This document shows positions 1 to 64,000 of a stretch of DNA of 64,000 nt, in pieces. Made by a program: the position numbers and the translations under genes. The stretch is from an uncultured Ignavibacteriales bacterium (GTDB taxonomy: Bacteria; Zixibacteria; MSB-5A5; GN15; JAAZOE01), in NCBI GenBank assembly GCA_964611355.1, contig CAZSYD010000004.1, forward strand, positions 9,034 to 73,033. Direction: 5' to 3'. Numbering within the stretch: position 1 is the first letter of the stretch; the number at the start of each line of letters is the position of its first letter. The notes under the pieces are model-generated. The model did no database searches and was not told where the DNA came from. It saw only the letters and a list, made by a program, of their open reading frames with translations.

Positions 1-1200
1 GTCAACCTCGATGCCGAAGTATTTAACAAACCGTTCGTTCCATTCGCCCGGCACATCGGCCGGTTTAATATCGCCGCTTAGCATCGCCCGCTCCATTTCG
101 AAGCGAAGCAGAATATGCAGGTTGTAGGTAACTTCGTCAGCTTCAACCCTGATATATGACGGGGTAACATAATTGATGGCGGCGTAGAAATCTTCCAGAG
201 AGACGCCTTCCAGTGACTCGCGGAACATCCGTTGGGCAATCGGGAAAAAATATTTCCAGAACGGCCTTGATCGGCCGACCATATTTTCCCACATCCGCGA
301 TTGCGATTCGTGGATACCGAGCGAGGCCGCCTCACCGACCGGCGTACCGAAATGGCTCTTCTTGTCGATTCCCATCTCGTATAGGGCATGGCCGGTTTCA
401 TGGATGGTACCGAAGAGAGCGTCGTTTATACGCCTTGGATTATAGCGAGTGGTGATGCGTGTATCACCCGGGCCGAGACCGGTAGTAAAAGGATGCGTGG
501 CGATATCGAGCCGACCGTTGTTGAAATCGTAGCCGAGCGCAGAGGCCACCATCTCGCCGAACATCTTCTGCCGTTCAACGTCGAAAGGCCGCTCAACTAT
601 CGAAACATCCGGCCTTTTGGATGAATCCTTGATTCGCCCTAAAAGGCCGACAAGGTCCGTCCTGAGTTTTTCAAAAACCCCGGAGATTTCTTCGACCGTA
701 GCTCCCGGTTCATAGTTGTCTATCAGGGCATTGTAAGGCTCGCCTTTGTAGCCGTACGCCTCTGCTTTCTTTCGGCAAAGATCGACAATCTTTTCAAGCC
801 AGGGCTGGAATTTCCTGAAATCCGCTTTTCTCCGCGCTTCGGCCCATTCGTTATGAGCCAACGCCGTCGTCTTGTTGAATTCCTCGACCAGTTCTTTGGG
901 AAGTTTGGTTTCCTTGTCGTAGCTGTGGCGGATTTCCCGAACGTTGGCAGTTTCGATCGAATCGGAATCCTTGACCAGATCAGAATCTTCCACCGCTGAT
1001 AAAAGCTCGCCGATTTTCGGGTCGGTAAACCTCTCGTGCACCATTCCGGCCAGCAGGCTCAACTGCTCCGCGCGAAATGCGGCTCCCCCAAAAGGCATAT
1101 AAACCTGGTGATCCCATCCCAGGACGCCCTCACAGGAAGCAAGAACGCTTATTTCTTTAATTCGCTTTATCAGTTCGTCGTAAGCTTCTTTTGGCGCCAT
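1..1200 (-). CDS. M32 family metallocarboxypeptidase (carboxypeptidase Taq-like); C-terminus lies beyond the left window edge
   Basis: Absent from the ORF track because it has no stop inside the window. Reverse-strand translation from ATG at 1200..1198 reads MAPKEAYDELIKRIKEISVLASCEGVLGWDHQVYMP... It contains RLDIATHPFTTGL, HETGHALYE (HEXXH, nt 388-402), GIHESQSRMWEN and IRVEADEVTYNLHI, which are hallmark M32 motifs. Confidence 0.85.
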   Translation of the reverse strand, partial: MAPKEAYDELIKRIKEISVLASCEGVLGWDHQVYMPFGGAAFRAEQLSLLAGMVHERFTDPKIGELLSAVEDSDLVKDSDSIETANVREIRHSYDKETKLPKELVEEFNKTTALAHNEWAEARRKADFRKFQPWLEKIVDLCRKKAEAYGYKGEPYNALIDNYEPGATVEEISGVFEKLRTDLVGLLGRIKDSSKRPDVSIVERPFDVERQKMFGEMVASALGYDFNNGRLDIATHPFTTGLGPGDTRITTRYNPRRINDALFGTIHETGHALYEMGIDKKSHFGTPVGEAASLGIHESQSRMWENMVGRSRPFWKYFFPIAQRMFRESLEGVSLEDFYAAINYVTPSYIRVEADEVTYNLHILLRFEMERAMLSGDIKPADVPGEWNERFVKYFGIEVD

Positions 1201-1340
1201 CTTATTCTCCTCGTTCAACCGGGTTTCCCGAAACCTGCACTTTCAGGCCGACCCTTCATGAATTCATAAATATTAAATTTAATTGGGAAGATATATCAAT
1301 TCAGGTTGAAAAGCAAATCTGATATGGTCGCCTGTTCGGC

Positions 1341-2357
1341 TCAGGAAACCTGCTTTTTCCGTTGGCGGCTTTTTCGAAGCGTAAGTTTGCGAGAACCCTC
1401 AGCCGACTGGCTGCCGCCGTATCGGTCGCACGCCCCCTTAGCCAGACTGAGAACCATATCAGCCAGTTCTTTCGGATATATCACCCTGGCATCGCCGCCA
1501 AAACCAAGGACCCAGCGGGCTATCTCTTCCAGGCCGCTGGCCCTCACGGTATATTCTACCGAGCCGTTTTTAAGCTTTTTGATATTCTCCGAGCAATGCC
1601 TTTTACCGGAAGAGATCATATAAGCAATTCCCGGGGAAAACCTGATCTTGATATCGTGCGGTATTCCGCCGGCCACGCCCCAACTATATTGGAAAAACTT
1701 TTCCGGATCGAATTCCTTGTCCCGTTCAAAGGTCTCTTCCTCGACGCAATATTCCCGTATCCTTTCAAGCCGAAAAAGCCGATACTCTTGTCTCATATTG
1801 CAATAAGCCAGCAGGTAGAAAGCCCGACCCCGGAAGACCAGATTGTATGGTCGGACTTTTCGAACCGATTTCTTTCCGACCCTGTTGGTATAGGTCATGG
1901 TGCATATCCGGCGATCCATTATGGAGTCTTCAATCAGATCATACAGCCCGGGATATATGCCGTCGCCAACCGTTGTGGATCTGTCCACCTTCAGCCAGGA
2001 TTCTCCTTCAACGGCATCCTCATCGGGCAGACGTCCGACCCGGCTGTTGATCTTGGCCAGCACCTTTTCCATTTCCTTTTTCAACGGCTCGAATGAAGCC
2101 ATCGGAGTTGATTTGACGGCCAGGTTTAGAAGCAACACTTCCCGGCCGGTCAGAGAAATCGGCGGCAGGACATCGCTCCGCAGAAATTTATACCCGTCGT
2201 CGTAGTAGATCGGAATATTGGCCGCCGAAAGGGTAATAATATCCCGGTAAATTGTTCTTCGGGAAACCCCGCACCTTTCGGCTATATCTCCGGCCTTTAG
2301 ATTCTTATTGGCCTGGATCAGATTGATGACATATAGAAGACGTTCATACTTTTGCAT
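1341..2357 (-). CDS. HTH + WYL-domain transcriptional regulator (YafY-like architecture)
   Basis: N-terminal wHTH: MQKYERLLYVINLIQANKNLKAGDIAERCGVSRRTIYRDI. Central WYL-like core: RKVRPYNLVFRGRAFYLLAYCNMRQEYRLFRLERI. I moved the start from the track's 2411 to the internal ATG at 2357, because the upstream extension is hydrophobic junk. Confidence 0.8.
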   Translation of the reverse strand: MQKYERLLYVINLIQANKNLKAGDIAERCGVSRRTIYRDIITLSAANIPIYYDDGYKFLRSDVLPPISLTGREVLLLNLAVKSTPMASFEPLKKEMEKVLAKINSRVGRLPDEDAVEGESWLKVDRSTTVGDGIYPGLYDLIEDSIMDRRICTMTYTNRVGKKSVRKVRPYNLVFRGRAFYLLAYCNMRQEYRLFRLERIREYCVEEETFERDKEFDPEKFFQYSWGVAGGIPHDIKIRFSPGIAYMISSGKRHCSENIKKLKNGSVEYTVRASGLEEIARWVLGFGGDARVIYPKELADMVLSLAKGACDRYGGSQSAEGSRKLTLRKSRQRKKQVS

Positions 2358-2465
2358 CAGAATATCCTCCCCGTCAATAATAGTTATAACGATACAAGCC
2401 GTCAAAGTCAAATTGGTTTTCTAAAATCGGTAGTATCGTGCTTCACCGATCAGGTATTGTCGTTT

Positions 2466-2487
2466 CCCCATAGTTTCGTCTATGGGG
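2466..2487. promoter_or_regulatory. Perfect palindrome CCCCATAG-N6-CTATGGGG in a divergent intergenic region; candidate operator
   Basis: Read directly: ccccatag tttcgt ctatgggg. It lies about 110 nt from the WYL gene start and about 120 nt from the start of the 2609 operon. It cannot be a terminator because both flanking genes diverge from it. Confidence 0.3.
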
Positions 2488-2608
2488 CAATTCCCATACC
2501 ATCGCCCCAACCTGCTGCAACTTCGCCCGTTGCGGAGCCGGCCTTTCATCGGCACACCCTTTGCGAATCTGCTTCCCGGAAATCGCCAACTATTTACCTG
2601 GGGGAAAT

Positions 2609-4624
2609 ATGACCACAAGAAGAAAACGCCCCAAGAAGAAAAGCCTCGGCAGAAGGCTCCTGTATCTGGCGAGTCACCTGTTGTGTGCAGGTTTCGCCAT
2701 AGTCCTGTTTTTGACCCTTGTGCAGTGCACTATCAAGAAACCCGAGGCGCCTTCATGGAAAACCAACCTGGTCATTCCCTTGGCCAATAAAACCTGGGAC
2801 ATGGAGGAACTGATTGAAAAGCTCAATCAGGAAAACCTTACTACCGACTCCAGCGGCAACCCGCTATTCTTTTACGAAAATGTGCTGGATACGGTAACGA
2901 TCGACGCCTCTTTTGCCGTGGACGACGTCGCCAAGACTTTTGCCGAATCTCTCGGTATCGTTGAACTCGATCCGATTGAAGAAACCGGCTTTGAGATCAA
3001 TCTCGGTGACGAATTCCCCGACCTCCCGCCGGGAAGTTTTCCGGATACGTCTTTTGATATTTCCCAGCCGCTGCCGCCCATGGGAGATTTTGCGGCCGTC
3101 ACTGTTTCAAGCGGCAACATGGTGGCGACAATCATCAACGATTTCGGCATTGATCTCGACACCGTCATAGTGACGATCAATGATGATTCTCTTGGCTGGC
3201 AGGTAACACATTATTCAATACCCGGAGGGATACCCGCCGGCGAAACGTCAGTTGATACCATCGATCTGGCCGGCAAAACCATCTCCAATAAGCTAAGCGC
3301 GCTTATTCACTGCCATACTCCCGGAGCGCCGACCGGTTTTACGACCGCCGACAAAACGCTGTCAGCCGGAGTCGGCATGCCGACCGGTCTGAACGTATCC
3401 TCCGCAACTGCGGTAATACCCGCAATTTCGAAATCATTCGGTGATACGGTTGAAATCGTCAGCGATCACGAGGTTACCAGAGCTGAACTTGAAGACGGGC
3501 AACTGGCGATCGATATCCGAAACAACACCGCGCTGCCCGATACGCTGAGTATCACTATTCCTGGCCTAAGGAACGGTCCCGATTCCCTGGTAATCGATAC
3601 TACCATTGACCCAAATAGCTCGGTTCAGATCAGCCGTAACCTTGACGGCTATTATCTTGAACCGAACGGCAACCAGGAGTTGGTCTTCACCGTCGACGCG
3701 GTCGTCAACTCCTCCGGTTCATTCGTTACCGTTAATTCAACCGACGACATGTCAATCGATGTCAATGTCTCAAATATTGCTCTGGCCAGCGTCGAAGGAA
3801 CGATCGCCAATACCTCGGCCAATTTCGACGACATCGAGGAAGAGATCGATATACCCACCGGGTTTGACGCCATGCAGCTTCCCTCGGCGATGCTTATTCT
3901 TGAAATCACCAACAGCGTTAACATCCCGGGAAGTTATTCAATAAATATCGTTCACAACAACGGCCGGGTCAAAGAAGTGGCCGGCAATGTCGATCCGGGC
4001 ACGCCCGATAATCCCGTCACTACCGTCAATGATATTGCTTTGGGCGACTTTATGGATCCGATACCGGAAACCATCACAGTCAACGGCAGCGCCACCTTCG
4101 GCGGCGCCGGATCGGTCACTCCAAACGACTATGTGATTGCGAAAATCACCATCAGTTCTCCGCTGGAGATGATTATCAACCCCAACGATTCAATTGAAGG
4201 TGAGTGGGAAGATATCAATATGGACATCGACAGTTCGGTCGTTGACGGTTTCGAAACAGCTCATTTCTACGCCACCTTTACCAATCGTCTTCCGGTCGGC
4301 GTAACCGCGGAAATTCTGCTTGGCGGCGACTCCGCTTCGCTGTATGGCAATCCCGATGTAACGCTGGGTCCGATATCGGTTGCCGCCGGTTACGTTAATC
4401 CGGCCACCGGTACGGTCGATTCCGCCCGCGCTTCCACCAACGAAATCATTATGGACGCTGATATGATAAAGGTGCTGTACAATGACACTCTCTGGGTGGG
4501 AGAATGGATCAAACTCGATTCAACCGGCGGAGCATCGGTAAAGATGACCTACAGCGATTCACTGACCATAACCGGTTACATCGAGGTTGAGTACAACTTC
4601 AGCGATGACCTCTTTGAGGATTGA
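2609..4624 (+). CDS. Large N-terminally anchored envelope protein, unknown function (possible lipoprotein, LVQC)
   Basis: 672-aa ORF with GGGGGA 4 nt upstream of the ATG at 2609. It has a basic N-terminus (TTRRKRPKKK), one hydrophobic helix and then LTLVQC|T. The remainder is acidic and Thr/Asp/Asn-rich, suggesting beta-rich extracytoplasmic domains. I recognise no catalytic motif. Confidence 0.65.
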   Translation: MTTRRKRPKKKSLGRRLLYLASHLLCAGFAIVLFLTLVQCTIKKPEAPSWKTNLVIPLANKTWDMEELIEKLNQENLTTDSSGNPLFFYENVLDTVTIDASFAVDDVAKTFAESLGIVELDPIEETGFEINLGDEFPDLPPGSFPDTSFDISQPLPPMGDFAAVTVSSGNMVATIINDFGIDLDTVIVTINDDSLGWQVTHYSIPGGIPAGETSVDTIDLAGKTISNKLSALIHCHTPGAPTGFTTADKTLSAGVGMPTGLNVSSATAVIPAISKSFGDTVEIVSDHEVTRAELEDGQLAIDIRNNTALPDTLSITIPGLRNGPDSLVIDTTIDPNSSVQISRNLDGYYLEPNGNQELVFTVDAVVNSSGSFVTVNSTDDMSIDVNVSNIALASVEGTIANTSANFDDIEEEIDIPTGFDAMQLPSAMLILEITNSVNIPGSYSINIVHNNGRVKEVAGNVDPGTPDNPVTTVNDIALGDFMDPIPETITVNGSATFGGAGSVTPNDYVIAKITISSPLEMIINPNDSIEGEWEDINMDIDSSVVDGFETAHFYATFTNRLPVGVTAEILLGGDSASLYGNPDVTLGPISVAAGYVNPATGTVDSARASTNEIIMDADMIKVLYNDTLWVGEWIKLDSTGGASVKMTYSDSLTITGYIEVEYNFSDDLFED

Positions 4625-4668
4625 TGACCATGAAGATCGAAGTTTTGAAAATAGATCCGGGGGAAATT

Positions 4669-5922
4669 ATGAAACGCAAGATATTTGTCGCCCTCGCTGT
4701 GGCCGGTATGCTGCTGATCGGGATTTCGACCGCTTCGGCATCCGGACTGGCCAACGCCCGGGCGATCGGCATGGCCGGAGCATACACTTCTCTGGCCAAG
4801 GGGTATGACTGCCCCAGCTTCAATCCTGCCAACCTTGGTTTTGAATCGCATCGCTTAAGCGGCTTTCAATTGTTCGGTTTGGGAGTATCGATTTCGAACA
4901 ACAGTTTTTCGCTGGACGATTACAACTCCTACACCGGCGCCGTTTTGAGCGAAGACGATAAGGAAAACCTCCTTTCCAAGATTCCCGCCGAGGGACTCAA
5001 GGTTACCGCCAATGCTGAAGCCAGCGCTCTTGCGGTCGGAATGGGGAGCTTTGCGATTTCAATATCCGGTATCGGGGCGGCAGAAATCAATCTTGGCCGC
5101 GCGCCGATGGAACTGCTTCTGCAGGGTAATACCCTGGCCGACACGGTTGACGTCAACGACATGTACGGCGAAGGTTACGGTCTGGCCTCGCTCAATTTTT
5201 CGTACGGACGCCTTGTCTATAAAAACGTCGACCGCCAGCTTTCCGTCGGCGGCACCTTCCGTTACCTCCGCGGTTTCGGTTACGAAGAAGTCATTGAATT
5301 GAACGGCAAGGCGGTCACGATGTCTACAGGGTTCGAGGGCGAGGGCAGTCTGGTGGCTCGCACCGCCACCGGCGGTTCCGGCATTGCCCTCGACCTTGGC
5401 GCGGCCCTGAAGATCAACAAAGACTATACGGTCGGCGTCAACTTTAACAATTTCCTCAGCGTCATCAAATGGAACAAAAACACAAAGGAACACCGTTTCA
5501 CCTTCGAATTCGACACGCTGAATGCAGGCAACATGGGCAGCGATTCAATCATTACTTCAACCGACACCACTATCGAGATCAGTTCTTTCTCGTCGCATCT
5601 GCCGTCAAGCATCAGAGCCGGTCTGGCTAAAACAACCGGATCATTCCTGTGGGCGGTTGACTGGGAGCAGGGATTCAAAAGAGCCGCCGGCAGCAGCGCC
5701 ACGCCCAGAATATCGACCGGCGGAGAATATCGCCCGTTAGGTTTCCTTCCCCTCAGGGCCGGTTTTGCCATCGGAGGCAAACAGGGAACCACGTACGCCG
5801 GCGGTTTCGGACTGGACATCTCGCCCTTTTATCTCGATCTGGCGGCGGCCAATTACAATGCCATCAGCGGTTCCGCAGGCAAGGGCCTTAATTTCGCCGT
5901 CAACAGCGGCTTTCGATTCTAA
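4669..5922 (+). CDS. Outer-membrane beta-barrel protein (FadL/PorV-like class)
   Basis: Signal peptide MKRKIFVALAVAGMLLIGISTASA. N-terminal motif ARAIGMAGAYTSLAKGYDCPSFNPANLG resembles FadL/PorV-type barrels. The sequence has alternating amphipathic strands and a C-terminal aromatic beta-signal ...FAVNSGFRF. Confidence 0.65.
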   Translation: MKRKIFVALAVAGMLLIGISTASASGLANARAIGMAGAYTSLAKGYDCPSFNPANLGFESHRLSGFQLFGLGVSISNNSFSLDDYNSYTGAVLSEDDKENLLSKIPAEGLKVTANAEASALAVGMGSFAISISGIGAAEINLGRAPMELLLQGNTLADTVDVNDMYGEGYGLASLNFSYGRLVYKNVDRQLSVGGTFRYLRGFGYEEVIELNGKAVTMSTGFEGEGSLVARTATGGSGIALDLGAALKINKDYTVGVNFNNFLSVIKWNKNTKEHRFTFEFDTLNAGNMGSDSIITSTDTTIEISSFSSHLPSSIRAGLAKTTGSFLWAVDWEQGFKRAAGSSATPRISTGGEYRPLGFLPLRAGFAIGGKQGTTYAGGFGLDISPFYLDLAAANYNAISGSAGKGLNFAVNSGFRF

Positions 5923-5932
5923 GGAGTAGATC

Positions 5933-7651
5933 ATGAAGGTTAAATTATTTGCTGCACCAATTGATCTCCGGCCGATGTTGACTTCGCTATGTCTGACCGC
6001 TCTGTTGCTCATGGCCGGATACAGCTCGGCAATGCCGCCTTATCCGGATGTGCAGACCAAAATTGACCAAGGCGCCATACCGCAACCGTTTCTCAAAGAA
6101 ACGTTTTACGAGATGCCGGCATATTTGAAGATTAATGCCCCATCTATAAAAAACGCCGTTTCTGTAACGGGCACATTTCGAGCCCTCTGCATTCTGGTTG
6201 ATTTCTCCGATAATACTTCTTCGGCCAACGCTCACGAATTCGACACGTTGATCTTCAACAACGGGACGGGAACGGTTCGGCACTATTATAGCGAAGTTTC
6301 CTATGGCCAGATTGACATCGTCGCCGTTGATCTGCCGTCATCGCTGGGCTGGCAGCGCGCGCCCCAAACATACACCTACTACGTCAATAGCAATTATGGA
6401 ACCGGGTCGTATCCGCAAAACACTCAGAAGCTCTGCGAAGACCTGGTTGACCTGGTTGATCCAGTGGTCAATTTCGCTGATTACGATAACGATGGCAACG
6501 GCTCTGTGGACGTCGTCATGATCGTGCATGCCGGGCCCGGCGCCGAAAAAACCGGGTCAACCTCAGATATCTGGTCGCACAAGTGGGGTATCAGCCCACG
6601 CTACAAAGATGGCGTGTACGTTTCCAACTACACCGTCATGCCGGAGTACTGGAATTCAGCCGGCGATATGACCATAGGCGTATATTGCCATGAACTTGGG
6701 CATGTTTTCGGACTGCCGGATCTGTACGACACGGAGCAACCACCCTCGGGAACCGCTTCCCAGGGAATCGGCCGCTGGTCGCTCATGGCCGGAGGCAGTT
6801 GGAACGGATACCTTGGCGACAGCCCGGCTCATCTTGACGCCTGGTGCAAAAAAGAGGTCGGCTGGATTAACCCGACCAACATTACCAGCAATCAAACCGG
6901 TGTCTACATTCCGAATTCCGAGTACAATGCCGTCGCCTACCGGCTCTGGACGTCAGGATCCGCCGGCGATGAATATTTCCTGGTGGAAAATCGTCAAAAG
7001 GTCGGCTACGACTCGACTCTCCCCGGACCAGGGGTGCTGATATGGCATATTGACGAAAGCATTACCACCGACAACGATCACGAATGGTATCCGGGACATA
7101 CCGAATACGGACATTATATGGTCGCCCTGGAACAGGCCGATAATCTCTACCAACTGGAAAAGAATACATCTCCGGGAAACGGCGGTGATCCTTATCCGGG
7201 GAGTGCCTCGAATACAAGTTTCACACCGACATCAAGTCCCAATTCCAACGGTTACAGCGCATCCAGCAGTTATGTTTCTATTACAAATATCTCGCCTTCA
7301 GCCTCGACCATGACGGCTGATTTCGCCGTAACCCTCTCCTCCGGCAACGAAGACCAGGAAACTGATGCTCTTCCCCAATTGACTCTGGAGCAGAATTATC
7401 CCAACCCGTTCAATCCGTCAACCAGCATAAGGTATTCCATCGAGACTGCCGGTAATATCGAAATAAATATCTACAACATCCTCGGTGAGTTTGTTTCGCA
7501 GATCGTGTACGGCTATCATTCACCGGGAACCTATACAACCCGCTGGAATGGGACGGATGGTGACGGTCAGCGCGCGCCAAGCGGCGTATATCTCTATGAA
7601 CTGGCCACGGACGAAAGTAACCTTGTGCGAAAAATGCTTATGCTGAAGTAA
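5933..7651 (+). CDS. Secreted M6-like (immune inhibitor A-type) zinc metalloprotease with T9SS C-terminal sorting domain
   Basis: HELGHVFGLPDLYD (HEXXH at 6689-6703). Signal/anchor at the N-terminus. The C-terminal ~85 aa read LEQNYPNPFNPSTSIRYSI...GVYLYEL...RKMLMLK, typical of a Por secretion tail / T9SS type A CTD. Confidence 0.8.
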   Translation: MKVKLFAAPIDLRPMLTSLCLTALLLMAGYSSAMPPYPDVQTKIDQGAIPQPFLKETFYEMPAYLKINAPSIKNAVSVTGTFRALCILVDFSDNTSSANAHEFDTLIFNNGTGTVRHYYSEVSYGQIDIVAVDLPSSLGWQRAPQTYTYYVNSNYGTGSYPQNTQKLCEDLVDLVDPVVNFADYDNDGNGSVDVVMIVHAGPGAEKTGSTSDIWSHKWGISPRYKDGVYVSNYTVMPEYWNSAGDMTIGVYCHELGHVFGLPDLYDTEQPPSGTASQGIGRWSLMAGGSWNGYLGDSPAHLDAWCKKEVGWINPTNITSNQTGVYIPNSEYNAVAYRLWTSGSAGDEYFLVENRQKVGYDSTLPGPGVLIWHIDESITTDNDHEWYPGHTEYGHYMVALEQADNLYQLEKNTSPGNGGDPYPGSASNTSFTPTSSPNSNGYSASSSYVSITNISPSASTMTADFAVTLSSGNEDQETDALPQLTLEQNYPNPFNPSTSIRYSIETAGNIEINIYNILGEFVSQIVYGYHSPGTYTTRWNGTDGDGQRAPSGVYLYELATDESNLVRKMLMLK

Positions 7652-7734
7652 GCCGGATACCACGCACTATTCAGGCATATCGGCTTGCATGTTTCTGCCT
7701 CCCCCACGGAAACAAGACGGTATGCCTTATTGGA

Positions 7735-7762
7735 AGCCCCTGCCAATCGGCGGGGGCTTTTT
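7735..7762 (+). terminator. Rho-independent terminator after the M6 protease gene
   Basis: 10-bp stem agcccctgcc / ggcgggggct (one G-U pair), loop aatc, followed by TTTT. Confidence 0.65.
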
Positions 7763-7767
7763 GATTA

Positions 7768-7986
7768 TTACTGATCGTGTTGTTGAGCGCCGATGTCCAC
7801 TTCTTCGGGAACTCCACGACCCTGTAATTTTTTCTCTCTTTTCCTTTTCATGTAGCACGACTTGCATAATTTCGGATCGTCAGTATAACCCTTTTCGGCG
7901 AAATACTGCTGTGCCTGTATGGTGAACACAAATTCCTCTCCGCAGTCGGCACATATCAGGATCTTAGTTTCGAAACCAGAATCCAT
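7768..7986 (-). CDS. Small zinc-ribbon protein (CxxC...CxxC)
   Basis: 72 aa. CADCGEEFVFTIQAQQYFAEKGYTDDPKLCKSCY followed by a basic tail KRKREKK. This matches the widespread 'probable zinc-ribbon' small-protein pattern. Confidence 0.6.
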   Translation of the reverse strand: MDSGFETKILICADCGEEFVFTIQAQQYFAEKGYTDDPKLCKSCYMKRKREKKLQGRGVPEEVDIGAQQHDQ

Positions 7987-8181
7987 GATACCCCTCTTAG
8001 GCCGATTAATTACATCCCTGTAATACCCAAGACTTTCTGTTTCGGCAGTATCGGGTAGTAACTTCTATCCTTAAATAGCAATGCTCGCCATTGTTAAAAA
8101 ATTTGTCAACAAAAACTATGGGGCTATTACGAAGAAATACAGGCCAAAAATCAATCGAATTAACCTTGATTTGGCAAACCG

Positions 8182-9867
8182 TTATCTGTCGGCGCAGGGC
8201 TCGGGACCGTTATGGAAAATATGACAAAGAAGATAGACGGCGTCGGCTATATTAATTGAGCCGTCGCAATTGGTGTCGCCGCTCTGCCATCTCGGCTGCG
8301 GGATTTGACCTTTATTGAAAATATAGTTTAATATATAATTTACATCGCCGATATTGACCGATCTGTCGTAATTTGCATCTCCGTAAGGAAGAACAATACT
8401 GCTCAGGTAATAATCATTTTCCGATGTGTACGGCGATATTACCGCAGGGATCACCGCTACCGAATTGTAATCTTCGATGTATGGCAAGTAAAGGCTGATA
8501 TGACTACCGCCTGAAGCGGTGTCGGTCAGAATCGTATCCGACTCGCCATCGGCAATTATACCGGTCGCCACCCATTGGACAGGAACGGCCCCATCAAGTC
8601 TTATTTCAAGTATCCCTTTAGCATTACCAACGTTCAGGTTTATATAATTCCCGGCTAATCCATCCGGGCGATTTACCGGCATGATTGAATCATGGGGCAA
8701 AGTTGAAAATGACAGATCGATATCAACCGGGGGATAATCGGCGGCGTCCGGAAAATACAAGCCCGGCACAGTTCTTTCGCCGGTATAGTAATTCCAGAGG
8801 GTAAATTCGGGAAATATCTGCCTAACGTCGGTTCCATAGGAAACCAGCGCCGAATCAATAGCAGCCAGAGCATCATTATAGCGACAGGCTTCCCATATCG
8901 GACGAAAGATAAAGATATCGTACTTGTTCTGCAGGAAAGCCGGCCAGATAAATGTACCGTACATATGGTAACCGGTATCGGTGGTCAGAGCCAGTTCCGG
9001 TTTCGTGTAGAAAAGCCACAAATAGTTATAATTATCGTTGACCTCCGGAAAGACGACCTCCTCCATCCAGACGGCGCCGGCCTCCATCCACCATAAATCC
9101 TCATGGACGTCGTACGCCAGTTGAACGGCGTGATAAATCTCGTGGGCGCACGTCACTTTCTGCGCCCCGATGGTATCCCCTTCCGGATCATCATTGGGCG
9201 GAAAACCATAGAAATTATGGTGAATCCCGATATAGCTGCTGTAATCATTCCAGGCGCTGTCGCCTGCAGCGTCAGGGAATGTAACGCCGTACCCGCTGAT
9301 TGCCAGAAGATAAATATCGTACTTATCGTCGCCCCCTTGACCGTTATCCGACGGCGGGGGATAATATCCGAAATTGGCGACGTAGGTTGTATAAGCGCTA
9401 TCGCCGTATAAAGCTATCCGTTCCACGTAGTCGGGAATGGAGTTCAGATTGTCATCCTGAGGCGGCACCGCTTCCGGCCCCGAGGTATTGTAATGAATCC
9501 TGAAAAGACCGGCCGGTGAATCATACGAATACTGAGCCGAAGGACGGGCAAGGTATCCCGAAATCAAAAATTGCTGCTCCGGCGTGAAAATATGCCGGTT
9601 TTCAAAGATCTCCAGTGCAAGGCCAGTGCCCGATTTAATTATTGACGATTGATCAACCTGACCGGCAGTCAAAGAAAGCGGTGTAAAAAAGAGCCTTGCC
9701 TGGCAGGTGAGTTTCTCGGCCAGGTCAATTTGCCCCAAGAGATAAGCCTTTTCAGCGTCAAGATAATTATCCGGCTCATCCATTCCGAAGGCGCAGGCGG
9801 TTACCAGCCAGAATAAGAGCGCCAAACAAATTAATATCCGAGATTTTGAAGAATTTCCAACAGCCAT
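8182..9867 (-). CDS. Secreted putative HEXXH metalloprotease with C-terminal dockerin-like module
   Basis: Signal peptide (ILICLALLFWLVTACAFG). TCAHEIYHAVQLAYDVHEDLWWMEAGAVWMEE (HEIYH at 9130-9144). The C-terminus has duplicated Ca-binding dockerin-type repeats: DANYDRSVNIGDVNYILNYIF ... GDTNCDGSINIADAVYLLCHIF. Confidence 0.6.
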   Translation of the reverse strand: MAVGNSSKSRILICLALLFWLVTACAFGMDEPDNYLDAEKAYLLGQIDLAEKLTCQARLFFTPLSLTAGQVDQSSIIKSGTGLALEIFENRHIFTPEQQFLISGYLARPSAQYSYDSPAGLFRIHYNTSGPEAVPPQDDNLNSIPDYVERIALYGDSAYTTYVANFGYYPPPSDNGQGGDDKYDIYLLAISGYGVTFPDAAGDSAWNDYSSYIGIHHNFYGFPPNDDPEGDTIGAQKVTCAHEIYHAVQLAYDVHEDLWWMEAGAVWMEEVVFPEVNDNYNYLWLFYTKPELALTTDTGYHMYGTFIWPAFLQNKYDIFIFRPIWEACRYNDALAAIDSALVSYGTDVRQIFPEFTLWNYYTGERTVPGLYFPDAADYPPVDIDLSFSTLPHDSIMPVNRPDGLAGNYINLNVGNAKGILEIRLDGAVPVQWVATGIIADGESDTILTDTASGGSHISLYLPYIEDYNSVAVIPAVISPYTSENDYYLSSIVLPYGDANYDRSVNIGDVNYILNYIFNKGQIPQPRWQSGDTNCDGSINIADAVYLLCHIFHNGPEPCADR

Positions 9868-10019
9868 CGTCGTCCTTCAAAGCCGTATGGTGGTAATTGA
9901 TATAAAAGGCGGACGAATTCCTATAGACAGGATACCACCGTTTGCCGTTTAGTCAAGTTTGTTATTCATATATCCCGATATAGCCGTACTTTTGCAATCC
10001 GGGCAGCTTCTACACTGTA

Positions 10020-11648
10020 TTAGAAAAATTGGCCGGTTCCTACTGAAATTTGCCAGTTTTCAAGTCTTGGAGCATACGCAAAGTCAATCCGAATAATTTC
10101 CGCCTGCGTACTCCGGGTGATTCCGAAACGAATACCGAATCCGAAAGAGGTCCGCATATCGCCGATCGAAAAATTGCCTTCTCTCGTCCACACATTACCT
10201 ATATCGACAAAAGCTACCCCCCCTAAACCGACCGACATAACCTCAATATTGGAAAAATAGCGGTGCTCCAGATTAATGATCAGCCGATCTTCACCGCTTG
10301 AATAATAGGCTGGATACCCTCGTAGGCCGTTGTCTTCGTCCAAATAGAGAGTCAGCCCCGACTCACATAACCTGTCGGACAGGTATGATATTCCCATTAC
10401 AAGTGTATGATTGCTATGGTATTGGCTATAACCTTTAAAGTAGTAATTTATCATCCTCCGAAGGACACGGTCGCCCGCCCGCCATTGTTGGCCAAAGATG
10501 CCAAAGATCAAAAGCGACGACTTGTATGATGTCGTCAATTGCGGCGCCAAGGCGTAATACTGGTAATCTTCCCGGCGCCTCGGAAAACCCGCCCCCGCTG
10601 AAACGGTCACATCCAGGCCATGGTTCACATCTTCCGGCTTGCAAAACCTGTTTAGGCGCGTATATTCGGCGAAGTGAATCTGTTGCAGCCTGAAACCGGC
10701 TTGTACATAATGAATGATTGAATCCCGGCCTTCCTTCGGCAATATCGACCGAGTCATTTCCGGCGCATACATTTCAGTATTATAAAAGCTGCGGCCCCGC
10801 CAATTGATATCATTATAGCTATATAATACCATAAAGTAATACTTCATATGACCGGGCCCAATCCTATAATTATTAGTCAATTGTAACCCCTTGTTATTCA
10901 GCCTGTCTCGGCCCGCAAGGATCTCATTGATATAGTAGTCAATCCTTTTGTTGACCCTTGAATAACAAACATTGCCCGCCCACTTCTGGCCAAGAGAGTA
11001 ATATGGTTTCCCTGCCGACAGCGCCAGGCGTCCCGCCCTGGGGTTGTCGGAATAGACCAGCCCCAGTGATGTTTTTTGGCCTGCAAAACGATCATCCTGA
11101 ATCTCCATTTGATAGTAATTACGATCATCCTCAAGGATGAAATAATCATGACTCATGAAGATTCCGCGACCGAGAAGATTATTTTCTTCCATCCCGATTT
11201 GCAGATCATCACGCTTTCCGCCGCGATGAAACGAGACGCCGGTTATAGTCGACCATCTATCGGAAGTATTGACAACCATTATGTTTTTGCCGGATTCGTC
11301 CTTTTTCAAGAGAATATCCGTCTTGAAAAGATACGGTAACCTGTGCAGGTTTCGGATTGACTCGTTTATCAGGGCTGTATCATAAATATCCCCCCGGCTT
11401 AGTAATAATTCACGTCTTATAATCGACGCCCGGGTTACGATATGCATGTTGTTGGCCAGTCGAAAAATGAAGTTATCATATCGCGGGTCGGAAAAGTCAA
11501 ACACGTTTTCAGTGATTATCTCCACCGAATCGATAATCGGCGCCGGCCTTGTTTCAAAGGTATGAGCCGTTTCGGCTCCGGCGGCACAGCACATTATCGC
11601 CGGAAATAAACCGATGGCAAGAAGTATTTGATTTCCCAACAACTTCAT
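10020..11648 (-). CDS. Omp85-superfamily outer-membrane protein (BamA/TamA-like, POTRA + surface-antigen barrel)
   Basis: Signal peptide. POTRA-like segment IIDSVEIITENVF...TRASIIRRELLLSRGDIYD...IRNLHRLPYL. Long beta-barrel region. C-terminal beta-signal ...ISVGTGQFF. Confidence 0.7.
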   Translation of the reverse strand: MKLLGNQILLAIGLFPAIMCCAAGAETAHTFETRPAPIIDSVEIITENVFDFSDPRYDNFIFRLANNMHIVTRASIIRRELLLSRGDIYDTALINESIRNLHRLPYLFKTDILLKKDESGKNIMVVNTSDRWSTITGVSFHRGGKRDDLQIGMEENNLLGRGIFMSHDYFILEDDRNYYQMEIQDDRFAGQKTSLGLVYSDNPRAGRLALSAGKPYYSLGQKWAGNVCYSRVNKRIDYYINEILAGRDRLNNKGLQLTNNYRIGPGHMKYYFMVLYSYNDINWRGRSFYNTEMYAPEMTRSILPKEGRDSIIHYVQAGFRLQQIHFAEYTRLNRFCKPEDVNHGLDVTVSAGAGFPRRREDYQYYALAPQLTTSYKSSLLIFGIFGQQWRAGDRVLRRMINYYFKGYSQYHSNHTLVMGISYLSDRLCESGLTLYLDEDNGLRGYPAYYSSGEDRLIINLEHRYFSNIEVMSVGLGGVAFVDIGNVWTREGNFSIGDMRTSFGFGIRFGITRSTQAEIIRIDFAYAPRLENWQISVGTGQFF

Positions 11649-12020
11649 AATCAGAGGTCACTCACTTAACTCACCGCTCCATATGGCCGGCATCCATCAC
11701 GTCAAGTATATCGGCCCATTAACGATACTATCAAAGAAACCTTAACATTTATAATTAATCATACCCGCCGAAGCTCCTAAAATAATCTTGGCGATCTGGT
11801 CATCAGGGCTAATATCGCCCGTTTTGCCGCCATGCTGGAACCGATTCTCACGGTAGCCGTCAGATGGTATTATTCTGATCCTGACTACGGATATCTTTCT
11901 GCCAATGTGGAACTTAATCCAGGTATTCCGCTAATCACCCTAAAACGGCATTAAAAAAAACCGATAAAAACTACATACGTAGTGTGATTTCATAAAAACC
12001 TTGGAAAAAGGAGGCCAGCC

Positions 12021-12443
12021 TTGAGAAATCGTAGTAACTCCGGATTCACGTTGATTGAGCTGGTAATTATTATCGTGATACTCGGAATTCTGGCGGCCAT
12101 TGCGATTCCGAAATACAAGGATATTTCATCGGACGCCAGGGAGGCCTCCTGCCGCGGCGCTCTGGGCGGCCTGCGCTCAGGCATAACGATATACTATGCC
12201 AATCAGGCGGTCAAAACAGGAACTGCCATCTGGCCTGCACGCGATAGCGTAGCCACTCTCGGAATCGTTACGGAAATCGAAATTCCGAAAAACCCCTATT
12301 GCTCGGACAGTAATGCTCCTGACAGTATTGTCACAGGCGTTACCAAAGGAGCGACTGTCGGCAATCGTGGAGGCTGGGCCTACAATGCCTCAACCGGAGA
12401 AATCTGGCCCAACACAAGTACGGCAGGTGAGAATAACTGGTAA
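12021..12443 (+). CDS. Type IV pilin / T2SS pseudopilin-like protein (prepilin N-terminal methylation motif)
   Basis: AAAGGAGG precedes a TTG start. Leader MRNRSNSG | FTLIELVIIIVILGILAAIAIPKY is the canonical class III signal. Confidence 0.85.
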   Translation: MRNRSNSGFTLIELVIIIVILGILAAIAIPKYKDISSDAREASCRGALGGLRSGITIYYANQAVKTGTAIWPARDSVATLGIVTEIEIPKNPYCSDSNAPDSIVTGVTKGATVGNRGGWAYNASTGEIWPNTSTAGENNW

Positions 12444-12447
12444 AATC

Positions 12448-12537
12448 ATGAGCGGTCGTTGGTCTGCCGGTTAAGGTTTCACCTGGGTCGAGTTCGCCAA
12501 TAATTATTATTCCCCGCCTGACTACTATGGAGGGTAA
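12448..12537 (+). pseudogene. Possible remnant of a second prepilin gene (in-frame TAA inside the leader, truncated)
   Basis: Reads MSGRWSAG-TAA-GFTWVEFANNYYSPPDYYGG-stop. GFTWVEF resembles a degenerate GFTLIEL cleavage/methylation motif. Very short, so weak evidence. Confidence 0.3.
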
Positions 12538-12849
12538 AAACAGCCGCCATTGAGGTTCAGACAGTAATTTCGATTCAGACCATCAATCGCTCTTCGGTCG
12601 GTTATTCCGCCCCGGCCGACAACCGGAAACCGATTACTCCAGAGAGACCGATCAACACCTGCGTTAGCGCAAAAAACAACGAAACCGTTGTCCCGGGAGG
12701 ACTACTCAAGGAAACGACCATCGAGAATAAACAGAAAATGCCGCTCCTCGGTCATAACCCGGTTATATGGGAATTATTCACCCATATGGTAACCGAGAAA
12801 AAAAACCATCGATCTGTTAATATTGATTACGCCCCGGATTTTGGACTAA
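12522..12849 (+). pseudogene. Secretin (PilQ/GspD family) C-terminal remnant, frameshifted at an A8 run
   Basis: Not in the ORF track. Translation reads ...TCVSAKNNETVVPGGLLKETTIENKQKMPLLGHNPVIWELFTHMVTE, then an A8 homopolymer (12798-12805). After a +1 shift it reads KKTIDLLILITPRILD-stop. This matches the secretin C-terminal consensus (dGqTvviGGL...kvPlLGdiPlLGxLF...K.ELLIfiTPrIv). Only about 100 aa are present, with no N-terminal or N0-N3 domains. Confidence 0.6.
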
Positions 12850-13309
12850 AAGCTTTTCCAAAAAACAGGTTGTCCAGCATCCAGCGGTAGCTCTGGGAGA
12901 TTAGAAGCACAAGACCCGGCACCAGATAGACCAAGTCACGAAGGATAAGTTTATATCCGGCTGATTTGGCTTTTGAGCTTACCGTAAAACAACCGCACTC
13001 AAGGTCTATCCCGCGTATCACGTTGATACCGGTGGCCACCATGAAAACCAGAATCAGAAAAATCAGGTAATTGCGGCTGCCATTGTAGAAGAAACCGGTA
13101 ATAAGAAATATACCCGCCAAAAACTCTGAAATCGGCAATATCAAAGAAAAAATATTTATCAGCGATCCCGGCAACAGGTGATAATTATAAACAATGCGGG
13201 CAAACTGTTCCGGGTTGGCCATCTTGTCCAGCGAGGCGTAAATAAAAATTACTCCAAAAATGACGCGGCAGATAAATGTCAGGTAATCATTGGATAAGAT
13301 TTTATTCAT
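12827..13309 (-). CDS. MauE/DoxX-family membrane protein
   Basis: Four TM helices, the FIYASLDKMANPEQF start typical of DoxX/MauE, and a CGCF motif (DLECGCFTV). Confidence 0.7.
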   Translation of the reverse strand: MNKILSNDYLTFICRVIFGVIFIYASLDKMANPEQFARIVYNYHLLPGSLINIFSLILPISEFLAGIFLITGFFYNGSRNYLIFLILVFMVATGINVIRGIDLECGCFTVSSKAKSAGYKLILRDLVYLVPGLVLLISQSYRWMLDNLFFGKAFSPKSGA

Positions 13310-13311
13310 CT

Positions 13312-13830
13312 TTACGGCTCTTCCCGTTCGACGCTTTCACCTGTCACGGGGAGATTGTTGTCTCCCCATTCCTGCCAGCCGCCAAAAAAAATGAAGACAT
13401 GTTGAAAACCGAGGTCGTAAAGATACCGACCAAGAAACAACGACGACTCGCATTCATCGCCGCTGCAGTAGATCACGTATCCCCGGTCGCGGTTGAGGAT
13501 ATCAATCACCGCTTCCCAGGTTTCGTCAAGGTAATCAAACGGGATATTGATCGCCTTGACGATATGACCATACTTATAGTCTTCGGGGTCACGGGAATCG
13601 ATAAATATCATATCCGGTGATTGGTATTTGGCTACGGCGTCGTCCAATGTGACAAAAGGAGGATCACCTTCCTGCGCCGACGGCGGTTTTATCGGCTCTT
13701 CGCCGCTGGCGGTTCGTGACGGCCAGTTGCCTTTAATGGCAATACCTCCCGGGCGGGAGGCATTCAATACCAGCGCGGCCACCGCAGAAAAAATTAGAAT
13801 CACAATAACCTGCAGAAACCAGTTTTTCAT
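13312..13830 (-). CDS. Membrane-anchored rhodanese-domain protein
   Basis: N-terminal TM helix. Rhodanese core FIDSRDPEDYKYGHIVKAINIP...VIYCSGDECESS (active-site Cys loop)...FGGWQEW. A 2-nt gap to the MauE/DoxX gene, which is a common pairing. Confidence 0.8.
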   Translation of the reverse strand: MKNWFLQVIVILIFSAVAALVLNASRPGGIAIKGNWPSRTASGEEPIKPPSAQEGDPPFVTLDDAVAKYQSPDMIFIDSRDPEDYKYGHIVKAINIPFDYLDETWEAVIDILNRDRGYVIYCSGDECESSLFLGRYLYDLGFQHVFIFFGGWQEWGDNNLPVTGESVEREEP

Positions 13831-14241
13831 ATTAAAACGTTTTTACCCGTGCCAGCTTTATAGGTTTCCGTATTTATTGGTGGTAATTGGAAAAGTTAAC
13901 CGTTGCCTTCCTTTGCTCTCATCGTCTCAAATATCGGTCAGTCATGGCAGTTACTCCAGCCGATATGCCGTAAAAATCGGAATATCGGCAACCAAATTAT
14001 CGGTCTTGATACAAAAAAATCGCGGCATCGTCAATAGAAATCTGCATAACTTGATATTTTAACAATCGTATATAAAACCGTTTTTACAGTATCAAGATTG
14101 TCGGAAATAAATCTGACGAATTGGAGTATTAACGAACGCCGTTAATGACGTAACCGGGACGAAATAGAAATATACATCATGTCGGGCTCCGGCCAAAACC
14201 GGATCCCGCCATTTGTGTTTTACCCCTCGATCGTTGTGCCG

Positions 14242-14448
14242 TTACGCTTCGATTACATCCCCGATCTTGATACCCCGGCTCCTAATCGGTGTTTGATACT
14301 TGAGTTTGAGCAGGTCAAAGCGTCCTCCCAGGATGCCATTTACAACCAGCGCAAACCTGTCGGTTGTCAATCCCTGTAAGCCGTATGGATGCCAAAGATC
14401 TTTCTCCCCCCTGACAGCGTACTTGACAGCCCTTTTTCTCTTAGGCAT
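14242..14448 (-). CDS. Small basic hypothetical protein (68 aa)
   Basis: MPKRKRAVKYAVRGEKDLWHPYGLQG...GIKIGDVIEA. GGGGAAGG lies 5 nt upstream of the ATG at 14448 (the track used TTG at 14481). I recognise no family. Confidence 0.4.
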   Translation of the reverse strand: MPKRKRAVKYAVRGEKDLWHPYGLQGLTTDRFALVVNGILGGRFDLLKLKYQTPIRSRGIKIGDVIEA

Positions 14449-14641
14449 GACACCTTCCCCTAATTTAATTGCCGCCTTCAAGCGGTGAATAGTGGGGAAT
14501 ATCGCAGTCAGGTTCCTCCTTAATGCTGTTAGCCGTCCGCATTGCGGGGTGAGGAGTATATTTTTAGACTCAGCAGTAGAGAGATGGGTATTCTACTTCT
14601 TGCCTATACGTTCCATAATATAGGAATATTACATACACTTT

Positions 14642-14956
14642 TTACAAGATTAGTGCTCGTAACTTGTTAATTGCACGCTTCTTATAAATACTGACCACCT
14701 GTTGTTTAACACCCAGAATGGCTGCTATTTCCCGTTGCTTTTTCCCCGAAAGATAGAGTCTTATCACCTGTTTCTGGCGTTTCGAAAGCGATCGAGCCAC
14801 ATGCCATTTAAGCCGGGAGCGATATCGATCCAGATGTTCACTTCGTACGTGCTCCCCGATATCTTTGAAGTAAGGGGAATCCTCATTTGCAAAAGATTCG
14901 ATGAGGAACTTCTCGACGGCGATCTCGGCGAAATCCGACTCGCGCTTTTTCTGCAT
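14642..14956 (-). CDS. Stand-alone sigma-70 region-4-like HTH protein (104 aa)
   Basis: The C-terminal LSKRQKQVIRLYLSGKKQREIAAILGVKQQVVSIYKKRAINKLR is a sigma70-r4 / LuxR-GerE type HTH. No region 2 is present. Confidence 0.6.
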   Translation of the reverse strand: MQKKRESDFAEIAVEKFLIESFANEDSPYFKDIGEHVRSEHLDRYRSRLKWHVARSLSKRQKQVIRLYLSGKKQREIAAILGVKQQVVSIYKKRAINKLRALIL

Positions 14957-15028
14957 AACACACCTTTATTCCGCCCGCGCTTCCTGCCGGCGACCGAATC
15001 AGGCTCAACTGTTAAGCTAAGAGCAAAT

Positions 15029-15622
15029 CTAATTTTTGTGCTTCTTTATTATCTTATTCAACGAGTCGGCGGATACGCCAAAATACTTCTTGGCTTTGCC
15101 TTTTATCTCTTTTATGGAGACAGCTCGTTCGTAATTTGACAGGTCGGACGGAAGAGATGCAATCTCGCTGGAATAGAAGCCATAGATCATCTTTTCAAAT
15201 TGCTTTTGCTGGTTCTGCTTGAATTCCACGACTTCTTGCTCAGCTTCACTCAGTTTACTGTCTAATTGTCCGATTTCCTTCACCAGCGAATCCGTGTTTA
15301 CCATCGCCTCACCGGAGGCATTATCTAACGTGTAAGATTTAAGCCTGAGAAGTGAGTCGGAATAGAATTGTCCCAGGGAATCAACGTAGAACTGACGGAC
15401 CGAATCGATTAGATGTGATACGTCTTCTTTGCCGATATAATCTTCCAAAATCTCGGTTGATGACGCCCGGTCGATATCCTGTCCGGTCGCTTTATTCTCT
15501 TCCTGATGCGAGAACAAAGCGCGAACGTAGGCGATACCGATTAAGACCAGCGCCAGGGCAACTATAATAAGATACTTGCTGACCTTCATAATTCGATCCG
15601 TTTTTAAAATATCCCCTGTCAA
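15029..15622 (-). CDS. Single-pass membrane protein with coiled-coil region, unknown function
   Basis: TM helix KYLIIVALALVLIGIAYV. Coiled-coil-like segment (LDSKLSEAEQEVVEFKQNQQKQFEKM). Short HTH-like basic tail (KYFGVSADSLNKIIKKHKN). The start is uncertain: TTG at 15622 or ATG at 15589. Confidence 0.45.
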   Translation of the reverse strand: MTGDILKTDRIMKVSKYLIIVALALVLIGIAYVRALFSHQEENKATGQDIDRASSTEILEDYIGKEDVSHLIDSVRQFYVDSLGQFYSDSLLRLKSYTLDNASGEAMVNTDSLVKEIGQLDSKLSEAEQEVVEFKQNQQKQFEKMIYGFYSSEIASLPSDLSNYERAVSIKEIKGKAKKYFGVSADSLNKIIKKHKN

Positions 15623-15709
15623 AACCTATGTCAAGACATGAATCTTACTTGAAGGCAATAACAATGGTTGAAGAGAATATCCTGAACCGTTTGATTGCGT
15701 CATCTTATC

Positions 15710-17923
15710 CTAATAATACTTTGTCGAAAAATCAGCGCTTCTGACAAGCAGATAAACCCGGAACCGGCCCTGCTGTATTCCCGGTCGAGGTGACAGGTCA
15801 TCGGCGATTATCGCGCCGTCGCGAAACAGGTATGAGCGACTGTTCACCGAGGTCAGCCGACAATCCTCGTAAATGCGACGTTCGCCCCATTCCTTAAAAC
15901 GTTCAATCGACCGGTGCGAGAAGCTGGGAATCGTAACCGTATTTTTATTCGCATCTATCGCATCACCATAAAGCCGAATTCCTTCCCTGATGCCCGCGCT
16001 GTCGGCGAAAGAGATAATTACCGCCAGCCGTCCGTCAGGTCTCAATACCGAATTCAGATCATCCGGCTGAAAACTGATCGCGCGATACCACCGCAATTGC
16101 CGGGTATCGAGATTCATAACCTCGTCAAAGGCCCGGTAGCTGCCTTTGATGTAGTACGCCTGAGTAATGGGCGGTTCGCCGTCTTTGAAACCGACCAAAA
16201 GACCGTTAATACTGACTGAAATCGGCGCTGCGCAGGTGGTATCGGAGGTTAGATCAATTACCAGCTTAACGGCGTCGTTGTGAGCCAGCTTCGTACCGAG
16301 AGGTAGTTGGATTTCTGTAACCAGTTTTATTTCGGGATCTTTCAAGGGGGTGTACCACTCCATCAGATGAGGACGCGTCCAGCCGGTCATTGAAGTCAGT
16401 GACAGCAGGATAAACGGCGTCCATAGAAGCAGTCGCCGCGTGGTCGCTGCAGATTGCATCGGGAAAAGACGGATATAAATATACCCGACGGCAAGAATAA
16501 TAATAACCGTTATAAACATCGGGATAACCGGCCCGAGATACGCAAGCAGGATATCAGTTACCGTGCCCGAATTAATGACCAGAAGAAGTATTACCATGAC
16601 AATTCCGAAAAGAACCTTTTTCGGCAATCGGTCCCGACTTTTGAATCTTTCCACCGCGAACTTCAAGTACGCCGGAATCAGGATAAAAACCGCCGGCAGG
16701 GCGTTGAAATTATAACGCGGGAGAGAATGCAGAATAGTATGAATGCCTGTGTAATAGAGCGCAATAAATACCGGCAACAACAAGAAACGACCGGGTATCA
16801 TCGGCGCCGCCGCCATGGCAAGTAAAGTAAGGATAATAATTAATCGATGGTAAGAGATTTCAAACCATTGCGGTCCCTGCCGGAATTCATCGTGAGGCGT
16901 CCACCACATACGAATAATCTTTTTCAAAAGAAGGTTGCCATACCCGATCGGGTCTCCCGTGATATGATCCCCAATCGAATACGTCCAGAAATCGGCGTCG
17001 GCATAATCCAGGTCATACCCTTCATAATCTATCGACGATGAAGAGCGAATATTGGCCGTTGAATATTCCGGTGCGCGAATAGCCGGTTTGCCGTAATAGC
17101 TTGAAACAAAAATTACCCATGGTATGGCCGCCAGCAAAAACGGAATTAAATATAAAACCAGTGATTTTAACAGAAACCGCTTCCGTTTGAAATAACAGAT
17201 AATCAAAAATCCAAAAAGCGGCAGGGTTAAAAGCGACGCGGTCGGTTTGGTTAAAAACAGTATTCCTCCCACCAGACCGGCAGATAATATCGCCCAGCGG
17301 TTTTCGGCCAGATAATACAGATAAATTAGAAACAAAAACACCGAAATGAAAAACGACGTAATCGTCTCCAGCGTCAGGACTCCGCAGGCAATTATCAAAG
17401 GCGGATAGATAAGCTGAATAAGAGCGGCTGCCAGGGCCGATATTCTTCCCCATAACATAAATACCAGCATTGAAATAAGAATAATTGAGAGCGAATCAAG
17501 AAAGGCGTTTAGCCATCGGGCTGCTTGAAAATCGTTGTCCCACGGAAGAGCAAATATCGCTGCCAGAATAGCGGGATAAACCGGCCCGGAATAGAAAATA
17601 TACTTTTGAGATTCGGCCAGCGTTGGGACTTTATAATAAAGCCAGCGTATATCTTCCCCGTCGAGGTGCTTTACATAGTAGCGTCCGAAATCCTGATCGC
17701 TGTTTTCGCCTTTGCCAAACGGTTCATCGCGATCGACATAACCCAGTAGTCCAATGGCGGCTGAAGCGTATAGTCTGGCATCCCAGAAAACGGGCAATTG
17801 TTTGGCAAACGTCACGAAAGCCAACCGGCTGAAAAGGGCGATCAGGAAAATGGCCAGCCAGAGTATAAGATTTGACCTGGTGAGAAGAACCCGGGGGCTT
17901 ACTTTTTCCGGTTGCAGAACCAT
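15710..17923 (-). CDS. GT-C fold membrane glycosyltransferase, GT39/PMT_2 (ArnT/PMT-like), with ~250-aa C-terminal soluble domain
   Basis: 737 aa with more than 10 TM helices. The N-terminal pattern (LAFVTFAKQLPVFWDARLY... long first loop) and overall topology resemble polyprenyl-phosphate-sugar-dependent transferases. The C-terminal third is non-hydrophobic. Confidence 0.6.
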   Translation of the reverse strand: MVLQPEKVSPRVLLTRSNLILWLAIFLIALFSRLAFVTFAKQLPVFWDARLYASAAIGLLGYVDRDEPFGKGENSDQDFGRYYVKHLDGEDIRWLYYKVPTLAESQKYIFYSGPVYPAILAAIFALPWDNDFQAARWLNAFLDSLSIILISMLVFMLWGRISALAAALIQLIYPPLIIACGVLTLETITSFFISVFLFLIYLYYLAENRWAILSAGLVGGILFLTKPTASLLTLPLFGFLIICYFKRKRFLLKSLVLYLIPFLLAAIPWVIFVSSYYGKPAIRAPEYSTANIRSSSSIDYEGYDLDYADADFWTYSIGDHITGDPIGYGNLLLKKIIRMWWTPHDEFRQGPQWFEISYHRLIIILTLLAMAAAPMIPGRFLLLPVFIALYYTGIHTILHSLPRYNFNALPAVFILIPAYLKFAVERFKSRDRLPKKVLFGIVMVILLLVINSGTVTDILLAYLGPVIPMFITVIIILAVGYIYIRLFPMQSAATTRRLLLWTPFILLSLTSMTGWTRPHLMEWYTPLKDPEIKLVTEIQLPLGTKLAHNDAVKLVIDLTSDTTCAAPISVSINGLLVGFKDGEPPITQAYYIKGSYRAFDEVMNLDTRQLRWYRAISFQPDDLNSVLRPDGRLAVIISFADSAGIREGIRLYGDAIDANKNTVTIPSFSHRSIERFKEWGERRIYEDCRLTSVNSRSYLFRDGAIIADDLSPRPGIQQGRFRVYLLVRSADFSTKYY

Positions 17924-18855
17924 TCATAGGTCCTTTTCAATCCCTCGTCAAGGCTGACCTGGGGCTGCCAGCGCAGGCGTGTTCGAATCCGTTCGATATT
18001 CAGCGCCCGGCGCCTTATATTGTCTATGTCGCGCCGATCAATATGTTTCGTTGTCACTTCGCGGCCGTAAAGACCGGAGAGAACCGATATCACGTCCATT
18101 ATCCTGGTTTCAGTGCCGGTGCCGATATTGAAAATCATGCCCTCCGACCTGGGTGACAGAACCGCCGTCAGGGTGGCGTCGACGGCGTCGTCGACATAAG
18201 TGAAATCGCGCGTCTGCTGGCCATCGCCGTGGACCTGCGGCGACCGGCCGTTTTCAATCGCCTCCATGAACTTGGCGATGACTCCGCAGTAAGGATTATC
18301 GGGGTCCTGCCGGGGACCATAAATATTGGAATAGCGCACCGAGCTGACCGGCACACCGTACGTTTCATAAAAAGCATTGCAGTAGTTTTCACCGGCCAGC
18401 TTGGAAACCGAATAGGGCGAGAAAGTGTGGGTTCTCTCGTCTTCCGGAATCGGGATAAGACGCGGATTTCCGTAAACCGAAGCCGAAGAAGTATAAACCA
18501 TCCGTTCGATACCGTGTTCCCGAGCCGCCATCAGGATATTCAGCGTTCCGCCGATGTTAACGGCATAATCGATGCGAGGATTTTTGGTCGAGATGATAAT
18601 ATTGCGCGCCGCCATATGGACGATATAATCGGTCTCTTTGACGAGTCTGGAAACCAGTTCTTCATCGGTCACCGATCCCTTAACAAATTCAAAATCAACA
18701 CCGGAATCAATATTATCCAGAGAGCCGGTGAAAAGGTCATCAAGCACAATTGCTTTTCCGCCGCAGGCCGCCACCCGGGCGGTTAGATTGGAACCGACAA
18801 AACCGGCGCCGCCGGTTATAAGAACCTTTTTCCCGGAAAAATCGATCTCGGTCAT
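17899..18855 (-). CDS. NAD-dependent nucleotide-sugar epimerase/dehydratase (extended SDR)
   Basis: Rossmann motif VLITGGAGFVGSNL. Catalytic YxxxK in PYSVSKLAGE. 318 aa. It overlaps the downstream GT39 start by 25 nt. Confidence 0.85.
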   Translation of the reverse strand: MTEIDFSGKKVLITGGAGFVGSNLTARVAACGGKAIVLDDLFTGSLDNIDSGVDFEFVKGSVTDEELVSRLVKETDYIVHMAARNIIISTKNPRIDYAVNIGGTLNILMAAREHGIERMVYTSSASVYGNPRLIPIPEDERTHTFSPYSVSKLAGENYCNAFYETYGVPVSSVRYSNIYGPRQDPDNPYCGVIAKFMEAIENGRSPQVHGDGQQTRDFTYVDDAVDATLTAVLSPRSEGMIFNIGTGTETRIMDVISVLSGLYGREVTTKHIDRRDIDNIRRRALNIERIRTRLRWQPQVSLDEGLKRTYEWFCNRKK

Positions 18856-18859
18856 ACTT

Positions 18860-19585
18860 TTATCTCCGTAATCCCAGCCTTAAGAAAAACAACGGCCGGG
18901 CCAGCCGCCACCAGTCGCGGAACGGTCTCATCTTTGAATACTGCCGGGCCTCTCCCCTATAATATACCGTAATCGGCACTTCCACAACTTTGAATTTCCG
19001 CGACCGGATGGCCTTGTAAAGCAGATACGGCTCCAACTCGTAAGAATCGAGCCATTCCTGATCGAGATTGATATTGTCGTCGTCCGGAATCGACAGGAAA
19101 AAGGCCCGGAAACCGTTGGTGGCATCAGTTATTTTTTGGCCCGTCAGGAGGGTAAAGACCATTGAAAAAAAGCCGGTCATCAATTGCCGAAATACCGGAG
19201 CATTAACTGTCTGTCCTCCTTTCAGATGGCGCGATCCCTGGACAAAATCCGCTTCGCCCTTCCGCAACGGCTCCAGCACCGATGACAACTCCTTCGGCTC
19301 ATGCTGATCGTCTCCCGACATGATAACGGCGATATCGAAACCGTTCTTTCGGCCGTATTTCAGGCCGGTTCGAATAGCGGCGCCCACTCCCTTATTAAAA
19401 TCATGATGAAGAACCTGCGCCCCGGCGGCCAGCGCCTCGTTTCTGGTATTATCGGCGGAGCAATCGTCGACTACAACGATTCGATTTACCTTACCGGTCG
19501 CCGCCACCTTTTCAACCACTCGACCGATCTTGCCTTCTTCATTGAAGGCGGGAAGAATACACAAGACCGTGAGACGATCACTCAT
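18860..19585 (-). CDS. GT2 family glycosyltransferase (polyprenyl-phosphate sugar synthase-like, Dpm1/ArnC/GtrB class)
   Basis: ILPAFNEEGKIGRVVEKV...VVVDDCSADNT...MSGDDQHEP (DXD-type). 241 aa, so a soluble catalytic domain only. Confidence 0.8.
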   Translation of the reverse strand: MSDRLTVLCILPAFNEEGKIGRVVEKVAATGKVNRIVVVDDCSADNTRNEALAAGAQVLHHDFNKGVGAAIRTGLKYGRKNGFDIAVIMSGDDQHEPKELSSVLEPLRKGEADFVQGSRHLKGGQTVNAPVFRQLMTGFFSMVFTLLTGQKITDATNGFRAFFLSIPDDDNINLDQEWLDSYELEPYLLYKAIRSRKFKVVEVPITVYYRGEARQYSKMRPFRDWWRLARPLFFLRLGLRR

Positions 19586-20585
19586 GCCGCTCCGCCTCGG
19601 CCTCGATCTGCTTCAGGGATAGATGTTCGCGGCGTAGGTAATAAAAGCCAACCAGGGTAATAACAAGATACTGGGTAGCATGCATTACTATCGCACAGGA
19701 GATAGCGGCCGAATGGGGCACATCGTAAAAACCGAGCGATAAAACCGCTCCGTAATGATAGACGCCGACGAAACCAGGCGAGGACGGCACCATTATCAGA
19801 ATCGAAACCACGACCAAAAGCACAAACGACGCCGCCACCGGAAGACGGAAACCAAAAGCCAGAAAGATAAAATAGTTCGAAAGCCCCATCACCACCCAGA
19901 TCATAAAGGTATGAAAAACAACCCAGAAAATACGACGTCTGCTTTGCAGAAACTCCAAGCCGGTGGAGAATTTGGCCACCGTGCTTTCCAGATACGGCCG
20001 AATCTTTTCCGGGAAAAGGCCGATAATTTTTCTAAGAACGTGGCTTTCGCGTCGGCTTCGAGTGCTGAGATAAACCGCGACCAGCAGTCCGGCCAGACCC
20101 GTACCGATGGTAACTATGGCCCCGACCTTCAGTTCCTCGACGACTATCAGCGGCGAAACAACCAGCACCACGGCAAAAATCAAAAGAAGCATTAAAAGAT
20201 CAAACACCAGCCGCTCGACGAAAATGGTCGCCAGCGAAGCCGACTTGGAAACCTGTTCTTTGCTTGACAGTGAATAGGCTCGAACGAATTCGCCCAATCG
20301 AAACGGCAGCACGTTGTTGGCCATAAAGCCGATCATCGTGATCGAAAACAGGCGGGAAACAGCAATCTGTTTGATCGGCTCGATCATATGCTTCCAGCGA
20401 TATGCGCGAAATATCATGGTGACCATAATCAGTATAACATTCGGTATCAACCAGAGATAATTGGCTCCTTTCAGCGCGTCGGCCAGTTCCTTAAAGTCAA
20501 CCTTATAGAACAGGTAAACCAGAAACGCCACCGATATCAGGATGCCGGCCAACTGGGTGATAATCTTTTTACTTTTTCGGGTCAT
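19578..20585 (-). CDS. UPF0104 / lysyl-PG-synthase-TM-like 'flippase-like' membrane protein
   Basis: Eight or more TM helices. The N-terminus (KKIITQLAGILISVAFLVYLFYKVDFKEL...RAYRWKHMI...LPFRLGEFVRAY) matches the flippase-like domain family pattern. It has 8-nt and 4-nt overlaps with its neighbours. Confidence 0.7.
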   Translation of the reverse strand: MTRKSKKIITQLAGILISVAFLVYLFYKVDFKELADALKGANYLWLIPNVILIMVTMIFRAYRWKHMIEPIKQIAVSRLFSITMIGFMANNVLPFRLGEFVRAYSLSSKEQVSKSASLATIFVERLVFDLLMLLLIFAVVLVVSPLIVVEELKVGAIVTIGTGLAGLLVAVYLSTRSRRESHVLRKIIGLFPEKIRPYLESTVAKFSTGLEFLQSRRRIFWVVFHTFMIWVVMGLSNYFIFLAFGFRLPVAASFVLLVVVSILIMVPSSPGFVGVYHYGAVLSLGFYDVPHSAAISCAIVMHATQYLVITLVGFYYLRREHLSLKQIEAEAERHE

Positions 20586-21694
20586 TTCCTCTCGGCCGTT
20601 TCAAGGCACAAATCCAAAAACTTGTCCGCCGCCCGATCCCAGTCGAAGCGAGCCGCCCATTCCAAGGCTCCCTTCTCCAGCTTTTCGCGCAGAACGGAAT
20701 CGCTCAAGACGGCAATAATCTTTTCAGCCAGTTGGTCTATGTTGCCAAATTCATACAGCAAACCGCTGAAGTTGTCGCGCACCGAATCACGCAGTCCGGG
20801 CGAGTCTGCGGCCACCACAGCCGTGCCGCAACTGTTGGCCTCGATATTGGTCAGACCCCATCCCTCCCGAAGGGAAGGATAGACCATTACATGTGATCGA
20901 CAGAGGTATTCAACTTTCTTTTCCACGGAAACGAAACCGGGGAAATCAATCATATCGTTGAGATCAAGATTTTGAGCCTGTTTTTTAAGCTCCGGCAGAA
21001 AATCCCCGGCGCCGACGATCGTCAACCGGGCCTCGGGAAGTTTATCTTTGACTATTTCAAAAGCGGAGATCAGATGCTGCACCGACTTGTATTTCTTTAT
21101 CCGCCCCAGGTAAAGAACGGAAGGATACTCGAATTTTCCGTACTCGTCGCCGTTATTATACAACGTCCGATCAATACCGCAATGGATAACCGAAACCTGA
21201 TCTTTGGGAACGCCACGGGAAATTATATCGCCGGCGGTCGATTCCGAGATTACGCAAAATCTTTTGCGGCCATAAATTCCGGCGATGGGCCGTTCAGCAA
21301 GATAGATATAGCTGCCCAATACGAAATTGATCTCCTGAAACACAGCCGTTGAAAACAGGTGGGGAATGATAATAACGGAAGGCAGCCGGACGTATAACGG
21401 CGAATAGAAAGGAATCTTATTTATATCTTCGAGGAACAGGTCAAATCTTTCCCGCCGCAAAATCTTCCTGATATGAAAAGGCGCCACCAGATTGAAATTA
21501 TAGCGGTTGCCGGAGCGAATAATTCGAACCCCCTCGATTGTCTCTTCACGGGCTCCGCCCTTGTAGTTGGAACAAAACAAGGTAACCGAATGTCCCTTGG
21601 CGGCGATGCGGCGCAGCAGCTCTTCGAGGTGCACTTCCGCCCCGCCCGACATCGGGTTTTTCAAATCCTGCCAGTTAAGCGCCAGTATTTTCAA
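20582..21694 (-). CDS. GT4 family (GT-B fold) glycosyltransferase
   Basis: N-terminus MKILALNWQDLKNPMSGGAEVHLEEL. C-terminal EX7E-type region PSLREGWGLTNIEANSCGTAVVAADSPGLRDSV. Confidence 0.8.
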   Translation of the reverse strand: MKILALNWQDLKNPMSGGAEVHLEELLRRIAAKGHSVTLFCSNYKGGAREETIEGVRIIRSGNRYNFNLVAPFHIRKILRRERFDLFLEDINKIPFYSPLYVRLPSVIIIPHLFSTAVFQEINFVLGSYIYLAERPIAGIYGRKRFCVISESTAGDIISRGVPKDQVSVIHCGIDRTLYNNGDEYGKFEYPSVLYLGRIKKYKSVQHLISAFEIVKDKLPEARLTIVGAGDFLPELKKQAQNLDLNDMIDFPGFVSVEKKVEYLCRSHVMVYPSLREGWGLTNIEANSCGTAVVAADSPGLRDSVRDNFSGLLYEFGNIDQLAEKIIAVLSDSVLREKLEKGALEWAARFDWDRAADKFLDLCLETAERK

Positions 21695-21704
21695 CGCGGT
21701 TTTC

Positions 21705-24215
21705 CTAAGAATCTTTCGAAGACGGTTGAAGAGACGCAGGGACTGTCATCCGCTTGGGCAGTTCCTCCATTAACATCCGGGCCCTTTCATCATCGGGATT
21801 GTCCAAAAGCCATCTTTGAGTAAGATCATATAGCTGTTCAATCTCCTTATCTTCAAACAAAAGACGCGAATATTCATCATAGGCTTCTTTATAATGGGGA
21901 AACGAATCAATCGTCATTTTCAATACCTGTTTGGCCTTGTCTCTTTCACCTCTATATCGGCTGACCGACGCCCACACATAATATATTCTGGCTTTTCGTT
22001 CAAGCGGCACCCGATCGACAATCGCCGGAATAAGGGCATCGTTTCCCGTTTCGACATAAAGCTGGGTCAAAAAATCGTACGTGCTATATTCATAAGGCAC
22101 AATCTCAAGTGCTTTCCCGGTCTCAGCAATGGCTTCGTCATATTTGCCGGCCCGGCGAAGAGAATCGGCCATTATTACTATCACCGAGGCGTAGTTGCTG
22201 GTCAGGGCCAGCGAGCGTTCATCCTTGCAAATAGTGCTGTCACCCAGCGAGCGATACCGATAGCCGTTCCAGAAAAGATCGTGGGTTTCTTTCATATCGA
22301 TGGAGGCCGGTCGTTCACCGGGACAAAGCCATTTGATTAAACCTCGTATGATCAGGTTATTTTCCAGACTGCGGCCGCGGTACTGCTGAGACTCATCCGA
22401 TACCGTCAGAGCAAAATTGATCGGCCGCTGCCACCGATTTACGTTCAGGATTTCATCGAAGGCCTGGTTTTGAATAAGGTTTTTACGACCGTCGGGGCTG
22501 ATCCTGTGGCGCAGGGCGTCGATCCGTGCATCTGTCCAGCGAAGCGGTATCCCCTTGTAATCACGCACCTGCTTCAGGTACCAGGGGATGTTGGCAAGCG
22601 ACATATTGACCGTGGTGACGTCGGGCCGAACCGCATACACCTGCTGCAAACACCAGACCGGAAAGGTATCGTTGTCGCCCGCGATAATAAGGATAGCGTT
22701 CGGTTCACACGACATCAACAGGTTGAAGGCGAAATCGTAAGGGATATAGTTCCGCGAGCGATCACAGTAGAAATAGTTGGCTTTGACCGGTATCGCCCCA
22801 AGAAAGACAAGGCATGACATCAATATCATTAACGGCGTTTTCAATGTTTTGAATCCGCCGATTAACGATTCGCGGGCCATCTCCATCAGCCCGGCCACTC
22901 CCAGCCCGATGGCCATGCCAAATAAAATAAACCCCGGCGTAAAAAAATAATCGCGGTCGCGAACTTCAATGTGGCCTTCACCGGTAAGCGGATGCTGACG
23001 GGTTCCATCAGCAAAATTCATATACCATACCAGGAAAAGCGTTCCCAGAAGGATCATCAGGAAAAACGGCCAGCCCAGCTTTGGCCTGCGCCGGGCCAAT
23101 TCAAAAAGACCCAAAAGACCAAGAACGAATAAAAGAGCGAACCACCGGTAATTAATTCCGTACTGTTTGTAAAAAAACCCCCAGAAACCCATTCTCTCGT
23201 GCGTGCCTAATTGGCTTTTCCATTCCGCTCGCCTGGTCAGGGCTCGGATTATCATCGATTTTTCGCCATATTGTTTGCGTTCAAGAAACCTCTTGAAGAC
23301 AGCATATGAAGATGAAGGGTTATTCTGATTTATAGCCGGCTTCCGGCTGGAGCGGATCGGCGTGTAGAGCTGACATGAAAGCCCGATAATTCCTGCCAAA
23401 AGCAAAACCAGCGAAAACTTCCACAGGTAATGCCGCGTTATTATCGTGGCGACTAACAGAAAAAGCAACCAGAGCGACGTGGCCACCAGGAAATAATCAA
23501 TACTATATGAAATCAGGAACAGGCAAAAGCCGGTAACATAAAAACGAAAATCCTTTCTGAATCTCTCCGAGAAAAATATTACAATCAGGAAAAAAGCCGG
23601 CATAAAAAGAAACGTCGTCATATGGATACCGACTGACAGAAACGCCAAGTAAGTAATAACTATCAAATACTTATCCGAACCCTGTCTCGCGCGGTTATCC
23701 ACCCACCTCAGCGTCAGGTAAAAGATAATCATTAAAAGCAACATGGCAGGCGTATAAACTTCGGCCTCCATGGTGTTATTCCAATGGGTACGGCCGAATG
23801 CGAACATCATTGACCCCACCACGGCGCCGATATAGGCGGCCGCCTTCTTCCAGCCGGTAAAATCCGCTTCGCTCCACCAGGCACGGATCAATCTGAAGGT
23901 AATCAAGAAAGCCAGCATGGCGGCAAAAGCGCCGGTGACGACCGATAGCATATTTATCCTGGCGGAAATATCAACATGGAACGGAATGAACGCAAATATC
24001 CGACCGATGAGTATATAAAGCGGCGAGCCGGGCGGATGAGGAATGCCAAGGATATGGGAACAGGCGATAAATTCGCCGCAGTCCCAGAATGACAGGGTCG
24101 GCGCCTTGGTGGCATTATAGACCAGGAAGGTAAAGATTAAAATCAACCCGGCCAGACCGTTTTTCAACTTATCAGGCCCGGTGACAATGTTCATTAATCG
24201 GTTTTCCAAAGTCAT
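21705..24215 (-). CDS. DUF2723 (TMEM260-like) GT-C membrane glycosyltransferase fused to C-terminal TPR domain
   Basis: 836 aa. The signature FWDCGEFIACSHILGIPHPPGSPLYILIGRIF matches the DUF2723/TMEM260 N-terminal motif. About 12 TM helices, a luminal domain, then TPR-like repeats (AGKYDEAIAETGKALEIVP..., RGERDKAKQVLKMTIDSFPHYKEAYDEYSRLL). Confidence 0.65.
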   Translation of the reverse strand: MTLENRLMNIVTGPDKLKNGLAGLILIFTFLVYNATKAPTLSFWDCGEFIACSHILGIPHPPGSPLYILIGRIFAFIPFHVDISARINMLSVVTGAFAAMLAFLITFRLIRAWWSEADFTGWKKAAAYIGAVVGSMMFAFGRTHWNNTMEAEVYTPAMLLLMIIFYLTLRWVDNRARQGSDKYLIVITYLAFLSVGIHMTTFLFMPAFFLIVIFFSERFRKDFRFYVTGFCLFLISYSIDYFLVATSLWLLFLLVATIITRHYLWKFSLVLLLAGIIGLSCQLYTPIRSSRKPAINQNNPSSSYAVFKRFLERKQYGEKSMIIRALTRRAEWKSQLGTHERMGFWGFFYKQYGINYRWFALLFVLGLLGLFELARRRPKLGWPFFLMILLGTLFLVWYMNFADGTRQHPLTGEGHIEVRDRDYFFTPGFILFGMAIGLGVAGLMEMARESLIGGFKTLKTPLMILMSCLVFLGAIPVKANYFYCDRSRNYIPYDFAFNLLMSCEPNAILIIAGDNDTFPVWCLQQVYAVRPDVTTVNMSLANIPWYLKQVRDYKGIPLRWTDARIDALRHRISPDGRKNLIQNQAFDEILNVNRWQRPINFALTVSDESQQYRGRSLENNLIIRGLIKWLCPGERPASIDMKETHDLFWNGYRYRSLGDSTICKDERSLALTSNYASVIVIMADSLRRAGKYDEAIAETGKALEIVPYEYSTYDFLTQLYVETGNDALIPAIVDRVPLERKARIYYVWASVSRYRGERDKAKQVLKMTIDSFPHYKEAYDEYSRLLFEDKEIEQLYDLTQRWLLDNPDDERARMLMEELPKRMTVPASLQPSSKDS

Positions 24216-24292
24216 TCCAGAGTTGGTTCTTAGCTTATCTCCTTTTACAAAGAAAAATTAAATATATCAAAAACCCGGTTCATGTCCAGCCA

Positions 24293-24323
24293 TAAAAAAG
24301 CGGGTATCCCGACGAATACCCGC
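24293..24323 (-). terminator. Rho-independent terminator after nusB
   Basis: Minus strand: gcgggtat-tcgtcggg-atacccgc followed by TTTTTT. Confidence 0.7.
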
Positions 24324-24353
24324 ATAATACGTTATTGAGGAAAATCCAGGTTG

Positions 24354-24770
24354 CTATTTGGATGATGATTCCGACCCGGAAATAGCGGCGTCGAGAATGC
24401 CATTGACAAAAGAGCTCGATTCGGCAGTGCTATATTTTTTGGCCAGGTCTATCGCTTCGTTGATAGCCACCTTCTCCGGTATGTCCGGCATAAAATTGAT
24501 TTCCGCCAGCGCCATGCGCAAAATGATGCGGTCAATCAAAGCAATCCGTTCCAGTTCCCAGTTTTCCGCCAACCGGGCAATCTCCTCATCCAGAAAGGCC
24601 AGGTTCTTGATGATTGTCTCCAGCAGATGACGGGCGAAATGGAGATACTTTTCCTCTAATGAGTTTCCCCGGGCCAGCTCGTCAAAGAGCTCACCTATGT
24701 CTCGTTCATGGATTCGGTAGGCATAGAGCCCCTTGAGTACAAGTTCACGCGCCTTTCTGCGGGCTGTCAT
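24354..24770 (-). CDS. nusB: Transcription antitermination factor NusB
   Basis: [18 protein letters not shown]...FVNGILD pattern. The ATG at 24770 forms an ATGA overlap with the ribH stop. The track's longer N-terminus overlaps ribH. Confidence 0.9.
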
Positions 24771-25243
24771 AGATTGCCAATCCGGCGATACAAATCGATC
24801 ATTTCGATGGCCGAAAGAGCGGCGTTCCACCCCTTGTTGCCAGCCTTTGTGCCGGCCCGTTCTATAGCTTGATCCAGCGAATCGGCCGTGATCAGGCCGT
24901 AAACCACCGGCAATCTCGTATCCAGCGATATTTTGGCGATTCCCTTGGTTGTCTCGGCGGCAATATAATTAAAATGCGGCGTATCGCCCCTGATGAGGGC
25001 GCCCAGACAGATTATTGCGTCATATTTTTTCGTCAGCGCCAGTTCCTGGGCAACGTACGGTATCTCGAATGATCCCGGCACCCAGCTAACGATAATATCA
25101 GCTTCGGCGACCCCGTGGCGCGTCAAACAATCTATGGCGCCATCCAGCAGTTTCGAGGTTAACAACTCGTTAAAACGGCTGACGACGATGGCATGTTTTT
25201 GCCCCTGTCCGTTCAGATTTCCGCTATTGACGGCAATCGGCAT
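24767..25243 (-). CDS. ribH: 6,7-dimethyl-8-ribityllumazine synthase
   Basis: [19 protein letters not shown]...VPGSFEIP...[16 protein letters not shown]...[18 protein letters not shown]. Confidence 0.93.
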
Positions 25244-25256
25244 TCTATTACCTCCT

Positions 25257-26462
25257 CTAAAGCATGGACAAAAGGTGGCCCAGCTTATCCCGTTTAGTTT
25301 CCAAATAACGCTTGTTATATTTACCGGGTTCGACCTGGGTCGGCACCCGATCGGTAATCTTCAAACCATGACCCGCCAGTCCGATCACTTTACGCGGGTT
25401 ATTCGTAATGATCCGGATGGTGGTCAGGCCAAGATCTCTCAGAATCTGAGCGCCAATGCCATAATCTCTCAGGTCTGCCTTAAACCCCAACTCCTCATTG
25501 GCCTCCACCGTATCGCGACCTTTATCCTGCAGGACATAAGCCTTCAATTTATTGGCCAGGCCAATGCCGCGCCCTTCCTGGCGCATATAAAGCAGCACTC
25601 CGACGCCTTCTTTTTCGATCATCTCCATGGCGTGCGCCAGTTGAGCACCGCAGTCGCACCGGGCCGAACCAAAGACGTCGCCGGTCAGGCATTGCGAGTG
25701 GACTCGTACCAGAACATCATTCCTGCCGGCAACCTCGCCTTTAACGAGCGCCAGGTGATGATGATCGTCAATATCGCTCTTGTAAAGGTAAAGTCTGAAT
25801 TCTCCCCATTTCGTGGGAAGACCGGTCTCCAGTACCCGTTCCACCAGTTTTTCATGACCCCGTCGGTATTCTATCAGGTCCTTAACGGTGATAATTTTCA
25901 GCCCGAACTCCCCGGCCAACTCAGTCAGGCGCGGCACACGGGCCATTTCCCCGTCATCGTCCATTATTTCGCAAAGCACTCCGGCGGGACGCAACCCGGC
26001 CAATCGGGCCAGATCGACAGCCGCCTCGGTATGACCGGCGCGGGCGAGCACGCCTCCGTCCAGCGCCTGTAGGGGAAAGATATGTCCCGGGCGGCCAAGG
26101 TCGCTCGGACTGGTATCCTTGTCGATCAATTTCCTGATGGTCACCGATCGGTCATAGGCGGATATTCCCGTGGTCGTCCCTTCGATAGCGTCAACCGAAA
26201 CGGTAAATCTCGTTCCGTGCAGGGCGGTATTGCGACGCACCATAGCTTCAATTTCCAACTCCTCCAGGCGATCCGGTGTCAGCGGCACGCAAATCAGCCC
26301 GCGGCCGTGTTTGGAGAGGAAATTGACCCTTTCCGGGGTAACCTTTTCGGCCGCCATGATAAGATCGCCTTCGTTTTCACGATCCTCGTCATCAACGACG
26401 ATCACAATTTCCCCTGCTTTTATGTCCGCAACAGCATCTTCAATCCGGTTGAATCCGTCCAT
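25257..26462 (-). CDS. ribBA: Bifunctional 3,4-dihydroxy-2-butanone-4-phosphate synthase / GTP cyclohydrolase II
   Basis: [16 protein letters not shown] and [13 protein letters not shown] (DHBP synthase). [21 protein letters not shown] (GCH II). GAAAGAGG SD upstream of the ATG at 26462. Confidence 0.93.
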
Positions 26463-26476
26463 ATAAAACCTCTTTC

Positions 26477-27115
26477 TCAATATCCCATTTCACGCATGGA
26501 GGTGAGCGTAAGTTGCGTCCCCTTTTTTTTTATTTCAAGGAAACGCAGAATATATTTTCCAATTAAATCAAATTCGACATTCAGATAACCACCGGTCTTC
26601 AGATCAGCCAGCGTCGTCCGGCTCCGGGTCTCAGGAATCAGGTTAACCGTGAAACTGCCACGGCCGACATCCATAACCGTCAGGCTGACGCCGTCAAGAG
26701 CCACCGAGCCTTTATCGATAACATAGCCGGCGTATTCCCTCGGAAGGTCAACCTCGATCTGCCGGCTCTGCCCAACTTTTTGCGTTTTTCTTATTCTCAG
26801 GAAACAGTCAATATGACCGTTAACAAAATGGCCACCCAGGCGGGCGTCGGCCCGAAGCGCCCGTTCCAGATTAACGCGATCGCCCCGACGCAGATTTTTA
26901 AGCGTCGTCAGACGAATCGTTTCCTGCGACGCTTCAACGGTAAATGATTTGTCATCAAGATTAACAATGGTCAGGCAGGGGCCGGAAACCGCTATCGATT
27001 CTCCTTTTTCAAGCTTTTCGAACATTTGGTCGGGGACGATGGTCAGCTCAAGATAATTACCCCTTAAAGTAACCTTTTCTATCGTTCCGATATTTTCAAT
27101 CAAGCCGGTAAACAT
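26477..27115 (-). CDS. ribE: Riboflavin synthase alpha chain
   Basis: [12 protein letters not shown]...GDRVNLE...VNGHID, a duplicated lumazine-binding fold. Confidence 0.92.
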
Positions 27116-27117
27116 AA

Positions 27118-28203
27118 TTACCTTTTAGGATACCCCCAAAAAAGAATGTCTGTTCCGAGCTTTTCAAAACCACAGTCGTCAAACCGTACGGCTTTGGCGG
27201 CCCGGGTAATCCCCAAATCAGCAATAGTCTCAATCCCGCGGCCGATGATTGTCGGGGCGATAATTAAATATAATTTATCCACCAGGTTCTGCCTTATAAG
27301 AGACGTAGCCAGACGCTGTCCGCCTTCGAAAAGAATGGAAGTTACCCCGCGTTTGCCCGCCTGATCAAGAAGGTCATGAAGGTCAAGACCGCTTTTCCTT
27401 TTTCGAACCGGCCATGTAATTACCGTGCTGTATACCTTTCGCGATATGACATCTCGGCTGGTGGCAACGATTGTTTTGTTGTCATGATTCTTGACGAAAA
27501 GGTTCAGTTTACCTGGAAGATCATCGGATGAGGTTATGATTATACGCAGAGGATTGTAACCTTTGACATGGCGAACGGTAAGCTTCGGGTTATCGGCTTT
27601 TGCCGTTCCCGCTCCAACCGCTATGGCGTCGTAGCGGGCGCGCAATTTATGGACAAAGGACAGCGCTTCAGGACACGATATCCGTTGGGAAACGCCGGTA
27701 CCAATCGTAATTCGGGCATTAAGCGACTGCGCCATTTTCAGCACGACAAAAGGCCGACCGGTAACGATATATCTGAGATATACCTCGTTCAGTCGAGCGG
27801 CTTCTTTCTCGCATACCCCAGGAATAATCCTGATACCGTTGTCCGACAGTTGCCGGCATCCGCGCCCATTAATACCCTTATGCGGGTCTTTAATGGAACA
27901 AATTACTTCGTTTATGCCGGCTTTAATAATTGCTTTGGTGCAGGGAGGGGTCCGACCGAAGTGACAGCACGGTTCAAGATTAACGGCCAGAGAAGCTCCC
28001 CGGGCCCGATCACCGGCTTTGCGCAGAGCGACAATTTCGGCGTGAGGCTCTCCCGCCCGCTTATGGTAACCGGCGGCAATTACCCCATCCCGGTTGAAAA
28101 TCACGGCTCCTACCATCGGATTGGGGGAAGTATACCCTTCTCCCTTCCGAGCCAGCCGCAGAGCCTTTTTCATCATTGCTTCAAAGAGTTTATCGTCGGC
28201 CAT
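27118..28203 (-). CDS. ribD: Bifunctional riboflavin biosynthesis deaminase/reductase
   Basis: PNPMVGAVIF...HAEIVAL...LEPCCHFGRTPPC (CMP/dCMP-type deaminase zinc site) plus a C-terminal RibD reductase domain. Confidence 0.93.
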   Translation of the reverse strand: MADDKLFEAMMKKALRLARKGEGYTSPNPMVGAVIFNRDGVIAAGYHKRAGEPHAEIVALRKAGDRARGASLAVNLEPCCHFGRTPPCTKAIIKAGINEVICSIKDPHKGINGRGCRQLSDNGIRIIPGVCEKEAARLNEVYLRYIVTGRPFVVLKMAQSLNARITIGTGVSQRISCPEALSFVHKLRARYDAIAVGAGTAKADNPKLTVRHVKGYNPLRIIITSSDDLPGKLNLFVKNHDNKTIVATSRDVISRKVYSTVITWPVRKRKSGLDLHDLLDQAGKRGVTSILFEGGQRLATSLIRQNLVDKLYLIIAPTIIGRGIETIADLGITRAAKAVRFDDCGFEKLGTDILFWGYPKR

Positions 28204-28392
28204 AAAAAAATCCCCGTATATCCCGGGGATAGCGAATCTGCGTGCGGGCTAAATACCGCTTGGCCTATTCATCTTCTCCCATCCGGACTATTACCGTCGG
28301 CGCCGGAATTTCACCGGTTCAGCAGAGTTTGTTCTCCGCTCGCGGGCTGTGACCGCCGGTTGAGGAATTTCGCCTCACCCCAAAGATATATC
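28204..28392 (-). promoter_or_regulatory. FMN riboswitch (RFN element), with aptamer ~28268-28392 and terminator/SD-sequestering hairpin 28204-28230
   Basis: Minus strand reads ATCTTTGGGGTGAGGCGAAATTCCTCAACCGGCGGTCACAGCCCGCGAGCGGAGAAC...GAACCGGTGAAATTCCGGCGCCGACGGTAATAGTCCGGATGGGAGAAGAT, which covers the conserved RFN core. It is followed by ATCCCCG-ggatata-CGGGGAT + T7, abutting the ribD ATG. Confidence 0.92.
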
Positions 28393-28434
28393 TGATCGGA
28401 ATATACAAGCCCGCCCGAAAATGTCAACAGGAAA

Positions 28435-28845
28435 TCAGCTTTTATCAGCGTGGCTTTTAGCAGACGGACGTAACCTGACGTTATTGATAGCTTTTATTAT
28501 CTGATCGAAACGAAAAGGTTTCCAGATGGCTGCATCGACGCCGCATTCGGAAGTTTTGTTTTCCCTCTCCTGACCCTGCCAGCTCGAAATGGTGATGATA
28601 TATATATCAGGTTGATGCCTTCGCGCCGCCCGGGACAGGTCCCATCCCGTCATTCCCGGCAGGCCCAGGTCGGTAATCATAACATCAAATCTTTTTGATT
28701 GCAGAAGCTTGAGAGCGGCTTCGCCGTTCCCTGCCGAAACAACATCGTTCTCTTTCATAATGAGGAGATCCTGCAGGATTTTCCGGACACTTTTGTCGTC
28801 CTCAACAATCAGGACGTTTAGCCGATTTTCTTGTTTTTCCGTCAT
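28435..28845 (-). CDS. Single-domain response regulator (CheY-like receiver)
   Basis: VLIVEDD...FDVMITDLGLPGMTG...ITISS...IWKPF. All phospho-acceptor pocket residues appear present and there is no output domain. Confidence 0.88.
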   Translation of the reverse strand: MTEKQENRLNVLIVEDDKSVRKILQDLLIMKENDVVSAGNGEAALKLLQSKRFDVMITDLGLPGMTGWDLSRAARRHQPDIYIITISSWQGQERENKTSECGVDAAIWKPFRFDQIIKAINNVRLRPSAKSHADKS

Positions 28846-29010
28846 TAGACAAGACCCTGTAGGGGAAAACCATATCTATCGCGGCGGTTATTGACCGCAA
28901 TCAACCGATGAATAAGGGTGGCTTCCCGCTTTTGTCCAGTTTCCAATCTGCATCGACATCTTTGAATCGGTTTTTTATAATCGCCGTTGCAGAAAAACCT
29001 CGCCGGTCTG

Positions 29011-31110
29011 TTAACCCAAGACCTTTTCCGGTTCCATTTCCCCAACCGGTTGCTTAGCCGAGGGATATTCCTCTATTAGTTCCTTAACACGGTCGGCCGA
29101 CTTCAGAATCACATCATGATATTTGGCCGTAAAATCGTCCGCTTCGGCATTCCTTTTCAAAAGTTCAACGGCTCCGATTATTGAAGAGAGCGGGGTGTTC
29201 ATTCGGGTTCTGATAACTGTCCGGCGGTCGCTTTCATCGCCTGATACCGTCGTGACCAGCTCCTGCCTTCGCTCGAAATCGAGTTTCATCTTTTTCAACC
29301 TGATGGCGACTGAGCATTTGGCCCCAATATCCTTGGCGAAAATCAGATCGCCTGCTCCGAATGAACGTCGATTCCAGTTTCGCGCTTCCCCGATCGAGAT
29401 TATTCCGCGGACCTTATTATTCAGCATAATTGGAACCAGCATGGCGGAATTGATCTCGGGCAACAGAGCCGAACTCGCCTCCTGCGCCGGCATTTTCGAT
29501 TCAATATCTTTCTGGTTAATAAGCATCAGCTTGCTGGTGTCAACGGTCATCCTGTGCCACGGCAAAAGCGAAAGAGGAATAGCATCCGATTCTTTCAGAT
29601 CGTACCCGGTATCGCGGACCGTCCGGCAAGCCTGACTGACAAGATTCTTGCCTTCCTGATCGATCAGTGATACACGCGCCATGGTGCATTTCATCCGCCT
29701 GGTCAGCATCTCACACGCATCCTGGAAAATCCCCTGCATCGAACCGCCGGAAAGAAGCTCGCGCTCCATTAACTGCAGGCGAAGCATATGATCTTCCCTG
29801 ATTTGCAAGTCTCGAATAAGATTCTCGCGCTGAATTACTCCGGCCAGAACATCGGTCAGGCCGTTTATACAACCGAGGTGGAAACGGCTGAAATGCCCCG
29901 GCTGCGCATGACCGAGAGTAATGACCGCCATGACCTTTTTGCCGACCGTCACGGGGCAGGCCAGCCTTGAATGCATGCCGCATGAAAGAAATAAACCGTC
30001 CTCATTGGAGTTTTCGCTTCCGGAATCAACCTCAGGCACCAGCACGGGGCGGGCATCCTTATACATTCTATATATGATACTGCCTTTGGTGGAACGACTG
30101 ACGCCCTTTTCCAGAAGTACCCGGCCGCCCGATCCGATTGTATAGCGGACCATATTCTCTCCGGAATTATCCAGAACGGCCACAGACATAAAATCGGCTT
30201 TGGTCAATTCCTGCATAACCTGGAAAAGACCGGTCATCATATCTCCAATCGAAGAAGACTGATGACACAATTCCGTCATACGCTCATAGGCCGATTCACG
30301 GTTTCGATAGTAATCCGCTCTTGTTCCGGCCACCCGAATACCGGTCTGTCTGCCCAGCATTTCACCCAGGGATGACATAAAATCGACCAGATCATCATCT
30401 ATCAGACCTGGATCACCGACCCAGCAAAAGAGAGAACCGTACAAACGCCGACGATACCCCACCGGGACGACCAAATCAGGTTGCTCTCCGATCAAAAAGG
30501 TATCGCCATATTCCGATGGCCGGAAGGCTCGAGAACGATTTATAACCGTTTTTAGTTCACTATCTGCCAGCGAAATACGTTTCAGTTCATTCGGCGCTCC
30601 TTTATCGAAACCGCGCCCTCCCGAGAGAACCAGCATATCCCTGCCGGCTGAATACTTAAAGGCGGCGCATTTGGGTATGTCCATGTAGGAGGAAAGGTGG
30701 GTCATGGCGATTTCTAAATTTCTATCCAGGTCTTCGCCTTTGTTAATCGCCTGGCCGATCATCTTCAGGCAGAAATATCTCTTGTTAAGATTTTGTATCC
30801 GCCGTCCCTTGGCAAGCGACGGCAACAGAGAACCTGCGCCAATCAAAAGAAAGATTAGTCCGGCCACGATACCTATTGCTTCCACCGCTTTTCGGTTGAC
30901 CTCTCCCTCAAGGTAAGGGATTCCGTTTAGAACCTGCAGATTTCCCAGAAGCTGCAGTACCGAGACGCCAGCAAGAAAGACCAACCCAATTGAAATTTTG
31001 CTAAAGGCTTCGCTGTCGATCTTAATAAGTTTTTTCCGGAATCTAAGAAGCGCCAAAAGAACGAGCACGAACGTAGAACAGAAAAGCAGATCATTATATG
31101 ATTGCGGCAT
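29011..31110 (-). CDS. Membrane-bound multi-GAF sensor with degenerate (His-less) HisKA-like C-terminus and no HATPase domain
   Basis: About 4 N-terminal TM helices, long GAF-like regions, and the C-terminal helix pair VIRTRMNTPLSSIIGAVELLKRN...ADRVKELIEE. This aligns to the H-box SHELRTPLTSI, but the His position is Thr (nt ~29183-29218). The ORF ends ~60 aa later without N/G1/G2 boxes. GGAGGA SD lies before the ATG at 31110. Confidence 0.6.
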   Translation of the reverse strand: MPQSYNDLLFCSTFVLVLLALLRFRKKLIKIDSEAFSKISIGLVFLAGVSVLQLLGNLQVLNGIPYLEGEVNRKAVEAIGIVAGLIFLLIGAGSLLPSLAKGRRIQNLNKRYFCLKMIGQAINKGEDLDRNLEIAMTHLSSYMDIPKCAAFKYSAGRDMLVLSGGRGFDKGAPNELKRISLADSELKTVINRSRAFRPSEYGDTFLIGEQPDLVVPVGYRRRLYGSLFCWVGDPGLIDDDLVDFMSSLGEMLGRQTGIRVAGTRADYYRNRESAYERMTELCHQSSSIGDMMTGLFQVMQELTKADFMSVAVLDNSGENMVRYTIGSGGRVLLEKGVSRSTKGSIIYRMYKDARPVLVPEVDSGSENSNEDGLFLSCGMHSRLACPVTVGKKVMAVITLGHAQPGHFSRFHLGCINGLTDVLAGVIQRENLIRDLQIREDHMLRLQLMERELLSGGSMQGIFQDACEMLTRRMKCTMARVSLIDQEGKNLVSQACRTVRDTGYDLKESDAIPLSLLPWHRMTVDTSKLMLINQKDIESKMPAQEASSALLPEINSAMLVPIMLNNKVRGIISIGEARNWNRRSFGAGDLIFAKDIGAKCSVAIRLKKMKLDFERRQELVTTVSGDESDRRTVIRTRMNTPLSSIIGAVELLKRNAEADDFTAKYHDVILKSADRVKELIEEYPSAKQPVGEMEPEKVLG

Positions 31111-31439
31111 TATATCCTCCGAAAGACAAATTAAGCCTTTGTCATCATTTCTATTATCGACACTTCCGCTCAAATTTTGAGCACCGCGGGGAGACTCTCC
31201 ATTGACTATTGGGGCATCCCCATAATCTGCATAATCCCAACCGTTGCCGATTGGTTTTGCGCTCCGTGTATCTTGCCGTACATAAACGAGATAAAACCCC
31301 AGATTCCGACCGGCATCAACTTTGCAATAAGCCTGTTCGACACATGGAGAGACGGGTCAAACCTGCGCAGAGATTGAACAAAACCGCAGATTTGCCGAAT
31401 CGTTAGAAGTTTGGAAATAATCTCGTTTGGGGAGGTATT

Positions 31440-32210
31440 ATGACAATAAGAAAACTTATTTTGCCGGTTCTTCTTATCCCCGCCATAATCGCGGCTGCGT
31501 TGCTCGGTTGTTCGGATAAGACTTTCACCTCGTCAACCACCTCGGTGGCTCAAAATGCCGGCCCGACGGCCTATATGCCGTTGGAACAGGGGTTGCGAGT
31601 CAGTTATGTATTGACGGAACCGGAGACAAAACATATCGACATCGAAATAGCCGATCCGGTAGTCGTAGCCGGTAATCCAGGTTTTGAAGTTCGCTGGATT
31701 GACCGCACGGCAAACGAGACAAGCATTACCTACCGCTACGCCAAAGGCAATTCGATTTTCGAGTCGGGATCGCTCAGCAGTCCGGGTTACCGGATACTGG
31801 AATCGCCATTCGTTACCGGGCACAATTGGAACAGGCATGATACCGCCGCCGCTACAGGCACCGGCTTAACCGGCGGAGGAGAAGATGAAGATCAGCAGGC
31901 CGACGATGAAACGATTGGCGGAGGCAAGGGCGGAATAACCATCTTCGGCGACGGGTTCGGCAAGATCATTCCGGGAGAAGATTTCAATACCATGCAGATC
32001 GTCGGCTTTGAAGATGTTCACGGCTTAAACGGCGTTGTATACGGCAATTGCCTGAAAGTCGCCTGGCGGACCGATCCTTTGAGAACCAGCTACTTCTGGT
32101 ATTACGCCGGAGTCGGAATGGTCAAGTTCGAATACGGTTTCAACACCGTTTATTCGGATGTCAATCATGTCATAGGAGTCGTGACCGACTATCAGACAGT
32201 CGAATATTAA
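31440..32210 (+). CDS. Lipoprotein, unknown function
   Basis: Lipobox AAALLGC|SDK. GGGGAGG SD. 256 aa with a Gly/Asp/Glu-rich linker (TGLTGGGEDEDQQADDETIGGGKGG). Confidence 0.6.
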   Translation: MTIRKLILPVLLIPAIIAAALLGCSDKTFTSSTTSVAQNAGPTAYMPLEQGLRVSYVLTEPETKHIDIEIADPVVVAGNPGFEVRWIDRTANETSITYRYAKGNSIFESGSLSSPGYRILESPFVTGHNWNRHDTAAATGTGLTGGGEDEDQQADDETIGGGKGGITIFGDGFGKIIPGEDFNTMQIVGFEDVHGLNGVVYGNCLKVAWRTDPLRTSYFWYYAGVGMVKFEYGFNTVYSDVNHVIGVVTDYQTVEY

Positions 32211-32235
32211 CCGACCCGCATCGCCATGTTCACCA

Positions 32236-32270
32236 AAGGCCGGAAGCGCCACCTTCCGGCCTTATTTTAT
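32236..32270 (+). terminator. Rho-independent terminator after the lipoprotein gene
   Basis: 11-bp stem aaggccggaag / cttccggcctt, loop cgccac, then ATTTTAT. Confidence 0.7.
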
Positions 32271-32613
32271 CGCTGGAAACCAAATTGTATGGTTTCTCTC
32301 CGCCTGTGGTGGATCGGAGCCCGATCTTATTGTCTTCTGTGTTTGGGAAGCCATAGGGGCGCTTCGTAACGAATCAGTCCAGATTGAAATCATGCAAAAT
32401 AAGTTGCTGGTACGGTAAAGGGCAAACCGATCGTCAAAACAGTATCTCAAAATCAACTGTAACTAATGTCCTGATACATTGTGTAACCAATGTCCTGAGA
32501 TCAAACATCGCGAACCGCGCGTACAAAGTCATCTTTCCCCTGCAAATGAGACTCTTAGATTGCGTTCAGAATGAAACGTAACGTAATAAGAAACCCGACA
32601 CCCACCCTGTTTT

Positions 32614-33255
32614 TCACCCCATAACCTTCTTATAATTCTTAAAATGCAACTTCGCAACATGGTCAAGTATGGCGATTCCTTTTAATTTAACAATCTTTTT
32701 ACCTGCCTCATCGACCTTGGCCGAACCGCCGCGCGGGAAATTTATTTCATATTTTTTTGACATCATCTCCATCCGCCGCAAAAACTCGGCCCGCGCCAGA
32801 ATCGATGCCGCCGCCACCGCCGGATGCGCCTCACCCCTGACCATCTGAATCAGTTCTATTTTCTTCCCTTCTTTCTGGAGGCAGTCAGCAATGAAATGCT
32901 CGTGTCCGAATTTATCTGATATAGCCGCGGGCGCCGGCTGACGCTTCAATATGTTTTCAATTACGCGGGCATGCCCCCAACCGAGCAGCTTGTTCAGGTT
33001 TTTTATCTTGAGATAAAGTTGATTATATTTTTCAGGGTTGATAACTACTATGTCGTAAACGCAAAGGCGGCGTATTCGATCGGCGATATCGACAACCCTT
33101 TTATCGGAAATCATCTTGGAATCGCGCACGCCCAGTTCATCGAAAGCAGCCAGTTGATCTTCGGATACCAGGACTCCGGCGATAACCAGTGGGCCGAAAA
33201 AATCTCCCTTGCCCGATTCATCGACGCCGATAACCGGCCATATGGGCAGGTTCAT
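32614..33255 (-). CDS. RNase HIII-type ribonuclease H catalytic domain protein (lacks the usual N-terminal substrate-binding domain)
   Basis: GVDESGKGDFFGPLVIAGV (the RNase HIII-style DESGKGD motif), SDKF, AAASILAR and GGSAKVDEAGKKIV...KLHFKN. Only 213 aa. Confidence 0.65.
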   Translation of the reverse strand: MNLPIWPVIGVDESGKGDFFGPLVIAGVLVSEDQLAAFDELGVRDSKMISDKRVVDIADRIRRLCVYDIVVINPEKYNQLYLKIKNLNKLLGWGHARVIENILKRQPAPAAISDKFGHEHFIADCLQKEGKKIELIQMVRGEAHPAVAAASILARAEFLRRMEMMSKKYEINFPRGGSAKVDEAGKKIVKLKGIAILDHVAKLHFKNYKKVMG

Positions 33256-33815
33256 AGGTTGGCTCGTTCGATATAATTACCGGTACGGGTATCGATCTTG
33301 ATATAGTCGCCTTCCTTGATAAAAAGCGGCACCTTAATTTCCAGCCCGGTTTCCAGTTTGGCCGGTTTCTGGATATTGGTCACCGAATCTCCCTTGACGC
33401 CCGGCTGTGTCTCGGTGATTTGCAAAATCACCGAAGCGGGCATCTCCAGCGAGATGGCTTTCCCCTCAAAGAAGAGCACCTGATACTCGTCGTTATCCTT
33501 CAGATAAAAACGGGAATCCCCCAGATTGTCGACCGACAGGCTGGTCTGCTCGTATGTTTTGGAATCCATGAAATGATAACCGTCGGCATCATTATACAGA
33601 TACTGCATTTTGCGGTTTTCCAGATCGGGCGGCTTGAAGCTCTCGCTTGACAGGTAAGATTTTTCAAAAACGGCGCCGGTTATCAGGTGTTTTACCTTGG
33701 CTTTGGTATGCGGCCTGCCGCGTCCCATCTTGGCGTGGGAAAAATCGACGATTATATAAGGTTCGCCGTCTATTAGAATTCTTAAACCTTTCCTGAAATC
33801 CGTCGCCGAAATCAT
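33252..33815 (-). CDS. efp: Elongation factor P
   Basis: MISATDFRKGLRILIDGEPYIIVDF...YLYNDADGYHFMDSKTYEQ...VKGDSVTNIQKPAKLETGLEIKVPLFI. GGAGGAG SD upstream of the ATG at 33815. The track's 48-aa N-terminal extension is rejected. Confidence 0.92.
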   Translation of the reverse strand: MISATDFRKGLRILIDGEPYIIVDFSHAKMGRGRPHTKAKVKHLITGAVFEKSYLSSESFKPPDLENRKMQYLYNDADGYHFMDSKTYEQTSLSVDNLGDSRFYLKDNDEYQVLFFEGKAISLEMPASVILQITETQPGVKGDSVTNIQKPAKLETGLEIKVPLFIKEGDYIKIDTRTGNYIERANL

Positions 33816-33877
33816 CGCTCCTCCGTCGTACTTATAGAAATATTTCCGGCCTAATATAGCAAAATGGCGACTCTTCG

Positions 33878-35734
33878 CTACCCTTTTTTGGCCGCCGACG
33901 GATTTGAAACGGAAGGTTGTGCGTATTGCCCGGTATAAACCGGCAGAACCACCCGGCAAACTGCGCCGCGCGTTCGTCCCGCGTCAAAGGAGATTCTGCC
34001 CTCATGGAGATTAATAATCTTTTGCGCGAGCGCCAAACCAAGACCGGTGCCGGACGGTCTGGACGAGAAAAACGGCGTAAATATCTTTTCCCTGGCACGA
34101 TCGGGAATACCCGGACCGTTATCGGCGATTATTATCGCTGTTGCCATTTCGTTTTGTTCAAGAGTAATGTCGATATTCCCGTCCGCTTCAACCGCCCGGA
34201 TTGAATTATCTATCAGATTGCCGAACGCCTCTTTGAGAAGCAGCACGTCTCCGATACAGCTAATCTCCTGCCGCGCGTGTCCCATGCTCAAAGATATATT
34301 TCTTCTTTCGGATTCTTGCCGATACTTATCTATACATTCCAATAATAAAGCTGCCGGATCGAACCGTTCGACATTCAGCCGTAACGGTCGGGCAAAATTC
34401 AAAAATCGACTCACCATAATTTCCGAATTGGCCGCCTCAGATCGAATCGACTCGGCTATATCGCCCAGGTCAGACTCCGGCCCGGTCTTCTTTTTAAGTA
34501 ACTGGCAGAACCCGGAAACAGCGGTCATTGAGTTGCGCAGTTGGTGGGCCAGTCCGGCCGTCATCTCCCCCAAAGCCGCCATCCGACGGTTTATTTCGAG
34601 TTCGGCCTGCAGTTTTGCAAGTTCGGTGAGATCGGTGAAAAGAAGCGTAATACCGATAGTTCGATCATTATCATCGAAAATCAGAGAACTCTCGGCTCCA
34701 AGCCAGAGCTTGGTTCCATCCCTCCGGTCAAGCTCAATCTCCCGATAAGAAATTATTTCGCCCCGCTCCAACCCGGCCTCGATCAAAAGACCCAGTTCCA
34801 ACTCATTCGGGAAGGCGACCAGATAATGCTTACCGACGACGTCGCTTTCAGCGTACCCCAGGATACCTCCCGCGGCCCGGTTGTAACCCACCACCTTGCC
34901 GGTTAAATCAACCGTAATTACTCCGGAATTGATAGAATTGAGGATATACAGGTTGAATTTCTCCAGGCGGTCAGCCTTGCTGGAGCTGTCGCGGTACAGA
35001 CGCCTGAGCTCCGCCTCGTCTTGGCGCAATTGATTTATAATATTTTCATAAGATTGGATGACCTCGGCCACTTCGTCGCCGCCATCCGAATAGGCCAGTT
35101 GTCCCGCCGATCGGGCAGTTTCTCTCATCTCTTTGAAAGGCTTGAGAATGAATCGAGGCAGAGCAATTGTCAGAGGAATTAACAACACCAGAACCGCAAC
35201 AGCGAAATAAAGCGTTTTTTTCGAAGCTCCGGTAATTGCATCAAGTACGCGTGAGTCGCCTTCGGTAACGAGAAGACGTTTTTGGGCAGGAGAAATCCGC
35301 ACCAGGCTCAATCCCAGGCGGCGGCCACGGGGATCACTGAATCGAAACAAATGCTCCCCTTCCATCAGCCGGCTAATATCTTTGTTATCCAGCGGAGGCA
35401 GACCGGAAAGCGATGTGCCACCCTGATTGAGCATTCTGCTTTCCGTTTTGGCTACCGGTTCCCGGAATGGCAGCATTTCGATGCCGCTTATGCCGAACCG
35501 CTTTTTAATAAAGCCAACCTGGTCATCGGGAATAGTATCAATCTCGCTTTTGGTTAGGTAAAGGGAAGTAAAACGCAGGGCGGAACCAAGTCGGTTATCA
35601 ATCTGATCCGTCAATTGACTCTTTAGCCCGTACAGGACATATATCGAGCTTAAGTTCAACAGCAAAAGAAGGATAACGATAGCCACCAGCCCGAGACGGA
35701 TGTCGGTTTCATATCGATTAACGATCTTCCCCAT
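33878..35734 (-). CDS. Sensor histidine kinase (2 TM, HAMP, PAS, HisKA, HATPase; NtrB/PilS/AtoS-like H-box)
   Basis: H-box GEMTAGLAHQLRNSMTAV. N-box LIDNSIRA. G-boxes DNGPGI and GTGLGLA. No cognate regulator is adjacent. Confidence 0.85.
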   Translation of the reverse strand: MGKIVNRYETDIRLGLVAIVILLLLLNLSSIYVLYGLKSQLTDQIDNRLGSALRFTSLYLTKSEIDTIPDDQVGFIKKRFGISGIEMLPFREPVAKTESRMLNQGGTSLSGLPPLDNKDISRLMEGEHLFRFSDPRGRRLGLSLVRISPAQKRLLVTEGDSRVLDAITGASKKTLYFAVAVLVLLIPLTIALPRFILKPFKEMRETARSAGQLAYSDGGDEVAEVIQSYENIINQLRQDEAELRRLYRDSSSKADRLEKFNLYILNSINSGVITVDLTGKVVGYNRAAGGILGYAESDVVGKHYLVAFPNELELGLLIEAGLERGEIISYREIELDRRDGTKLWLGAESSLIFDDNDRTIGITLLFTDLTELAKLQAELEINRRMAALGEMTAGLAHQLRNSMTAVSGFCQLLKKKTGPESDLGDIAESIRSEAANSEIMVSRFLNFARPLRLNVERFDPAALLLECIDKYRQESERRNISLSMGHARQEISCIGDVLLLKEAFGNLIDNSIRAVEADGNIDITLEQNEMATAIIIADNGPGIPDRAREKIFTPFFSSRPSGTGLGLALAQKIINLHEGRISFDAGRTRGAVCRVVLPVYTGQYAQPSVSNPSAAKKG

Positions 35735-35809
35735 ATTTCTTAAGTCGGCATTTTGACAGTATCGTTTGACCTGCCATGCCTTGTAACAATGCCGGTCAAA
35801 AGGGGGAAT

Positions 35810-36595
35810 TTACATTCCAAGGAAGTTTTCGATATAAAACCGAAGGAGCCGATCGCCGTAGATAACAACCACGACCGCCGCTATCGCCAGAAACGGCCCG
35901 AACGGAATCAGCCGTTTGCTGCGAACCTTTTTCGAGAACAGCATCCAGATGATCGAAACGACAGCACCAATTAAGGCGCCGCCGAGGAAGATTAAAAGTA
36001 CTTTCTGCCAGCCGACAAAGGCGCCAATCATGGCCGCCATTTTAATATCACCACCCCCCATCGCTTCCTTCTTAAAAAGCCATTCTCCCAGATAAGCCAC
36101 CGCCAGAAGCGATCCGCCACCGACTACAAAGCCGATCAGGGCGTTTACTAATCCAGGCGGATTGACAAATATGGAACTGACCAGACCGACGACTATCCCG
36201 GGCAGGGTAATCTTGTCGGGAATTATCTGGAACTCAAAATCAATAAAGAATATGGCTATAAGTGATGAGGCCAGAAAACAATGAGCCGGAAATTGAAGCG
36301 TTAAACCGTCGAGATGCAGAAAAAAGAGATAAAGAGCGCAGTTGAGCATCTCGACCGCCGGGTAGCGAGGCGAGATGGGCGCGTTGCATATTCGGCATTT
36401 ACCAAGAAGAATAAGATATGATATCAGTGGGATGTTATCGTAAAATGGTATTCTCGTTCGGCAGTTGGGGCACTCCGATCGTTCGAATATCATTTTTTTA
36501 TTCCGCGGGAGACGGTAAATCAAAACATTCAAAAATGACCCGACGGCCAGACCGAAAAGGACAACCAGTCCATAGATATAAAAATCGGGCTGCAT
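35810..36595 (-). CDS. pilD: Prepilin peptidase / N-methyltransferase (A24 family)
   Basis: N-terminal CPNC...CRIC zinc motif, multiple TM helices, and aspartate motif regions including GGGDIKMAAMIGAFVGW. Confidence 0.88.
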   Translation of the reverse strand: MQPDFYIYGLVVLFGLAVGSFLNVLIYRLPRNKKMIFERSECPNCRTRIPFYDNIPLISYLILLGKCRICNAPISPRYPAVEMLNCALYLFFLHLDGLTLQFPAHCFLASSLIAIFFIDFEFQIIPDKITLPGIVVGLVSSIFVNPPGLVNALIGFVVGGGSLLAVAYLGEWLFKKEAMGGGDIKMAAMIGAFVGWQKVLLIFLGGALIGAVVSIIWMLFSKKVRSKRLIPFGPFLAIAAVVVVIYGDRLLRFYIENFLGM

Positions 36596-36619
36596 GATAT
36601 TTTTATCGGTCGATCCGTC

Positions 36620-37363
36620 TCACGTTTTGACCGATTCAAAATAATAAATCATCAGGGCCGGCAAAACCACTCCGGACGTTTCGGTGCGCAAAATCCTTGA
36701 GCCCAGGCTGACACAGCGAATCCCCTTATCATTGGCGGCCGCTGTTTCAGACGGAGAAAATCCCGATTCGGGGCCGATAACAAGGGTCAGTCTACCGGCA
36801 TGAATAGAATTGACTAATGTAACAATGTTGACCGGCTTATCGTCAGGATGAAACAGTATTATTTCTTCAGGCGCGCATGACTCAATAAACTCGTTAAATG
36901 CAACCGGATTATCTATACGGGGAATAACCGATCGGTTTGATTGCTTGGCTGCCGCTTCGGCAACCCGACGCCACCGGTTCATTTTTCGTTTGAGGGAAGC
37001 GTCATCACTTATCCTGACCTTTCCTTTTTCGGTCAATAAAGGCACAAAACGGCTTACTCCCGCCTCGGTACCCTTTTCAACTATGCTGTCAAATTTATTC
37101 CCGGTCGAAAGCCCGACGGCCAGCGTCAGAAAGAGTAACGGTTCCCCGCTTTTTTTGACCGACTTTATTATCCGGCATGTTACGGTCCGCGATCCGGATT
37201 TGGTGATTTCACAGATATGAGCCGCGCCTTCGCCGTCGATCAGCCGCACCATATCGCCCTTTTTAAGACGCAGAACACCTACCATATGGCACGCTTCGGC
37301 TCCTTTAACGGTTACGATGTTTCCGTCCTGCAGCGATGGGTCATAGATAAAAGTAAGCATCAT
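36620..37363 (-). CDS. rsmE: 16S rRNA (uracil1498-N3)-methyltransferase
   Basis: RsmE pattern: ...GAEACHMVGVLRLKKGDMVRLIDGEG...IGPESGFSPSE...LGSRILRTETSG. The ATG at 37363 overlaps the prmA stop (ATGA). Confidence 0.85.
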   Translation of the reverse strand: MMLTFIYDPSLQDGNIVTVKGAEACHMVGVLRLKKGDMVRLIDGEGAAHICEITKSGSRTVTCRIIKSVKKSGEPLLFLTLAVGLSTGNKFDSIVEKGTEAGVSRFVPLLTEKGKVRISDDASLKRKMNRWRRVAEAAAKQSNRSVIPRIDNPVAFNEFIESCAPEEIILFHPDDKPVNIVTLVNSIHAGRLTLVIGPESGFSPSETAAANDKGIRCVSLGSRILRTETSGVVLPALMIYYFESVKT

Positions 37364-38247
37364 TCTACCTGCACGCTGTAGGTCAGCCACTCGGCATCAC
37401 GTCTAAAGGAAAAACCATAAAGATTATGTTCCCGCAGCGTATTTTCGATCTCTTCCCTGTCCCGGTCAAGTAATCCCGAAAGAATCATAACCCCGCCCGG
37501 CCTGGTATGGCTTTTCAGCGGCCCGATAATCGGCACAATAACCGATTTTATGATATTGGCGACGACAACGTCGAATCGTCTATCGGCGGGAACATCGTCG
37601 ATGGATCCCAACTCGGCGCGGCAAACGGATTCGACTTTATTAAGCTTGAAATTCTCCCTGCTGTTTTCGATTGCCGTCGGGTCGATGTCATACGCCAAAA
37701 CCTCGGACGCGCCTTTCAAAGCGGCATAAATACCGAGTATCCCCGATCCGGAGCCAATATCAAGCATCGGCCGGCCCGAGAAATCTATCGTTTCCATCTC
37801 GACCAACGTTCCCCTGGTAGTCTCATGTCGGCCGGTACCAAAAGCCATTTTCGGTTCCAAAGGGATCTCAACCCGGCCGGGAAAAGTTTCCCTGTTCCAC
37901 GGCGGCTTGATTACAATTGAATCGCCAATGGGAACCGATTTAACCGATTTCCGGTAAGCGTCGATCCAGTCGAGATTTTTGATATTTTTTTGGTTGATGG
38001 TGATGTTTTCGTGATTGGGATTTATGGCAGCAAGATATTTCTTAAGACCGGCCAATCTGGAAGCAATTTCATCCTCAGCTGCAACATAAAATCTAATAAT
38101 AGTCGATGAGGATCCATCCTCATCTTCAAGGACAATACCCTGCGCGATATTTTCTATGATATAATTAGCAACCGGATCAACCTCTTCCGCAGGAACAGCG
38201 AGCGATATTTCCTGGTACCATTGAACCTGCCGAGCGTCCATGGTCAT
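37360..38247 (-). CDS. prmA: Ribosomal protein L11 methyltransferase
   Basis: KMAFGTGRHETTRG...LDIGSGSGILGI...VVANI, SAM-binding motifs of PrmA. Confidence 0.88.
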   Translation of the reverse strand: MTMDARQVQWYQEISLAVPAEEVDPVANYIIENIAQGIVLEDEDGSSSTIIRFYVAAEDEIASRLAGLKKYLAAINPNHENITINQKNIKNLDWIDAYRKSVKSVPIGDSIVIKPPWNRETFPGRVEIPLEPKMAFGTGRHETTRGTLVEMETIDFSGRPMLDIGSGSGILGIYAALKGASEVLAYDIDPTAIENSRENFKLNKVESVCRAELGSIDDVPADRRFDVVVANIIKSVIVPIIGPLKSHTRPGGVMILSGLLDRDREEIENTLREHNLYGFSFRRDAEWLTYSVQVE

Positions 38248-38249
38248 CT

Positions 38250-39407
38250 CTAAACGCCCAGCGTTTCCCTTAGCTTGGCGAAGAATGACCTGGATGATTT
38301 TGGGGGTTTAAATGACTCGGAGCGGGATATTTCGCTGAGGAGTTCCTTATCCGACTCCGATAGTTTTTTGGGCGTCCAGACGTGCACCTGAATCAGTTGA
38401 TCGCCCCGTCCCCGGCGGCGAAGATACGGGATGCCTATCCCTTTCAAGCGGAAAACCTTGCCGGTCTGGGTTCCGGCGGGAATTTCCAATATATCGGTAC
38501 CATTCAGGACAGGGATTTCTATCGAGCCGCCCAGTGCCGCCGTGGCGAATGAGATCGGCACCTGGCAGATTAAATCATTGTCTCTGCGGGTGAAAATCTC
38601 ATGCTCTTTCTCTTCAATAATGACGATCAAATCCCCCGGCGGTCCTCCCTGAAAACCAACGTTACCTTTTCCTTCAATTGGAATATAATTTCCGGCCGAA
38701 ACGCCGCCCGGGATATCAACGCTGATTGTAGTCTGTTCTTTAATCCGCCCCTGACCGCCGCAGGCAGGACAGGGCGTCGCAATAACCTCGCCGGCGCCGC
38801 CGCATACATCACAGGTGGTAACATTTATCATCTGGCCGAAAAGCGAACGGGTTACCCGCCTGATCTGACCCGCTCCCTTACACTGCGGGCATATCTTTCT
38901 GCTTGTACCCGGAGCCGTCCCGTGACCCGAACAATCCGGGCAGACCGCCATCCGTTTGACGCGGAGCTTCTTGGTAACTCCGGCGGCGATTTCCTCCAGC
39001 GTCAGGCTTATGCGCACCTGTAAATCCTGGCCGCGGTTATTTACCCGCCCGGACCGGCGGCCACCTCCGAAAAGATCTTCAAAACCGCCGCCGAATCCGC
39101 CAAAATCACGCATAAAAGCGCGCAAAGCGTCGGCCAGATCAAAACCTTCAAATCCGAAGCCTCCGCCGAAACCGGCTCCGGTTCCGAGACCGGCATGACC
39201 AAACTGGTCATACCGCTGTCTCTTGGCCGGATCTTTGAGGACCTCGTATGCTTCAGTCGCCTCCTTGAATTTCTCTTCTGCTTCCGCGTTGCCCGGGTTT
39301 TTATCGGGGTGATATTTCAGCGCCCGTTGCCGGTACGCTTTTTTTATCTCTTCCTCACCAGCCGAACGAGAAACACCAAGTATTTCGTAATAATCGCGCT
39401 TCGCCAT
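38250..39407 (-). CDS. dnaJ: Molecular chaperone DnaJ
   Basis: J-domain DYYEILGV...YHPDKN, a G/F region, and four CxxCxGxG zinc-finger repeats. Confidence 0.95.
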
Positions 39408-39423
39408 TTATATCGCGATCAGT

Positions 39424-41352
39424 CTATTTCTTATCGTCTTCATCAACTACTTCAAAGTCGGCATTAACCGCGCCGTCCTTGCCGCCTTCGTCGCCGGCTT
39501 CACCGGTTGTCTGCTGTTCGGCAGTCTCAGCCCCCGCGGCCGCCTGCTGGGCGCCGCTCTGTTTGTATATCTCCGCCGCGAGCGCGTGCGAAGCCTGATT
39601 TAATTCCTCCATAGCATCTTTAATGGTTTGCACCGAATCGGAGTTCTGCACGGATTTTACCTTCTCGATGGCGGCTTCGATTTTCTTTTTATCATCCTCT
39701 CCGACTTTGTCGCCGTATTCTTTAAGTGTCTTCTCCGTAGTATAAACAAGCTGATCCGCCTCGTTGCGGGTCTGAATCAATTCCCGCTTGGCCTTATCCT
39801 CGGTTTCGTGGGCGTCGGCATCCGTAACCATCTTTTTAATCTCCTCCTCGGACAGGCCCGAAGACGATTCGATTTTTATCTTCTGCTCCTTGCCGGTACC
39901 GAGGTCTTTCGCCGAAACATGCACGATACCATTGGCGTCGATGTCGAAAGTGACCTCGATCTGAGGCATCCCTCGCGGCGCAGAAGGTATGCCGACCAGA
40001 TCAAACCGTCCCAGGGTACGGTTGTCGACGGCCATTTCGCGCTCGCCCTGGAGCACGTGAATCGAAACAGCCGGCTGGTTGTCGGAGGCGGTTGAGAATA
40101 TTTGCGATTTCTTGGTTGGAATGGTGGTGTTGCGATCAATCAGCGTGGTCATAACGCTGCCGAGAGTCTCGATACCAAGCGAAAGCGGAGTAACGTCAAG
40201 GAGAACAATATCTTTAAGGTCACCGGCCAGAACGCCCGCCTGAATAGCGGCGCCTATGGCCACGACTTCGTCCGGGTTAACCCCGCGGTTCGGATCCCGG
40301 CCAAAAACCTGTTTAACCGTTTCCTGCACTTTCGGCATGCGGGTCATGCCGCCGACAAGAATTACTTCATCAATGTCCGAAGGAGCCAGACCGGCATCCT
40401 CAATAGCGCTGCGGCATGGACCGACCGAACGCTGAATCAGATCATCCACCAGAGCCTCGAATTTGGCGCGGGAGAGCGTCAGATCGAGATGCCTGGGGCC
40501 GGACTGATCGGCGGTGACGAACGGCAGGTTGATGTTGGTCTGCATCGTGGTGGACAGTTCTATCTTGGCCTTTTCAGCCGCTTCTTTCAGCCGTTGCAGA
40601 GCCATACGGTCCTTGCGCAGGTCGATGGCGTTGGTTTTCTTGAATTCATCGGCCATCCAATCGATAATCCGCTGGTCGAAATCGTCTCCGCCCAGATGGG
40701 TGTCGCCATTGGTGGAGCGAACCTCGAAAACGCCGTCACCGAGTTCCAAAATCGAAATATCGAAAGTACCGCCGCCAAGATCAAAAACGGCGATCTTCTG
40801 ATTTTGCTTCTTCTCCAACCCAAACGCGAGAGACGCCGCCGTCGGCTCATTGATGATACGCAGCACTTCCAGACCGGCAATACGACCGGCATCCTTGGTA
40901 GCTTGCCTCTGGCTATCATTAAAATAGGCCGGTACGGTTATAACCGCCTGCCTGACCTCGCCGCCGAGATAATCCTCGGCGGTTTTCTTGAGATTCTGCA
41001 GGATCATGGCCGAAATCTCGGGCGGAGCGTGAAGTTCATCGCCCACGGAAATCTTGACCTCGCCATTCTCATCACTGACCACCTTATAGGGGACAATTTT
41101 TTCCTCCTCTTCGACCTCGTTATGGCGGCGGCCCATGAAACGCTTTATCGAGAATATGGTGTTCTCCGAATTGGTAATGGCCTGCCGCTTGGCCGGCGCA
41201 CCGACCAGTCTTTCCCCGTCCTTGGCAAAGGCCACAATCGATGGCGTGGTGCGCCCGCCTTCAGCGTTGGGAATAACGACCGGGGCACCCGCCTCAAGAA
41301 CGGCGACGCACGAATTGGTAGTGCCAAGATCTATACCGATAACCTTATTCAT
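39424..41352 (-). CDS. dnaK: Molecular chaperone DnaK (Hsp70)
   Basis: [36 protein letters not shown]. 642 aa. Confidence 0.97.
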
Positions 41353-41381
41353 GGCATTTTCTCCTCCCTTTATCCGGAGAC

Positions 41382-42044
41382 TTATTTATTTTCGTTCTTT
41401 TCTTCCCGTGTTTTCTTTTTGCCGTTGCTGACAATCACCCGCGCATAACGCAGGACGCGATCATCCAGCCGGTATCCTTTCTGCAACTCTCCACAGACGA
41501 TACCCTCGTCATATTCATCTGATTCCTGCTGCATCATCGCTTCGTGGCGATTGGGGTCAAACGGTTTTCCGACCGCCTCAATCGGGCTAACCCGCTCCTT
41601 CTCCAGAAGGCCTGCAAGCTGATTGTAGATCAGCTCAACTCCCTTTCGATACGCCTCAATATCTCCCTCGGCGGTTTGACCATCAAGCGCTCGCTCAAAA
41701 TTATCCTTTATTTCAATCAGCTCTTTCAGGAGCCTGATGTTGGCCATTTTTATTACTTCACCAAACTCGCGCGAGGTTCGTTTCTTGTAATTATCAAACT
41801 CCGCCGCCAGCCGCAAATATCGTTCCGACTCGGTTTCGACAGGTTCTTCCGGCTCTTCTTCCTTTTGCTCTTCTCCGCCTGTCTGCCCCTTCGCTTCTTC
41901 TGCCTCTTCAATAACCTCGCCGAAAGTTGCCGAGTCATTTTCCGAAACGATATCAACTTTCACTTCCGCTTCCGGTCTTTCATTTTCCTTCCGATTAAGA
42001 TTATCATCGACGGGTTCGTTAGTCTCAGCTTTTCCCTTTTCCAT
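41382..42044 (-). CDS. grpE: Nucleotide exchange factor GrpE
   Basis: Acidic N-terminus, [16 protein letters not shown], and C-terminal FDPNRHEAM...[14 protein letters not shown]. Confidence 0.92.
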
Positions 42045-42068
42045 ATAACCGCTCCGGTAACAATAAGC

Positions 42069-43103
42069 CTACTTTGCCTTAAACGCCTTGCTTAGCTGTC
42101 GAGCAGCATATTTGACCAGCGAAACCAGCCGGGCATACGGCATCCGAGTCGGTCCGATGACGCCGATGGTTCCGATGGTATTGCCGGCCTCATATGATGC
42201 CGAGACAACCGAACATGACTGGATTTCACGAGCGCGATTTTCCGCCCCGATGGTTATAACGATCCCGCTTTCGCTCCCCTTGGCTTCACGAAGAATCTCA
42301 ATTAATCCGGTACGCCGCTCCAGCAATTTTACGATGCCCTGGAGTTTTTCCCGATTGGCAAACTCCGGCTGGCCGATAATATTCTCCGTGCCGCCGACAT
42401 GCATCTGCTCAAAATCAAGGGTTTTCCAGATATCGGAATCATCATCTATAAAAAGCCGTAAAAGCCGGGGATTCCCGCCCGAGTTGGCCAGTCTTTCCTG
42501 GATCGTGGTGTGGATAAGCCCGAGGCTCAACCCGGCCAGCTTTTCGTTCAAAACCTGCGAAATATCAGCAAGCTCCACCATGCCTATGGAGGCGTCCACT
42601 TCAACCAGGATTGTGCGCGCCAGTCCGGATTTAAAGGCCAGAACAACCAGTACTTTCCCTTCGGCCATTTGGATCAATTCTATCCGGGAAAGCACCGAAT
42701 CGTCAAGCTTGGGCGAAATGGTTATTCCGAGTTGGTTCGAAAGCTCCGCCAGAATACGCGAGGTCTGTTCGAGAATAGAATCAATGCCGCCGGCGCTGGA
42801 GCCAATGATAGCGTCAATTGTTTTTTTCTCCCCATCCGCCAACGGTTCCCGGCGGAGAAGGTAATCGACAAAATGTCTGTAACCGGCATCAGTTGGAACA
42901 CGACCGGCGGAGGTATGCGGTTGCCGAACAAGCCCCATCTCCTCCAAATCCTGCATGGTGTTGCGTATGGTGGCGGGAGAAATACCAAGCCTGTATTTAT
43001 TCGCAATAACCCGGGAACCGACCGGATCGGCGCATGCTACGTAATGCGAAATCAGACAGCCCAGAACCTTCTTCTCCCGCTCGCAAAGATTTTCAAAACC
43101 CAT
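42069..43103 (-). CDS. hrcA: Heat-inducible transcription repressor HrcA
   Basis: REKKVLGCLISHYVACADPVGSRVIANKY..ISPATIRNTMQDLEEMGLVRQPHTSAGRVPTDAGYR. The start is set to ATG at 43103, because the track's longer ORF runs through the CIRCE operator. Confidence 0.9.
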   Translation of the reverse strand: MGFENLCEREKKVLGCLISHYVACADPVGSRVIANKYRLGISPATIRNTMQDLEEMGLVRQPHTSAGRVPTDAGYRHFVDYLLRREPLADGEKKTIDAIIGSSAGGIDSILEQTSRILAELSNQLGITISPKLDDSVLSRIELIQMAEGKVLVVLAFKSGLARTILVEVDASIGMVELADISQVLNEKLAGLSLGLIHTTIQERLANSGGNPRLLRLFIDDDSDIWKTLDFEQMHVGGTENIIGQPEFANREKLQGIVKLLERRTGLIEILREAKGSESGIVITIGAENRAREIQSCSVVSASYEAGNTIGTIGVIGPTRMPYARLVSLVKYAARQLSKAFKAK

Positions 43104-43140
43104 GTTAATATTCAACCATTCAACAGGATAGACCCGTACT

Positions 43141-43167
43141 TTGGCACTCTCCACAGTAGAGTGATAA
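43141..43167. promoter_or_regulatory. CIRCE operator (HrcA binding site)
   Basis: TTGGCACTC-N9-GAGTGATAA versus consensus TTAGCACTC-N9-GAGTGCTAA. It lies 38 nt upstream of the hrcA start. Confidence 0.85.
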
Positions 43168-43264
43168 AAGAACGATATAAACCGCCCTTTTGTCAACCAT
43201 TATTTAACATACGGAAGTTCAACAGGTTCCCATCGGGGAATCCGATGGGTAAAGACAGGTATAT

Positions 43265-43600
43265 CTATTTCTTTCGCTTTTCCCCGGTTTGCTGCGAACC
43301 GGATTTTTCCTTTTTGGTCTTTGTGGTCTTTTTGGTGATGACCTTCTTTTCGGCCCGATCGTCGATGCCGTTGTTATTGTCGTCTATGAAATCGTCGTAA
43401 GTCTTTTTGTATCGGCTTTGGTCAGTTTTAATAATACCCTGCTGGCTATCGGTTTTTCCTGCCTTCTGCTCTTCCTTGATTACATTGACTTTAGCCTTGT
43501 TCGTCTTTTTGCCTTTGCTGGTCTTATCGACGCCCGCTGTCGCGCCTGTCCACAGCATACACAGACAAACGATTAATATAACTCTCAAAAAAACTTTCAT
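43265..43600 (-). CDS. Small secreted Lys-rich protein, unknown function
   Basis: Signal peptide MKVFLRVILIVCLCMLWTGATAG, followed by a low-complexity K/T/E-rich sequence. Confidence 0.5.
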   Translation of the reverse strand: MKVFLRVILIVCLCMLWTGATAGVDKTSKGKKTNKAKVNVIKEEQKAGKTDSQQGIIKTDQSRYKKTYDDFIDDNNNGIDDRAEKKVITKKTTKTKKEKSGSQQTGEKRKK

Positions 43601-43660
43601 AAGATCACCCGCTAATTCAATATACCATAAATCGGCACTCTCGATGACTATAAAACATTC

Positions 43661-45130
43661 TTACCGCTTTTTTCCTTGGCCCGAAGATACATGCCCGGCC
43701 GAGCTGTTTCCAGGGGACGATTTTGCGCCCGACGAAGCACGGACGACGCTTCCGGTTGATGATTTCCGCGATGATGATTCCGAGCTTTTGTAACTTCCCG
43801 ATGATTTTGACCCTGAGATCGAACTTTGCGAACCGCCGCCCTTCTTTGATGATCCGGAACTCTTGTAGTCTCCCGTGGATTTCTTGGGCGAACTTGAGCT
43901 TTTGGAACCGCCTGAAGATTCTTTTGATGAACCCGAGCTCTTGTAACTTCCCGAAGATTTACCGGTTGAACCGGAGGTCTTGGAACCGCCCGAAGATTTC
44001 TTCGATGAACTCGAACTCTTGTAACTTCCCGACGATTTTTGGGTAGAAGTCGATCCTTTGTATTCACCGGAAGGTTTTTTCGACGACTTCGAGCTTTTAT
44101 AGCTCCCTGATGACCTTTCGGAAACTCCGGAGCTTTTGTAACTGCCGGTTGACCCTTTAGTCGAATATCCGGTTTTCTTGTAACTATCCGCTCGAACGCT
44201 TTTGACCCGCTTGCCCGACTTGACAAAACCGGCGCGGTCGTACTTGGCGGCCTGTTTTCGGACATCCTTGTACCGGCTGGCGGTTGTTCGGCTCGTTTTT
44301 ACCCGCGACCGGTCAAGATAAATGGTATGGTTGTGTTGAACGTAGATCCTGCTCTCCCAACAGTAACCATAACGGTCGTAAATAGTAAACCACTGATACC
44401 CGATAACCACTCTGGGTATCCACAGCGGGGCAATACCGAAAAAGATACCGTTGATGTAGACTTCACCGCCGTAAGGATAGTCAATATAGATAACCGCATA
44501 GTCGGGGTAGTCATACCAGTAGTGCGGGATATAAACCGGCTTGTAATAGTACCTCGGTGCCTTTACGTAGATCAACGCCTGATCGAAACCGCGCGGGCAG
44601 TCGCCCCATCGACAGTTGAAATAACGCTCGTTAATAAACTCGATAAAATCATCACGATCGTCGTAGTAATCGCAATTGACCGAGGCACCGCCGTACCAGT
44701 CGGGAATATCCAGCAGCTCGGTTGAAGCCACCGCCTGAATATGCTCAATCCCTTCCGGCCCGCTAACGACCAGGTTGTAATCGTCGTAACGGCCCGGGAT
44801 GGTATAAATCTCACCGCCCAACACGCGGCCGTTGTCCCTGCTATCGACGGGATACAGAAGATTTACGTCGCCGCGGGTATCGACGCTGTAGATGGCGACA
44901 TAGCCGTCCCGATCGGCACGGAAGGAGATGGTTATATTTTCTCCCTCGTAATAGATACCGTCTTCATTATCAACCCAGACCTCAACGCCGATATCTCCTC
45001 GCATGTAATCGTCGGGAGGATACTCTTTTTGCAGATTCTCCGCTCCTGCCGTAACGGGCAGAAAAATAAAAGTCAGCGCCAACACCGGGAGAATCGATAT
45101 TATGGTTAACTTTTTCATTTTATTTCCCAC
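43661..45130 (-). CDS. Secreted DUF4384 + PEGA-like domain protein with Ser/Lys/Gly-rich repeat tail
   Basis: Signal peptide. DUF4384-like GENITISFRADRDGYVAIYSVDTRGDVNLLYP. PEGA-like YPYGGEVYINGIFFGIAPLW. The C-terminal ~190 aa consist of (K)SSGSYKSSxSSKKxSGGSK-type repeats. Confidence 0.65.
   Translation of the reverse strand: MGNKMKKLTIISILPVLALTFIFLPVTAGAENLQKEYPPDDYMRGDIGVEVWVDNEDGIYYEGENITISFRADRDGYVAIYSVDTRGDVNLLYPVDSRDNGRVLGGEIYTIPGRYDDYNLVVSGPEGIEHIQAVASTELLDIPDWYGGASVNCDYYDDRDDFIEFINERYFNCRWGDCPRGFDQALIYVKAPRYYYKPVYIPHYWYDYPDYAVIYIDYPYGGEVYINGIFFGIAPLWIPRVVIGYQWFTIYDRYGYCWESRIYVQHNHTIYLDRSRVKTSRTTASRYKDVRKQAAKYDRAGFVKSGKRVKSVRADSYKKTGYSTKGSTGSYKSSGVSERSSGSYKSSKSSKKPSGEYKGSTSTQKSSGSYKSSSSSKKSSGGSKTSGSTGKSSGSYKSSGSSKESSGGSKSSSSPKKSTGDYKSSGSSKKGGGSQSSISGSKSSGSYKSSESSSRKSSTGSVVRASSGAKSSPGNSSAGHVSSGQGKKR
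43775..44160. repeat. Imperfect ~78-nt tandem repeat (about 5 copies) encoding the Ser/Lys/Gly tail
   Basis: Recurring cores at about 78-nt spacing: gagcttttgtaacttcccgatg (~43781), gaactcttgtagtctcccgtgg (~43856), gagctcttgtaacttcccgaag (~43935), gaactcttgtaacttcccgacg (~44013), gagcttttatagctccctgatg (~44091). Confidence 0.6.
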
Positions 45131-45152
45131 CTTTCCTTAAATCGCCTACAAT

Positions 45153-46034
45153 TCAAACGGCCGATTTTTCAATTTGTGTCGCTTCGCCGGTATTCCTTAG
45201 ATAACCGGGCAGGCGGTCAGGGCGCCGTTTCAACTCCCGGTTACCCGGATCAACCTGATAACCCCAGTCGAATATAACGCCTCCTTCGCCAATCTCCCCG
45301 ACTCTGACCTTGGCAAAATGATTATCGTCGGTCCAGATAACATAAGTATGGTGCAAAATCACCTCACACCAGCCGTTCTGCGACCAGCCCGAATCAGCGG
45401 GAGGGGAATAATCGATTTCATCGAAATTGCCGGTGTACCCCATATCCTGAATATCCGTCATTTCATTGCCGACGTTGAAATAGAAAACATCGTCGCCTGG
45501 GAAATATTCCAGGTAGAAATCGCAATCCCCGTCCTCCCAGTTAACCAACCGTCGGCCGTTAAGATCCCAGCCGGAAAAATCGGGACTGGCATCGAAATCA
45601 TAGATGATTTGATTGAATCCTTCTGGGCGCGGAGTATCAGGGACATATTCGTATGACAGGTCTGAAAGATTACCGTCCACGTCAACCGACGAAACCGCAT
45701 AATAGTAGGTGTGACCATTGATAACATCGTTGTCGAGGAAGTATTCATTTATCGTGGTTCCGATTTCCCAGTATCCGGTATCGGGATGATGATCCGAACG
45801 ATAGACAACATAAAAGGCGAAATCGCTGTTGACGTCATCAATCGGCAACCAGTACAGATAGACCTCGCCGTCTCCGGTAACCGAATAGACCCCCTGAGGC
45901 ACCGGCGAAGGAACGTCTTTATATATATACACAATCTGATCATCGTCATCGCAGCCCGTTAATATACCGCCGACCAGAACGAATACAAATATCACTATCA
46001 TGCGTGACACTATATGGAAGATTCGCCTTTTCAT
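45153..46034 (-). CDS. Lipoprotein with fibronectin type III-like domain
   Basis: Lipobox GGILTGC|DDDD. FN3-like VYSVTGDGEVYLYWLP...YVVYRSD...GHTYYYAVSSVDVDGNLS. Start taken as MKRRIF (46034). Confidence 0.65.
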   Translation of the reverse strand: MKRRIFHIVSRMIVIFVFVLVGGILTGCDDDDQIVYIYKDVPSPVPQGVYSVTGDGEVYLYWLPIDDVNSDFAFYVVYRSDHHPDTGYWEIGTTINEYFLDNDVINGHTYYYAVSSVDVDGNLSDLSYEYVPDTPRPEGFNQIIYDFDASPDFSGWDLNGRRLVNWEDGDCDFYLEYFPGDDVFYFNVGNEMTDIQDMGYTGNFDEIDYSPPADSGWSQNGWCEVILHHTYVIWTDDNHFAKVRVGEIGEGGVIFDWGYQVDPGNRELKRRPDRLPGYLRNTGEATQIEKSAV

Positions 46035-46283
46035 AAACACCTCCGTTATCATTTCACAAAATAGTAATGCAAAAGATATGCCATAAAGTTACAGGCGTGC
46101 TATCTTATTACGACACAAAAGATTGCCGAAACCGCGCGCCAAGTCCCCAAATCTTAGACCGACAATCGCACATATTTTGTGCGCCCACCTCTCATAGAAG
46201 ACCAATAATCAGGCGCCGGTCGCAAGTAATTATATGCGATTCATTCGGGGACAATGTTATAGTTGCGTCAGGATAGAAAGCTC

Positions 46284-46312
46284 TTGCATTGGACGACAAA
46301 ATTGGTTAATAA
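46284..46312 (+). promoter_or_regulatory. Candidate sigma70-type promoter for purD (TTGCAT-17 nt-TAATAA)
   Basis: Read directly. It lies about 25 nt upstream of the purD ATG region. The promoter consensus of this lineage is unknown. Confidence 0.3.
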
Positions 46313-46337
46313 TTATTTTTTATCATAGGAATATACT

Positions 46338-47603
46338 ATGAAAATACTCGTAGTTGGTTCAGGGGGACGCGAACATGCTCTGGTCTGGAAACTCAAATCG
46401 TCGCCCCTGGTTAAAAAAATATACGTTGCCCCAGGAAATGACGGTATCGGCCTGATGGCTGAAGCCGTTCGTATCAAAGCCGATGAACTCGAACGGCTGG
46501 CGGAATTCGCTCAGGATAAAAATATCGATTTGACCGTCGTGGGACCGGAGCTTCCTCTTACTTTAGGTATTGTTGACCTGTTTGGAAGTAAAGGCCTTCG
46601 GATTTTCGGGCCGACCAAAAAGGCGGCTGAAATCGAAGGTTCCAAGGCTTTCGCCAAGGAATTCATGCGAAAGTACCATATCCCGACCGCCAGTTTCAAG
46701 ATATTCGACGACAAGAAGCAGGCTCTTGATTTTATCAAAACGGCGGCCTACCCGGTTTTTATTAAGGCCTCGGGACTGGCCGCAGGCAAGGGAGCCATTC
46801 GTGCCAATAACGTCAAGGAAGGCTGCGATATAATCGAACGGATGATGGAGCAAAAAGTTTTTGGCGAGGCCGGCAACAAAATTGTCATCGAAGACTGCCT
46901 GACCGGTCCGGAAGTTACCGTGATGGCCTTTACCGACGGCAAAACGATTTTGCCGATGCTCTCCTCGCAGGATCACAAGCCAATTTTTGATGGCGACAAG
47001 GGACCCAATACCGGCGGCATGGGCGCCTATTGCCCCATCAGCGTCGTCAACGATCAGATGATGCAGACTATTCGGGAGCAAATCCTGGAACCGGCCATCT
47101 ACGGCCTGGAGAAAGAGGGCCGCCGATATAAAGGTATCCTTTATGCCGGGTTAATAGTTGCTCCGATTGGGCCGAAGGTTATAGAGTTTAATTGCCGTTT
47201 CGGCGATCCCGAAACTCAGGCCGTCCTGCCGCTTTTGGAATCGGATTTGGCCGATATTTTTATTGCCATTGTGGACGGAAATCTAAATATAATCGAACCG
47301 GCCTGGAAAAGAGATGCCTCCGTCTGCGTTATTATGTCATCGGCCGGGTATCCCGGCCAGTCGGAAACCGGCAAAAAGATAACCGGATTGCGCACATATC
47401 GGGAAAACCACGCCTATATCTTTCATTCCGGTACAAGGAAAGAAAAAGGCGCCTGGTTAACCGCCGGCGGCCGTGTTCTGGGAGTCACCGCCGTAAACAA
47501 AGATATCAAATCGGCCGCCGATGCGGCCTACAGAACCATCGAGAACATCAGATTCGACGGCGCCCATTATCGCCGGGATATCGCTCACCAGGCATTTAAT
47601 TAA
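46338..47603 (+). CDS. purD: Phosphoribosylamine--glycine ligase
   Basis: MKILVVGSGGREHALVWKL...ATP-grasp...EFNCRFGDPETQ. Confidence 0.95.
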   Translation: MKILVVGSGGREHALVWKLKSSPLVKKIYVAPGNDGIGLMAEAVRIKADELERLAEFAQDKNIDLTVVGPELPLTLGIVDLFGSKGLRIFGPTKKAAEIEGSKAFAKEFMRKYHIPTASFKIFDDKKQALDFIKTAAYPVFIKASGLAAGKGAIRANNVKEGCDIIERMMEQKVFGEAGNKIVIEDCLTGPEVTVMAFTDGKTILPMLSSQDHKPIFDGDKGPNTGGMGAYCPISVVNDQMMQTIREQILEPAIYGLEKEGRRYKGILYAGLIVAPIGPKVIEFNCRFGDPETQAVLPLLESDLADIFIAIVDGNLNIIEPAWKRDASVCVIMSSAGYPGQSETGKKITGLRTYRENHAYIFHSGTRKEKGAWLTAGGRVLGVTAVNKDIKSAADAAYRTIENIRFDGAHYRRDIAHQAFN

Positions 47604-47611
47604 GGATAACG

Positions 47612-48061
47612 ATGAACAAGAAAATCCTGATAATAATCGGTTCCAAATCGGATCAACCATATGCCGACGAAACCGCCGCCATGCTGGATAAATTCGATAT
47701 CGAATATGACATGAAGATATCCTCGGCTCACCGTCATCCTGACCAGACGGCCAGGTTGGCCCGTGAGGCGGCTGAACACGGATTCGGAGTGATAATCTGC
47801 ATCGCCGGTATGGCCGCTCATCTTCCCGGCGCGGTCGCCGCCAATACCAACCTGCCGGTCATCGGCGTGCCTGTTCCGGCAACGCTGGATGGAATCGACT
47901 CGCTCTTATCGATGACCCAGATGCCTCCCGGGATACCGGTGGCGACGGTTGCGGTCGGCAAAGCCGGGGCCAAAAACGGAGCCGTGTTGGCCGCTCGTAT
48001 TCTGGGGCTTTTCGACGACGACATAGCCGAAAAACATCGGCAATATCGGCAGTCGCTTTGA
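47612..48061 (+). CDS. purE: 5-(carboxyamino)imidazole ribonucleotide mutase
   Basis: IIIGSKSD...ISSAHRHP...AGMAAHLPG...PVIGVPV. Confidence 0.93.
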
Positions 48062-48123
48062 TTTTTCCGGGATATTTTCGTCTGATATTGAATAAAACGA
48101 AATAGAGAATATAAACCAAAACG

Positions 48124-49041
48124 ATGGGAGCGATAATGAGACAAATTGATCCCGGTCATTACCTGAGACTGTCGGCCTTTGTATTGACGGTTGCTTTATT
48201 CTGTTCCGGGAGCATCCGGGCACAGGATACCGAGAAAGCCAAGGAGAACTTTAACCTTGCCCTTGAGGAGCAAAAAAAGGGCGATATTGAAATGGCCGTG
48301 AATTATTATGAAGCGGCCATCGCCAGTGATCCCGGTTTTGCCGACGCCTACCTTAACCTCGGATCGCTGTACTTTGAACAGAAAAGTTATAAGGAAGCGG
48401 CGGAAAACTTCAAAAAGGTTACCGAGGTTACCCCCGATAATCCTGTCGGTTTCGTCAACTACGGTAAAGTCCTGTATGTTCAGAAAAAGGACGAGGAGGC
48501 TCTGGCTGCCTTCCAGGGAGCTCTCAAAGCCGACGAATCGCATATCGAGGCCGAGAAGGAATTGGGTAAACTATACTACTTCCGCCTTAAAAATTACGAC
48601 GAATCGATCAAATCCCTTGAGAAATATCTTAAGAGCGATTCGACCGACAGCTATGCCAATTTCCTGTGCGGCATGGCCTATAAAAAGAAAAAAGATAACA
48701 GCAAGGCGGTATCGTTTTTCGGCAAGGCCATTAGCGCTGATCCAAACCATTTTGAATCGCGCTACAATCTGGCCAATATCTACCTTCAGCAGGAAAGGTT
48801 CAGCCAGGCCATAAAACATTTCAAGAAAGCCTTGAACCTTAAGCCAAAACATTACCTGACCGCCTACAATCTGGCTATTGCGGTCGAATCAAACGACCCG
48901 GAGGATTTCGATGGCGCTATCGCCGCATGGCGGAAATTCCTTAAGATCGCCAGAAAAAACCCCAAGGCGAAAAAGTATATCGAAAGCACTGAGAAACATA
49001 TAAAGGATTTGGAAGACGCCAAAGTTCTTGGAAGCGAATAA
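48124..49041 (+). CDS. Secreted tetratricopeptide-repeat protein
   Basis: Signal-like N-terminus followed by about 7 TPR units (e.g. [27 protein letters not shown]). Confidence 0.7.
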
Positions 49042-49083
49042 CAACTTCTTGTTATCTCATCTCAGCCGGATCAATTATCGAAT

Positions 49084-49123
49084 AAAAAAAGCCCGCCGCG
49101 TGATAAACCGCGTAGCGGGCTTT
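49084..49123. terminator. Bidirectional terminator hairpin between convergent genes
   Basis: A7-gcccgccgcg-tgataaa-ccgcgtagcgggc-TTT. This gives a strong T7 tail on the minus strand and a weaker T3 on the plus strand. Confidence 0.7.
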
Positions 49124-49140
49124 CATACACCCGGATGACA

Positions 49141-50379
49141 TTACTTTTTCCGGAATTCAACCCCGTCGAAATCTTCCCAGTCAAGATAAACTTCGTCGTC
49201 GTCATCATCGGTTATGACGAAAATCCCCTTGTTTTCATCATTGATGTCGTTCGAATTGCGCAATCTAAACTGACGGCCGTCATTAAGCGTCACCCGGCCG
49301 CTGCGACGGGAAAGCTTTTCAATCGACTTGATATACTCAAAAGGTATATCTAATTCGACGCCTCGAAAGGTTCCGTCAAGGACCTCCCAGGTGAATTCTT
49401 CGTCGTCATCCCAGCGGATAAATCCGGTATATTGTTCGCCATCTTCGTCGTAAACGTCGCCATATATCCGGCGGCCGCCGTCGAAGTCGTTGTATTCCGG
49501 ATAGGCGTCAGCCGGCGGTTCTTTTATTTCAAGCAGTTCAAATTCATCCCATTCAACCACTACCCGTCCCATCTTCAGATTGGAAACAATGATGCCGCGG
49601 TTGCCGCTGTCAACGTCGTTGGAATCATCAAGCCGGAATTTCTTGCCGTCTTTTATGGTAATCATTGACGCCTGCGAGGATATCCTTTCGATTTTGGCGA
49701 TTCTGGAGAATTTTATCTTTCGCTTTCTGCGTTTTTCACTGCCGTCAATAATATCCTTGTCAAACATCTCATCCATGTCCCAGCAGATCCAGCCGGTGAA
49801 CTCACCGGCGCGGCTGGTTGTTACCGTACCGTATATCCTTTTACCGAAATCGGAATCAATGTCGCCGCCATCCATAAACTCGATATAATCGATATCATCC
49901 CAATCAAGCTCCAGTTCGCCCTCGTCCTCCGTCTCGATGATAATCTCCCTGATGCCGGGGCCGAAATCGGTCGATCCACTGTGAAGATAAACCTTTTCGC
50001 CGCTTTTAAGCAAAAGCTCCACTTCGTCGTCCGATTCCGCCGTAAGCTTTTTGACATGACCGAAAGCTATGCCCGACTGTGACGTAGAACCGCCCCAGCC
50101 GCCTTCCTCGAAGACGGTTACGCCAAAGATGACGAACTTCGTGTCGCGGTCCCCGTACTTGCGGCGGCTTTTTTTATGCGCATGGGTGCGTTCTTTGTTG
50201 CCGTCTATTATGTCATCCCAGGAAGCTTCGTTCTTGTCCCAGCGAATCGGCCCTTCCAGGACGTCTCCCCGATCGGTGTATATCCTGCCGTAAATCCTCC
50301 CCTTCTCAGCCGAAGACAGCGAAGCGATGAGGAACAAAAACAGGCCGCAAATACAAACCTGTCGCAATCTACCAAGCAT
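49141..50379 (-). CDS. Secreted protein built from three ~120-145-aa homologous modules, unknown family
   Basis: Signal peptide. Three modules each begin RIYG(R/T/D)(I/V)(Y/T)...G.(I)(R/C)WD..E...(I/V)(I/L)DG and end ...(L/V)(L/V/Y)(L/V)(D/E)W(D/E)(D/E)(I/F)(D/E)..(I/V)EF. Confidence 0.6.
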   Translation of the reverse strand: MLGRLRQVCICGLFLFLIASLSSAEKGRIYGRIYTDRGDVLEGPIRWDKNEASWDDIIDGNKERTHAHKKSRRKYGDRDTKFVIFGVTVFEEGGWGGSTSQSGIAFGHVKKLTAESDDEVELLLKSGEKVYLHSGSTDFGPGIREIIIETEDEGELELDWDDIDYIEFMDGGDIDSDFGKRIYGTVTTSRAGEFTGWICWDMDEMFDKDIIDGSEKRRKRKIKFSRIAKIERISSQASMITIKDGKKFRLDDSNDVDSGNRGIIVSNLKMGRVVVEWDEFELLEIKEPPADAYPEYNDFDGGRRIYGDVYDEDGEQYTGFIRWDDDEEFTWEVLDGTFRGVELDIPFEYIKSIEKLSRRSGRVTLNDGRQFRLRNSNDINDENKGIFVITDDDDDEVYLDWEDFDGVEFRKK

Positions 50380-50524
50380 GATAACCTCGCTTTGCTTTTA
50401 TTTGTCCTTTTATCAATTTGACGGCAATATATAAAAAAGGTTGCCGTAAAAAACTCGGCGGCAGGCTCACTAAGCTTCCATATATTTTACGTTTCCGCAG
50501 ACGGGTTACAGCCCGGCAAGCGGG

Positions 50525-53383
50525 CTATTTCAGATAAATCATCTTCCGGACTGCGCTGAAATCGGCCGTTTGCAATTTATAGAAATATATCCCCGAAGCC
50601 ATTTCGCGGCCACGGTAATCGGTACCGTCCCAAGCGGTGTGGTATGAACCGGCTGGCAGAAACTCATCCAGCAAAGTGGCCACCCGCTGACCCAGGATAT
50701 TATAAACCTCTATGGCAGCCGAGCCGGCACGCTTCAAGTCAAACAAAATACTTGTCCGGTTGTTAAACGGGTTCGGAAAATTTTGACCGAGGGAGAAGCT
50801 GGCGGGAAGGTTGTCTCTCCCCCGGTCGTCAACGCGGGTAGGACTGCTTATTTCAAGGCCGCCGCATTCCAGAAACGGCAGGCAATATATGCTATCGCCC
50901 GACTCGAGATAGAAACTGTCTTCGTCGGCGATACTAAAAAACGTTATTCCGGTAATGGAATCGTTGACTGTGCCATAGATATCGGCCAGATGATGCGGAC
51001 CCGCACGGATCGGCGTTTCCAGTGAATCGACCGGGATTTCCAAAATGAAGGTATTCGCTCCGTTATCAATCGTGGCCAGGACCCTCTCTTTCAGATCGCC
51101 TTCCGATGGAGGCAATATCGAATCAACCGTATGCATTGCGCCATCATAGGCAAACTTTAGATATCCCCGGCGGATGCTATTTTGATTATGCAGATAAAGC
51201 TGCACCTGCACAAACTCACCAAGCTCTGCCGCCGCAAGGGGAATCAAAACCGTATCGGGCGGATAAAGGTCAACTATAATGGGGACATGAATAGGGTTGT
51301 TGAAAGCGGTCGAATCCTGGATTCTTATACTGCCCCTGTATTGGCCGGGGATAAGCGCAGCCGTGGCTATGCTGCATGATACGAAATCATAATCGGCGCC
51401 CGAAGAGGAAACCAGAGAAAGCCACGAAGCGTCGCTGCCTGCCTGCCAGTGCGAAACGTTTCCGCCCATGTTTAAGATTTGAATCGAATCCGAGACCGTC
51501 TCGCCCCTTATCAGGAAATGATAAATACTATCGGGTTGAGCGGCCAGGTACGGGATATTTGACTGCAAATCGAGGATAACCTTTAATGATTCCGGGCCGT
51601 TTAGAGCGCCGCTGTCGGAGATTATCGCAAACGCTTCATATTCACGGGACAACAGCGAGGTTATGTCGCAGCCGACCGAAATTAATTCACCGGCGGCGCC
51701 GTTTGTTTTATCAACTGTCAGCCAATCGGCGGTTTTGGTCAGAGTCCAGTCCAGTGTCCCCGTGCCGGCGTTGAGGACGGTAAATATCTGATCGTTTGGC
51801 GACCCGATCTCAATCAATGCCCGAAAGCCGACGGAATCAGGTTCAAGTTCTATCAGAGGGCCGGTAATCGTCAGAACCACCGGTATCATGGCCGTCGAAT
51901 CATTATGAGTCAGGTTAATCAGCGTAATCCTTCCCTGATGTATCCCGTAATCGAGCGAATCGGAATTCAGCGTCACATAAAAGCTGTCGGGCGTGGCGCC
52001 AGTTGTTTTGGAAAGCTCGATCCAGCCCGCCTCGGCGGGCTCAGGCTGGAGCCGGTAATCAAGCTCTCCGTATCCGGCATTTTGAAGAGTTACCCTGAAC
52101 GGTTCGAGGTCTGGGTCAAACATATCTTTGGAATAATCTATCCTCCCCGGCGAGGCCAGCAGGGCGGGATCGTTATACCTGATTATTCTTCCGTAAATAT
52201 CGTAGTTGCCGTTGCGATTATCGGCCCATACCAGATAAAGGTCATATCCGTCGATGGCTACGTCCGGAAGAAGTTGCTTTCCGCTTTTCTCGGAATTTAC
52301 CTGGAAATTATTATCACGCAGGCAGCCATTATATTCGATCATCTGGCCGACAACGTTCCAATCCCCTCCCGCCGAGTCGGACCAAACAATACAGGCATTA
52401 CCCATTCGGTCAGCCGCCACTTTCGGGTCGCGCTGGGAAGCCGACGTACCGTCCTGATTGATAATAAAATTATCTCCAAGGCGATTCAGTTCGGAATCGA
52501 ATCTCTGGCAGAAAATATCGGAATTGGCCGGGTAGCTGCCGTTTCGCCAGTCGGTCCAGACCACGTAAATCACACCATTGCCACCGATCGCTGCCGAGGG
52601 GAACTTCTGCCTGGTTGCTGTCGTCCCATGATTGACGACTATATTTTCTCCGACCGGATTTCCGGCGGAGTCAAATTTCTGCAAATAGATATCATCGTCC
52701 CCGTTGCGACCATCGTACCAAGTAACCACAAACCATCCTTCGGGAGACAGCGCCACCTCCGGTTCATGCTGCGGCGAGGTAGAATAGTCGTCGTTTACCC
52801 TGATGTTAACCCCCAGAGGACTGCCGTTATTATCCAGCGACTGGACAAAAACATCCCAGTTGCGATAACGAAGATCCGTCCAGGCAACTATCGTTTTCCC
52901 CCAGCCGGCGGCTCCGACAGCCGGCGACTGGTGGCTGGAATCTGGCGGCTCGATGGTTATATTACGGTTTATTCCCACAAAACCGGCGCTATCGAGCTTT
53001 TGATAATAGATATCAGGATCAAACGGGTAGGTGCCGTTCCGGTAATCTTTCCAGACGGCGAAATAATTTCCATACCAGTCAGACGATAAATCGGGCTCAA
53101 ACTGCCAGGCAGTTATATCGTCATCGTTTACCCGGAAGTTATCGCCTATCGGAACAGAAGCGGAATCATACAACTGGCAAAAAATATCGCCGTTTCCATT
53201 ACGGCGATCAACCCATACGACCGCAAACTTCCCTCCCAAACCAACGGCTACGGCGGGGTTATTCTGATCGGAGAACGAAAAATCGGACGTAATAAGAAAA
53301 TCACCTTCTTGGAGAACACCCGCATCGGCGCCCGAAGCGAAAAGTAAAAATACAAACACCACTGATAGGTCCAGCCGCAACAT
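50525..53383 (-). CDS. Large T9SS-sorted surface protein: 7 propeller-like repeats, Ig/BACON-like domains, a cohesin-like module and a T9SS CTD
   Basis: Signal peptide. Seven ~50-aa repeats P.VA....G.F.VVW.D.RNG..DI(F/Y).Q.(F/Y)D..G.P.G.NF.VN. Repeated W(I/L)..(S/D)...G modules. GEFVQVQLYLHNQNSIRRGYLKFAYDGAMHTVDSI is cohesin-like. The C-terminus reads LGQNFPNPFNNRTSILF...GIYFYKLQ...RKMIYLK. Confidence 0.7.
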   Translation of the reverse strand: MLRLDLSVVFVFLLFASGADAGVLQEGDFLITSDFSFSDQNNPAVAVGLGGKFAVVWVDRRNGNGDIFCQLYDSASVPIGDNFRVNDDDITAWQFEPDLSSDWYGNYFAVWKDYRNGTYPFDPDIYYQKLDSAGFVGINRNITIEPPDSSHQSPAVGAAGWGKTIVAWTDLRYRNWDVFVQSLDNNGSPLGVNIRVNDDYSTSPQHEPEVALSPEGWFVVTWYDGRNGDDDIYLQKFDSAGNPVGENIVVNHGTTATRQKFPSAAIGGNGVIYVVWTDWRNGSYPANSDIFCQRFDSELNRLGDNFIINQDGTSASQRDPKVAADRMGNACIVWSDSAGGDWNVVGQMIEYNGCLRDNNFQVNSEKSGKQLLPDVAIDGYDLYLVWADNRNGNYDIYGRIIRYNDPALLASPGRIDYSKDMFDPDLEPFRVTLQNAGYGELDYRLQPEPAEAGWIELSKTTGATPDSFYVTLNSDSLDYGIHQGRITLINLTHNDSTAMIPVVLTITGPLIELEPDSVGFRALIEIGSPNDQIFTVLNAGTGTLDWTLTKTADWLTVDKTNGAAGELISVGCDITSLLSREYEAFAIISDSGALNGPESLKVILDLQSNIPYLAAQPDSIYHFLIRGETVSDSIQILNMGGNVSHWQAGSDASWLSLVSSSGADYDFVSCSIATAALIPGQYRGSIRIQDSTAFNNPIHVPIIVDLYPPDTVLIPLAAAELGEFVQVQLYLHNQNSIRRGYLKFAYDGAMHTVDSILPPSEGDLKERVLATIDNGANTFILEIPVDSLETPIRAGPHHLADIYGTVNDSITGITFFSIADEDSFYLESGDSIYCLPFLECGGLEISSPTRVDDRGRDNLPASFSLGQNFPNPFNNRTSILFDLKRAGSAAIEVYNILGQRVATLLDEFLPAGSYHTAWDGTDYRGREMASGIYFYKLQTADFSAVRKMIYLK

Positions 53384-53499
53384 AACTCAAAACAATTATG
53401 CAAAACGCCTGCCCAAACTCAGACACGCACCGGGCATATATAACCTGCCTTTTATCAGCAGGTTTAGGGCATCCCGGTAATACCCGCCGGAAATGACAG

Positions 53500-53571
53500 A
53501 AAAAAACCGGAATTCTCATCCGGCTGAGTGGGGAAAAATATTCGCTTCTCGGGGAGGGTATTCCCTCCCCG
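53500..53571 (-). terminator. Two hairpins downstream of the HU/micro-ORF unit, the second with a T7 tract
   Basis: Minus strand: CGGGGAGGG-aata-CCCTCCCCG (53550-53571), then CCGGA-tgagaat-TCCGG + TTTTTTT (53500-53523). Confidence 0.5.
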
Positions 53572-53601
53572 AAAATTCCATTTTATCGAATAACTTGGAG
53601 A

Positions 53602-53697
53602 CTAAACCTTTTTCTTTTTATGTCTATCACGCCGTTTCCGTTTTTTCCGTTTGTGCGTTTTGATTTTTTGTCGTTTGCGTTTCTTTCCGCTGGGCAT
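53602..53697 (-). CDS. 31-aa hyper-basic micro-protein, bS22 / AURKAIP1-COX24-like small ribosomal protein candidate
   Basis: Below the ORF-track size cutoff. AGGAGG lies 6 nt upstream of the ATG (53697). Translation: MPSGKKRKRQKIKTHKRKKRKRRDRHKKKKV-stop. It starts 30 nt after the HU stop on the same strand. Confidence 0.6.
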   Translation of the reverse strand: MPSGKKRKRQKIKTHKRKKRKRRDRHKKKKV

Positions 53698-53727
53698 TCA
53701 GCCTCCTGCTCCATTCAACAGATGTGG

Positions 53728-54012
53728 TTATATCGGGAGTTTCGTAATCAGGCTCTTGAACTCATTAGATGGCTTAAAAACCGGAACCTTGCGATCAGGA
53801 ACGGGAACCACCTCGCCGGTACGAGGATTTCTCGCCTTCCGAGCCTTTCTTAATTTGATTTTGAAAGTTCCAAAACCGCGGATTTCGATGTTATGTCCCT
53901 CTTCCAAAGACTTTTTCACAGTCGTCAGAAAGTTGTCGACCACCACGGCTACGTCTGTTCGAGTTAACCCTGTCTTTTCAGCCACTTTTTCGACCAGATC
54001 AGCCTTGGTCAT
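53728..54012 (-). CDS. HU/IHF family nucleoid-associated DNA-binding protein
   Basis: MTKADLVEKVAEKTGLTRTDVAVVVDNFL...IRGFGTFKIK...ARNPRTGE.V.VP....VFKPS. GGGAGGAGG SD. Confidence 0.9.
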   Translation of the reverse strand: MTKADLVEKVAEKTGLTRTDVAVVVDNFLTTVKKSLEEGHNIEIRGFGTFKIKLRKARKARNPRTGEVVPVPDRKVPVFKPSNEFKSLITKLPI

Positions 54013-54214
54013 CTTGTCCTCCTCCCAAAAACAATCCCTTTTTCCAAGTTTTTCAAAATAATATATCTTTCCTGCCTGCGCAACTACTTTTATTGCAAAG
54101 AGCTAAACAATTTTAACCGTCATCCTTGCATTCCTGTAGCAACGACCAAAAGCATCACGACGCTTTAATCCCAAGCCTGCGCGGTCATGTCAAGCCGCTT
54201 GTCAGGCTTTCCCT

Positions 54215-55105
54215 TTATTCATACAAATACATCAAACCGGGCTGCTGGTGTTCGATACTGGAAACCTTATCTATTAAGTCAACCCCGTTGCGGAGAAGAT
54301 CCCATAATCCGGGTTTTCTCTTGTGTTCCCTGACCACATTGGGATTAGGACCTATCTCGGCCAATTCGCCGGCGATATCAATCGCATCTTCAAAGGTTCC
54401 CAGCGTGTCCACCAGACCCAGATTATATGCCTGCCGGCCGGTAAAGACGGAACCGTCGGCCAGAGGATAAATCTCATCTTTGGGACGGCCGCGCCCGTCA
54501 GCCACCGCCTCGACAAACTGCTCGTAAACGTCATCGATCACCGCCGTGAGCATTCGCTCATCTTCCGGAGACATCGGACGGGAAAAATTGCCGACATCTT
54601 TAAGCTCGCCTGATTTGATCGTCTCCCAGCGCAGCCCGATCTTTTCCATGAGTTTCTTGGCGGTTGGAAACGACATAATTACCCCGATTGAACCGGTTAG
54701 CGTTCCGGGGTTGGAAACAATTCTATCGGCGGCGCAGGCCACGTAGTATCCCCCCGAAGCCGCCACCGAAGCCATTGAAGCCACCACGATCATGCCGTCC
54801 TCGCGAACCTTGAGGATCTCGTCATACATTTCCTGCGAGGCCGCCACTCCGCCACCGGGGGAATCGATATGGATTACTATCGCCTTTACCGAACCATCGT
54901 CGCTCCATTTCTTGATTTGTCGGACAAAGTCTTTTGAACTGACGATTTCTCCATATAGCTCAATCACCGCCACTTTGGGGCCAAAGCCTGTAAACTCCAA
55001 CTGGTTGTCCCCCATAATACCAATAATTATAATCAGGCAGAAAAAGGCAAAGACCAGAAAAGCGGCCACGACGACAACCGTGATAACTACCGTTCGTTTT
55101 TTCAC
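54215..55105 (-). CDS. sppA: Signal peptide peptidase SppA (36K type)
   Basis: N-terminal TM helix. VIHIDSPGGGVAAS, ASMASVAASGGYYVACAADRI, GSIGV. Confidence 0.88.
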   Translation of the reverse strand: MKKRTVVITVVVVAAFLVFAFFCLIIIIGIMGDNQLEFTGFGPKVAVIELYGEIVSSKDFVRQIKKWSDDGSVKAIVIHIDSPGGGVAASQEMYDEILKVREDGMIVVASMASVAASGGYYVACAADRIVSNPGTLTGSIGVIMSFPTAKKLMEKIGLRWETIKSGELKDVGNFSRPMSPEDERMLTAVIDDVYEQFVEAVADGRGRPKDEIYPLADGSVFTGRQAYNLGLVDTLGTFEDAIDIAGELAEIGPNPNVVREHKRKPGLWDLLRNGVDLIDKVSSIEHQQPGLMYLYE

Positions 55106-55113
55106 TATTCCCC

Positions 55114-57168
55114 CTATCGTTTGGCGATTTTCAGTTTGGTTCCGACCGCCAACCGGTTGGCGTTCCTTATATTATTCACCTTTGCGAGCATTTTAATCGT
55201 GGTGCCAAAGGCGCGGGCAATACTATCCAGCGTATCCCCCCGCCTTACGACATAGGTAAAATACTCGCCGGACGATTTTCCCATTCCGGGTACCAGCAGC
55301 TTCTGACCCACATATATCCGGCCCGAACGTGAAAGACCGTTCAGGCGTCGTATGGTAGCTGTGGTGGTTCCGTAAGTTCGGGCGATATCCCAGACCGTAT
55401 CACCTTTCCTTACGAAATAGATTTGAGTATTTCCGGCTGCTTCACGATCATGATTGATGCGTTTTTTATCTGATTTTACCCTAGCCGACGAACCGGGTAA
55501 CTTGAGTACTTGGCCGACATATATGCGGCTGGAATTGCCAAGATAATTCAGATTCCGCAAAGCATCCGGCGTGGTACCGAATGATCGTGAAATATCCCAG
55601 AGATTATCCCCTCTCTGGACAATATATGTATTATCGCCCGCGGCTGCCCGATACCTTGTTTTCTTGCTGGACGTGCGGCTGCCGTCCAGAGGAACGGGAA
55701 CGATCAACGTTTTACCGGCATATATCTTTGAACGGCGGGATATATTATTGGCCTCAAAGATGGCATACTGAGAAACGCCGTACTTGCTGGCAATTGATGA
55801 AACGGTCTCGCCCCGTCCGATTCTGTGCTTGACCCAGCTTGTTTCCTTGGGCGATTTCAAATTAGGCAGGGCCGCCAAAAACTTCTTCTTACTGCCCGGT
55901 GGTATTCTCAGCTTGTAACTCTTCGTGTACGGCGGCGTAACGTTGCGCAGCAGTTCCGGATTAAGTTCACGGATATGCGCCAGCGTAACGCCGGTCGCTT
56001 TTGCGACCGACTTGAGCGACAAGCATCTATTTACTGAAACGACGTCATACTCGATCGGGTCATCGTATTCAACGTGGAATCCGTACAGCTCGGGATTTTT
56101 GGCAATGATAGTCGCCGCCATGTAAAACGGAACATAATCTTCCGTCTGCTTGCGCAGCCTCATGTCCCAGAAGTTGTCCGTCTTCTGACGATTTATCGTC
56201 TTGGTGATTCGGCCCGGGCCGCCGTTATAAGCCGCCAGAGCCAGTTCCCAGCATTCGAATTTCTCATGCAGGTGTTTAAGGAACCTCGCCGCGGAATGAG
56301 TCGATTTGACATAATCCCGCCGCTCATCATACCACCAATTCCGCTTTAAACCATATAATCTTCCGGTGGAAGCAATAAACTGCCAGGGACCGCTGGCTCG
56401 TGCCCAGGAATAAGCCCTGCAGTTAAAGCCGGATTCTATCATCGGCAGGTATACCAGATCACTCGGGAGGTCATATTGCTTTAGGATATCCGACATGAGC
56501 GGGATATATTTGCCCGATCGTTCCAGATAAGTTTCAAACGCCTCCCTGGCGACGGTCTGGAAATAGATTATCGATTTCTTTACCTTATCATTAAATACTA
56601 TTGGTATATCATAAGTTACCGCTTTTTCTTCACCCTTTACCTTAAGATAGGCGCCATCGCCGACACCGGGCATACTGGAAAATTTCTCAAGAAAAGCCGA
56701 AGGTGAGGCGTCTTCGGGCAGGTTGCCCAGCGACAACAGGGTAAGCCGGTAATCGGCTACGATTTCGTTCAGCAACGATGAGTACTTTTTGGCTTCAGGG
56801 GTATCGCCCGCCGCATCAATATCCAAATCGGCCATAACTTTCAGGGCTCGTTCCAGATAATACTGAGCCTCATCCCAGGCTGCTTCCTGGTTGGCCGCAA
56901 CTCCCTGGGCGAAATACTCACGGGCTTGCCTGAGCTGCCGCCAGACCTCATCATCGACCGCATAAGCTGAATCAGGAGAATAAGTTGCCCCTGACGGGAT
57001 TCCGTCGGAAGCGGTCAGACTATCCTTATCTTCGATTATCAGATTGAGGACTGTATCATTGGGCGTGTCTTCGTATGCATTGCTGGCCCAACTCGGCCAG
57101 GCAAGTAATAAAATAACCACAAAAATGGCTAATCTTTTCATTCTCATCCCTGTTGCTGAAGTCGACAT
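55114..57168 (-). CDS. Lytic murein transglycosylase (MltD-like SLT domain) with four C-terminal LysM domains
   Basis: SLT catalytic region LPMIESGFNCRAYSWARASGPWQF. Four LysM repeats (e.g. HRIGRGETVSSIASKYGVS, YIVQRGDNLWDISRSFG, YFVRKGDTVWDIARTYG, YVVRRGDTLDSIARAFG). Confidence 0.85.
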   Translation of the reverse strand: MSTSATGMRMKRLAIFVVILLLAWPSWASNAYEDTPNDTVLNLIIEDKDSLTASDGIPSGATYSPDSAYAVDDEVWRQLRQAREYFAQGVAANQEAAWDEAQYYLERALKVMADLDIDAAGDTPEAKKYSSLLNEIVADYRLTLLSLGNLPEDASPSAFLEKFSSMPGVGDGAYLKVKGEEKAVTYDIPIVFNDKVKKSIIYFQTVAREAFETYLERSGKYIPLMSDILKQYDLPSDLVYLPMIESGFNCRAYSWARASGPWQFIASTGRLYGLKRNWWYDERRDYVKSTHSAARFLKHLHEKFECWELALAAYNGGPGRITKTINRQKTDNFWDMRLRKQTEDYVPFYMAATIIAKNPELYGFHVEYDDPIEYDVVSVNRCLSLKSVAKATGVTLAHIRELNPELLRNVTPPYTKSYKLRIPPGSKKKFLAALPNLKSPKETSWVKHRIGRGETVSSIASKYGVSQYAIFEANNISRRSKIYAGKTLIVPVPLDGSRTSSKKTRYRAAAGDNTYIVQRGDNLWDISRSFGTTPDALRNLNYLGNSSRIYVGQVLKLPGSSARVKSDKKRINHDREAAGNTQIYFVRKGDTVWDIARTYGTTTATIRRLNGLSRSGRIYVGQKLLVPGMGKSSGEYFTYVVRRGDTLDSIARAFGTTIKMLAKVNNIRNANRLAVGTKLKIAKR

Positions 57169-57271
57169 ATCATACTATATATCGGTATGCGCATCCTGCG
57201 CCTTTACGGAAAAATCCCTATAAGCCATTGCTATATATAAATTCTTGAATTCAGTGTCAAGTCCTTTTGGA

Positions 57272-58240
57272 TCAGGACGAAACCTTTGCCCAAAATGTTT
57301 CAGCCAATTCACGGCAAATATCAGTTGACTCCAATCCAAACCGATAAATCTTTCTGGCCTTTTTGACCCCCCTGAACCAGGTATACTGCCGCTTTGCATA
57401 GCGTCGACTATTCTGCTTAATCATATTAATACCTTCGGGAAGGGAGCTTCGGCCCTTAAAAAAATCGATAATTTCGCTGTAACCTAATATCCTGCTTTGA
57501 AGAAGCGCCTCTCCGAGAGAGGACTTAAAAACCGCTTCGGCTTCATCGACAAGCCCGGCCTCAATCATCCTATCTACCCGATCTTCTATAAGCTTATACA
57601 ATTTATCTCGATCCGGTAACAGAATAATATGCAGGAATTCCAGGTCTTTGTTTTTTGGCTTGGTTTCTTTGGCCAGTTCGCTTTTGGCCCGACCGGTAAT
57701 ATGATATATTTCGAGTGCACGTATCGCTTTCACCACGTTATGTGGATGAATCGCGGCCGCTTCTTCCGGATCGACCGCTTTTAACATATTATGGATACAG
57801 GCATGGCCTTCTTTAGCCGCCAGATCAAGCAGTTCCCGTCGATACGACAGATCGTCTTCCGGGATTTCAAATATGCCGTCAATTAAAGCACGGATATAAA
57901 GGCCCGTCCCGCCGCAGATGATTACTCTTTTGCCTCGTGCATGAACTTGTTTGATAATCGCTTCCGCTTTGCTTACAAAATCAAAAACAGTAAATCGCTG
58001 ACCCAAATCAACAGCTCCCGCAAGGTAATGAGGGACTCCGTCCCATTGATCTTCATCGAGCCGATCGGTGCCGATTTTGAGTTGTCGAAAGATCTGCCGG
58101 GAATCGGCGGAGATTATATCGGCATTAAATTCTCTGGCAATGGCAATGGCCAGCGACGACTTACCGGAACAGGTTGGGCCGCTGATAACAAGAATACGGA
58201 TTTTCTGCCCCGGCCGGTCAGGTTCGCCCGAAGCGGCCAT
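57272..58240 (-). CDS. miaA: tRNA dimethylallyltransferase
   Basis: P-loop ISGPTCSGKSSLAIAIA, IISADSRQIFRQLKIGTDR. The start is uncertain (58240 or 58282) and either choice overlaps the mutL 3' end. Confidence 0.9.
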   Translation of the reverse strand: MAASGEPDRPGQKIRILVISGPTCSGKSSLAIAIAREFNADIISADSRQIFRQLKIGTDRLDEDQWDGVPHYLAGAVDLGQRFTVFDFVSKAEAIIKQVHARGKRVIICGGTGLYIRALIDGIFEIPEDDLSYRRELLDLAAKEGHACIHNMLKAVDPEEAAAIHPHNVVKAIRALEIYHITGRAKSELAKETKPKNKDLEFLHIILLPDRDKLYKLIEDRVDRMIEAGLVDEAEAVFKSSLGEALLQSRILGYSEIIDFFKGRSSLPEGINMIKQNSRRYAKRQYTWFRGVKKARKIYRFGLESTDICRELAETFWAKVSS

Positions 58241-60080
58241 CGAGTTCCTCCTCGCTGATCTTGATGAAGGTAGGCCTTCCATGGGGACAACAATAAGGGT
58301 TGTTCATGGCAAAGAGCTTCAGGACCAGGCTCCTGACCTCCTCATCGGTGAGCCGGTCACCGGCCATGACCGCCGCCCTGCAGGCAAGAGATTGAGCCAC
58401 CGATTTAATCAGTTCTCCGCCTGCTTTGTTAAGCTGGGATATATCATCGAGGAGAACACGCAGCAGACGGGAAGGATTCCCGTCCCGAAATACCGGCGGC
58501 ATAGCATTAACTATGACGGCGTTTTGCCCAAACGGTTCGACCTCAAAGCCAAGCTTGCTCAGTACTTCGTTGCTACCCTCATAGATAATATATTCCTCGG
58601 CCGAAAGTTCCACCGTCTCCGGAAAAAGTAGTTTTTGAGCCGCGGCGCTGCCCTTTTCGACCTGCTCCAGAGCATCCTCATAGAGAACCCGTTCATGAGC
58701 TGCATGCTGGTCGAAGATGTATAGTTGACCTTTAATCGTAATCAGCAGGTAAACTCTTCCCGTCTTTCCAAGATAAACAATATCATCGGCCACGATAGAA
58801 TCGACGGATACCTTTTCACCAGATTCAACTTCTTTCACGGGTTGCGTATTATCGCAGCCTGTCCCGGTCTCAATCGCCGACCCGCCCGGGTAGGAAAACC
58901 GGCCCTGTATCTTTGCCTGACGACGATCCTGACCGACGAAAAAAGAAGGTTCTCGTCGCGGAACAACCGGCTGGGTTTTGAAAGACTTCCCGGCCGCAGG
59001 CCTGGTTGTTTCTTCGGGGGCCGGGCCAAAAGTCGTTTTCCCGGCAGAAGGAACCATCCGCCAGTCGCGCATCGCCTTTTTGACTATTCGATATAGATTA
59101 TCGTGAATAGCCCGTTCATCGGACAGGCGCACTTCCGCCTTGGTCGGATGAACATTGACATCAAGTCGCTCCGGATCAACGCTTATATAGACGCAGGCCA
59201 GAGGATACCGTCCGGCAGGCAGAAATTCGCCGTAACCGGAAGTCAAGGCATGAATCACGCTCGAAGAAGTTACCGTCCGGCCGTTGATAAACAGGCAAAT
59301 TCGCGTCCTGTCCTGCCGCGCCTGACTGGGGTGAGCCAAATAAACCAGATACGATACATCTCCCAATTCAACGTTATATTCCACGATACGGTCGCGGTCA
59401 ACTCTAAAAAGCATAGCCATTCGTTCGGCAATCGGCTGGTCGGCGGGAAGCCGAAAGGTTTCCCGTTCATTAAGGTTAAGGCTGACAGCGCAGGACGGTT
59501 TGCTTAACGCCATCCGTTCCGCGACCCTGATTATTTGCCGCGATTCAGTCGTTTCAGCTTTTAGAAACTTGCGTCTTGCCGGAGTATTAAAAAACAGATG
59601 CGAAACTTCGACCCTGGTTCCAACCTGTGACGGGGCCGGTTTGGATTCGATTTCGCGGCCGCCCTCTATGATAACTTGTCGCCCCTCTTTTTCCGTGAAA
59701 TGGCGGGTAGTCAATATCATATGCGAGACTGAGGCAATTGAAGGGAGGGCCTCTCCCCTGAATCCGAACGATTGCACGGCAAACAGTTCGTCGAGGTTGT
59801 CGATCTTTGAAGTGGCATGGCGGCTGAAGGCCAATTTGAGTTGATCCGAATGGATGCCGCAGCCGTTGTCAGCAATGGAGATATATGTCGTTCCGGCTTT
59901 TCGGGCAATTATATCAACCGCGGCAGCGCCTGCATCAAACGAATTTTCAACCAGTTCCTTGACCACTGAAGCGGGGCGTTCGATGACCTCTCCGGCCGCA
60001 ATCTTGTTTATCAATACCCGGTCAAGCTGCCTGATCGGCCGGTTAAACCGGCTGTCATTAAAATCAATTGTCATCGACAT
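58218..60080 (-). CDS. mutL: DNA mismatch repair protein MutL
   Basis: IAAGEVIERPASVVKELVENSFDAGA, DNGCGI, GFRGEAL. The C-terminal dimerisation domain contains QHAAHERVLYE and CPHGRP. Confidence 0.95.
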   Translation of the reverse strand: MSMTIDFNDSRFNRPIRQLDRVLINKIAAGEVIERPASVVKELVENSFDAGAAAVDIIARKAGTTYISIADNGCGIHSDQLKLAFSRHATSKIDNLDELFAVQSFGFRGEALPSIASVSHMILTTRHFTEKEGRQVIIEGGREIESKPAPSQVGTRVEVSHLFFNTPARRKFLKAETTESRQIIRVAERMALSKPSCAVSLNLNERETFRLPADQPIAERMAMLFRVDRDRIVEYNVELGDVSYLVYLAHPSQARQDRTRICLFINGRTVTSSSVIHALTSGYGEFLPAGRYPLACVYISVDPERLDVNVHPTKAEVRLSDERAIHDNLYRIVKKAMRDWRMVPSAGKTTFGPAPEETTRPAAGKSFKTQPVVPRREPSFFVGQDRRQAKIQGRFSYPGGSAIETGTGCDNTQPVKEVESGEKVSVDSIVADDIVYLGKTGRVYLLITIKGQLYIFDQHAAHERVLYEDALEQVEKGSAAAQKLLFPETVELSAEEYIIYEGSNEVLSKLGFEVEPFGQNAVIVNAMPPVFRDGNPSRLLRVLLDDISQLNKAGGELIKSVAQSLACRAAVMAGDRLTDEEVRSLVLKLFAMNNPYCCPHGRPTFIKISEEELDGRFGRT

Positions 60081-62679
60081 TTTTCTTCAGAGAAACTAAA
60101 ATTTCCAGAGCCTCAAGAGGCGTCAGTTTATTAACATCAGTCTGCCTGATTTTCTCCTCCACTTCCGAGCTAACCTGCTTTGAGGCCGCCTCAAAAAGCG
60201 TCGGCTGGTTAAGCCTGACGTGCACGCCTTTGGCCAACTCGGATTTGGCGAATTTCCCGGATTCCAGCAGGCGCAAAATCTCGCGCGCCCGTTTTATCGT
60301 ATCTTTAGGCAAACCGGCCAGCCGAGCCACCTCTATGCCGTACGAATCATCACAACCGCCGGGGGCTACCTGGTGAAGAAAAACAATCTCTTTCCCCCAC
60401 TTTTTGACCGTCACCTGGAAATTCTTGATGCGGGAATAAATGCCCGCAAGACCGGTCATTTCATGGTAATGCGTGGCGAATAAAGTTCGCGGCGTTCCGT
60501 TGGGATGATTATAAATCGATTCGGCTACCGCCCAGGCTACTGAAAGACCGTCAAAGGTTGATGTCCCTCTCCCGATTTCGTCGAGAAGCAAAAGCGACCG
60601 GTCGGTTTTATTATGCAGGATATTGGCCGTTTCGACCATTTCGACCAGAAAAGTTGACTGTCCGCGGGTCAGGCTATCGGTGGCGCCGACGCGGGTAAAG
60701 ACGCGATCAATGATCCCGATTTCAGCCGATTCGGCGGGCACAAACGAACCGATTTGAGCCAGAATAACAATCAATCCGGTCTGGCGCAGCCAGGTTGATT
60801 TGCCCGACATATTCGGGCCGGTCAGGATGATCATGGAGGTATCGCTGTCATTGAGGGTCACGTCATTGGCGACGAAATTGCCGGATCCGAGAATTCGGCC
60901 CAGAACCGGATGACGCCCCTGAATAATCCTGATGTTTCGTTCCCCGGTTATCACCGGCCTGATATATTTTTCCTGCCGGGCCAGGACAGCCAATGAGTTC
61001 GTCAGATCGATCTCCGCCAGAAGATCGGCCAGAGACATCAAATGGGGCAGGTCGGAAGCAACTTTGTCAACAAGACAATGAAAAAGTTCTTCTTCAAGCC
61101 GGTTGATTTTTTCCTCGGCTTCGAGAATCAGGCTTTCCTTTTCTTTCATCTCTTCTGTGATATACCGCTCGGCATTAACAAGAGTCTGCTTGCGGATATA
61201 ATTCGATGGTACCTTTTTAGCGTGCATCCTGGTTACTTCGATGTAATAGCCGAAGACCTTATTAAAACCGACTTTCAAAGACGGTATGCCGGTTCTTTTC
61301 TTTTCCGAGGCCGCCAGACCGGCAATCCAGGCGCGGGCGTCTTTGATGGATAGATTCAGATGATCCAGTTCCTGCGAGTAATGTTCCTTGATAATTTTGC
61401 CACCGGTAACCGACAACGGCGCATCTTCTTTGACGGCGCGGTCAATCTCATCCGCGATTGAGGTTAAATCCGGCATGGATGTATAAATTTTTTGCAGCAT
61501 CGACGAAGCCGCGCCGGAGAGCAGCCTTTTTACATTATCTGCCGTACGGATCGAGTCACGGATCGACAGGAGCGTCCTTGGGCCGGCTTTACCCAGACCA
61601 AGCCGACCGGAGAGCCGCTCCAGATCGGGCATCGCCTTGAATTTCCCGGAAAGTATGCCGGACAAATCAACCTTTTCAAACAGTTCGGCCACGCCATCGA
61701 GCCGATAATCAATCTTCTCTTTTTCGACGAACGGAGCCGCCACGCATCGTCTCAACCGGCGAGCCCCGGCCGCTGAGCCGGTATGGTTAATTGCCCAGAA
61801 GAAGGAATGCTTTTCACCGCCGGTTGACAGGTTGGTAAAAAGCTCCAGGTTGCGCACGGTGGCCGCATCAAGCGTCATCCTTTTTTCGCCTCGGCCGACC
61901 TTGATTTCGGTGATATGTTTAAGGCTATCCTGCTTATTATCCTGCAGGTAGCGATATATGGCGCCGGCCGCGGAGACAGCCAGGTTCATACCGTCGAGAC
62001 CGAAACCATCAAGGGTTGCCACGGAGAAAAAACGGCAGAGACGCTCGCGGCTCAGGCGAAAATCAAAATATATCTCCTCCAGGAACGTAAGACTGCCCGC
62101 CATACAATCCTGCATAAAAGACCGGGGCAACAGGTTCTCTTTTTCGCCTTCAGGAAACAACAACTCTTTTGGCGGGAATGCTTGCAACTGATCGTAAATT
62201 AGATCGGGTTCGTTTTCCGTAACCGTAAATTCACCGGTGGACAGTTCCAGACGCGCCAGGGCCATCCTCTTCTTATTGCCACACGCGGCCGCCAGATAAG
62301 AATGGTCGGAAGGGTTAAGAGTTGTTTCGGCGATTGACGTTCCGGGGGTGACGATTTCGACCACGTCTCGCCTGACAATCCCTTTGGCTTTTTTGGGGTC
62401 TTCCACCTGTTCGCAAATGACGACTTTCCTGCCGGCTTCAATCAGGCGGGGCAAATATTTATCAACGGCGTGATATGGAATTCCACAGAGAGGAATGGCC
62501 TTTCCCTTGTCTACCGAGCGCGAGGTCAGGGCAATGCCCAGAATCGGCGCCGCCTCGATGGCGTCTTCGCCGAACATTTCGTAGAAATCGCCCATGCGAA
62601 AAAACAGTATCTTGTCGGGATATTGAGCTTTGAAATTGAGGTACTGCCGCATCATTGGAGTGACGCCGCTATTTTTCAT
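60064..62679 (-). CDS. mutS: DNA mismatch repair protein MutS
   Basis: TPMMRQYLNFKAQYPDKILFFRMGDFYEMF. Walker A GPNMSGKST. DEIGRGTSTFDG. Confidence 0.96.
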   Translation of the reverse strand: MKNSGVTPMMRQYLNFKAQYPDKILFFRMGDFYEMFGEDAIEAAPILGIALTSRSVDKGKAIPLCGIPYHAVDKYLPRLIEAGRKVVICEQVEDPKKAKGIVRRDVVEIVTPGTSIAETTLNPSDHSYLAAACGNKKRMALARLELSTGEFTVTENEPDLIYDQLQAFPPKELLFPEGEKENLLPRSFMQDCMAGSLTFLEEIYFDFRLSRERLCRFFSVATLDGFGLDGMNLAVSAAGAIYRYLQDNKQDSLKHITEIKVGRGEKRMTLDAATVRNLELFTNLSTGGEKHSFFWAINHTGSAAGARRLRRCVAAPFVEKEKIDYRLDGVAELFEKVDLSGILSGKFKAMPDLERLSGRLGLGKAGPRTLLSIRDSIRTADNVKRLLSGAASSMLQKIYTSMPDLTSIADEIDRAVKEDAPLSVTGGKIIKEHYSQELDHLNLSIKDARAWIAGLAASEKKRTGIPSLKVGFNKVFGYYIEVTRMHAKKVPSNYIRKQTLVNAERYITEEMKEKESLILEAEEKINRLEEELFHCLVDKVASDLPHLMSLADLLAEIDLTNSLAVLARQEKYIRPVITGERNIRIIQGRHPVLGRILGSGNFVANDVTLNDSDTSMIILTGPNMSGKSTWLRQTGLIVILAQIGSFVPAESAEIGIIDRVFTRVGATDSLTRGQSTFLVEMVETANILHNKTDRSLLLLDEIGRGTSTFDGLSVAWAVAESIYNHPNGTPRTLFATHYHEMTGLAGIYSRIKNFQVTVKKWGKEIVFLHQVAPGGCDDSYGIEVARLAGLPKDTIKRAREILRLLESGKFAKSELAKGVHVRLNQPTLFEAASKQVSSEVEEKIRQTDVNKLTPLEALEILVSLKKNVDDN

Positions 62680-63676
62680 CGTTGACCACTACCTTGAAGA
62701 CATCGTTCTCGCCGAGTTCCAGTTTTTCTCTGGCTGTCTGCGCTTCGTGCAGCGTATTGAACCGTCCGGCGAGGACAACATAATAGGTTTTGCCGGATAT
62801 GACTTTTTTCCTGATTTTCGCCTTATATCCATAGGCTTTGATACGTTTGGACATCTCATTGGCATTGTCCCTGACGCCGAAAACGCCCACCTGAACCGAA
62901 TAAGTTATCCCTTCAAAAACTTCGGTCGATTCCCGGCCGGACTGCTTTTCGGATACGCCCTTCAGCGCCGCCAGAAGCTCGTCCTGTCCTATGGCATGCT
63001 GATATTGCTCGCGAAGGATATTATAGTTCAAAAGCGCCCGCTCGGCCTCGTTTTTTCTCAGGGCTATTTTTGAAAGCATGATCAGACTAACCGGCGTCAG
63101 GTCATCGCCGGGCGAATTGTTTATACGACGGCACAGGGTCGTAGCCGTTTTATAGTGACCCTTTCCAAACGCCGCATCGGCCTTTACCAGTCGAGCGCCC
63201 TGGCCAAAGAAGGAACCGGGCGATTCACCGATCAGCAAATCCAGATAGCGTTCCTGTCGATCTCTTCCCTTGCAGGAATGGGCCGCCATCAGGGCCAGAA
63301 GTTGATGGCGATAAGGGCTGGCTTCCCACTTATCAAGAAAGACCGAACCACGGGTGAGGACGTCGGCGGTGTCGCCGGCGGCTTCGGCCAGCTGAATAAG
63401 ACGAAAATGGGCTTCCTCGATATACTTGCCGTCAAGGTCTGATTTAATGGCTGTTTTCAGCAAATTGCGTGCGGCCGAGCCGCCCACTTCAAACAGCGCC
63501 GAAATAAAAAGACGGTTGCCGTCTCTCGTGGTACTTGACGGTAAACGACGGTACTCCTCTATGGCTGGTTTTATTTCGCCCCGGGTAAAGTGGGCATAGA
63601 TTTTATCGACTTGGGCGTCGGCCCTAAGAGGTGCGGCGACCCAAAAGGCAATTAATGCGATTATTATCGGCTTCAT
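62669..63676 (-). CDS. Periplasmic TPR-like + SPOR domain protein
   Basis: Signal peptide. Helical repeats. C-terminal SPOR domain YSVQVGVFGVRDNANEMSKRIKAYGYKAKIRKKVISGKTYYVVLAGRFNTLHEA. Confidence 0.75.
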   Translation of the reverse strand: MKPIIIALIAFWVAAPLRADAQVDKIYAHFTRGEIKPAIEEYRRLPSSTTRDGNRLFISALFEVGGSAARNLLKTAIKSDLDGKYIEEAHFRLIQLAEAAGDTADVLTRGSVFLDKWEASPYRHQLLALMAAHSCKGRDRQERYLDLLIGESPGSFFGQGARLVKADAAFGKGHYKTATTLCRRINNSPGDDLTPVSLIMLSKIALRKNEAERALLNYNILREQYQHAIGQDELLAALKGVSEKQSGRESTEVFEGITYSVQVGVFGVRDNANEMSKRIKAYGYKAKIRKKVISGKTYYVVLAGRFNTLHEAQTAREKLELGENDVFKVVVNDEK

Positions 63677-64000
63677 GTTTTGACGGGTTCAAAAGAATCG
63701 ACCGCCTTGCAACGGGGACACAGCCAGACCATCTTTTGAGAATCAAGATTGCAGCTCTTACAGCGGTAACTTCCCACTTCCCGCTCGACGGCCATCTTGA
63801 TGATCTGCTTGAATAAAGCATCGGTGGCCTCTTTTTTGCCGGAGTCCCTATTGAGACGATACAAACCAAGTTTAACCAGCATCGAATCGGGTTGACTGTC
63901 CTGGGCAGCTACATAATGCTCGCGGGCGGAATCGATGTCCCCTTTTTTCTCCTGAAAATAAGCAAGCTCCAGCCTGGCCGTCTTATGCTCCGGATAGGCT
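63673..64000 (-). CDS. lapB: LapB (YciM)-like TPR protein with C-terminal rubredoxin-type zinc finger; N-terminus beyond the right window edge
   Basis: The reading frame stays open upstream of the track's Met to the window end (AYPEHKTARLELAYFQEKKGDIDSAREHYVAAQD..., TPR). The C-terminus YRCKSCNLDSQKMVWLCPRCKAVDSF is the LapB-type CxxC...CxxC. Confidence 0.6.
   Translation of the reverse strand, partial: AYPEHKTARLELAYFQEKKGDIDSAREHYVAAQDSQPDSMLVKLGLYRLNRDSGKKEATDALFKQIIKMAVEREVGSYRCKSCNLDSQKMVWLCPRCKAVDSFEPVKT

What the first reader, a model, noticed from the sequence alone, without database searches (positions are those of the whole stretch)
12021..12849. Decayed pilus/secretion locus: intact pilin followed by a stop-interrupted prepilin stub and a frameshifted secretin C-terminal remnant
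**What the sequence shows.** An apparently intact prepilin gene (SNSG|FTLIELV...) ends at 12443. The 380-nt 'non-coding' stretch after it holds two remnants:
- MSGRWSAG-TAA-GFTWVEF..., a degenerate prepilin leader with an in-frame stop.
- About 100 codons matching the extreme C-terminus of PilQ/GspD secretins (ETVVPGGLLKE...KMPLLGHNPVIWELF...). After a +1 shift at an A8 homopolymer (12798-12805) this reads KKTIDLLILITPRILD-stop.

**What is missing.** The 400-600 aa of secretin N-terminal and N0-N3 domains are absent, as are the assembly ATPase and platform genes. The remnant's end overlaps the convergent MauE/DoxX gene by 23 nt.

**Interpretation.** This looks like a large internal deletion that fused the start of a minor pilin to the end of the secretin. 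The prepilin peptidase pilD survives 23 kb away, at the end of the heat-shock operon. This raises the question of whether the pilin is still exported.
Basis: partly seen in the sequence, partly recalled or inferred. Interest (0 to 1): 0.55.

Follow-up and report, generated by a model that had tools for sequence, protein, structure and literature searches.

The report
Decayed pilus operon, surviving orphan pilin
In this Zixibacteria genome, four deletions removed about 6.85 kb of an eight-gene type IV pilus operon, leaving short dead gene fragments around one pilin gene that is still intact and still under selection; this is ordinary gene decay, with an orphan pilin as a modest curiosity.

Summary

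- **What relatives carry.** About 35 related Zixibacteria loci carry OMP(-) | PilB/MshE-like ATPase, PilC/GspF, pilin, minor pilin, PilM/N-like, two small genes, 419-431-aa secretin | MauE(-), rhodanese(-). One of them, L168, is a sister about 91% identical in DNA.
- **What the window keeps.** It keeps 10 codons of the ATPase with a mutated start, and about 50 codons of PilC. The 140-aa pilin is intact. About 21 codons of the minor pilin remain, with a GAA->TAA stop and a frameshift. About 112 codons of the secretin C-domain remain, with two frameshifts and a 43-codon gap.
- **The deletions.** There are four (2481, 279, 3958 and 129 nt). Two have exact 5-6-nt direct repeats at their ends.
- **Not an artefact.** A separate 963-bp metagenome contig is 100% identical across three junctions.
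- **Selection.** Window-specific amino-acid changes are 27 against 1 in the remnants, but 3 against 2 in the pilin and 2 against 5 in pilD.

The pilin and its peptidase are therefore still under selection after their machine was lost. Which machine, if any, now assembles the pilin cannot be told from 64 kb.

The parts
11649..11762 (.). Retained divergent intergenic region between the Omp85-like gene (10020-11648, -) and the former pilus ATPase gene
   Evidence: Aligns to L168 4856-4966 with 14 mismatches in 111 nt and 3 gap columns.
11763..11789 (+). 5' remnant of the PilB/MshE-like ATPase gene (about 10 codons). The start codon is mutated ATG->ATA (11761-11763) and there is a 2-nt indel.
   Evidence: Alignment to the L168 T2SSE start ATGGCCGCCGAAGCTCCTAAAAAAATTGGCGAA. 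No other ATPase remnant was found with the clade HMM.
11790..11934 (+). PilC/GspF (T2SSF) remnant, made of codons ~262-277 and ~370-404 of 404. Deletion junction 1 lies at the GGCGA repeat (11790-11794). Deletion junction 2 (279 nt, in frame) lies at the ATGCTG repeat (11832-11837). There is a +1 frameshift near 11862, and the original TAA stop is at 11932-11934.
   Evidence: tblastn E=3e-6 and 9e-4. Clade HMM positions 260-280 and 383-403, E=2e-5 and 2e-8. DNA alignment to L168 7483-7530 and 7810-7914.
11935..12020 (+). 86-nt spacer upstream of the pilin, presumed to be the pilin's own promoter and 5'UTR. It contains a 38-nt block (11953-11990) identical in L168, a CCGATA motif (11961-11966) invariant in 9 relatives, and the RBS GGAGG (12010-12014).
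   Evidence: Promoter function is inferred, not shown; the sigma-70 scan found no convincing site here.
12021..12443 (+). Intact type IVa-like major prepilin, 140 aa, with the class III signal peptide ...SNSG|FTLIE.
   Evidence: PF07963 E=2e-8. Similar to solved T4a pilins and MshA, E=3e-10. 66-79% identical across Zixibacteria. dN/dS is 0.13-0.25 against sister lineages. Relative-rate count 3:2.
12448..12511 (+). Minor-pilin stub (about 21 codons) with a nonsense mutation GAA->TAA at 12472-12474 and a frameshift near 12497. Deletion junction 3 is at 12511/12512.
   Evidence: Alignments to L005 and L168, where the gene is intact at 150-170 aa.
12512..12849 (+). Remnant of the secretin C-domain, made of codons ~266-292 and ~336-419 of 419. 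There is an extra A at 12536-12540 (frameshift), deletion 4 (129 nt, 43 codons) at 12596/12597, a +1 frameshift in the A8 run at 12798-12805, and the original TAA stop at 12847-12849.
   Evidence: PF00263 E=2.2e-16. Clade HMM E=6e-25. tblastn E=3e-25. DNA alignment to L168 12431-12513 and 12645-12895. Relative-rate count 18:1.
12827..13309 (-). Intact convergent MauE/DoxX gene. Its 23-nt overlap with the secretin 3' end is ancestral.
   Evidence: PF07291 E=3.5e-25. L168 has the same 160-aa gene with the same overlap. dN/dS 0.17.
35810..36595 (-). Intact prepilin peptidase/N-methyltransferase PilD. The CxxC...CxxC motifs and the catalytic Asp motifs (FFIDxE...; GGGDIK) are conserved.
   Evidence: PF06750 E=8e-32 and PF01478 E=5e-23. 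94% identical to the sister P0126, with a relative-rate count of 2:5.

Best explanation
Window 11649-12849 is the wreck of a compact type IV pilus (T4P/MSHA-like) operon that is conserved throughout the candidate phylum Zixibacteria.

**Shown.**
- The ancestral operon, intact in the ~91%-identical sister L168 and in about 35 other loci, was: ATPase (578 aa, with an N-terminal MshE-type c-di-GMP-binding motif), PilC/GspF (404 aa), major pilin (140 aa), minor pilin (~156 aa), PilM/N-like (528 aa), two small proteins (190 and 152 aa) and a short secretin (419 aa). It sits between an Omp85-like gene and a MauE-rhodanese pair.
- In the window's lineage four deletions removed about 6.85 kb. They are 2481 nt (ATPase codon ~11 to PilC codon ~262), 279 nt inside PilC, 3958 nt (minor-pilin codon ~22 to secretin codon ~266) and 129 nt inside the secretin.
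- The fragments then collected a lost start codon, a nonsense codon, four or five frameshifts and an excess of amino-acid changes.

**Inferred.**
- The deletions arose by slippage or illegitimate recombination between short direct repeats. GGCGA and ATGCTG are present at both ends of two of them.
- The pilin gene survives because selection still acts on it. It has its own conserved upstream spacer and RBS and an intact class III signal peptide. Its substitution pattern is that of a constrained gene, as is that of the prepilin peptidase PilD 23 kb away.
- The most likely mechanism is that the pilin is still made, is processed by PilD, and is used by a pilus or secretion machine encoded outside this window. 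Less likely, it acts as a membrane-anchored protein.
- The remnants themselves have no function.
For: **Synteny.**
- The intact operon is in L001, L003 and L004, L006, L007-L017 and L022 and L087-L100.
- It is also in the close relatives L005, L168-L170 and L171-L173.
- Only the window and the identical contig L167 lack it.

**Mapping.**
- blastn of L168 against the window gives collinear blocks 1-5001, 7483-7530, 7810-8472, 12431-12513 and 12645-14123.
- The junction sequences show the GGCGA and ATGCTG repeats.

**Identity of the remnants.** Pfam Secretin E=2.2e-16. Clade HMMs for T2SSF and the secretin match.

**Not an assembly artefact.** The JGI contig L167 is 100% identical over window 11571-12533, which spans three junctions.

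**Decay against constraint.**
- Window-derived against L168-derived amino-acid changes are 9:0 in the PilC remnant and 18:1 in the secretin remnant.
- The same counts are 3:2 in the pilin, 5:3 in MauE, 4:8 in the rhodanese and 15:10 in the OMP.
- Fisher's exact test, remnants against pilin, gives p=9e-6.
- Pilin dN/dS is 0.13 against L005 and 0.25 against L168.
- At the remnants' density of disruptive events (5, 7 or 9 events counted over 578 nt), the chance that a neutral 423-nt pilin gene would escape unhit is 0.026, 0.006 or 0.001.

**pilD.** It is intact, its catalytic motifs are conserved, and the relative-rate count is 2:5.
Against: - Only 64 kb is visible, and no other pilus or secretion machine gene is in it. 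The claim that another machine uses the pilin is therefore untested.
- The pilin carries several lineage-private replacements. One is M84T, at a position that is Met in all compared relatives. Its dN/dS against L168 (0.25) is slightly above that of the flanking genes (0.10-0.17). Partial relaxation cannot be excluded with so few sites.
- L167 may come from the same or a related sample as the window's assembly. It excludes an assembler artefact, but it does not prove the deletion is fixed in a natural population.
- Junctions 3 and 4 do not show a clean direct repeat.
- The A8 frameshift alone could be a homopolymer sequencing error, though this would change nothing.
Confidence: 0.85

Rival explanations
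1. The pilin is also dead and has simply not yet been hit. Its machine is gone, the gene evolves neutrally, and its intact reading frame is luck or reflects the recency of the loss.
For: No assembly machine is visible in the window. The pilin has 4-6 private replacements, including one at an otherwise invariant Met. Its dN/dS against L168 is the highest of the local intact genes, at 0.25.
Against: The relative-rate count for the pilin is 3:2, against 27:1 for the adjacent remnants (Fisher p=9e-6). At the remnants' density of disruptive mutations, the chance of escaping unhit is 0.001-0.026. The upstream spacer, RBS and signal-peptide motif are conserved. pilD is also still constrained.
Confidence: 0.13
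2. This is an assembly or binning artefact. The contig was mis-joined or collapsed, and the real genome has the full operon.
For: The sequence is from an uncultivated organism. One frameshift sits in an A8 homopolymer. A 24-mer across junction 3 was not found in the JGI metagenome-contig collection.
Against: A separately assembled 963-bp JGI contig (L167) is 100% identical across junctions 1, 2 and 3. The fragments carry 10-19% substitutions relative to L168, heavily skewed to the window branch, plus a nonsense codon and a lost start codon. No assembler error would produce these. About 55 kb of other genes in the window show no frameshifts.
Confidence: 0.02
3. The short fragments have been co-opted as new small genes or regulatory RNA, for example a mini-secretin or a 3'UTR or terminator for the pilin.
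For: A 122-codon stop-free stretch persists in the secretin remnant. A 50-aa ORF lies at 12738-12890. A terminator-like hairpin lies on the minus strand at 12695-12680.
Against: The stop-free stretch has no start codon until codon ~73 and no RBS. No relative other than the identical L167 has the short form. Replacements are strongly accelerated, 27:1. There is no Rfam match and no plus-strand terminator.
Confidence: 0.02

Closest known systems
Type IVa / MSHA-type pilus operons (PilB/MshE, PilC, PilA/MshA, PilMNOP, PilQ/MshL)
   Same: The ancestral operon, seen intact in L001 and L168, has a PilB-like ATPase with an MshE-type c-di-GMP-binding N-terminus, PilC/GspF, a T4a-like major pilin, a minor pilin, a PilM/N-like protein and a secretin.
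   Different: None of the proteins reaches an NCBIfam equivalog cut-off. The secretin is short (419-431 aa). There is only one minor pilin and no PilT in the cluster. The pilin is the most conserved component. In the window only the pilin survives.
Type IV pilus gene decay in Francisella tularensis: direct-repeat-mediated loss of pilA in LVS, and pilT, pilE and pilV pseudogenes in type B strains (PMC2941502)
   Same: Individual T4P genes are inactivated in specific lineages by deletion between direct repeats and by point mutation, while other pilus genes stay intact.
   Different: In Francisella the pilin is lost and the machine is kept. Here the machine (ATPase, platform, alignment complex, secretin) is lost and the pilin and peptidase are kept. 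The organism is an uncultivated environmental bacterium, not a pathogen.
Orphan prepilin genes distant from any machine cluster, for example the paralogous pilin at L019 in a Zixibacteria MAG that also has the intact operon at L016
   Same: A prepilin gene stands alone with no assembly genes within 7 kb on either side.
   Different: L019 is a 52%-identical paralogue in a genome that still has the machine. The window's pilin is the operon's own major pilin, orphaned by deletion.

Membership tests
Secretin (PF00263; PilQ/GspD/MshL) | Complete C-terminal secretin domain in one open reading frame | tested here: not met
   Only profile positions 78-168 of 169 match. There are two frameshifts, a 43-codon internal deletion and no start codon.
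Secretin (PF00263; PilQ/GspD/MshL) | N-terminal periplasmic domains (STN/N0, Secretin_N) and a signal peptide | tested here: not met
   These are present in the L001 secretin (PF07660, PF03958). They are absent from the window, and the clade HMM finds nothing before position ~275.
Secretin (PF00263; PilQ/GspD/MshL) | Descent from a secretin gene (homology) | tested here: met
   PF00263 E=2.2e-16. 80-84% DNA identity to the 3' part of the intact L168 secretin gene, at the syntenic position.
Type IV pilin / prepilin (PF07963, class III signal peptide) | Short basic leader ending in Gly, then F+1, E+5 and a hydrophobic alpha1-N helix | tested here: met
   MRNRSNSG|FTLIELVIIIVILGILAAIAIP. PF07963 E=2e-8 and TIGR02532 above its cut-off.
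Type IV pilin / prepilin (PF07963, class III signal peptide) | Globular domain related to known T4a major pilins | tested here: met
   phmmer against PDB sequences finds Neisseria PilE (query residues 9-115, E=3e-10), MshA and PAK PilA. No structure was predicted.
Type IV pilin / prepilin (PF07963, class III signal peptide) | A prepilin peptidase is available | tested here: met
   pilD at 35810-36595(-) is intact and constrained.
Type IV pilin / prepilin (PF07963, class III signal peptide) | Assembly into a filament by an ATPase/platform machine | not testable with these tools
   The cognate machine is deleted. The rest of the genome is not available.
T2SSF / PilC platform protein (PF00482) | Two T2SSF domains in a ~400-aa polytopic membrane protein | tested here: not met
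   Only codons ~262-277 and ~370-404 remain, with a frameshift.
Functional type IV pilus / T2SS gene cluster | ATPase, platform, alignment complex and secretin all present | tested here: not met
   The ATPase is reduced to 10 codons with ATG->ATA. No trace of the PilM/N-like, 190-aa or 152-aa genes was found.

The most novel reading that the evidence does not exclude
The operon's own major pilin has become a true orphan that selection keeps after its dedicated ATPase, platform, alignment complex and secretin were lost. This would imply that in Zixibacteria this unusually conserved pilin has a role separable from its cognate machine. It is 66-79% identical across the phylum, more conserved than the ATPase. 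It might be assembled in trans by another pilus or secretion system, or it might act as a PilD-processed membrane protein.
Probability: 0.5. Interest if true: 0.45.

Novelty: new member of a known kind. Interest (0 to 1): 0.3.

Why it matters
- **For annotation.** Window 11763-11934 and 12448-12849 should be called pseudogene fragments, not intergenic DNA or small ORFs. This lineage should not be scored as having the Zixibacteria pilus.
- **For biology.** It is a clean natural experiment. A sister genome about 91% identical keeps the whole operon, which allows base-level reconstruction of four deletions. It also shows that a major pilin and its peptidase stayed under purifying selection while the machine decayed. 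If another machine uses this pilin, that would show pilin sharing between systems in an uncultivated phylum. If none exists, it would point to a filament-independent role.
- **Limits.** Either way the scope is modest. Loss of pilus genes by deletion and point mutation is well known, for example in Francisella (PMC2941502).

Tried and rejected
- **Exact-sequence look-ups.** Look-ups of the window's pilin and MauE found nothing, although an identical pilin (P0124, P0122) is in the protein collection. The route through cluster members of P0001 gave the decisive loci L167 and L168.
- **Junction 24-mer.** A 24-mer across junction 3 was not found in metagenome contigs.
- **Pilin-based collection scans.** Scans of genome contigs and metagenome contigs returned only relatives at 76% identity or less. 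They were useful for synteny counts but not for dating.
- **Clade HMMs.** HMMs for the ATPase, the PilM/N-like gene and the 190-aa and 152-aa genes found no remnants. I first took 11649-11789 to be of unknown origin. L168 showed it to be the retained intergenic region plus the ATPase 5' end.
- **Promoter and terminator scan.** The sigma-70 scan gave no convincing promoter in the pilin spacer and no plus-strand terminator after the pilin.
- **Rfam and tRNA scans.** Nothing was found in the locus.
- **Literature.** A search for Zixibacteria pili found nothing relevant.
- **dN/dS against distant relatives.** Synonymous sites are saturated against L001, L003 and L006.
- **Not done.** I did not predict a structure for the pilin, because it would not bear on the question.
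- **Rejected readings.** I rejected an assembly artefact, co-opted small genes and programmed frameshifting at the A8 run. The gene is broken in several other places.

Full report
**1. The observation**

The pilin gene at 12021-12443(+) is an uninterrupted 140-codon ORF. It has a TTG start, with GGAGG seven bases upstream. It has a classical class III signal peptide (MRNRSNSG|FTLIELV...) and matches PF07963.

Directly after its stop lies ATG(12448)-AGC-GGT-CGT-TGG-TCT-GCC-GGT-TAA(12472-12474)-GGT-TTC-ACC-TGG-GTC-GAG. This is a prepilin leader with an in-frame stop.

From about 12512 to 12849, three reading frames together spell the end of a secretin.
- The frame-corrected translation matches Pfam Secretin at E=2.2e-16, profile positions 78-168 of 169.
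- It matches an HMM built from 13 Zixibacteria secretins at E=6e-25.

The A8 run at 12798-12805, the 23-nt overlap with the convergent MauE/DoxX gene (12827-13309, -) and pilD at 35810-36595(-) are all as described.

**2. What relatives have at this position**

The pilin has thousands of homologues. The best are 70-94% identical 140-143-aa proteins of candidate division Zixibacteria.

Wherever the contig is long enough, the same arrangement is found:
- an Omp85-like gene on the minus strand;
- then, on the plus strand, a PilB/MshE-like ATPase (~578 aa), PilC/GspF (404 aa), the pilin, a minor pilin (150-170 aa), a PilM/N-like protein (443-531 aa), two small proteins (~190 and ~150 aa) and a short secretin (419-431 aa);
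- then MauE and a rhodanese on the minus strand.

This holds for the following loci.
- L001, L003, L004 and L006.
- Twelve species-representative genomes.
- Fourteen metagenome contigs.
- The closest relatives L005, L168-L170 and L171-L173.

In the intact operon the ATPase carries an N-terminal MshE-type c-di-GMP-binding motif. The proteins score best against PilB, GspF/PilC and PilQ models, but below every equivalog cut-off. The pilin is most similar to solved type IVa pilins and MshA. The ancestor was therefore a compact, divergent T4aP/MSHA-like pilus system.

**3. Base-level reconstruction**

L168 is an 87.9-kb JGI contig. Its flanks are ~91% identical in DNA upstream and 86-87% downstream, with the same genes at the same lengths: 572, 561 and 542 aa upstream, and 160, 172, 104 and 737 aa downstream.

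Against it the window aligns in collinear blocks:

| L168 | Window |
|---|---|
| 1-5001 | 6792-11797 |
| 7483-7530 | 11790-11837 |
| 7810-8472 | 11829-12492 |
| 12431-12513 | 12512-12595 |
| 12645-14123 | 12598-14081 |

This gives four deletions.
- **D1, 2481 nt.** It runs from ATPase codon ~11 to PilC codon ~262. GGCGA is present at both ends (window 11790-11794).
- **D2, 279 nt, in frame, inside PilC.** ATGCTG is present at both ends (window 11832-11837).
- **D3, 3958 nt.** It runs from minor-pilin codon ~22 to secretin codon ~266. The junction is at 12511/12512 and shows no clean repeat.
- **D4, 129 nt (43 codons), inside the secretin.** The junction is at 12596/12597.

About 6.85 kb is gone in total.

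The fragments also carry these further lesions:
- the ATPase start mutated ATG->ATA, plus a 2-nt indel;
- a +1 frameshift in PilC near 11862;
- GAA->TAA and a frameshift in the minor-pilin stub;
- an extra A at 12536-12540;
- the extra A in the A8 run.

D1 and D2, with the ATPase and PilC fragments at 11763-11934, were missed.

**4. Not an artefact**

L167 is a 963-bp contig from a different assembly (JGI 3300031355). It is 100% identical to window 11571-12533 and so spans D1, D2 and D3. The fragments differ from L168 at 10-19% of bases, against about 9% in the flanking genes and 5% in the pilin. The other roughly 55 kb of genes in the window are uninterrupted. I cannot exclude that L167 and the window come from related samples.

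**5. Decay against constraint**

I polarised the amino-acid differences between the window and L168 using L001, L003 and L006 as outgroups.

| Segment | Window-derived | L168-derived |
|---|---|---|
| PilC remnant | 9 | 0 |
| Secretin remnant | 18 | 1 |
| Pilin | 3 | 2 |
| MauE | 5 | 3 |
| Rhodanese | 4 | 8 |
| Omp85-like gene | 15 | 10 |

- Remnants against pilin: 27 of 157 codons against 3 of 140, Fisher p=9e-6.
- Pilin against flanking genes: p=1.
- Pilin dN/dS is 0.13 against L005 and 0.25 against L168. Flanking genes give 0.10-0.17.
- At the density of disruptive events seen in the 578 nt of fragments, a neutral 423-nt gene would escape unhit with probability 0.001-0.026.
- The 86-nt spacer upstream of the pilin is 78/81 identical to L005. 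It holds a 38-nt block identical in L168 and a CCGATA motif invariant in nine relatives.
- pilD keeps its Cys and Asp motifs. It shows 2 window-derived against 5 sister-derived changes.

The pilin and its peptidase have therefore stayed under purifying selection over the period in which the neighbouring fragments decayed.

Two caveats apply. The numbers are small. The pilin also has a few private replacements, one of them (M84T) at a position that is Met in all compared relatives.

**6. How it most likely works**

- **Shown.** The machine genes are destroyed. The pilin, its upstream spacer and RBS, and pilD are intact and constrained.
- **Inferred.** The deletions arose by slippage or illegitimate recombination at short repeats. 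The pilin is transcribed from its own promoter in the spacer and is cleaved and methylated by PilD. It is used by a machine encoded elsewhere or, less likely, functions without polymerisation.

No other prepilin or pilus or secretion machine gene lies in the 64 kb, so this last step is untested. One Zixibacteria MAG that has the intact operon also has a lone paralogous pilin elsewhere (L019). Pilin genes away from the machine therefore do occur in the phylum.

**7. Comparison with what is known, and novelty**

Lineage-specific decay of T4P genes by deletion between direct repeats and by point mutation is well documented, for example in Francisella tularensis (PMC2941502). There the pilin is lost and the machine is kept, which is the reverse of what is seen here.

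The fragments descend from secretin, PilC and PilB genes but fail every functional criterion of those families. The pilin meets the sequence criteria of a type IV prepilin.

This is a new example of a known kind of event, in a little-studied phylum. I found no literature on Zixibacteria pili.

**8. Verdict**

Interest is modest, at 0.3. The only point beyond routine pseudogene annotation is the selectively retained orphan pilin, and its significance depends on the rest of the genome.

Noticed in passing
L001, L003, L004, L006-L017, L022, L087-L100 compared with window 12021-12443: Across Zixibacteria the major pilin is the most conserved protein of the operon. It is 66-79% identical, against 50-68% for the ATPase, 35-62% for PilC and 36-61% for the secretin. 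This is the reverse of the usual pattern for type IV pili, where major pilins vary most.
   Followed up: partly
window 11953-11990 (CCGATA at 11961-11966): A 38-nt block upstream of the pilin is identical in the sister L168, and a CCGATA motif is invariant in nine diverged relatives. It is probably a promoter or regulatory element of unknown type, since no sigma-70 consensus site scores here.
   Followed up: partly
L001 2962-4701 (ATPase of the intact operon): The ATPase has an N-terminal MshE-related c-di-GMP-binding motif (NF053729, E=1e-19) and an MshEN domain. This suggests the pilus of relatives is regulated by c-di-GMP.
   Followed up: no
window 12021-12443 compared with flanking genes: Synonymous divergence of the pilin from L168 (dS 0.12) is well below that of the neighbouring genes (0.25-0.47). 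This would fit strong codon bias in a highly expressed gene, or a more recent exchange of the pilin allele.
   Followed up: no
window 12827-13830 (-) and the syntenic position in relatives: A MauE/DoxX-rhodanese gene pair sits convergent to the secretin in most Zixibacteria loci. Its 3' end overlaps the secretin 3' end by 23 nt in L168 as well.
   Followed up: partly
window 28267-28391 (-): An FMN riboswitch (RF00050, 100 bits) lies upstream of the ribD-ribE-ribBA-ribH operon at 24767-28203.
   Followed up: no
window 5933-7651 (+), 50525-53383 (-), 8182-9867 (-): Two large secreted proteins carry type IX secretion C-terminal sorting domains (Por_Secre_tail). One is an M6 peptidase and the other has BACON/FlgD_ig domains. 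A third protein ends in a dockerin. Protein export in this organism is therefore not limited to pilus-type systems.
   Followed up: no
L019 7001-7456 (MAG MFD05942.bin.2.290, which also holds L016): A 52%-identical paralogous pilin stands alone, with no ATPase, platform or secretin gene within 7 kb, in a genome that has the intact operon on another contig.
   Followed up: partly
window 12680-12695 (-): A terminator-like hairpin followed by a T-run lies on the minus strand inside the secretin remnant, about 130 nt downstream of the MauE stop. It is probably a chance match.
   Followed up: no

Follow-up and report, generated by a model that had tools for sequence, protein, structure and literature searches.

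The hup locus

The window (the whole 64,000-nucleotide stretch of DNA that was analysed) carries on its minus strand a gene for a DNA-binding protein of the HU/IHF family and, just downstream, a very short open reading frame that is called bS22 here for reasons given below (Table 1). The HU protein scores under the cut-offs of all the NCBIfam IHF and HU equivalog models. Its gene has a Shine-Dalgarno sequence, GGAGGAGG, at 54025..54018, which is 5 nt ahead of the ATG. The next gene on the same strand begins at 53383, and this agrees with the 344-nt gap after the HU gene given in a preliminary description of this DNA. That description placed a clean minus-strand ORF in the gap, and an uninterrupted ATG-to-TAG frame is indeed present there. 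It also gave 22 of the 31 residues of the product as K, R, or H. The composition count is the same (13 K, 7 R, and 2 H), and the peptide has a mass of about 4 kDa and a computed pI of 12.0. The consensus AGGAGG that it placed 6 nt before the ATG is real (53707..53702), but the spacing is not. Read directly, the motif is followed by CTGA and then by the ATG, which makes the spacer 4 nt.

Table 1. Features of the hup locus in the window, and positions of bS22 genes on the contigs behind database representatives of the family.
Feature	Position	Strand	Description
HU/IHF-family DNA-binding protein gene	53728..54012	minus	94 aa; Pfam PF00216 Bac_DNA_binding, E = 6.2e-33; first cistron
Intercistronic spacer	53698..53727	minus	30 nt from HU stop to bS22 ATG; holds AGGAGG; read from the sequence
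bS22 gene (proposed)	53602..53697	minus	ATG start, 31 codons plus TAG; product MPSGKKRKRQKIKTHKRKKRKRRDRHKKKKV
GC-rich 13-bp hairpin	53546..53575	minus	UUUUCGGGGAGGG-AAUA-CCCUCCCCGAGAA; 27 nt past bS22 stop; without an immediate U-tract
Intrinsic-terminator-like hairpin	53500..53525	minus	7 pairs plus T7; terminator scan and fold; stem 53525..53505, T7 53506..53500
HU-bS22 pair	L081:57-461		AT-rich, without Shine-Dalgarno, F. johnsoniae-type peptide
DapF - HU - bS22 - PilZ	L082-85 (L082:2212-2650)		Gene order as listed
HU-bS22 pair	L087:61-499		TTG start
HU - bS22	L089:2202-2653		SSB and MutY on other strand; AT-rich, without Shine-Dalgarno, F. johnsoniae-type peptide
bS22 beside nuoE/F	L086:2558-2647		No adjoining HU
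bS22 beside carbamoyltransferase	L088:280-375		No adjoining HU

How might this ORF be transcribed? A scan for terminators and promoters finds no site resembling either in the 30-nt spacer between the two cistrons. Beyond the ORF, the preliminary description had noticed two hairpins, one with a T7 tract, and a terminator scan and RNA folding recover both of them. The fold of 53480..53610 has a minimum free energy of -42.9 kcal/mol (z = -2.3). The GC-rich hairpin nearer to the ORF is likely to be a 3' stabiliser or a first terminator element, and the hairpin with the T7 tract is the probable end of the transcript. In related loci a terminator-like site is found within 200 nt on the 3' side of the ORF in 22 of 35 cases. 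Because the spacer lacks any terminator- or promoter-like site, the adjacency of the two genes is conserved (see below) and a terminator follows bS22, we infer that HU and bS22 form a co-transcribed two-gene unit.

A search for sigma-70 consensus promoters upstream of HU gave no match. In alignment A3 many relatives share a weak, semi-conserved motif some 100 nt ahead of the HU start, made up of TATC(T/A)T, a spacer of variable length, and CAAAGGnTTA (loci L003-L006, L011, L012, L015, L016, L020, and L022). This could be a promoter or leader element. It is poorly retained in the window (about 54110..54140) and in L001. On the 3' side, many relatives (L002-L007, L012, L015, and L016) share a recurring terminator-like hairpin, AATGCCC(N9-12)GGGCATT with a T-run, about 135-156 nt past the bS22 stop. 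The 3' region of about 140 nt between bS22 and this hairpin is poorly conserved. The window has two different hairpins in its place, and the sequence at about 53441..53410 (TGCCC...GGGCA), just before the next gene, is perhaps a degraded copy of the one in the relatives.

The gene that follows the terminator (50525..53383, minus strand) encodes a 952-aa protein with BACON_2, FlgD-Ig, and type IX secretion sorting (Por_Secre_tail) domains. Its position is kept in many relatives at only 35-54% identity, and such a protein fits an FCB-group organism. Elsewhere in the window, an FMN riboswitch (RF00050, 28267..28391, minus strand; 100 bits, gathering score 66) is the sole Rfam family over threshold, and no tRNA genes were found in the window.

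Identity of the micro-ORF

The preliminary description had assigned the ORF to the ribosomal protein bS22, and this assignment is borne out by full-length matches to chains in solved ribosomes. A phmmer search with the peptide against all PDB chains matched exactly three sequences. One is the "30S ribosomal protein S22" of Flavobacterium johnsoniae (7JIL chain 5), which is identical at 24 of 30 positions (80%; E = 1.2e-7). The others are a chain of the Porphyromonas gingivalis 70S ribosome (9i5v_10, from 9I5V/9I5X; 22 of 30 identical, E = 6.3e-6) and bS22 of Borrelia burgdorferi (8fmw_V, that is 8FMW chain V; 19 of 28 identical, E = 1.8e-5). All three alignments begin at Met1, are ungapped, and extend over the whole length.

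A peptide of such biased composition could match any polybasic sequence. For this reason 20,000 shuffles of the peptide were compared with each of the three PDB chains. The Smith-Waterman scores observed are 110-129, whereas the shuffles average 45-49 and peak at 77-85 (z = 11.3-14.5); none of the 20,000 comes up to the observed score. Ungapped identities are 19-24, against shuffle means of 6-7. The non-basic landmarks M1, P2, G4, T14, H15, and H26 are all in register with the PDB chains. A profile built from 18 family members lifts these matches to E values of 5.7e-15 to 1.2e-12. The residues that are invariant in 18 aligned sequences, the three PDB chains included, are M1, G4, K6-R7-K8, K11, T14-H15-K16-R17, K19, and R25-H26-K27-K28, and the window peptide has every one of them.

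A search against the bS22/COX24_C family, which the preliminary description had proposed, gave a divided answer. The bS22 chains in the PDB were matched as above, but a Pfam scan of the peptide returned no COX24_C (PF08213) match even at E values up to 10 (threshold 23 bits). Likewise, no NCBIfam model matches the peptide or the validated bS22 proteins. In a control Pfam scan, the validated bS22 proteins of F. johnsoniae and Borrelia were also unmatched, and that of P. gingivalis reached only 11.8 bits (E = 0.24) on COX24_C, where the cut-off is 23. These null results are therefore uninformative, because validated bS22 proteins fail the same scans.

A bS22 gene of the Bacteroidetes/spirochaete type should be a stand-alone ORF of some 28-31 codons with an extremely basic product (pI above 12), and the window ORF agrees with this in both size and basicity. 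The protein has been described as one helix with terminal lysines (PMC13000457), and a single-sequence AlphaFold2 model of the window peptide agrees with this (one helix, residues 4-30, mean pLDDT 93), although such a prediction is generic for short basic peptides and is weak evidence. In view of the full-length matches, this ORF of a Zixibacteria-like genome very probably encodes bS22, a protein of the small ribosomal subunit, in its Bacteroidetes/spirochaete sequence type.

Conservation and selection in relatives

To what extent is the ORF kept in other genomes? Eighty loci were taken from one-genome-per-species contigs. They were picked by the HU protein alone, and the choice was thus blind to the micro-ORF. 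The closest loci are labelled Zixibacteria or Zixiibacteriota; some carry the label Ignavibacteria and are possibly mislabelled. In the 32 Zixibacteria-type loci the HU protein is 78-97% identical to that of the window. With every filter disabled, a family HMM was then applied to 13,045 stop-to-stop segments from the window and the 80 loci. It found one match each in the window, in all 32 loci with an HU protein at least 78% identical, and in two more distant loci, L044 (labelled Gemmatimonadota) and L064 (labelled Krumholzibacteriota). Every match lies shortly 3' of HU and on its strand, and no other bS22-like match was found among these segments. Since the HMM matched only the window ORF and the syntenic ORF in relatives, the ORF is not a product of chance.

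The scan also recovered the peptide of L027, which has a K7A substitution. No frameshifted or stop-disrupted copies were seen in the 32 loci. The preliminary description had named a broken ORF amid preserved surroundings in close relatives as the sign of a false call, and the finding is the reverse: all 32 loci have the ORF, and in eleven aligned loci its flanks share only 20-28% identity. The distance from the HU stop to the bS22 ATG is 2-77 nt in those Zixibacteria-type loci where it can be measured, and most relatives have a GGAGG-like Shine-Dalgarno sequence 4 nt ahead of the bS22 start. The syntenic neighbourhood runs LysM/SLT - SppA - HU - bS22 - T9SS-tail protein. The proteins that flank the pair are, in most loci, only about 35-57% identical to those of the window (SppA and LysM/SLT mostly at about 50% or less), and bS22 peptides are 74-90% identical in the aligned relatives.

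Codon-level analysis covered 34 sequences, namely 33 loci and the window, with L027 outside the set. They comprise 33 distinct DNA sequences that encode only 18 peptides. The minor-allele fraction at codon positions 1, 2, and 3 is 0.09, 0.04, and 0.43, and identity by codon position within the ORF is 0.92, 0.98, and 0.52. Of the codon differences, 7,448 are synonymous and 1,705 are not, a synonymous share of 81%, against roughly 20% expected for random single-base changes. In eleven aligned loci the pairwise DNA identity is high in the ORF (0.81) and its Shine-Dalgarno sequence (0.82) and low in the rest of the spacer (0.20) and past the stop codon (0.28). Synonymous-biased conservation downstream of hup in related genomes, for which the preliminary description had suggested looking, is thus present. 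The bS22 ORF is evolving as a protein-coding gene under strong purifying selection.

What if the conservation acted on the RNA and not on a peptide? In this scenario the ORF would be a chance open frame in the A-rich 3' UTR of the HU mRNA, which would, for example, stabilise the message or regulate it. The ORF is indeed short, rich in purines, and followed by hairpins. Moreover, other frames are often open as well, the sense +1 frame in 25 of 34 relatives and antisense frame 0 in 31 of 34. The antisense frame stays open for a simple reason: AAR, CGN, and AGR codons never give a stop codon when complemented. The variation described above, which is concentrated at the third positions of exactly the bS22 frame and is mostly synonymous, already contradicts the scenario. 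The start codon, stop position, and Shine-Dalgarno sequence are also kept while the flanks have diverged, and no Rfam family matches at the bS22 locus. We give the idea of a chance frame almost no credence.

A related question is whether the real gene is one of the ORFs that overlap bS22. There are three such frames, a minus-strand ORF of 43 aa (53583..53714) and two plus-strand ORFs (53620..53853 and 53651..54061), and all do exist as open frames. None of them has a Pfam match. The wobble pattern fits the bS22 frame only, and a codon-aligned antisense frame would vary at first positions, where most changes alter the protein. In 9 of 34 relatives the sense +1 frame is not open. The plus-strand ORFs lie antisense to bS22 and to the HU gene, the latter a clear Pfam match itself (E = 6e-33), and they were rejected as genes; the preliminary description had already dismissed the plus-strand frames at 53620-54061 as antisense artefacts, and we concur. 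That any of the three frames is the true gene is next to inconceivable, and a bS22 gene remains the preferred reading of the ORF.

Annotation status

Genes of this kind have largely escaped notice. The exact window peptide and two close relatives are absent from a collection of 15 billion proteins, which fits either missed gene calls or a length cut-off in the collection. A look-up of contigs encoding the peptide likewise gave no recorded gene with this product. An exhaustive phmmer search over 1.84 billion representatives gave only six matches at E <= 0.001, all of 38-55 aa and all longer than the bare ORF. The extra length consists of spurious N- or C-terminal extensions or, in one case, of a partial 5' duplication. 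The preliminary description was therefore right in saying that gene callers miss such genes. The bare 30-codon gene is essentially never reported by gene callers, and in Borrelia it was missed in the same way.

The six proteins (P0001-P0006) have some peculiarities of their own. Some start at upstream codons, and that of L089 reads past the usual stop position. The recorded product of the gene call L081:372-488 is not given by table 11 translation. In L086:2501-2647 a second copy of the first 16 codons, joined by a 3-residue linker, precedes what is probably the true start.

One consequence is that the ribosomal-protein inventories of metagenome-assembled genomes are systematically short by bS22. 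The conserved place after hup offers a simple anchor for locating these genes. As recently as 2026, bS22 was attributed to Mycobacteria and Bacteroidia (PMC13000457); Borrelia had been added in 2023, in a paper that predicted more such discoveries (PMC10618245). A clear orthologue under selection in Zixibacteria, together with the few loci labelled Gemmatimonadota or Krumholzibacteriota, widens the known range. Neither bS22 in Zixibacteria nor its linkage to HU is mentioned in the searchable literature, as far as we found. Modestly new, then, are the presence of bS22 in Zixibacteria and the recurrence of its pairing with HU in other lineages. The family itself and its routine omission by gene finders are already known, and the understanding of bS22 is unchanged.

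HU-bS22 pairing outside the close relatives

The contigs behind the six database representatives extend the pairing beyond Zixibacteria. An HU-bS22 pair is present in 4 of 6 independent cases (Table 1). The HU proteins of L081 and L089 are only 38-42% identical to that of the window, and the range across pairs outside Zixibacteria is 38-62%. In 46 of 48 distant loci (L033-L080, mostly Gemmatimonadota, with HU proteins at most 71% identical) no bS22-like ORF lies within 3 kb of HU; only L044 and L064 have one. The dicistron is found in 32 Zixibacteria-type loci, in L044 and L064, in contigs that resemble Flavobacterium, and in others whose flanking genes are unrelated.

Does the pairing reflect a shared function? 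Perhaps the polycationic peptide acts with HU on DNA, as a nucleoid-associated or condensing partner, instead of or besides any role in the ribosome. A peptide in which about 70% of residues are K, R, or H would bind any nucleic acid, and the two genes are adjacent in 32 of 32 Zixibacteria-type loci and again in most of the independent representatives (L081, L082-85, L087, and L089), which come from other lineages and neighbourhoods. Several observations do not fit this idea. The peptide has 80% full-length identity to a protein that has been physically seen inside the F. johnsoniae 70S ribosome, and bS22 occurs without an adjoining HU in L086 and L088. Furthermore, adjacency alone is no sign of shared function, because both genes are short, highly expressed, and housekeeping. 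A DNA-directed partner of HU is accordingly a very improbable identity for the peptide, and a ribosomal bS22 is the reading followed here.

The evidence shows linkage of hup and bS22, not functional coupling. One might speculate that the dicistron is an ancient, selectively maintained unit of the FCB group, which either links production of the main nucleoid protein to a ribosomal component that is not universal, or points to a second role of the peptide, directed at DNA, alongside HU. We consider this unlikely.

A proposed place in the ribosome

With the ORF, its homology to structurally validated bS22 chains, the purifying selection on its protein, and its conserved position after hup as starting points, a sequence of events can be proposed. 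First, hup and bS22 would be transcribed into one mRNA, in which bS22 is the second cistron. bS22 would be translated from its own strong Shine-Dalgarno sequence (AGGAGG, then 4 nt, then ATG), and the transcript would end at the hairpin/T7 terminator, 76-102 nt past the bS22 stop. Second, the 4-kDa product, with a pI of about 12, would fold as a single alpha-helix. Third, this helix would enter the h44/h45 pocket of 16S rRNA beside the decoding centre, with the lysines at its C-terminus reaching 23S rRNA (H68/H70) and adding a contact between the subunits.

The placement in the pocket is modelled on published work on the location and role of bS22 in the ribosome (PMC7797042; PMC10618245; PMC12123416). 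In the published structures bS22 is one helix wedged between h44 and h45 of 16S rRNA, adjoining the decoding centre. It makes an extra inter-subunit contact, with H70 of 23S rRNA in F. johnsoniae and P. gingivalis and with H68 in Borrelia. Because the window protein is homologous to bS22 in the solved F. johnsoniae, P. gingivalis, and Borrelia ribosomes, it presumably occupies the same pocket of its host ribosome. The F. johnsoniae protein is seen in 70S complexes and lost from isolated 30S subunits (PMC13000457). In Mycobacterium smegmatis bS22 is dispensable for growth and lowers sensitivity to aminoglycosides (PMC10081302). bS22, which lies alongside the decoding centre, is not a universal ribosomal protein.

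Comparison with known bS22 systems

The most distant comparison is with actinobacterial bS22 (M. smegmatis MSMEG_0945; 5O5J/5O61) and mS38/AURKAIP1/Cox24 (PF08213, DUF1713). These resemble the window protein in size and charge, and according to published structures both occupy the same h44/h45 pocket (PMC7797042; PMC10618245). The P. gingivalis homologue is even deposited in the PDB as "AURKAIP1/COX24 domain-containing protein". The preliminary description had drawn mycobacterial bS22 and the mitochondrial proteins into one family with the window peptide. By sequence the peptide belongs with the Bacteroidetes/Borrelia type, and similarity to the mycobacterial and mS38 branch is not detectable. 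Aligned with M. smegmatis bS22, the window peptide has a Smith-Waterman score of 47, where shuffles average 43.2 (z = 0.70) and 24% of them do no worse. F. johnsoniae bS22 scores equally low against the mycobacterial protein (z = 0.5). The family profile retrieves neither mycobacterial bS22 nor mS38 from the PDB. Conversely, mycobacterial bS22 (its sequence confirmed in PDB 5O5J, 5O61, and others) touches mS38 weakly (E = 0.1-6) and retrieves no chain of the Bacteroidetes type. There are two bacterial bS22 sequence types, and their equivalence rests on published structural superposition (PMC7797042), not on detectable sequence homology. Convergence has been suggested between bS22 and its eukaryotic counterparts mS38 and eL41 (PMC12123416).

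The Borrelia burgdorferi gene (bb0822; 8FMW chain V) is closer. Like the window gene it was unannotated, and it was found by a translated nucleotide search (PMC10618245). Its product was the single Borrelia ribosomal protein that mass spectrometry failed to detect (PMC10618245); trypsin destroys peptides so rich in K and R. It has a GUG start and a modelled chain of 28 aa, whereas the window gene has an ATG with a Shine-Dalgarno sequence.

The nearest known relatives are the bS22 proteins of Bacteroidota (F. johnsoniae Fjoh_1533, 7JIL chain 5; P. gingivalis 9I5V/9I5X). They fall in the same length class of 30-31 aa and share with the window peptide the pattern MPxGKKRKR.K..THKRKKR.R..RHKKK. 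The window peptide differs from them by substitutions at positions 10, 12, 13, 21, 23, and 24, which are variable in the family, and by one extra C-terminal residue (V31), and its host is Zixibacteria-like. On the contigs with F. johnsoniae-type peptides (L081 and L089), bS22 directly follows HU, as it does in the window. However, the window gene has a strong, conserved Shine-Dalgarno sequence, whereas those contigs are A-rich upstream of bS22 and have none. By a crude first-start heuristic, 13 of 41 long ORFs in the window have a Shine-Dalgarno-like 4-mer at -18..-4, against a background of 7.5%. The lineage of the window thus appears to use Shine-Dalgarno sequences, unlike the contigs with F. 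johnsoniae-type peptides. The canonical Shine-Dalgarno sequences on both HU and bS22, and the enrichment of such motifs ahead of long ORFs in the window, are in line with a published argument on Bacteroidia ribosomes, namely that bS22 has nothing to do with how their 16S anti-Shine-Dalgarno sequence is sequestered.
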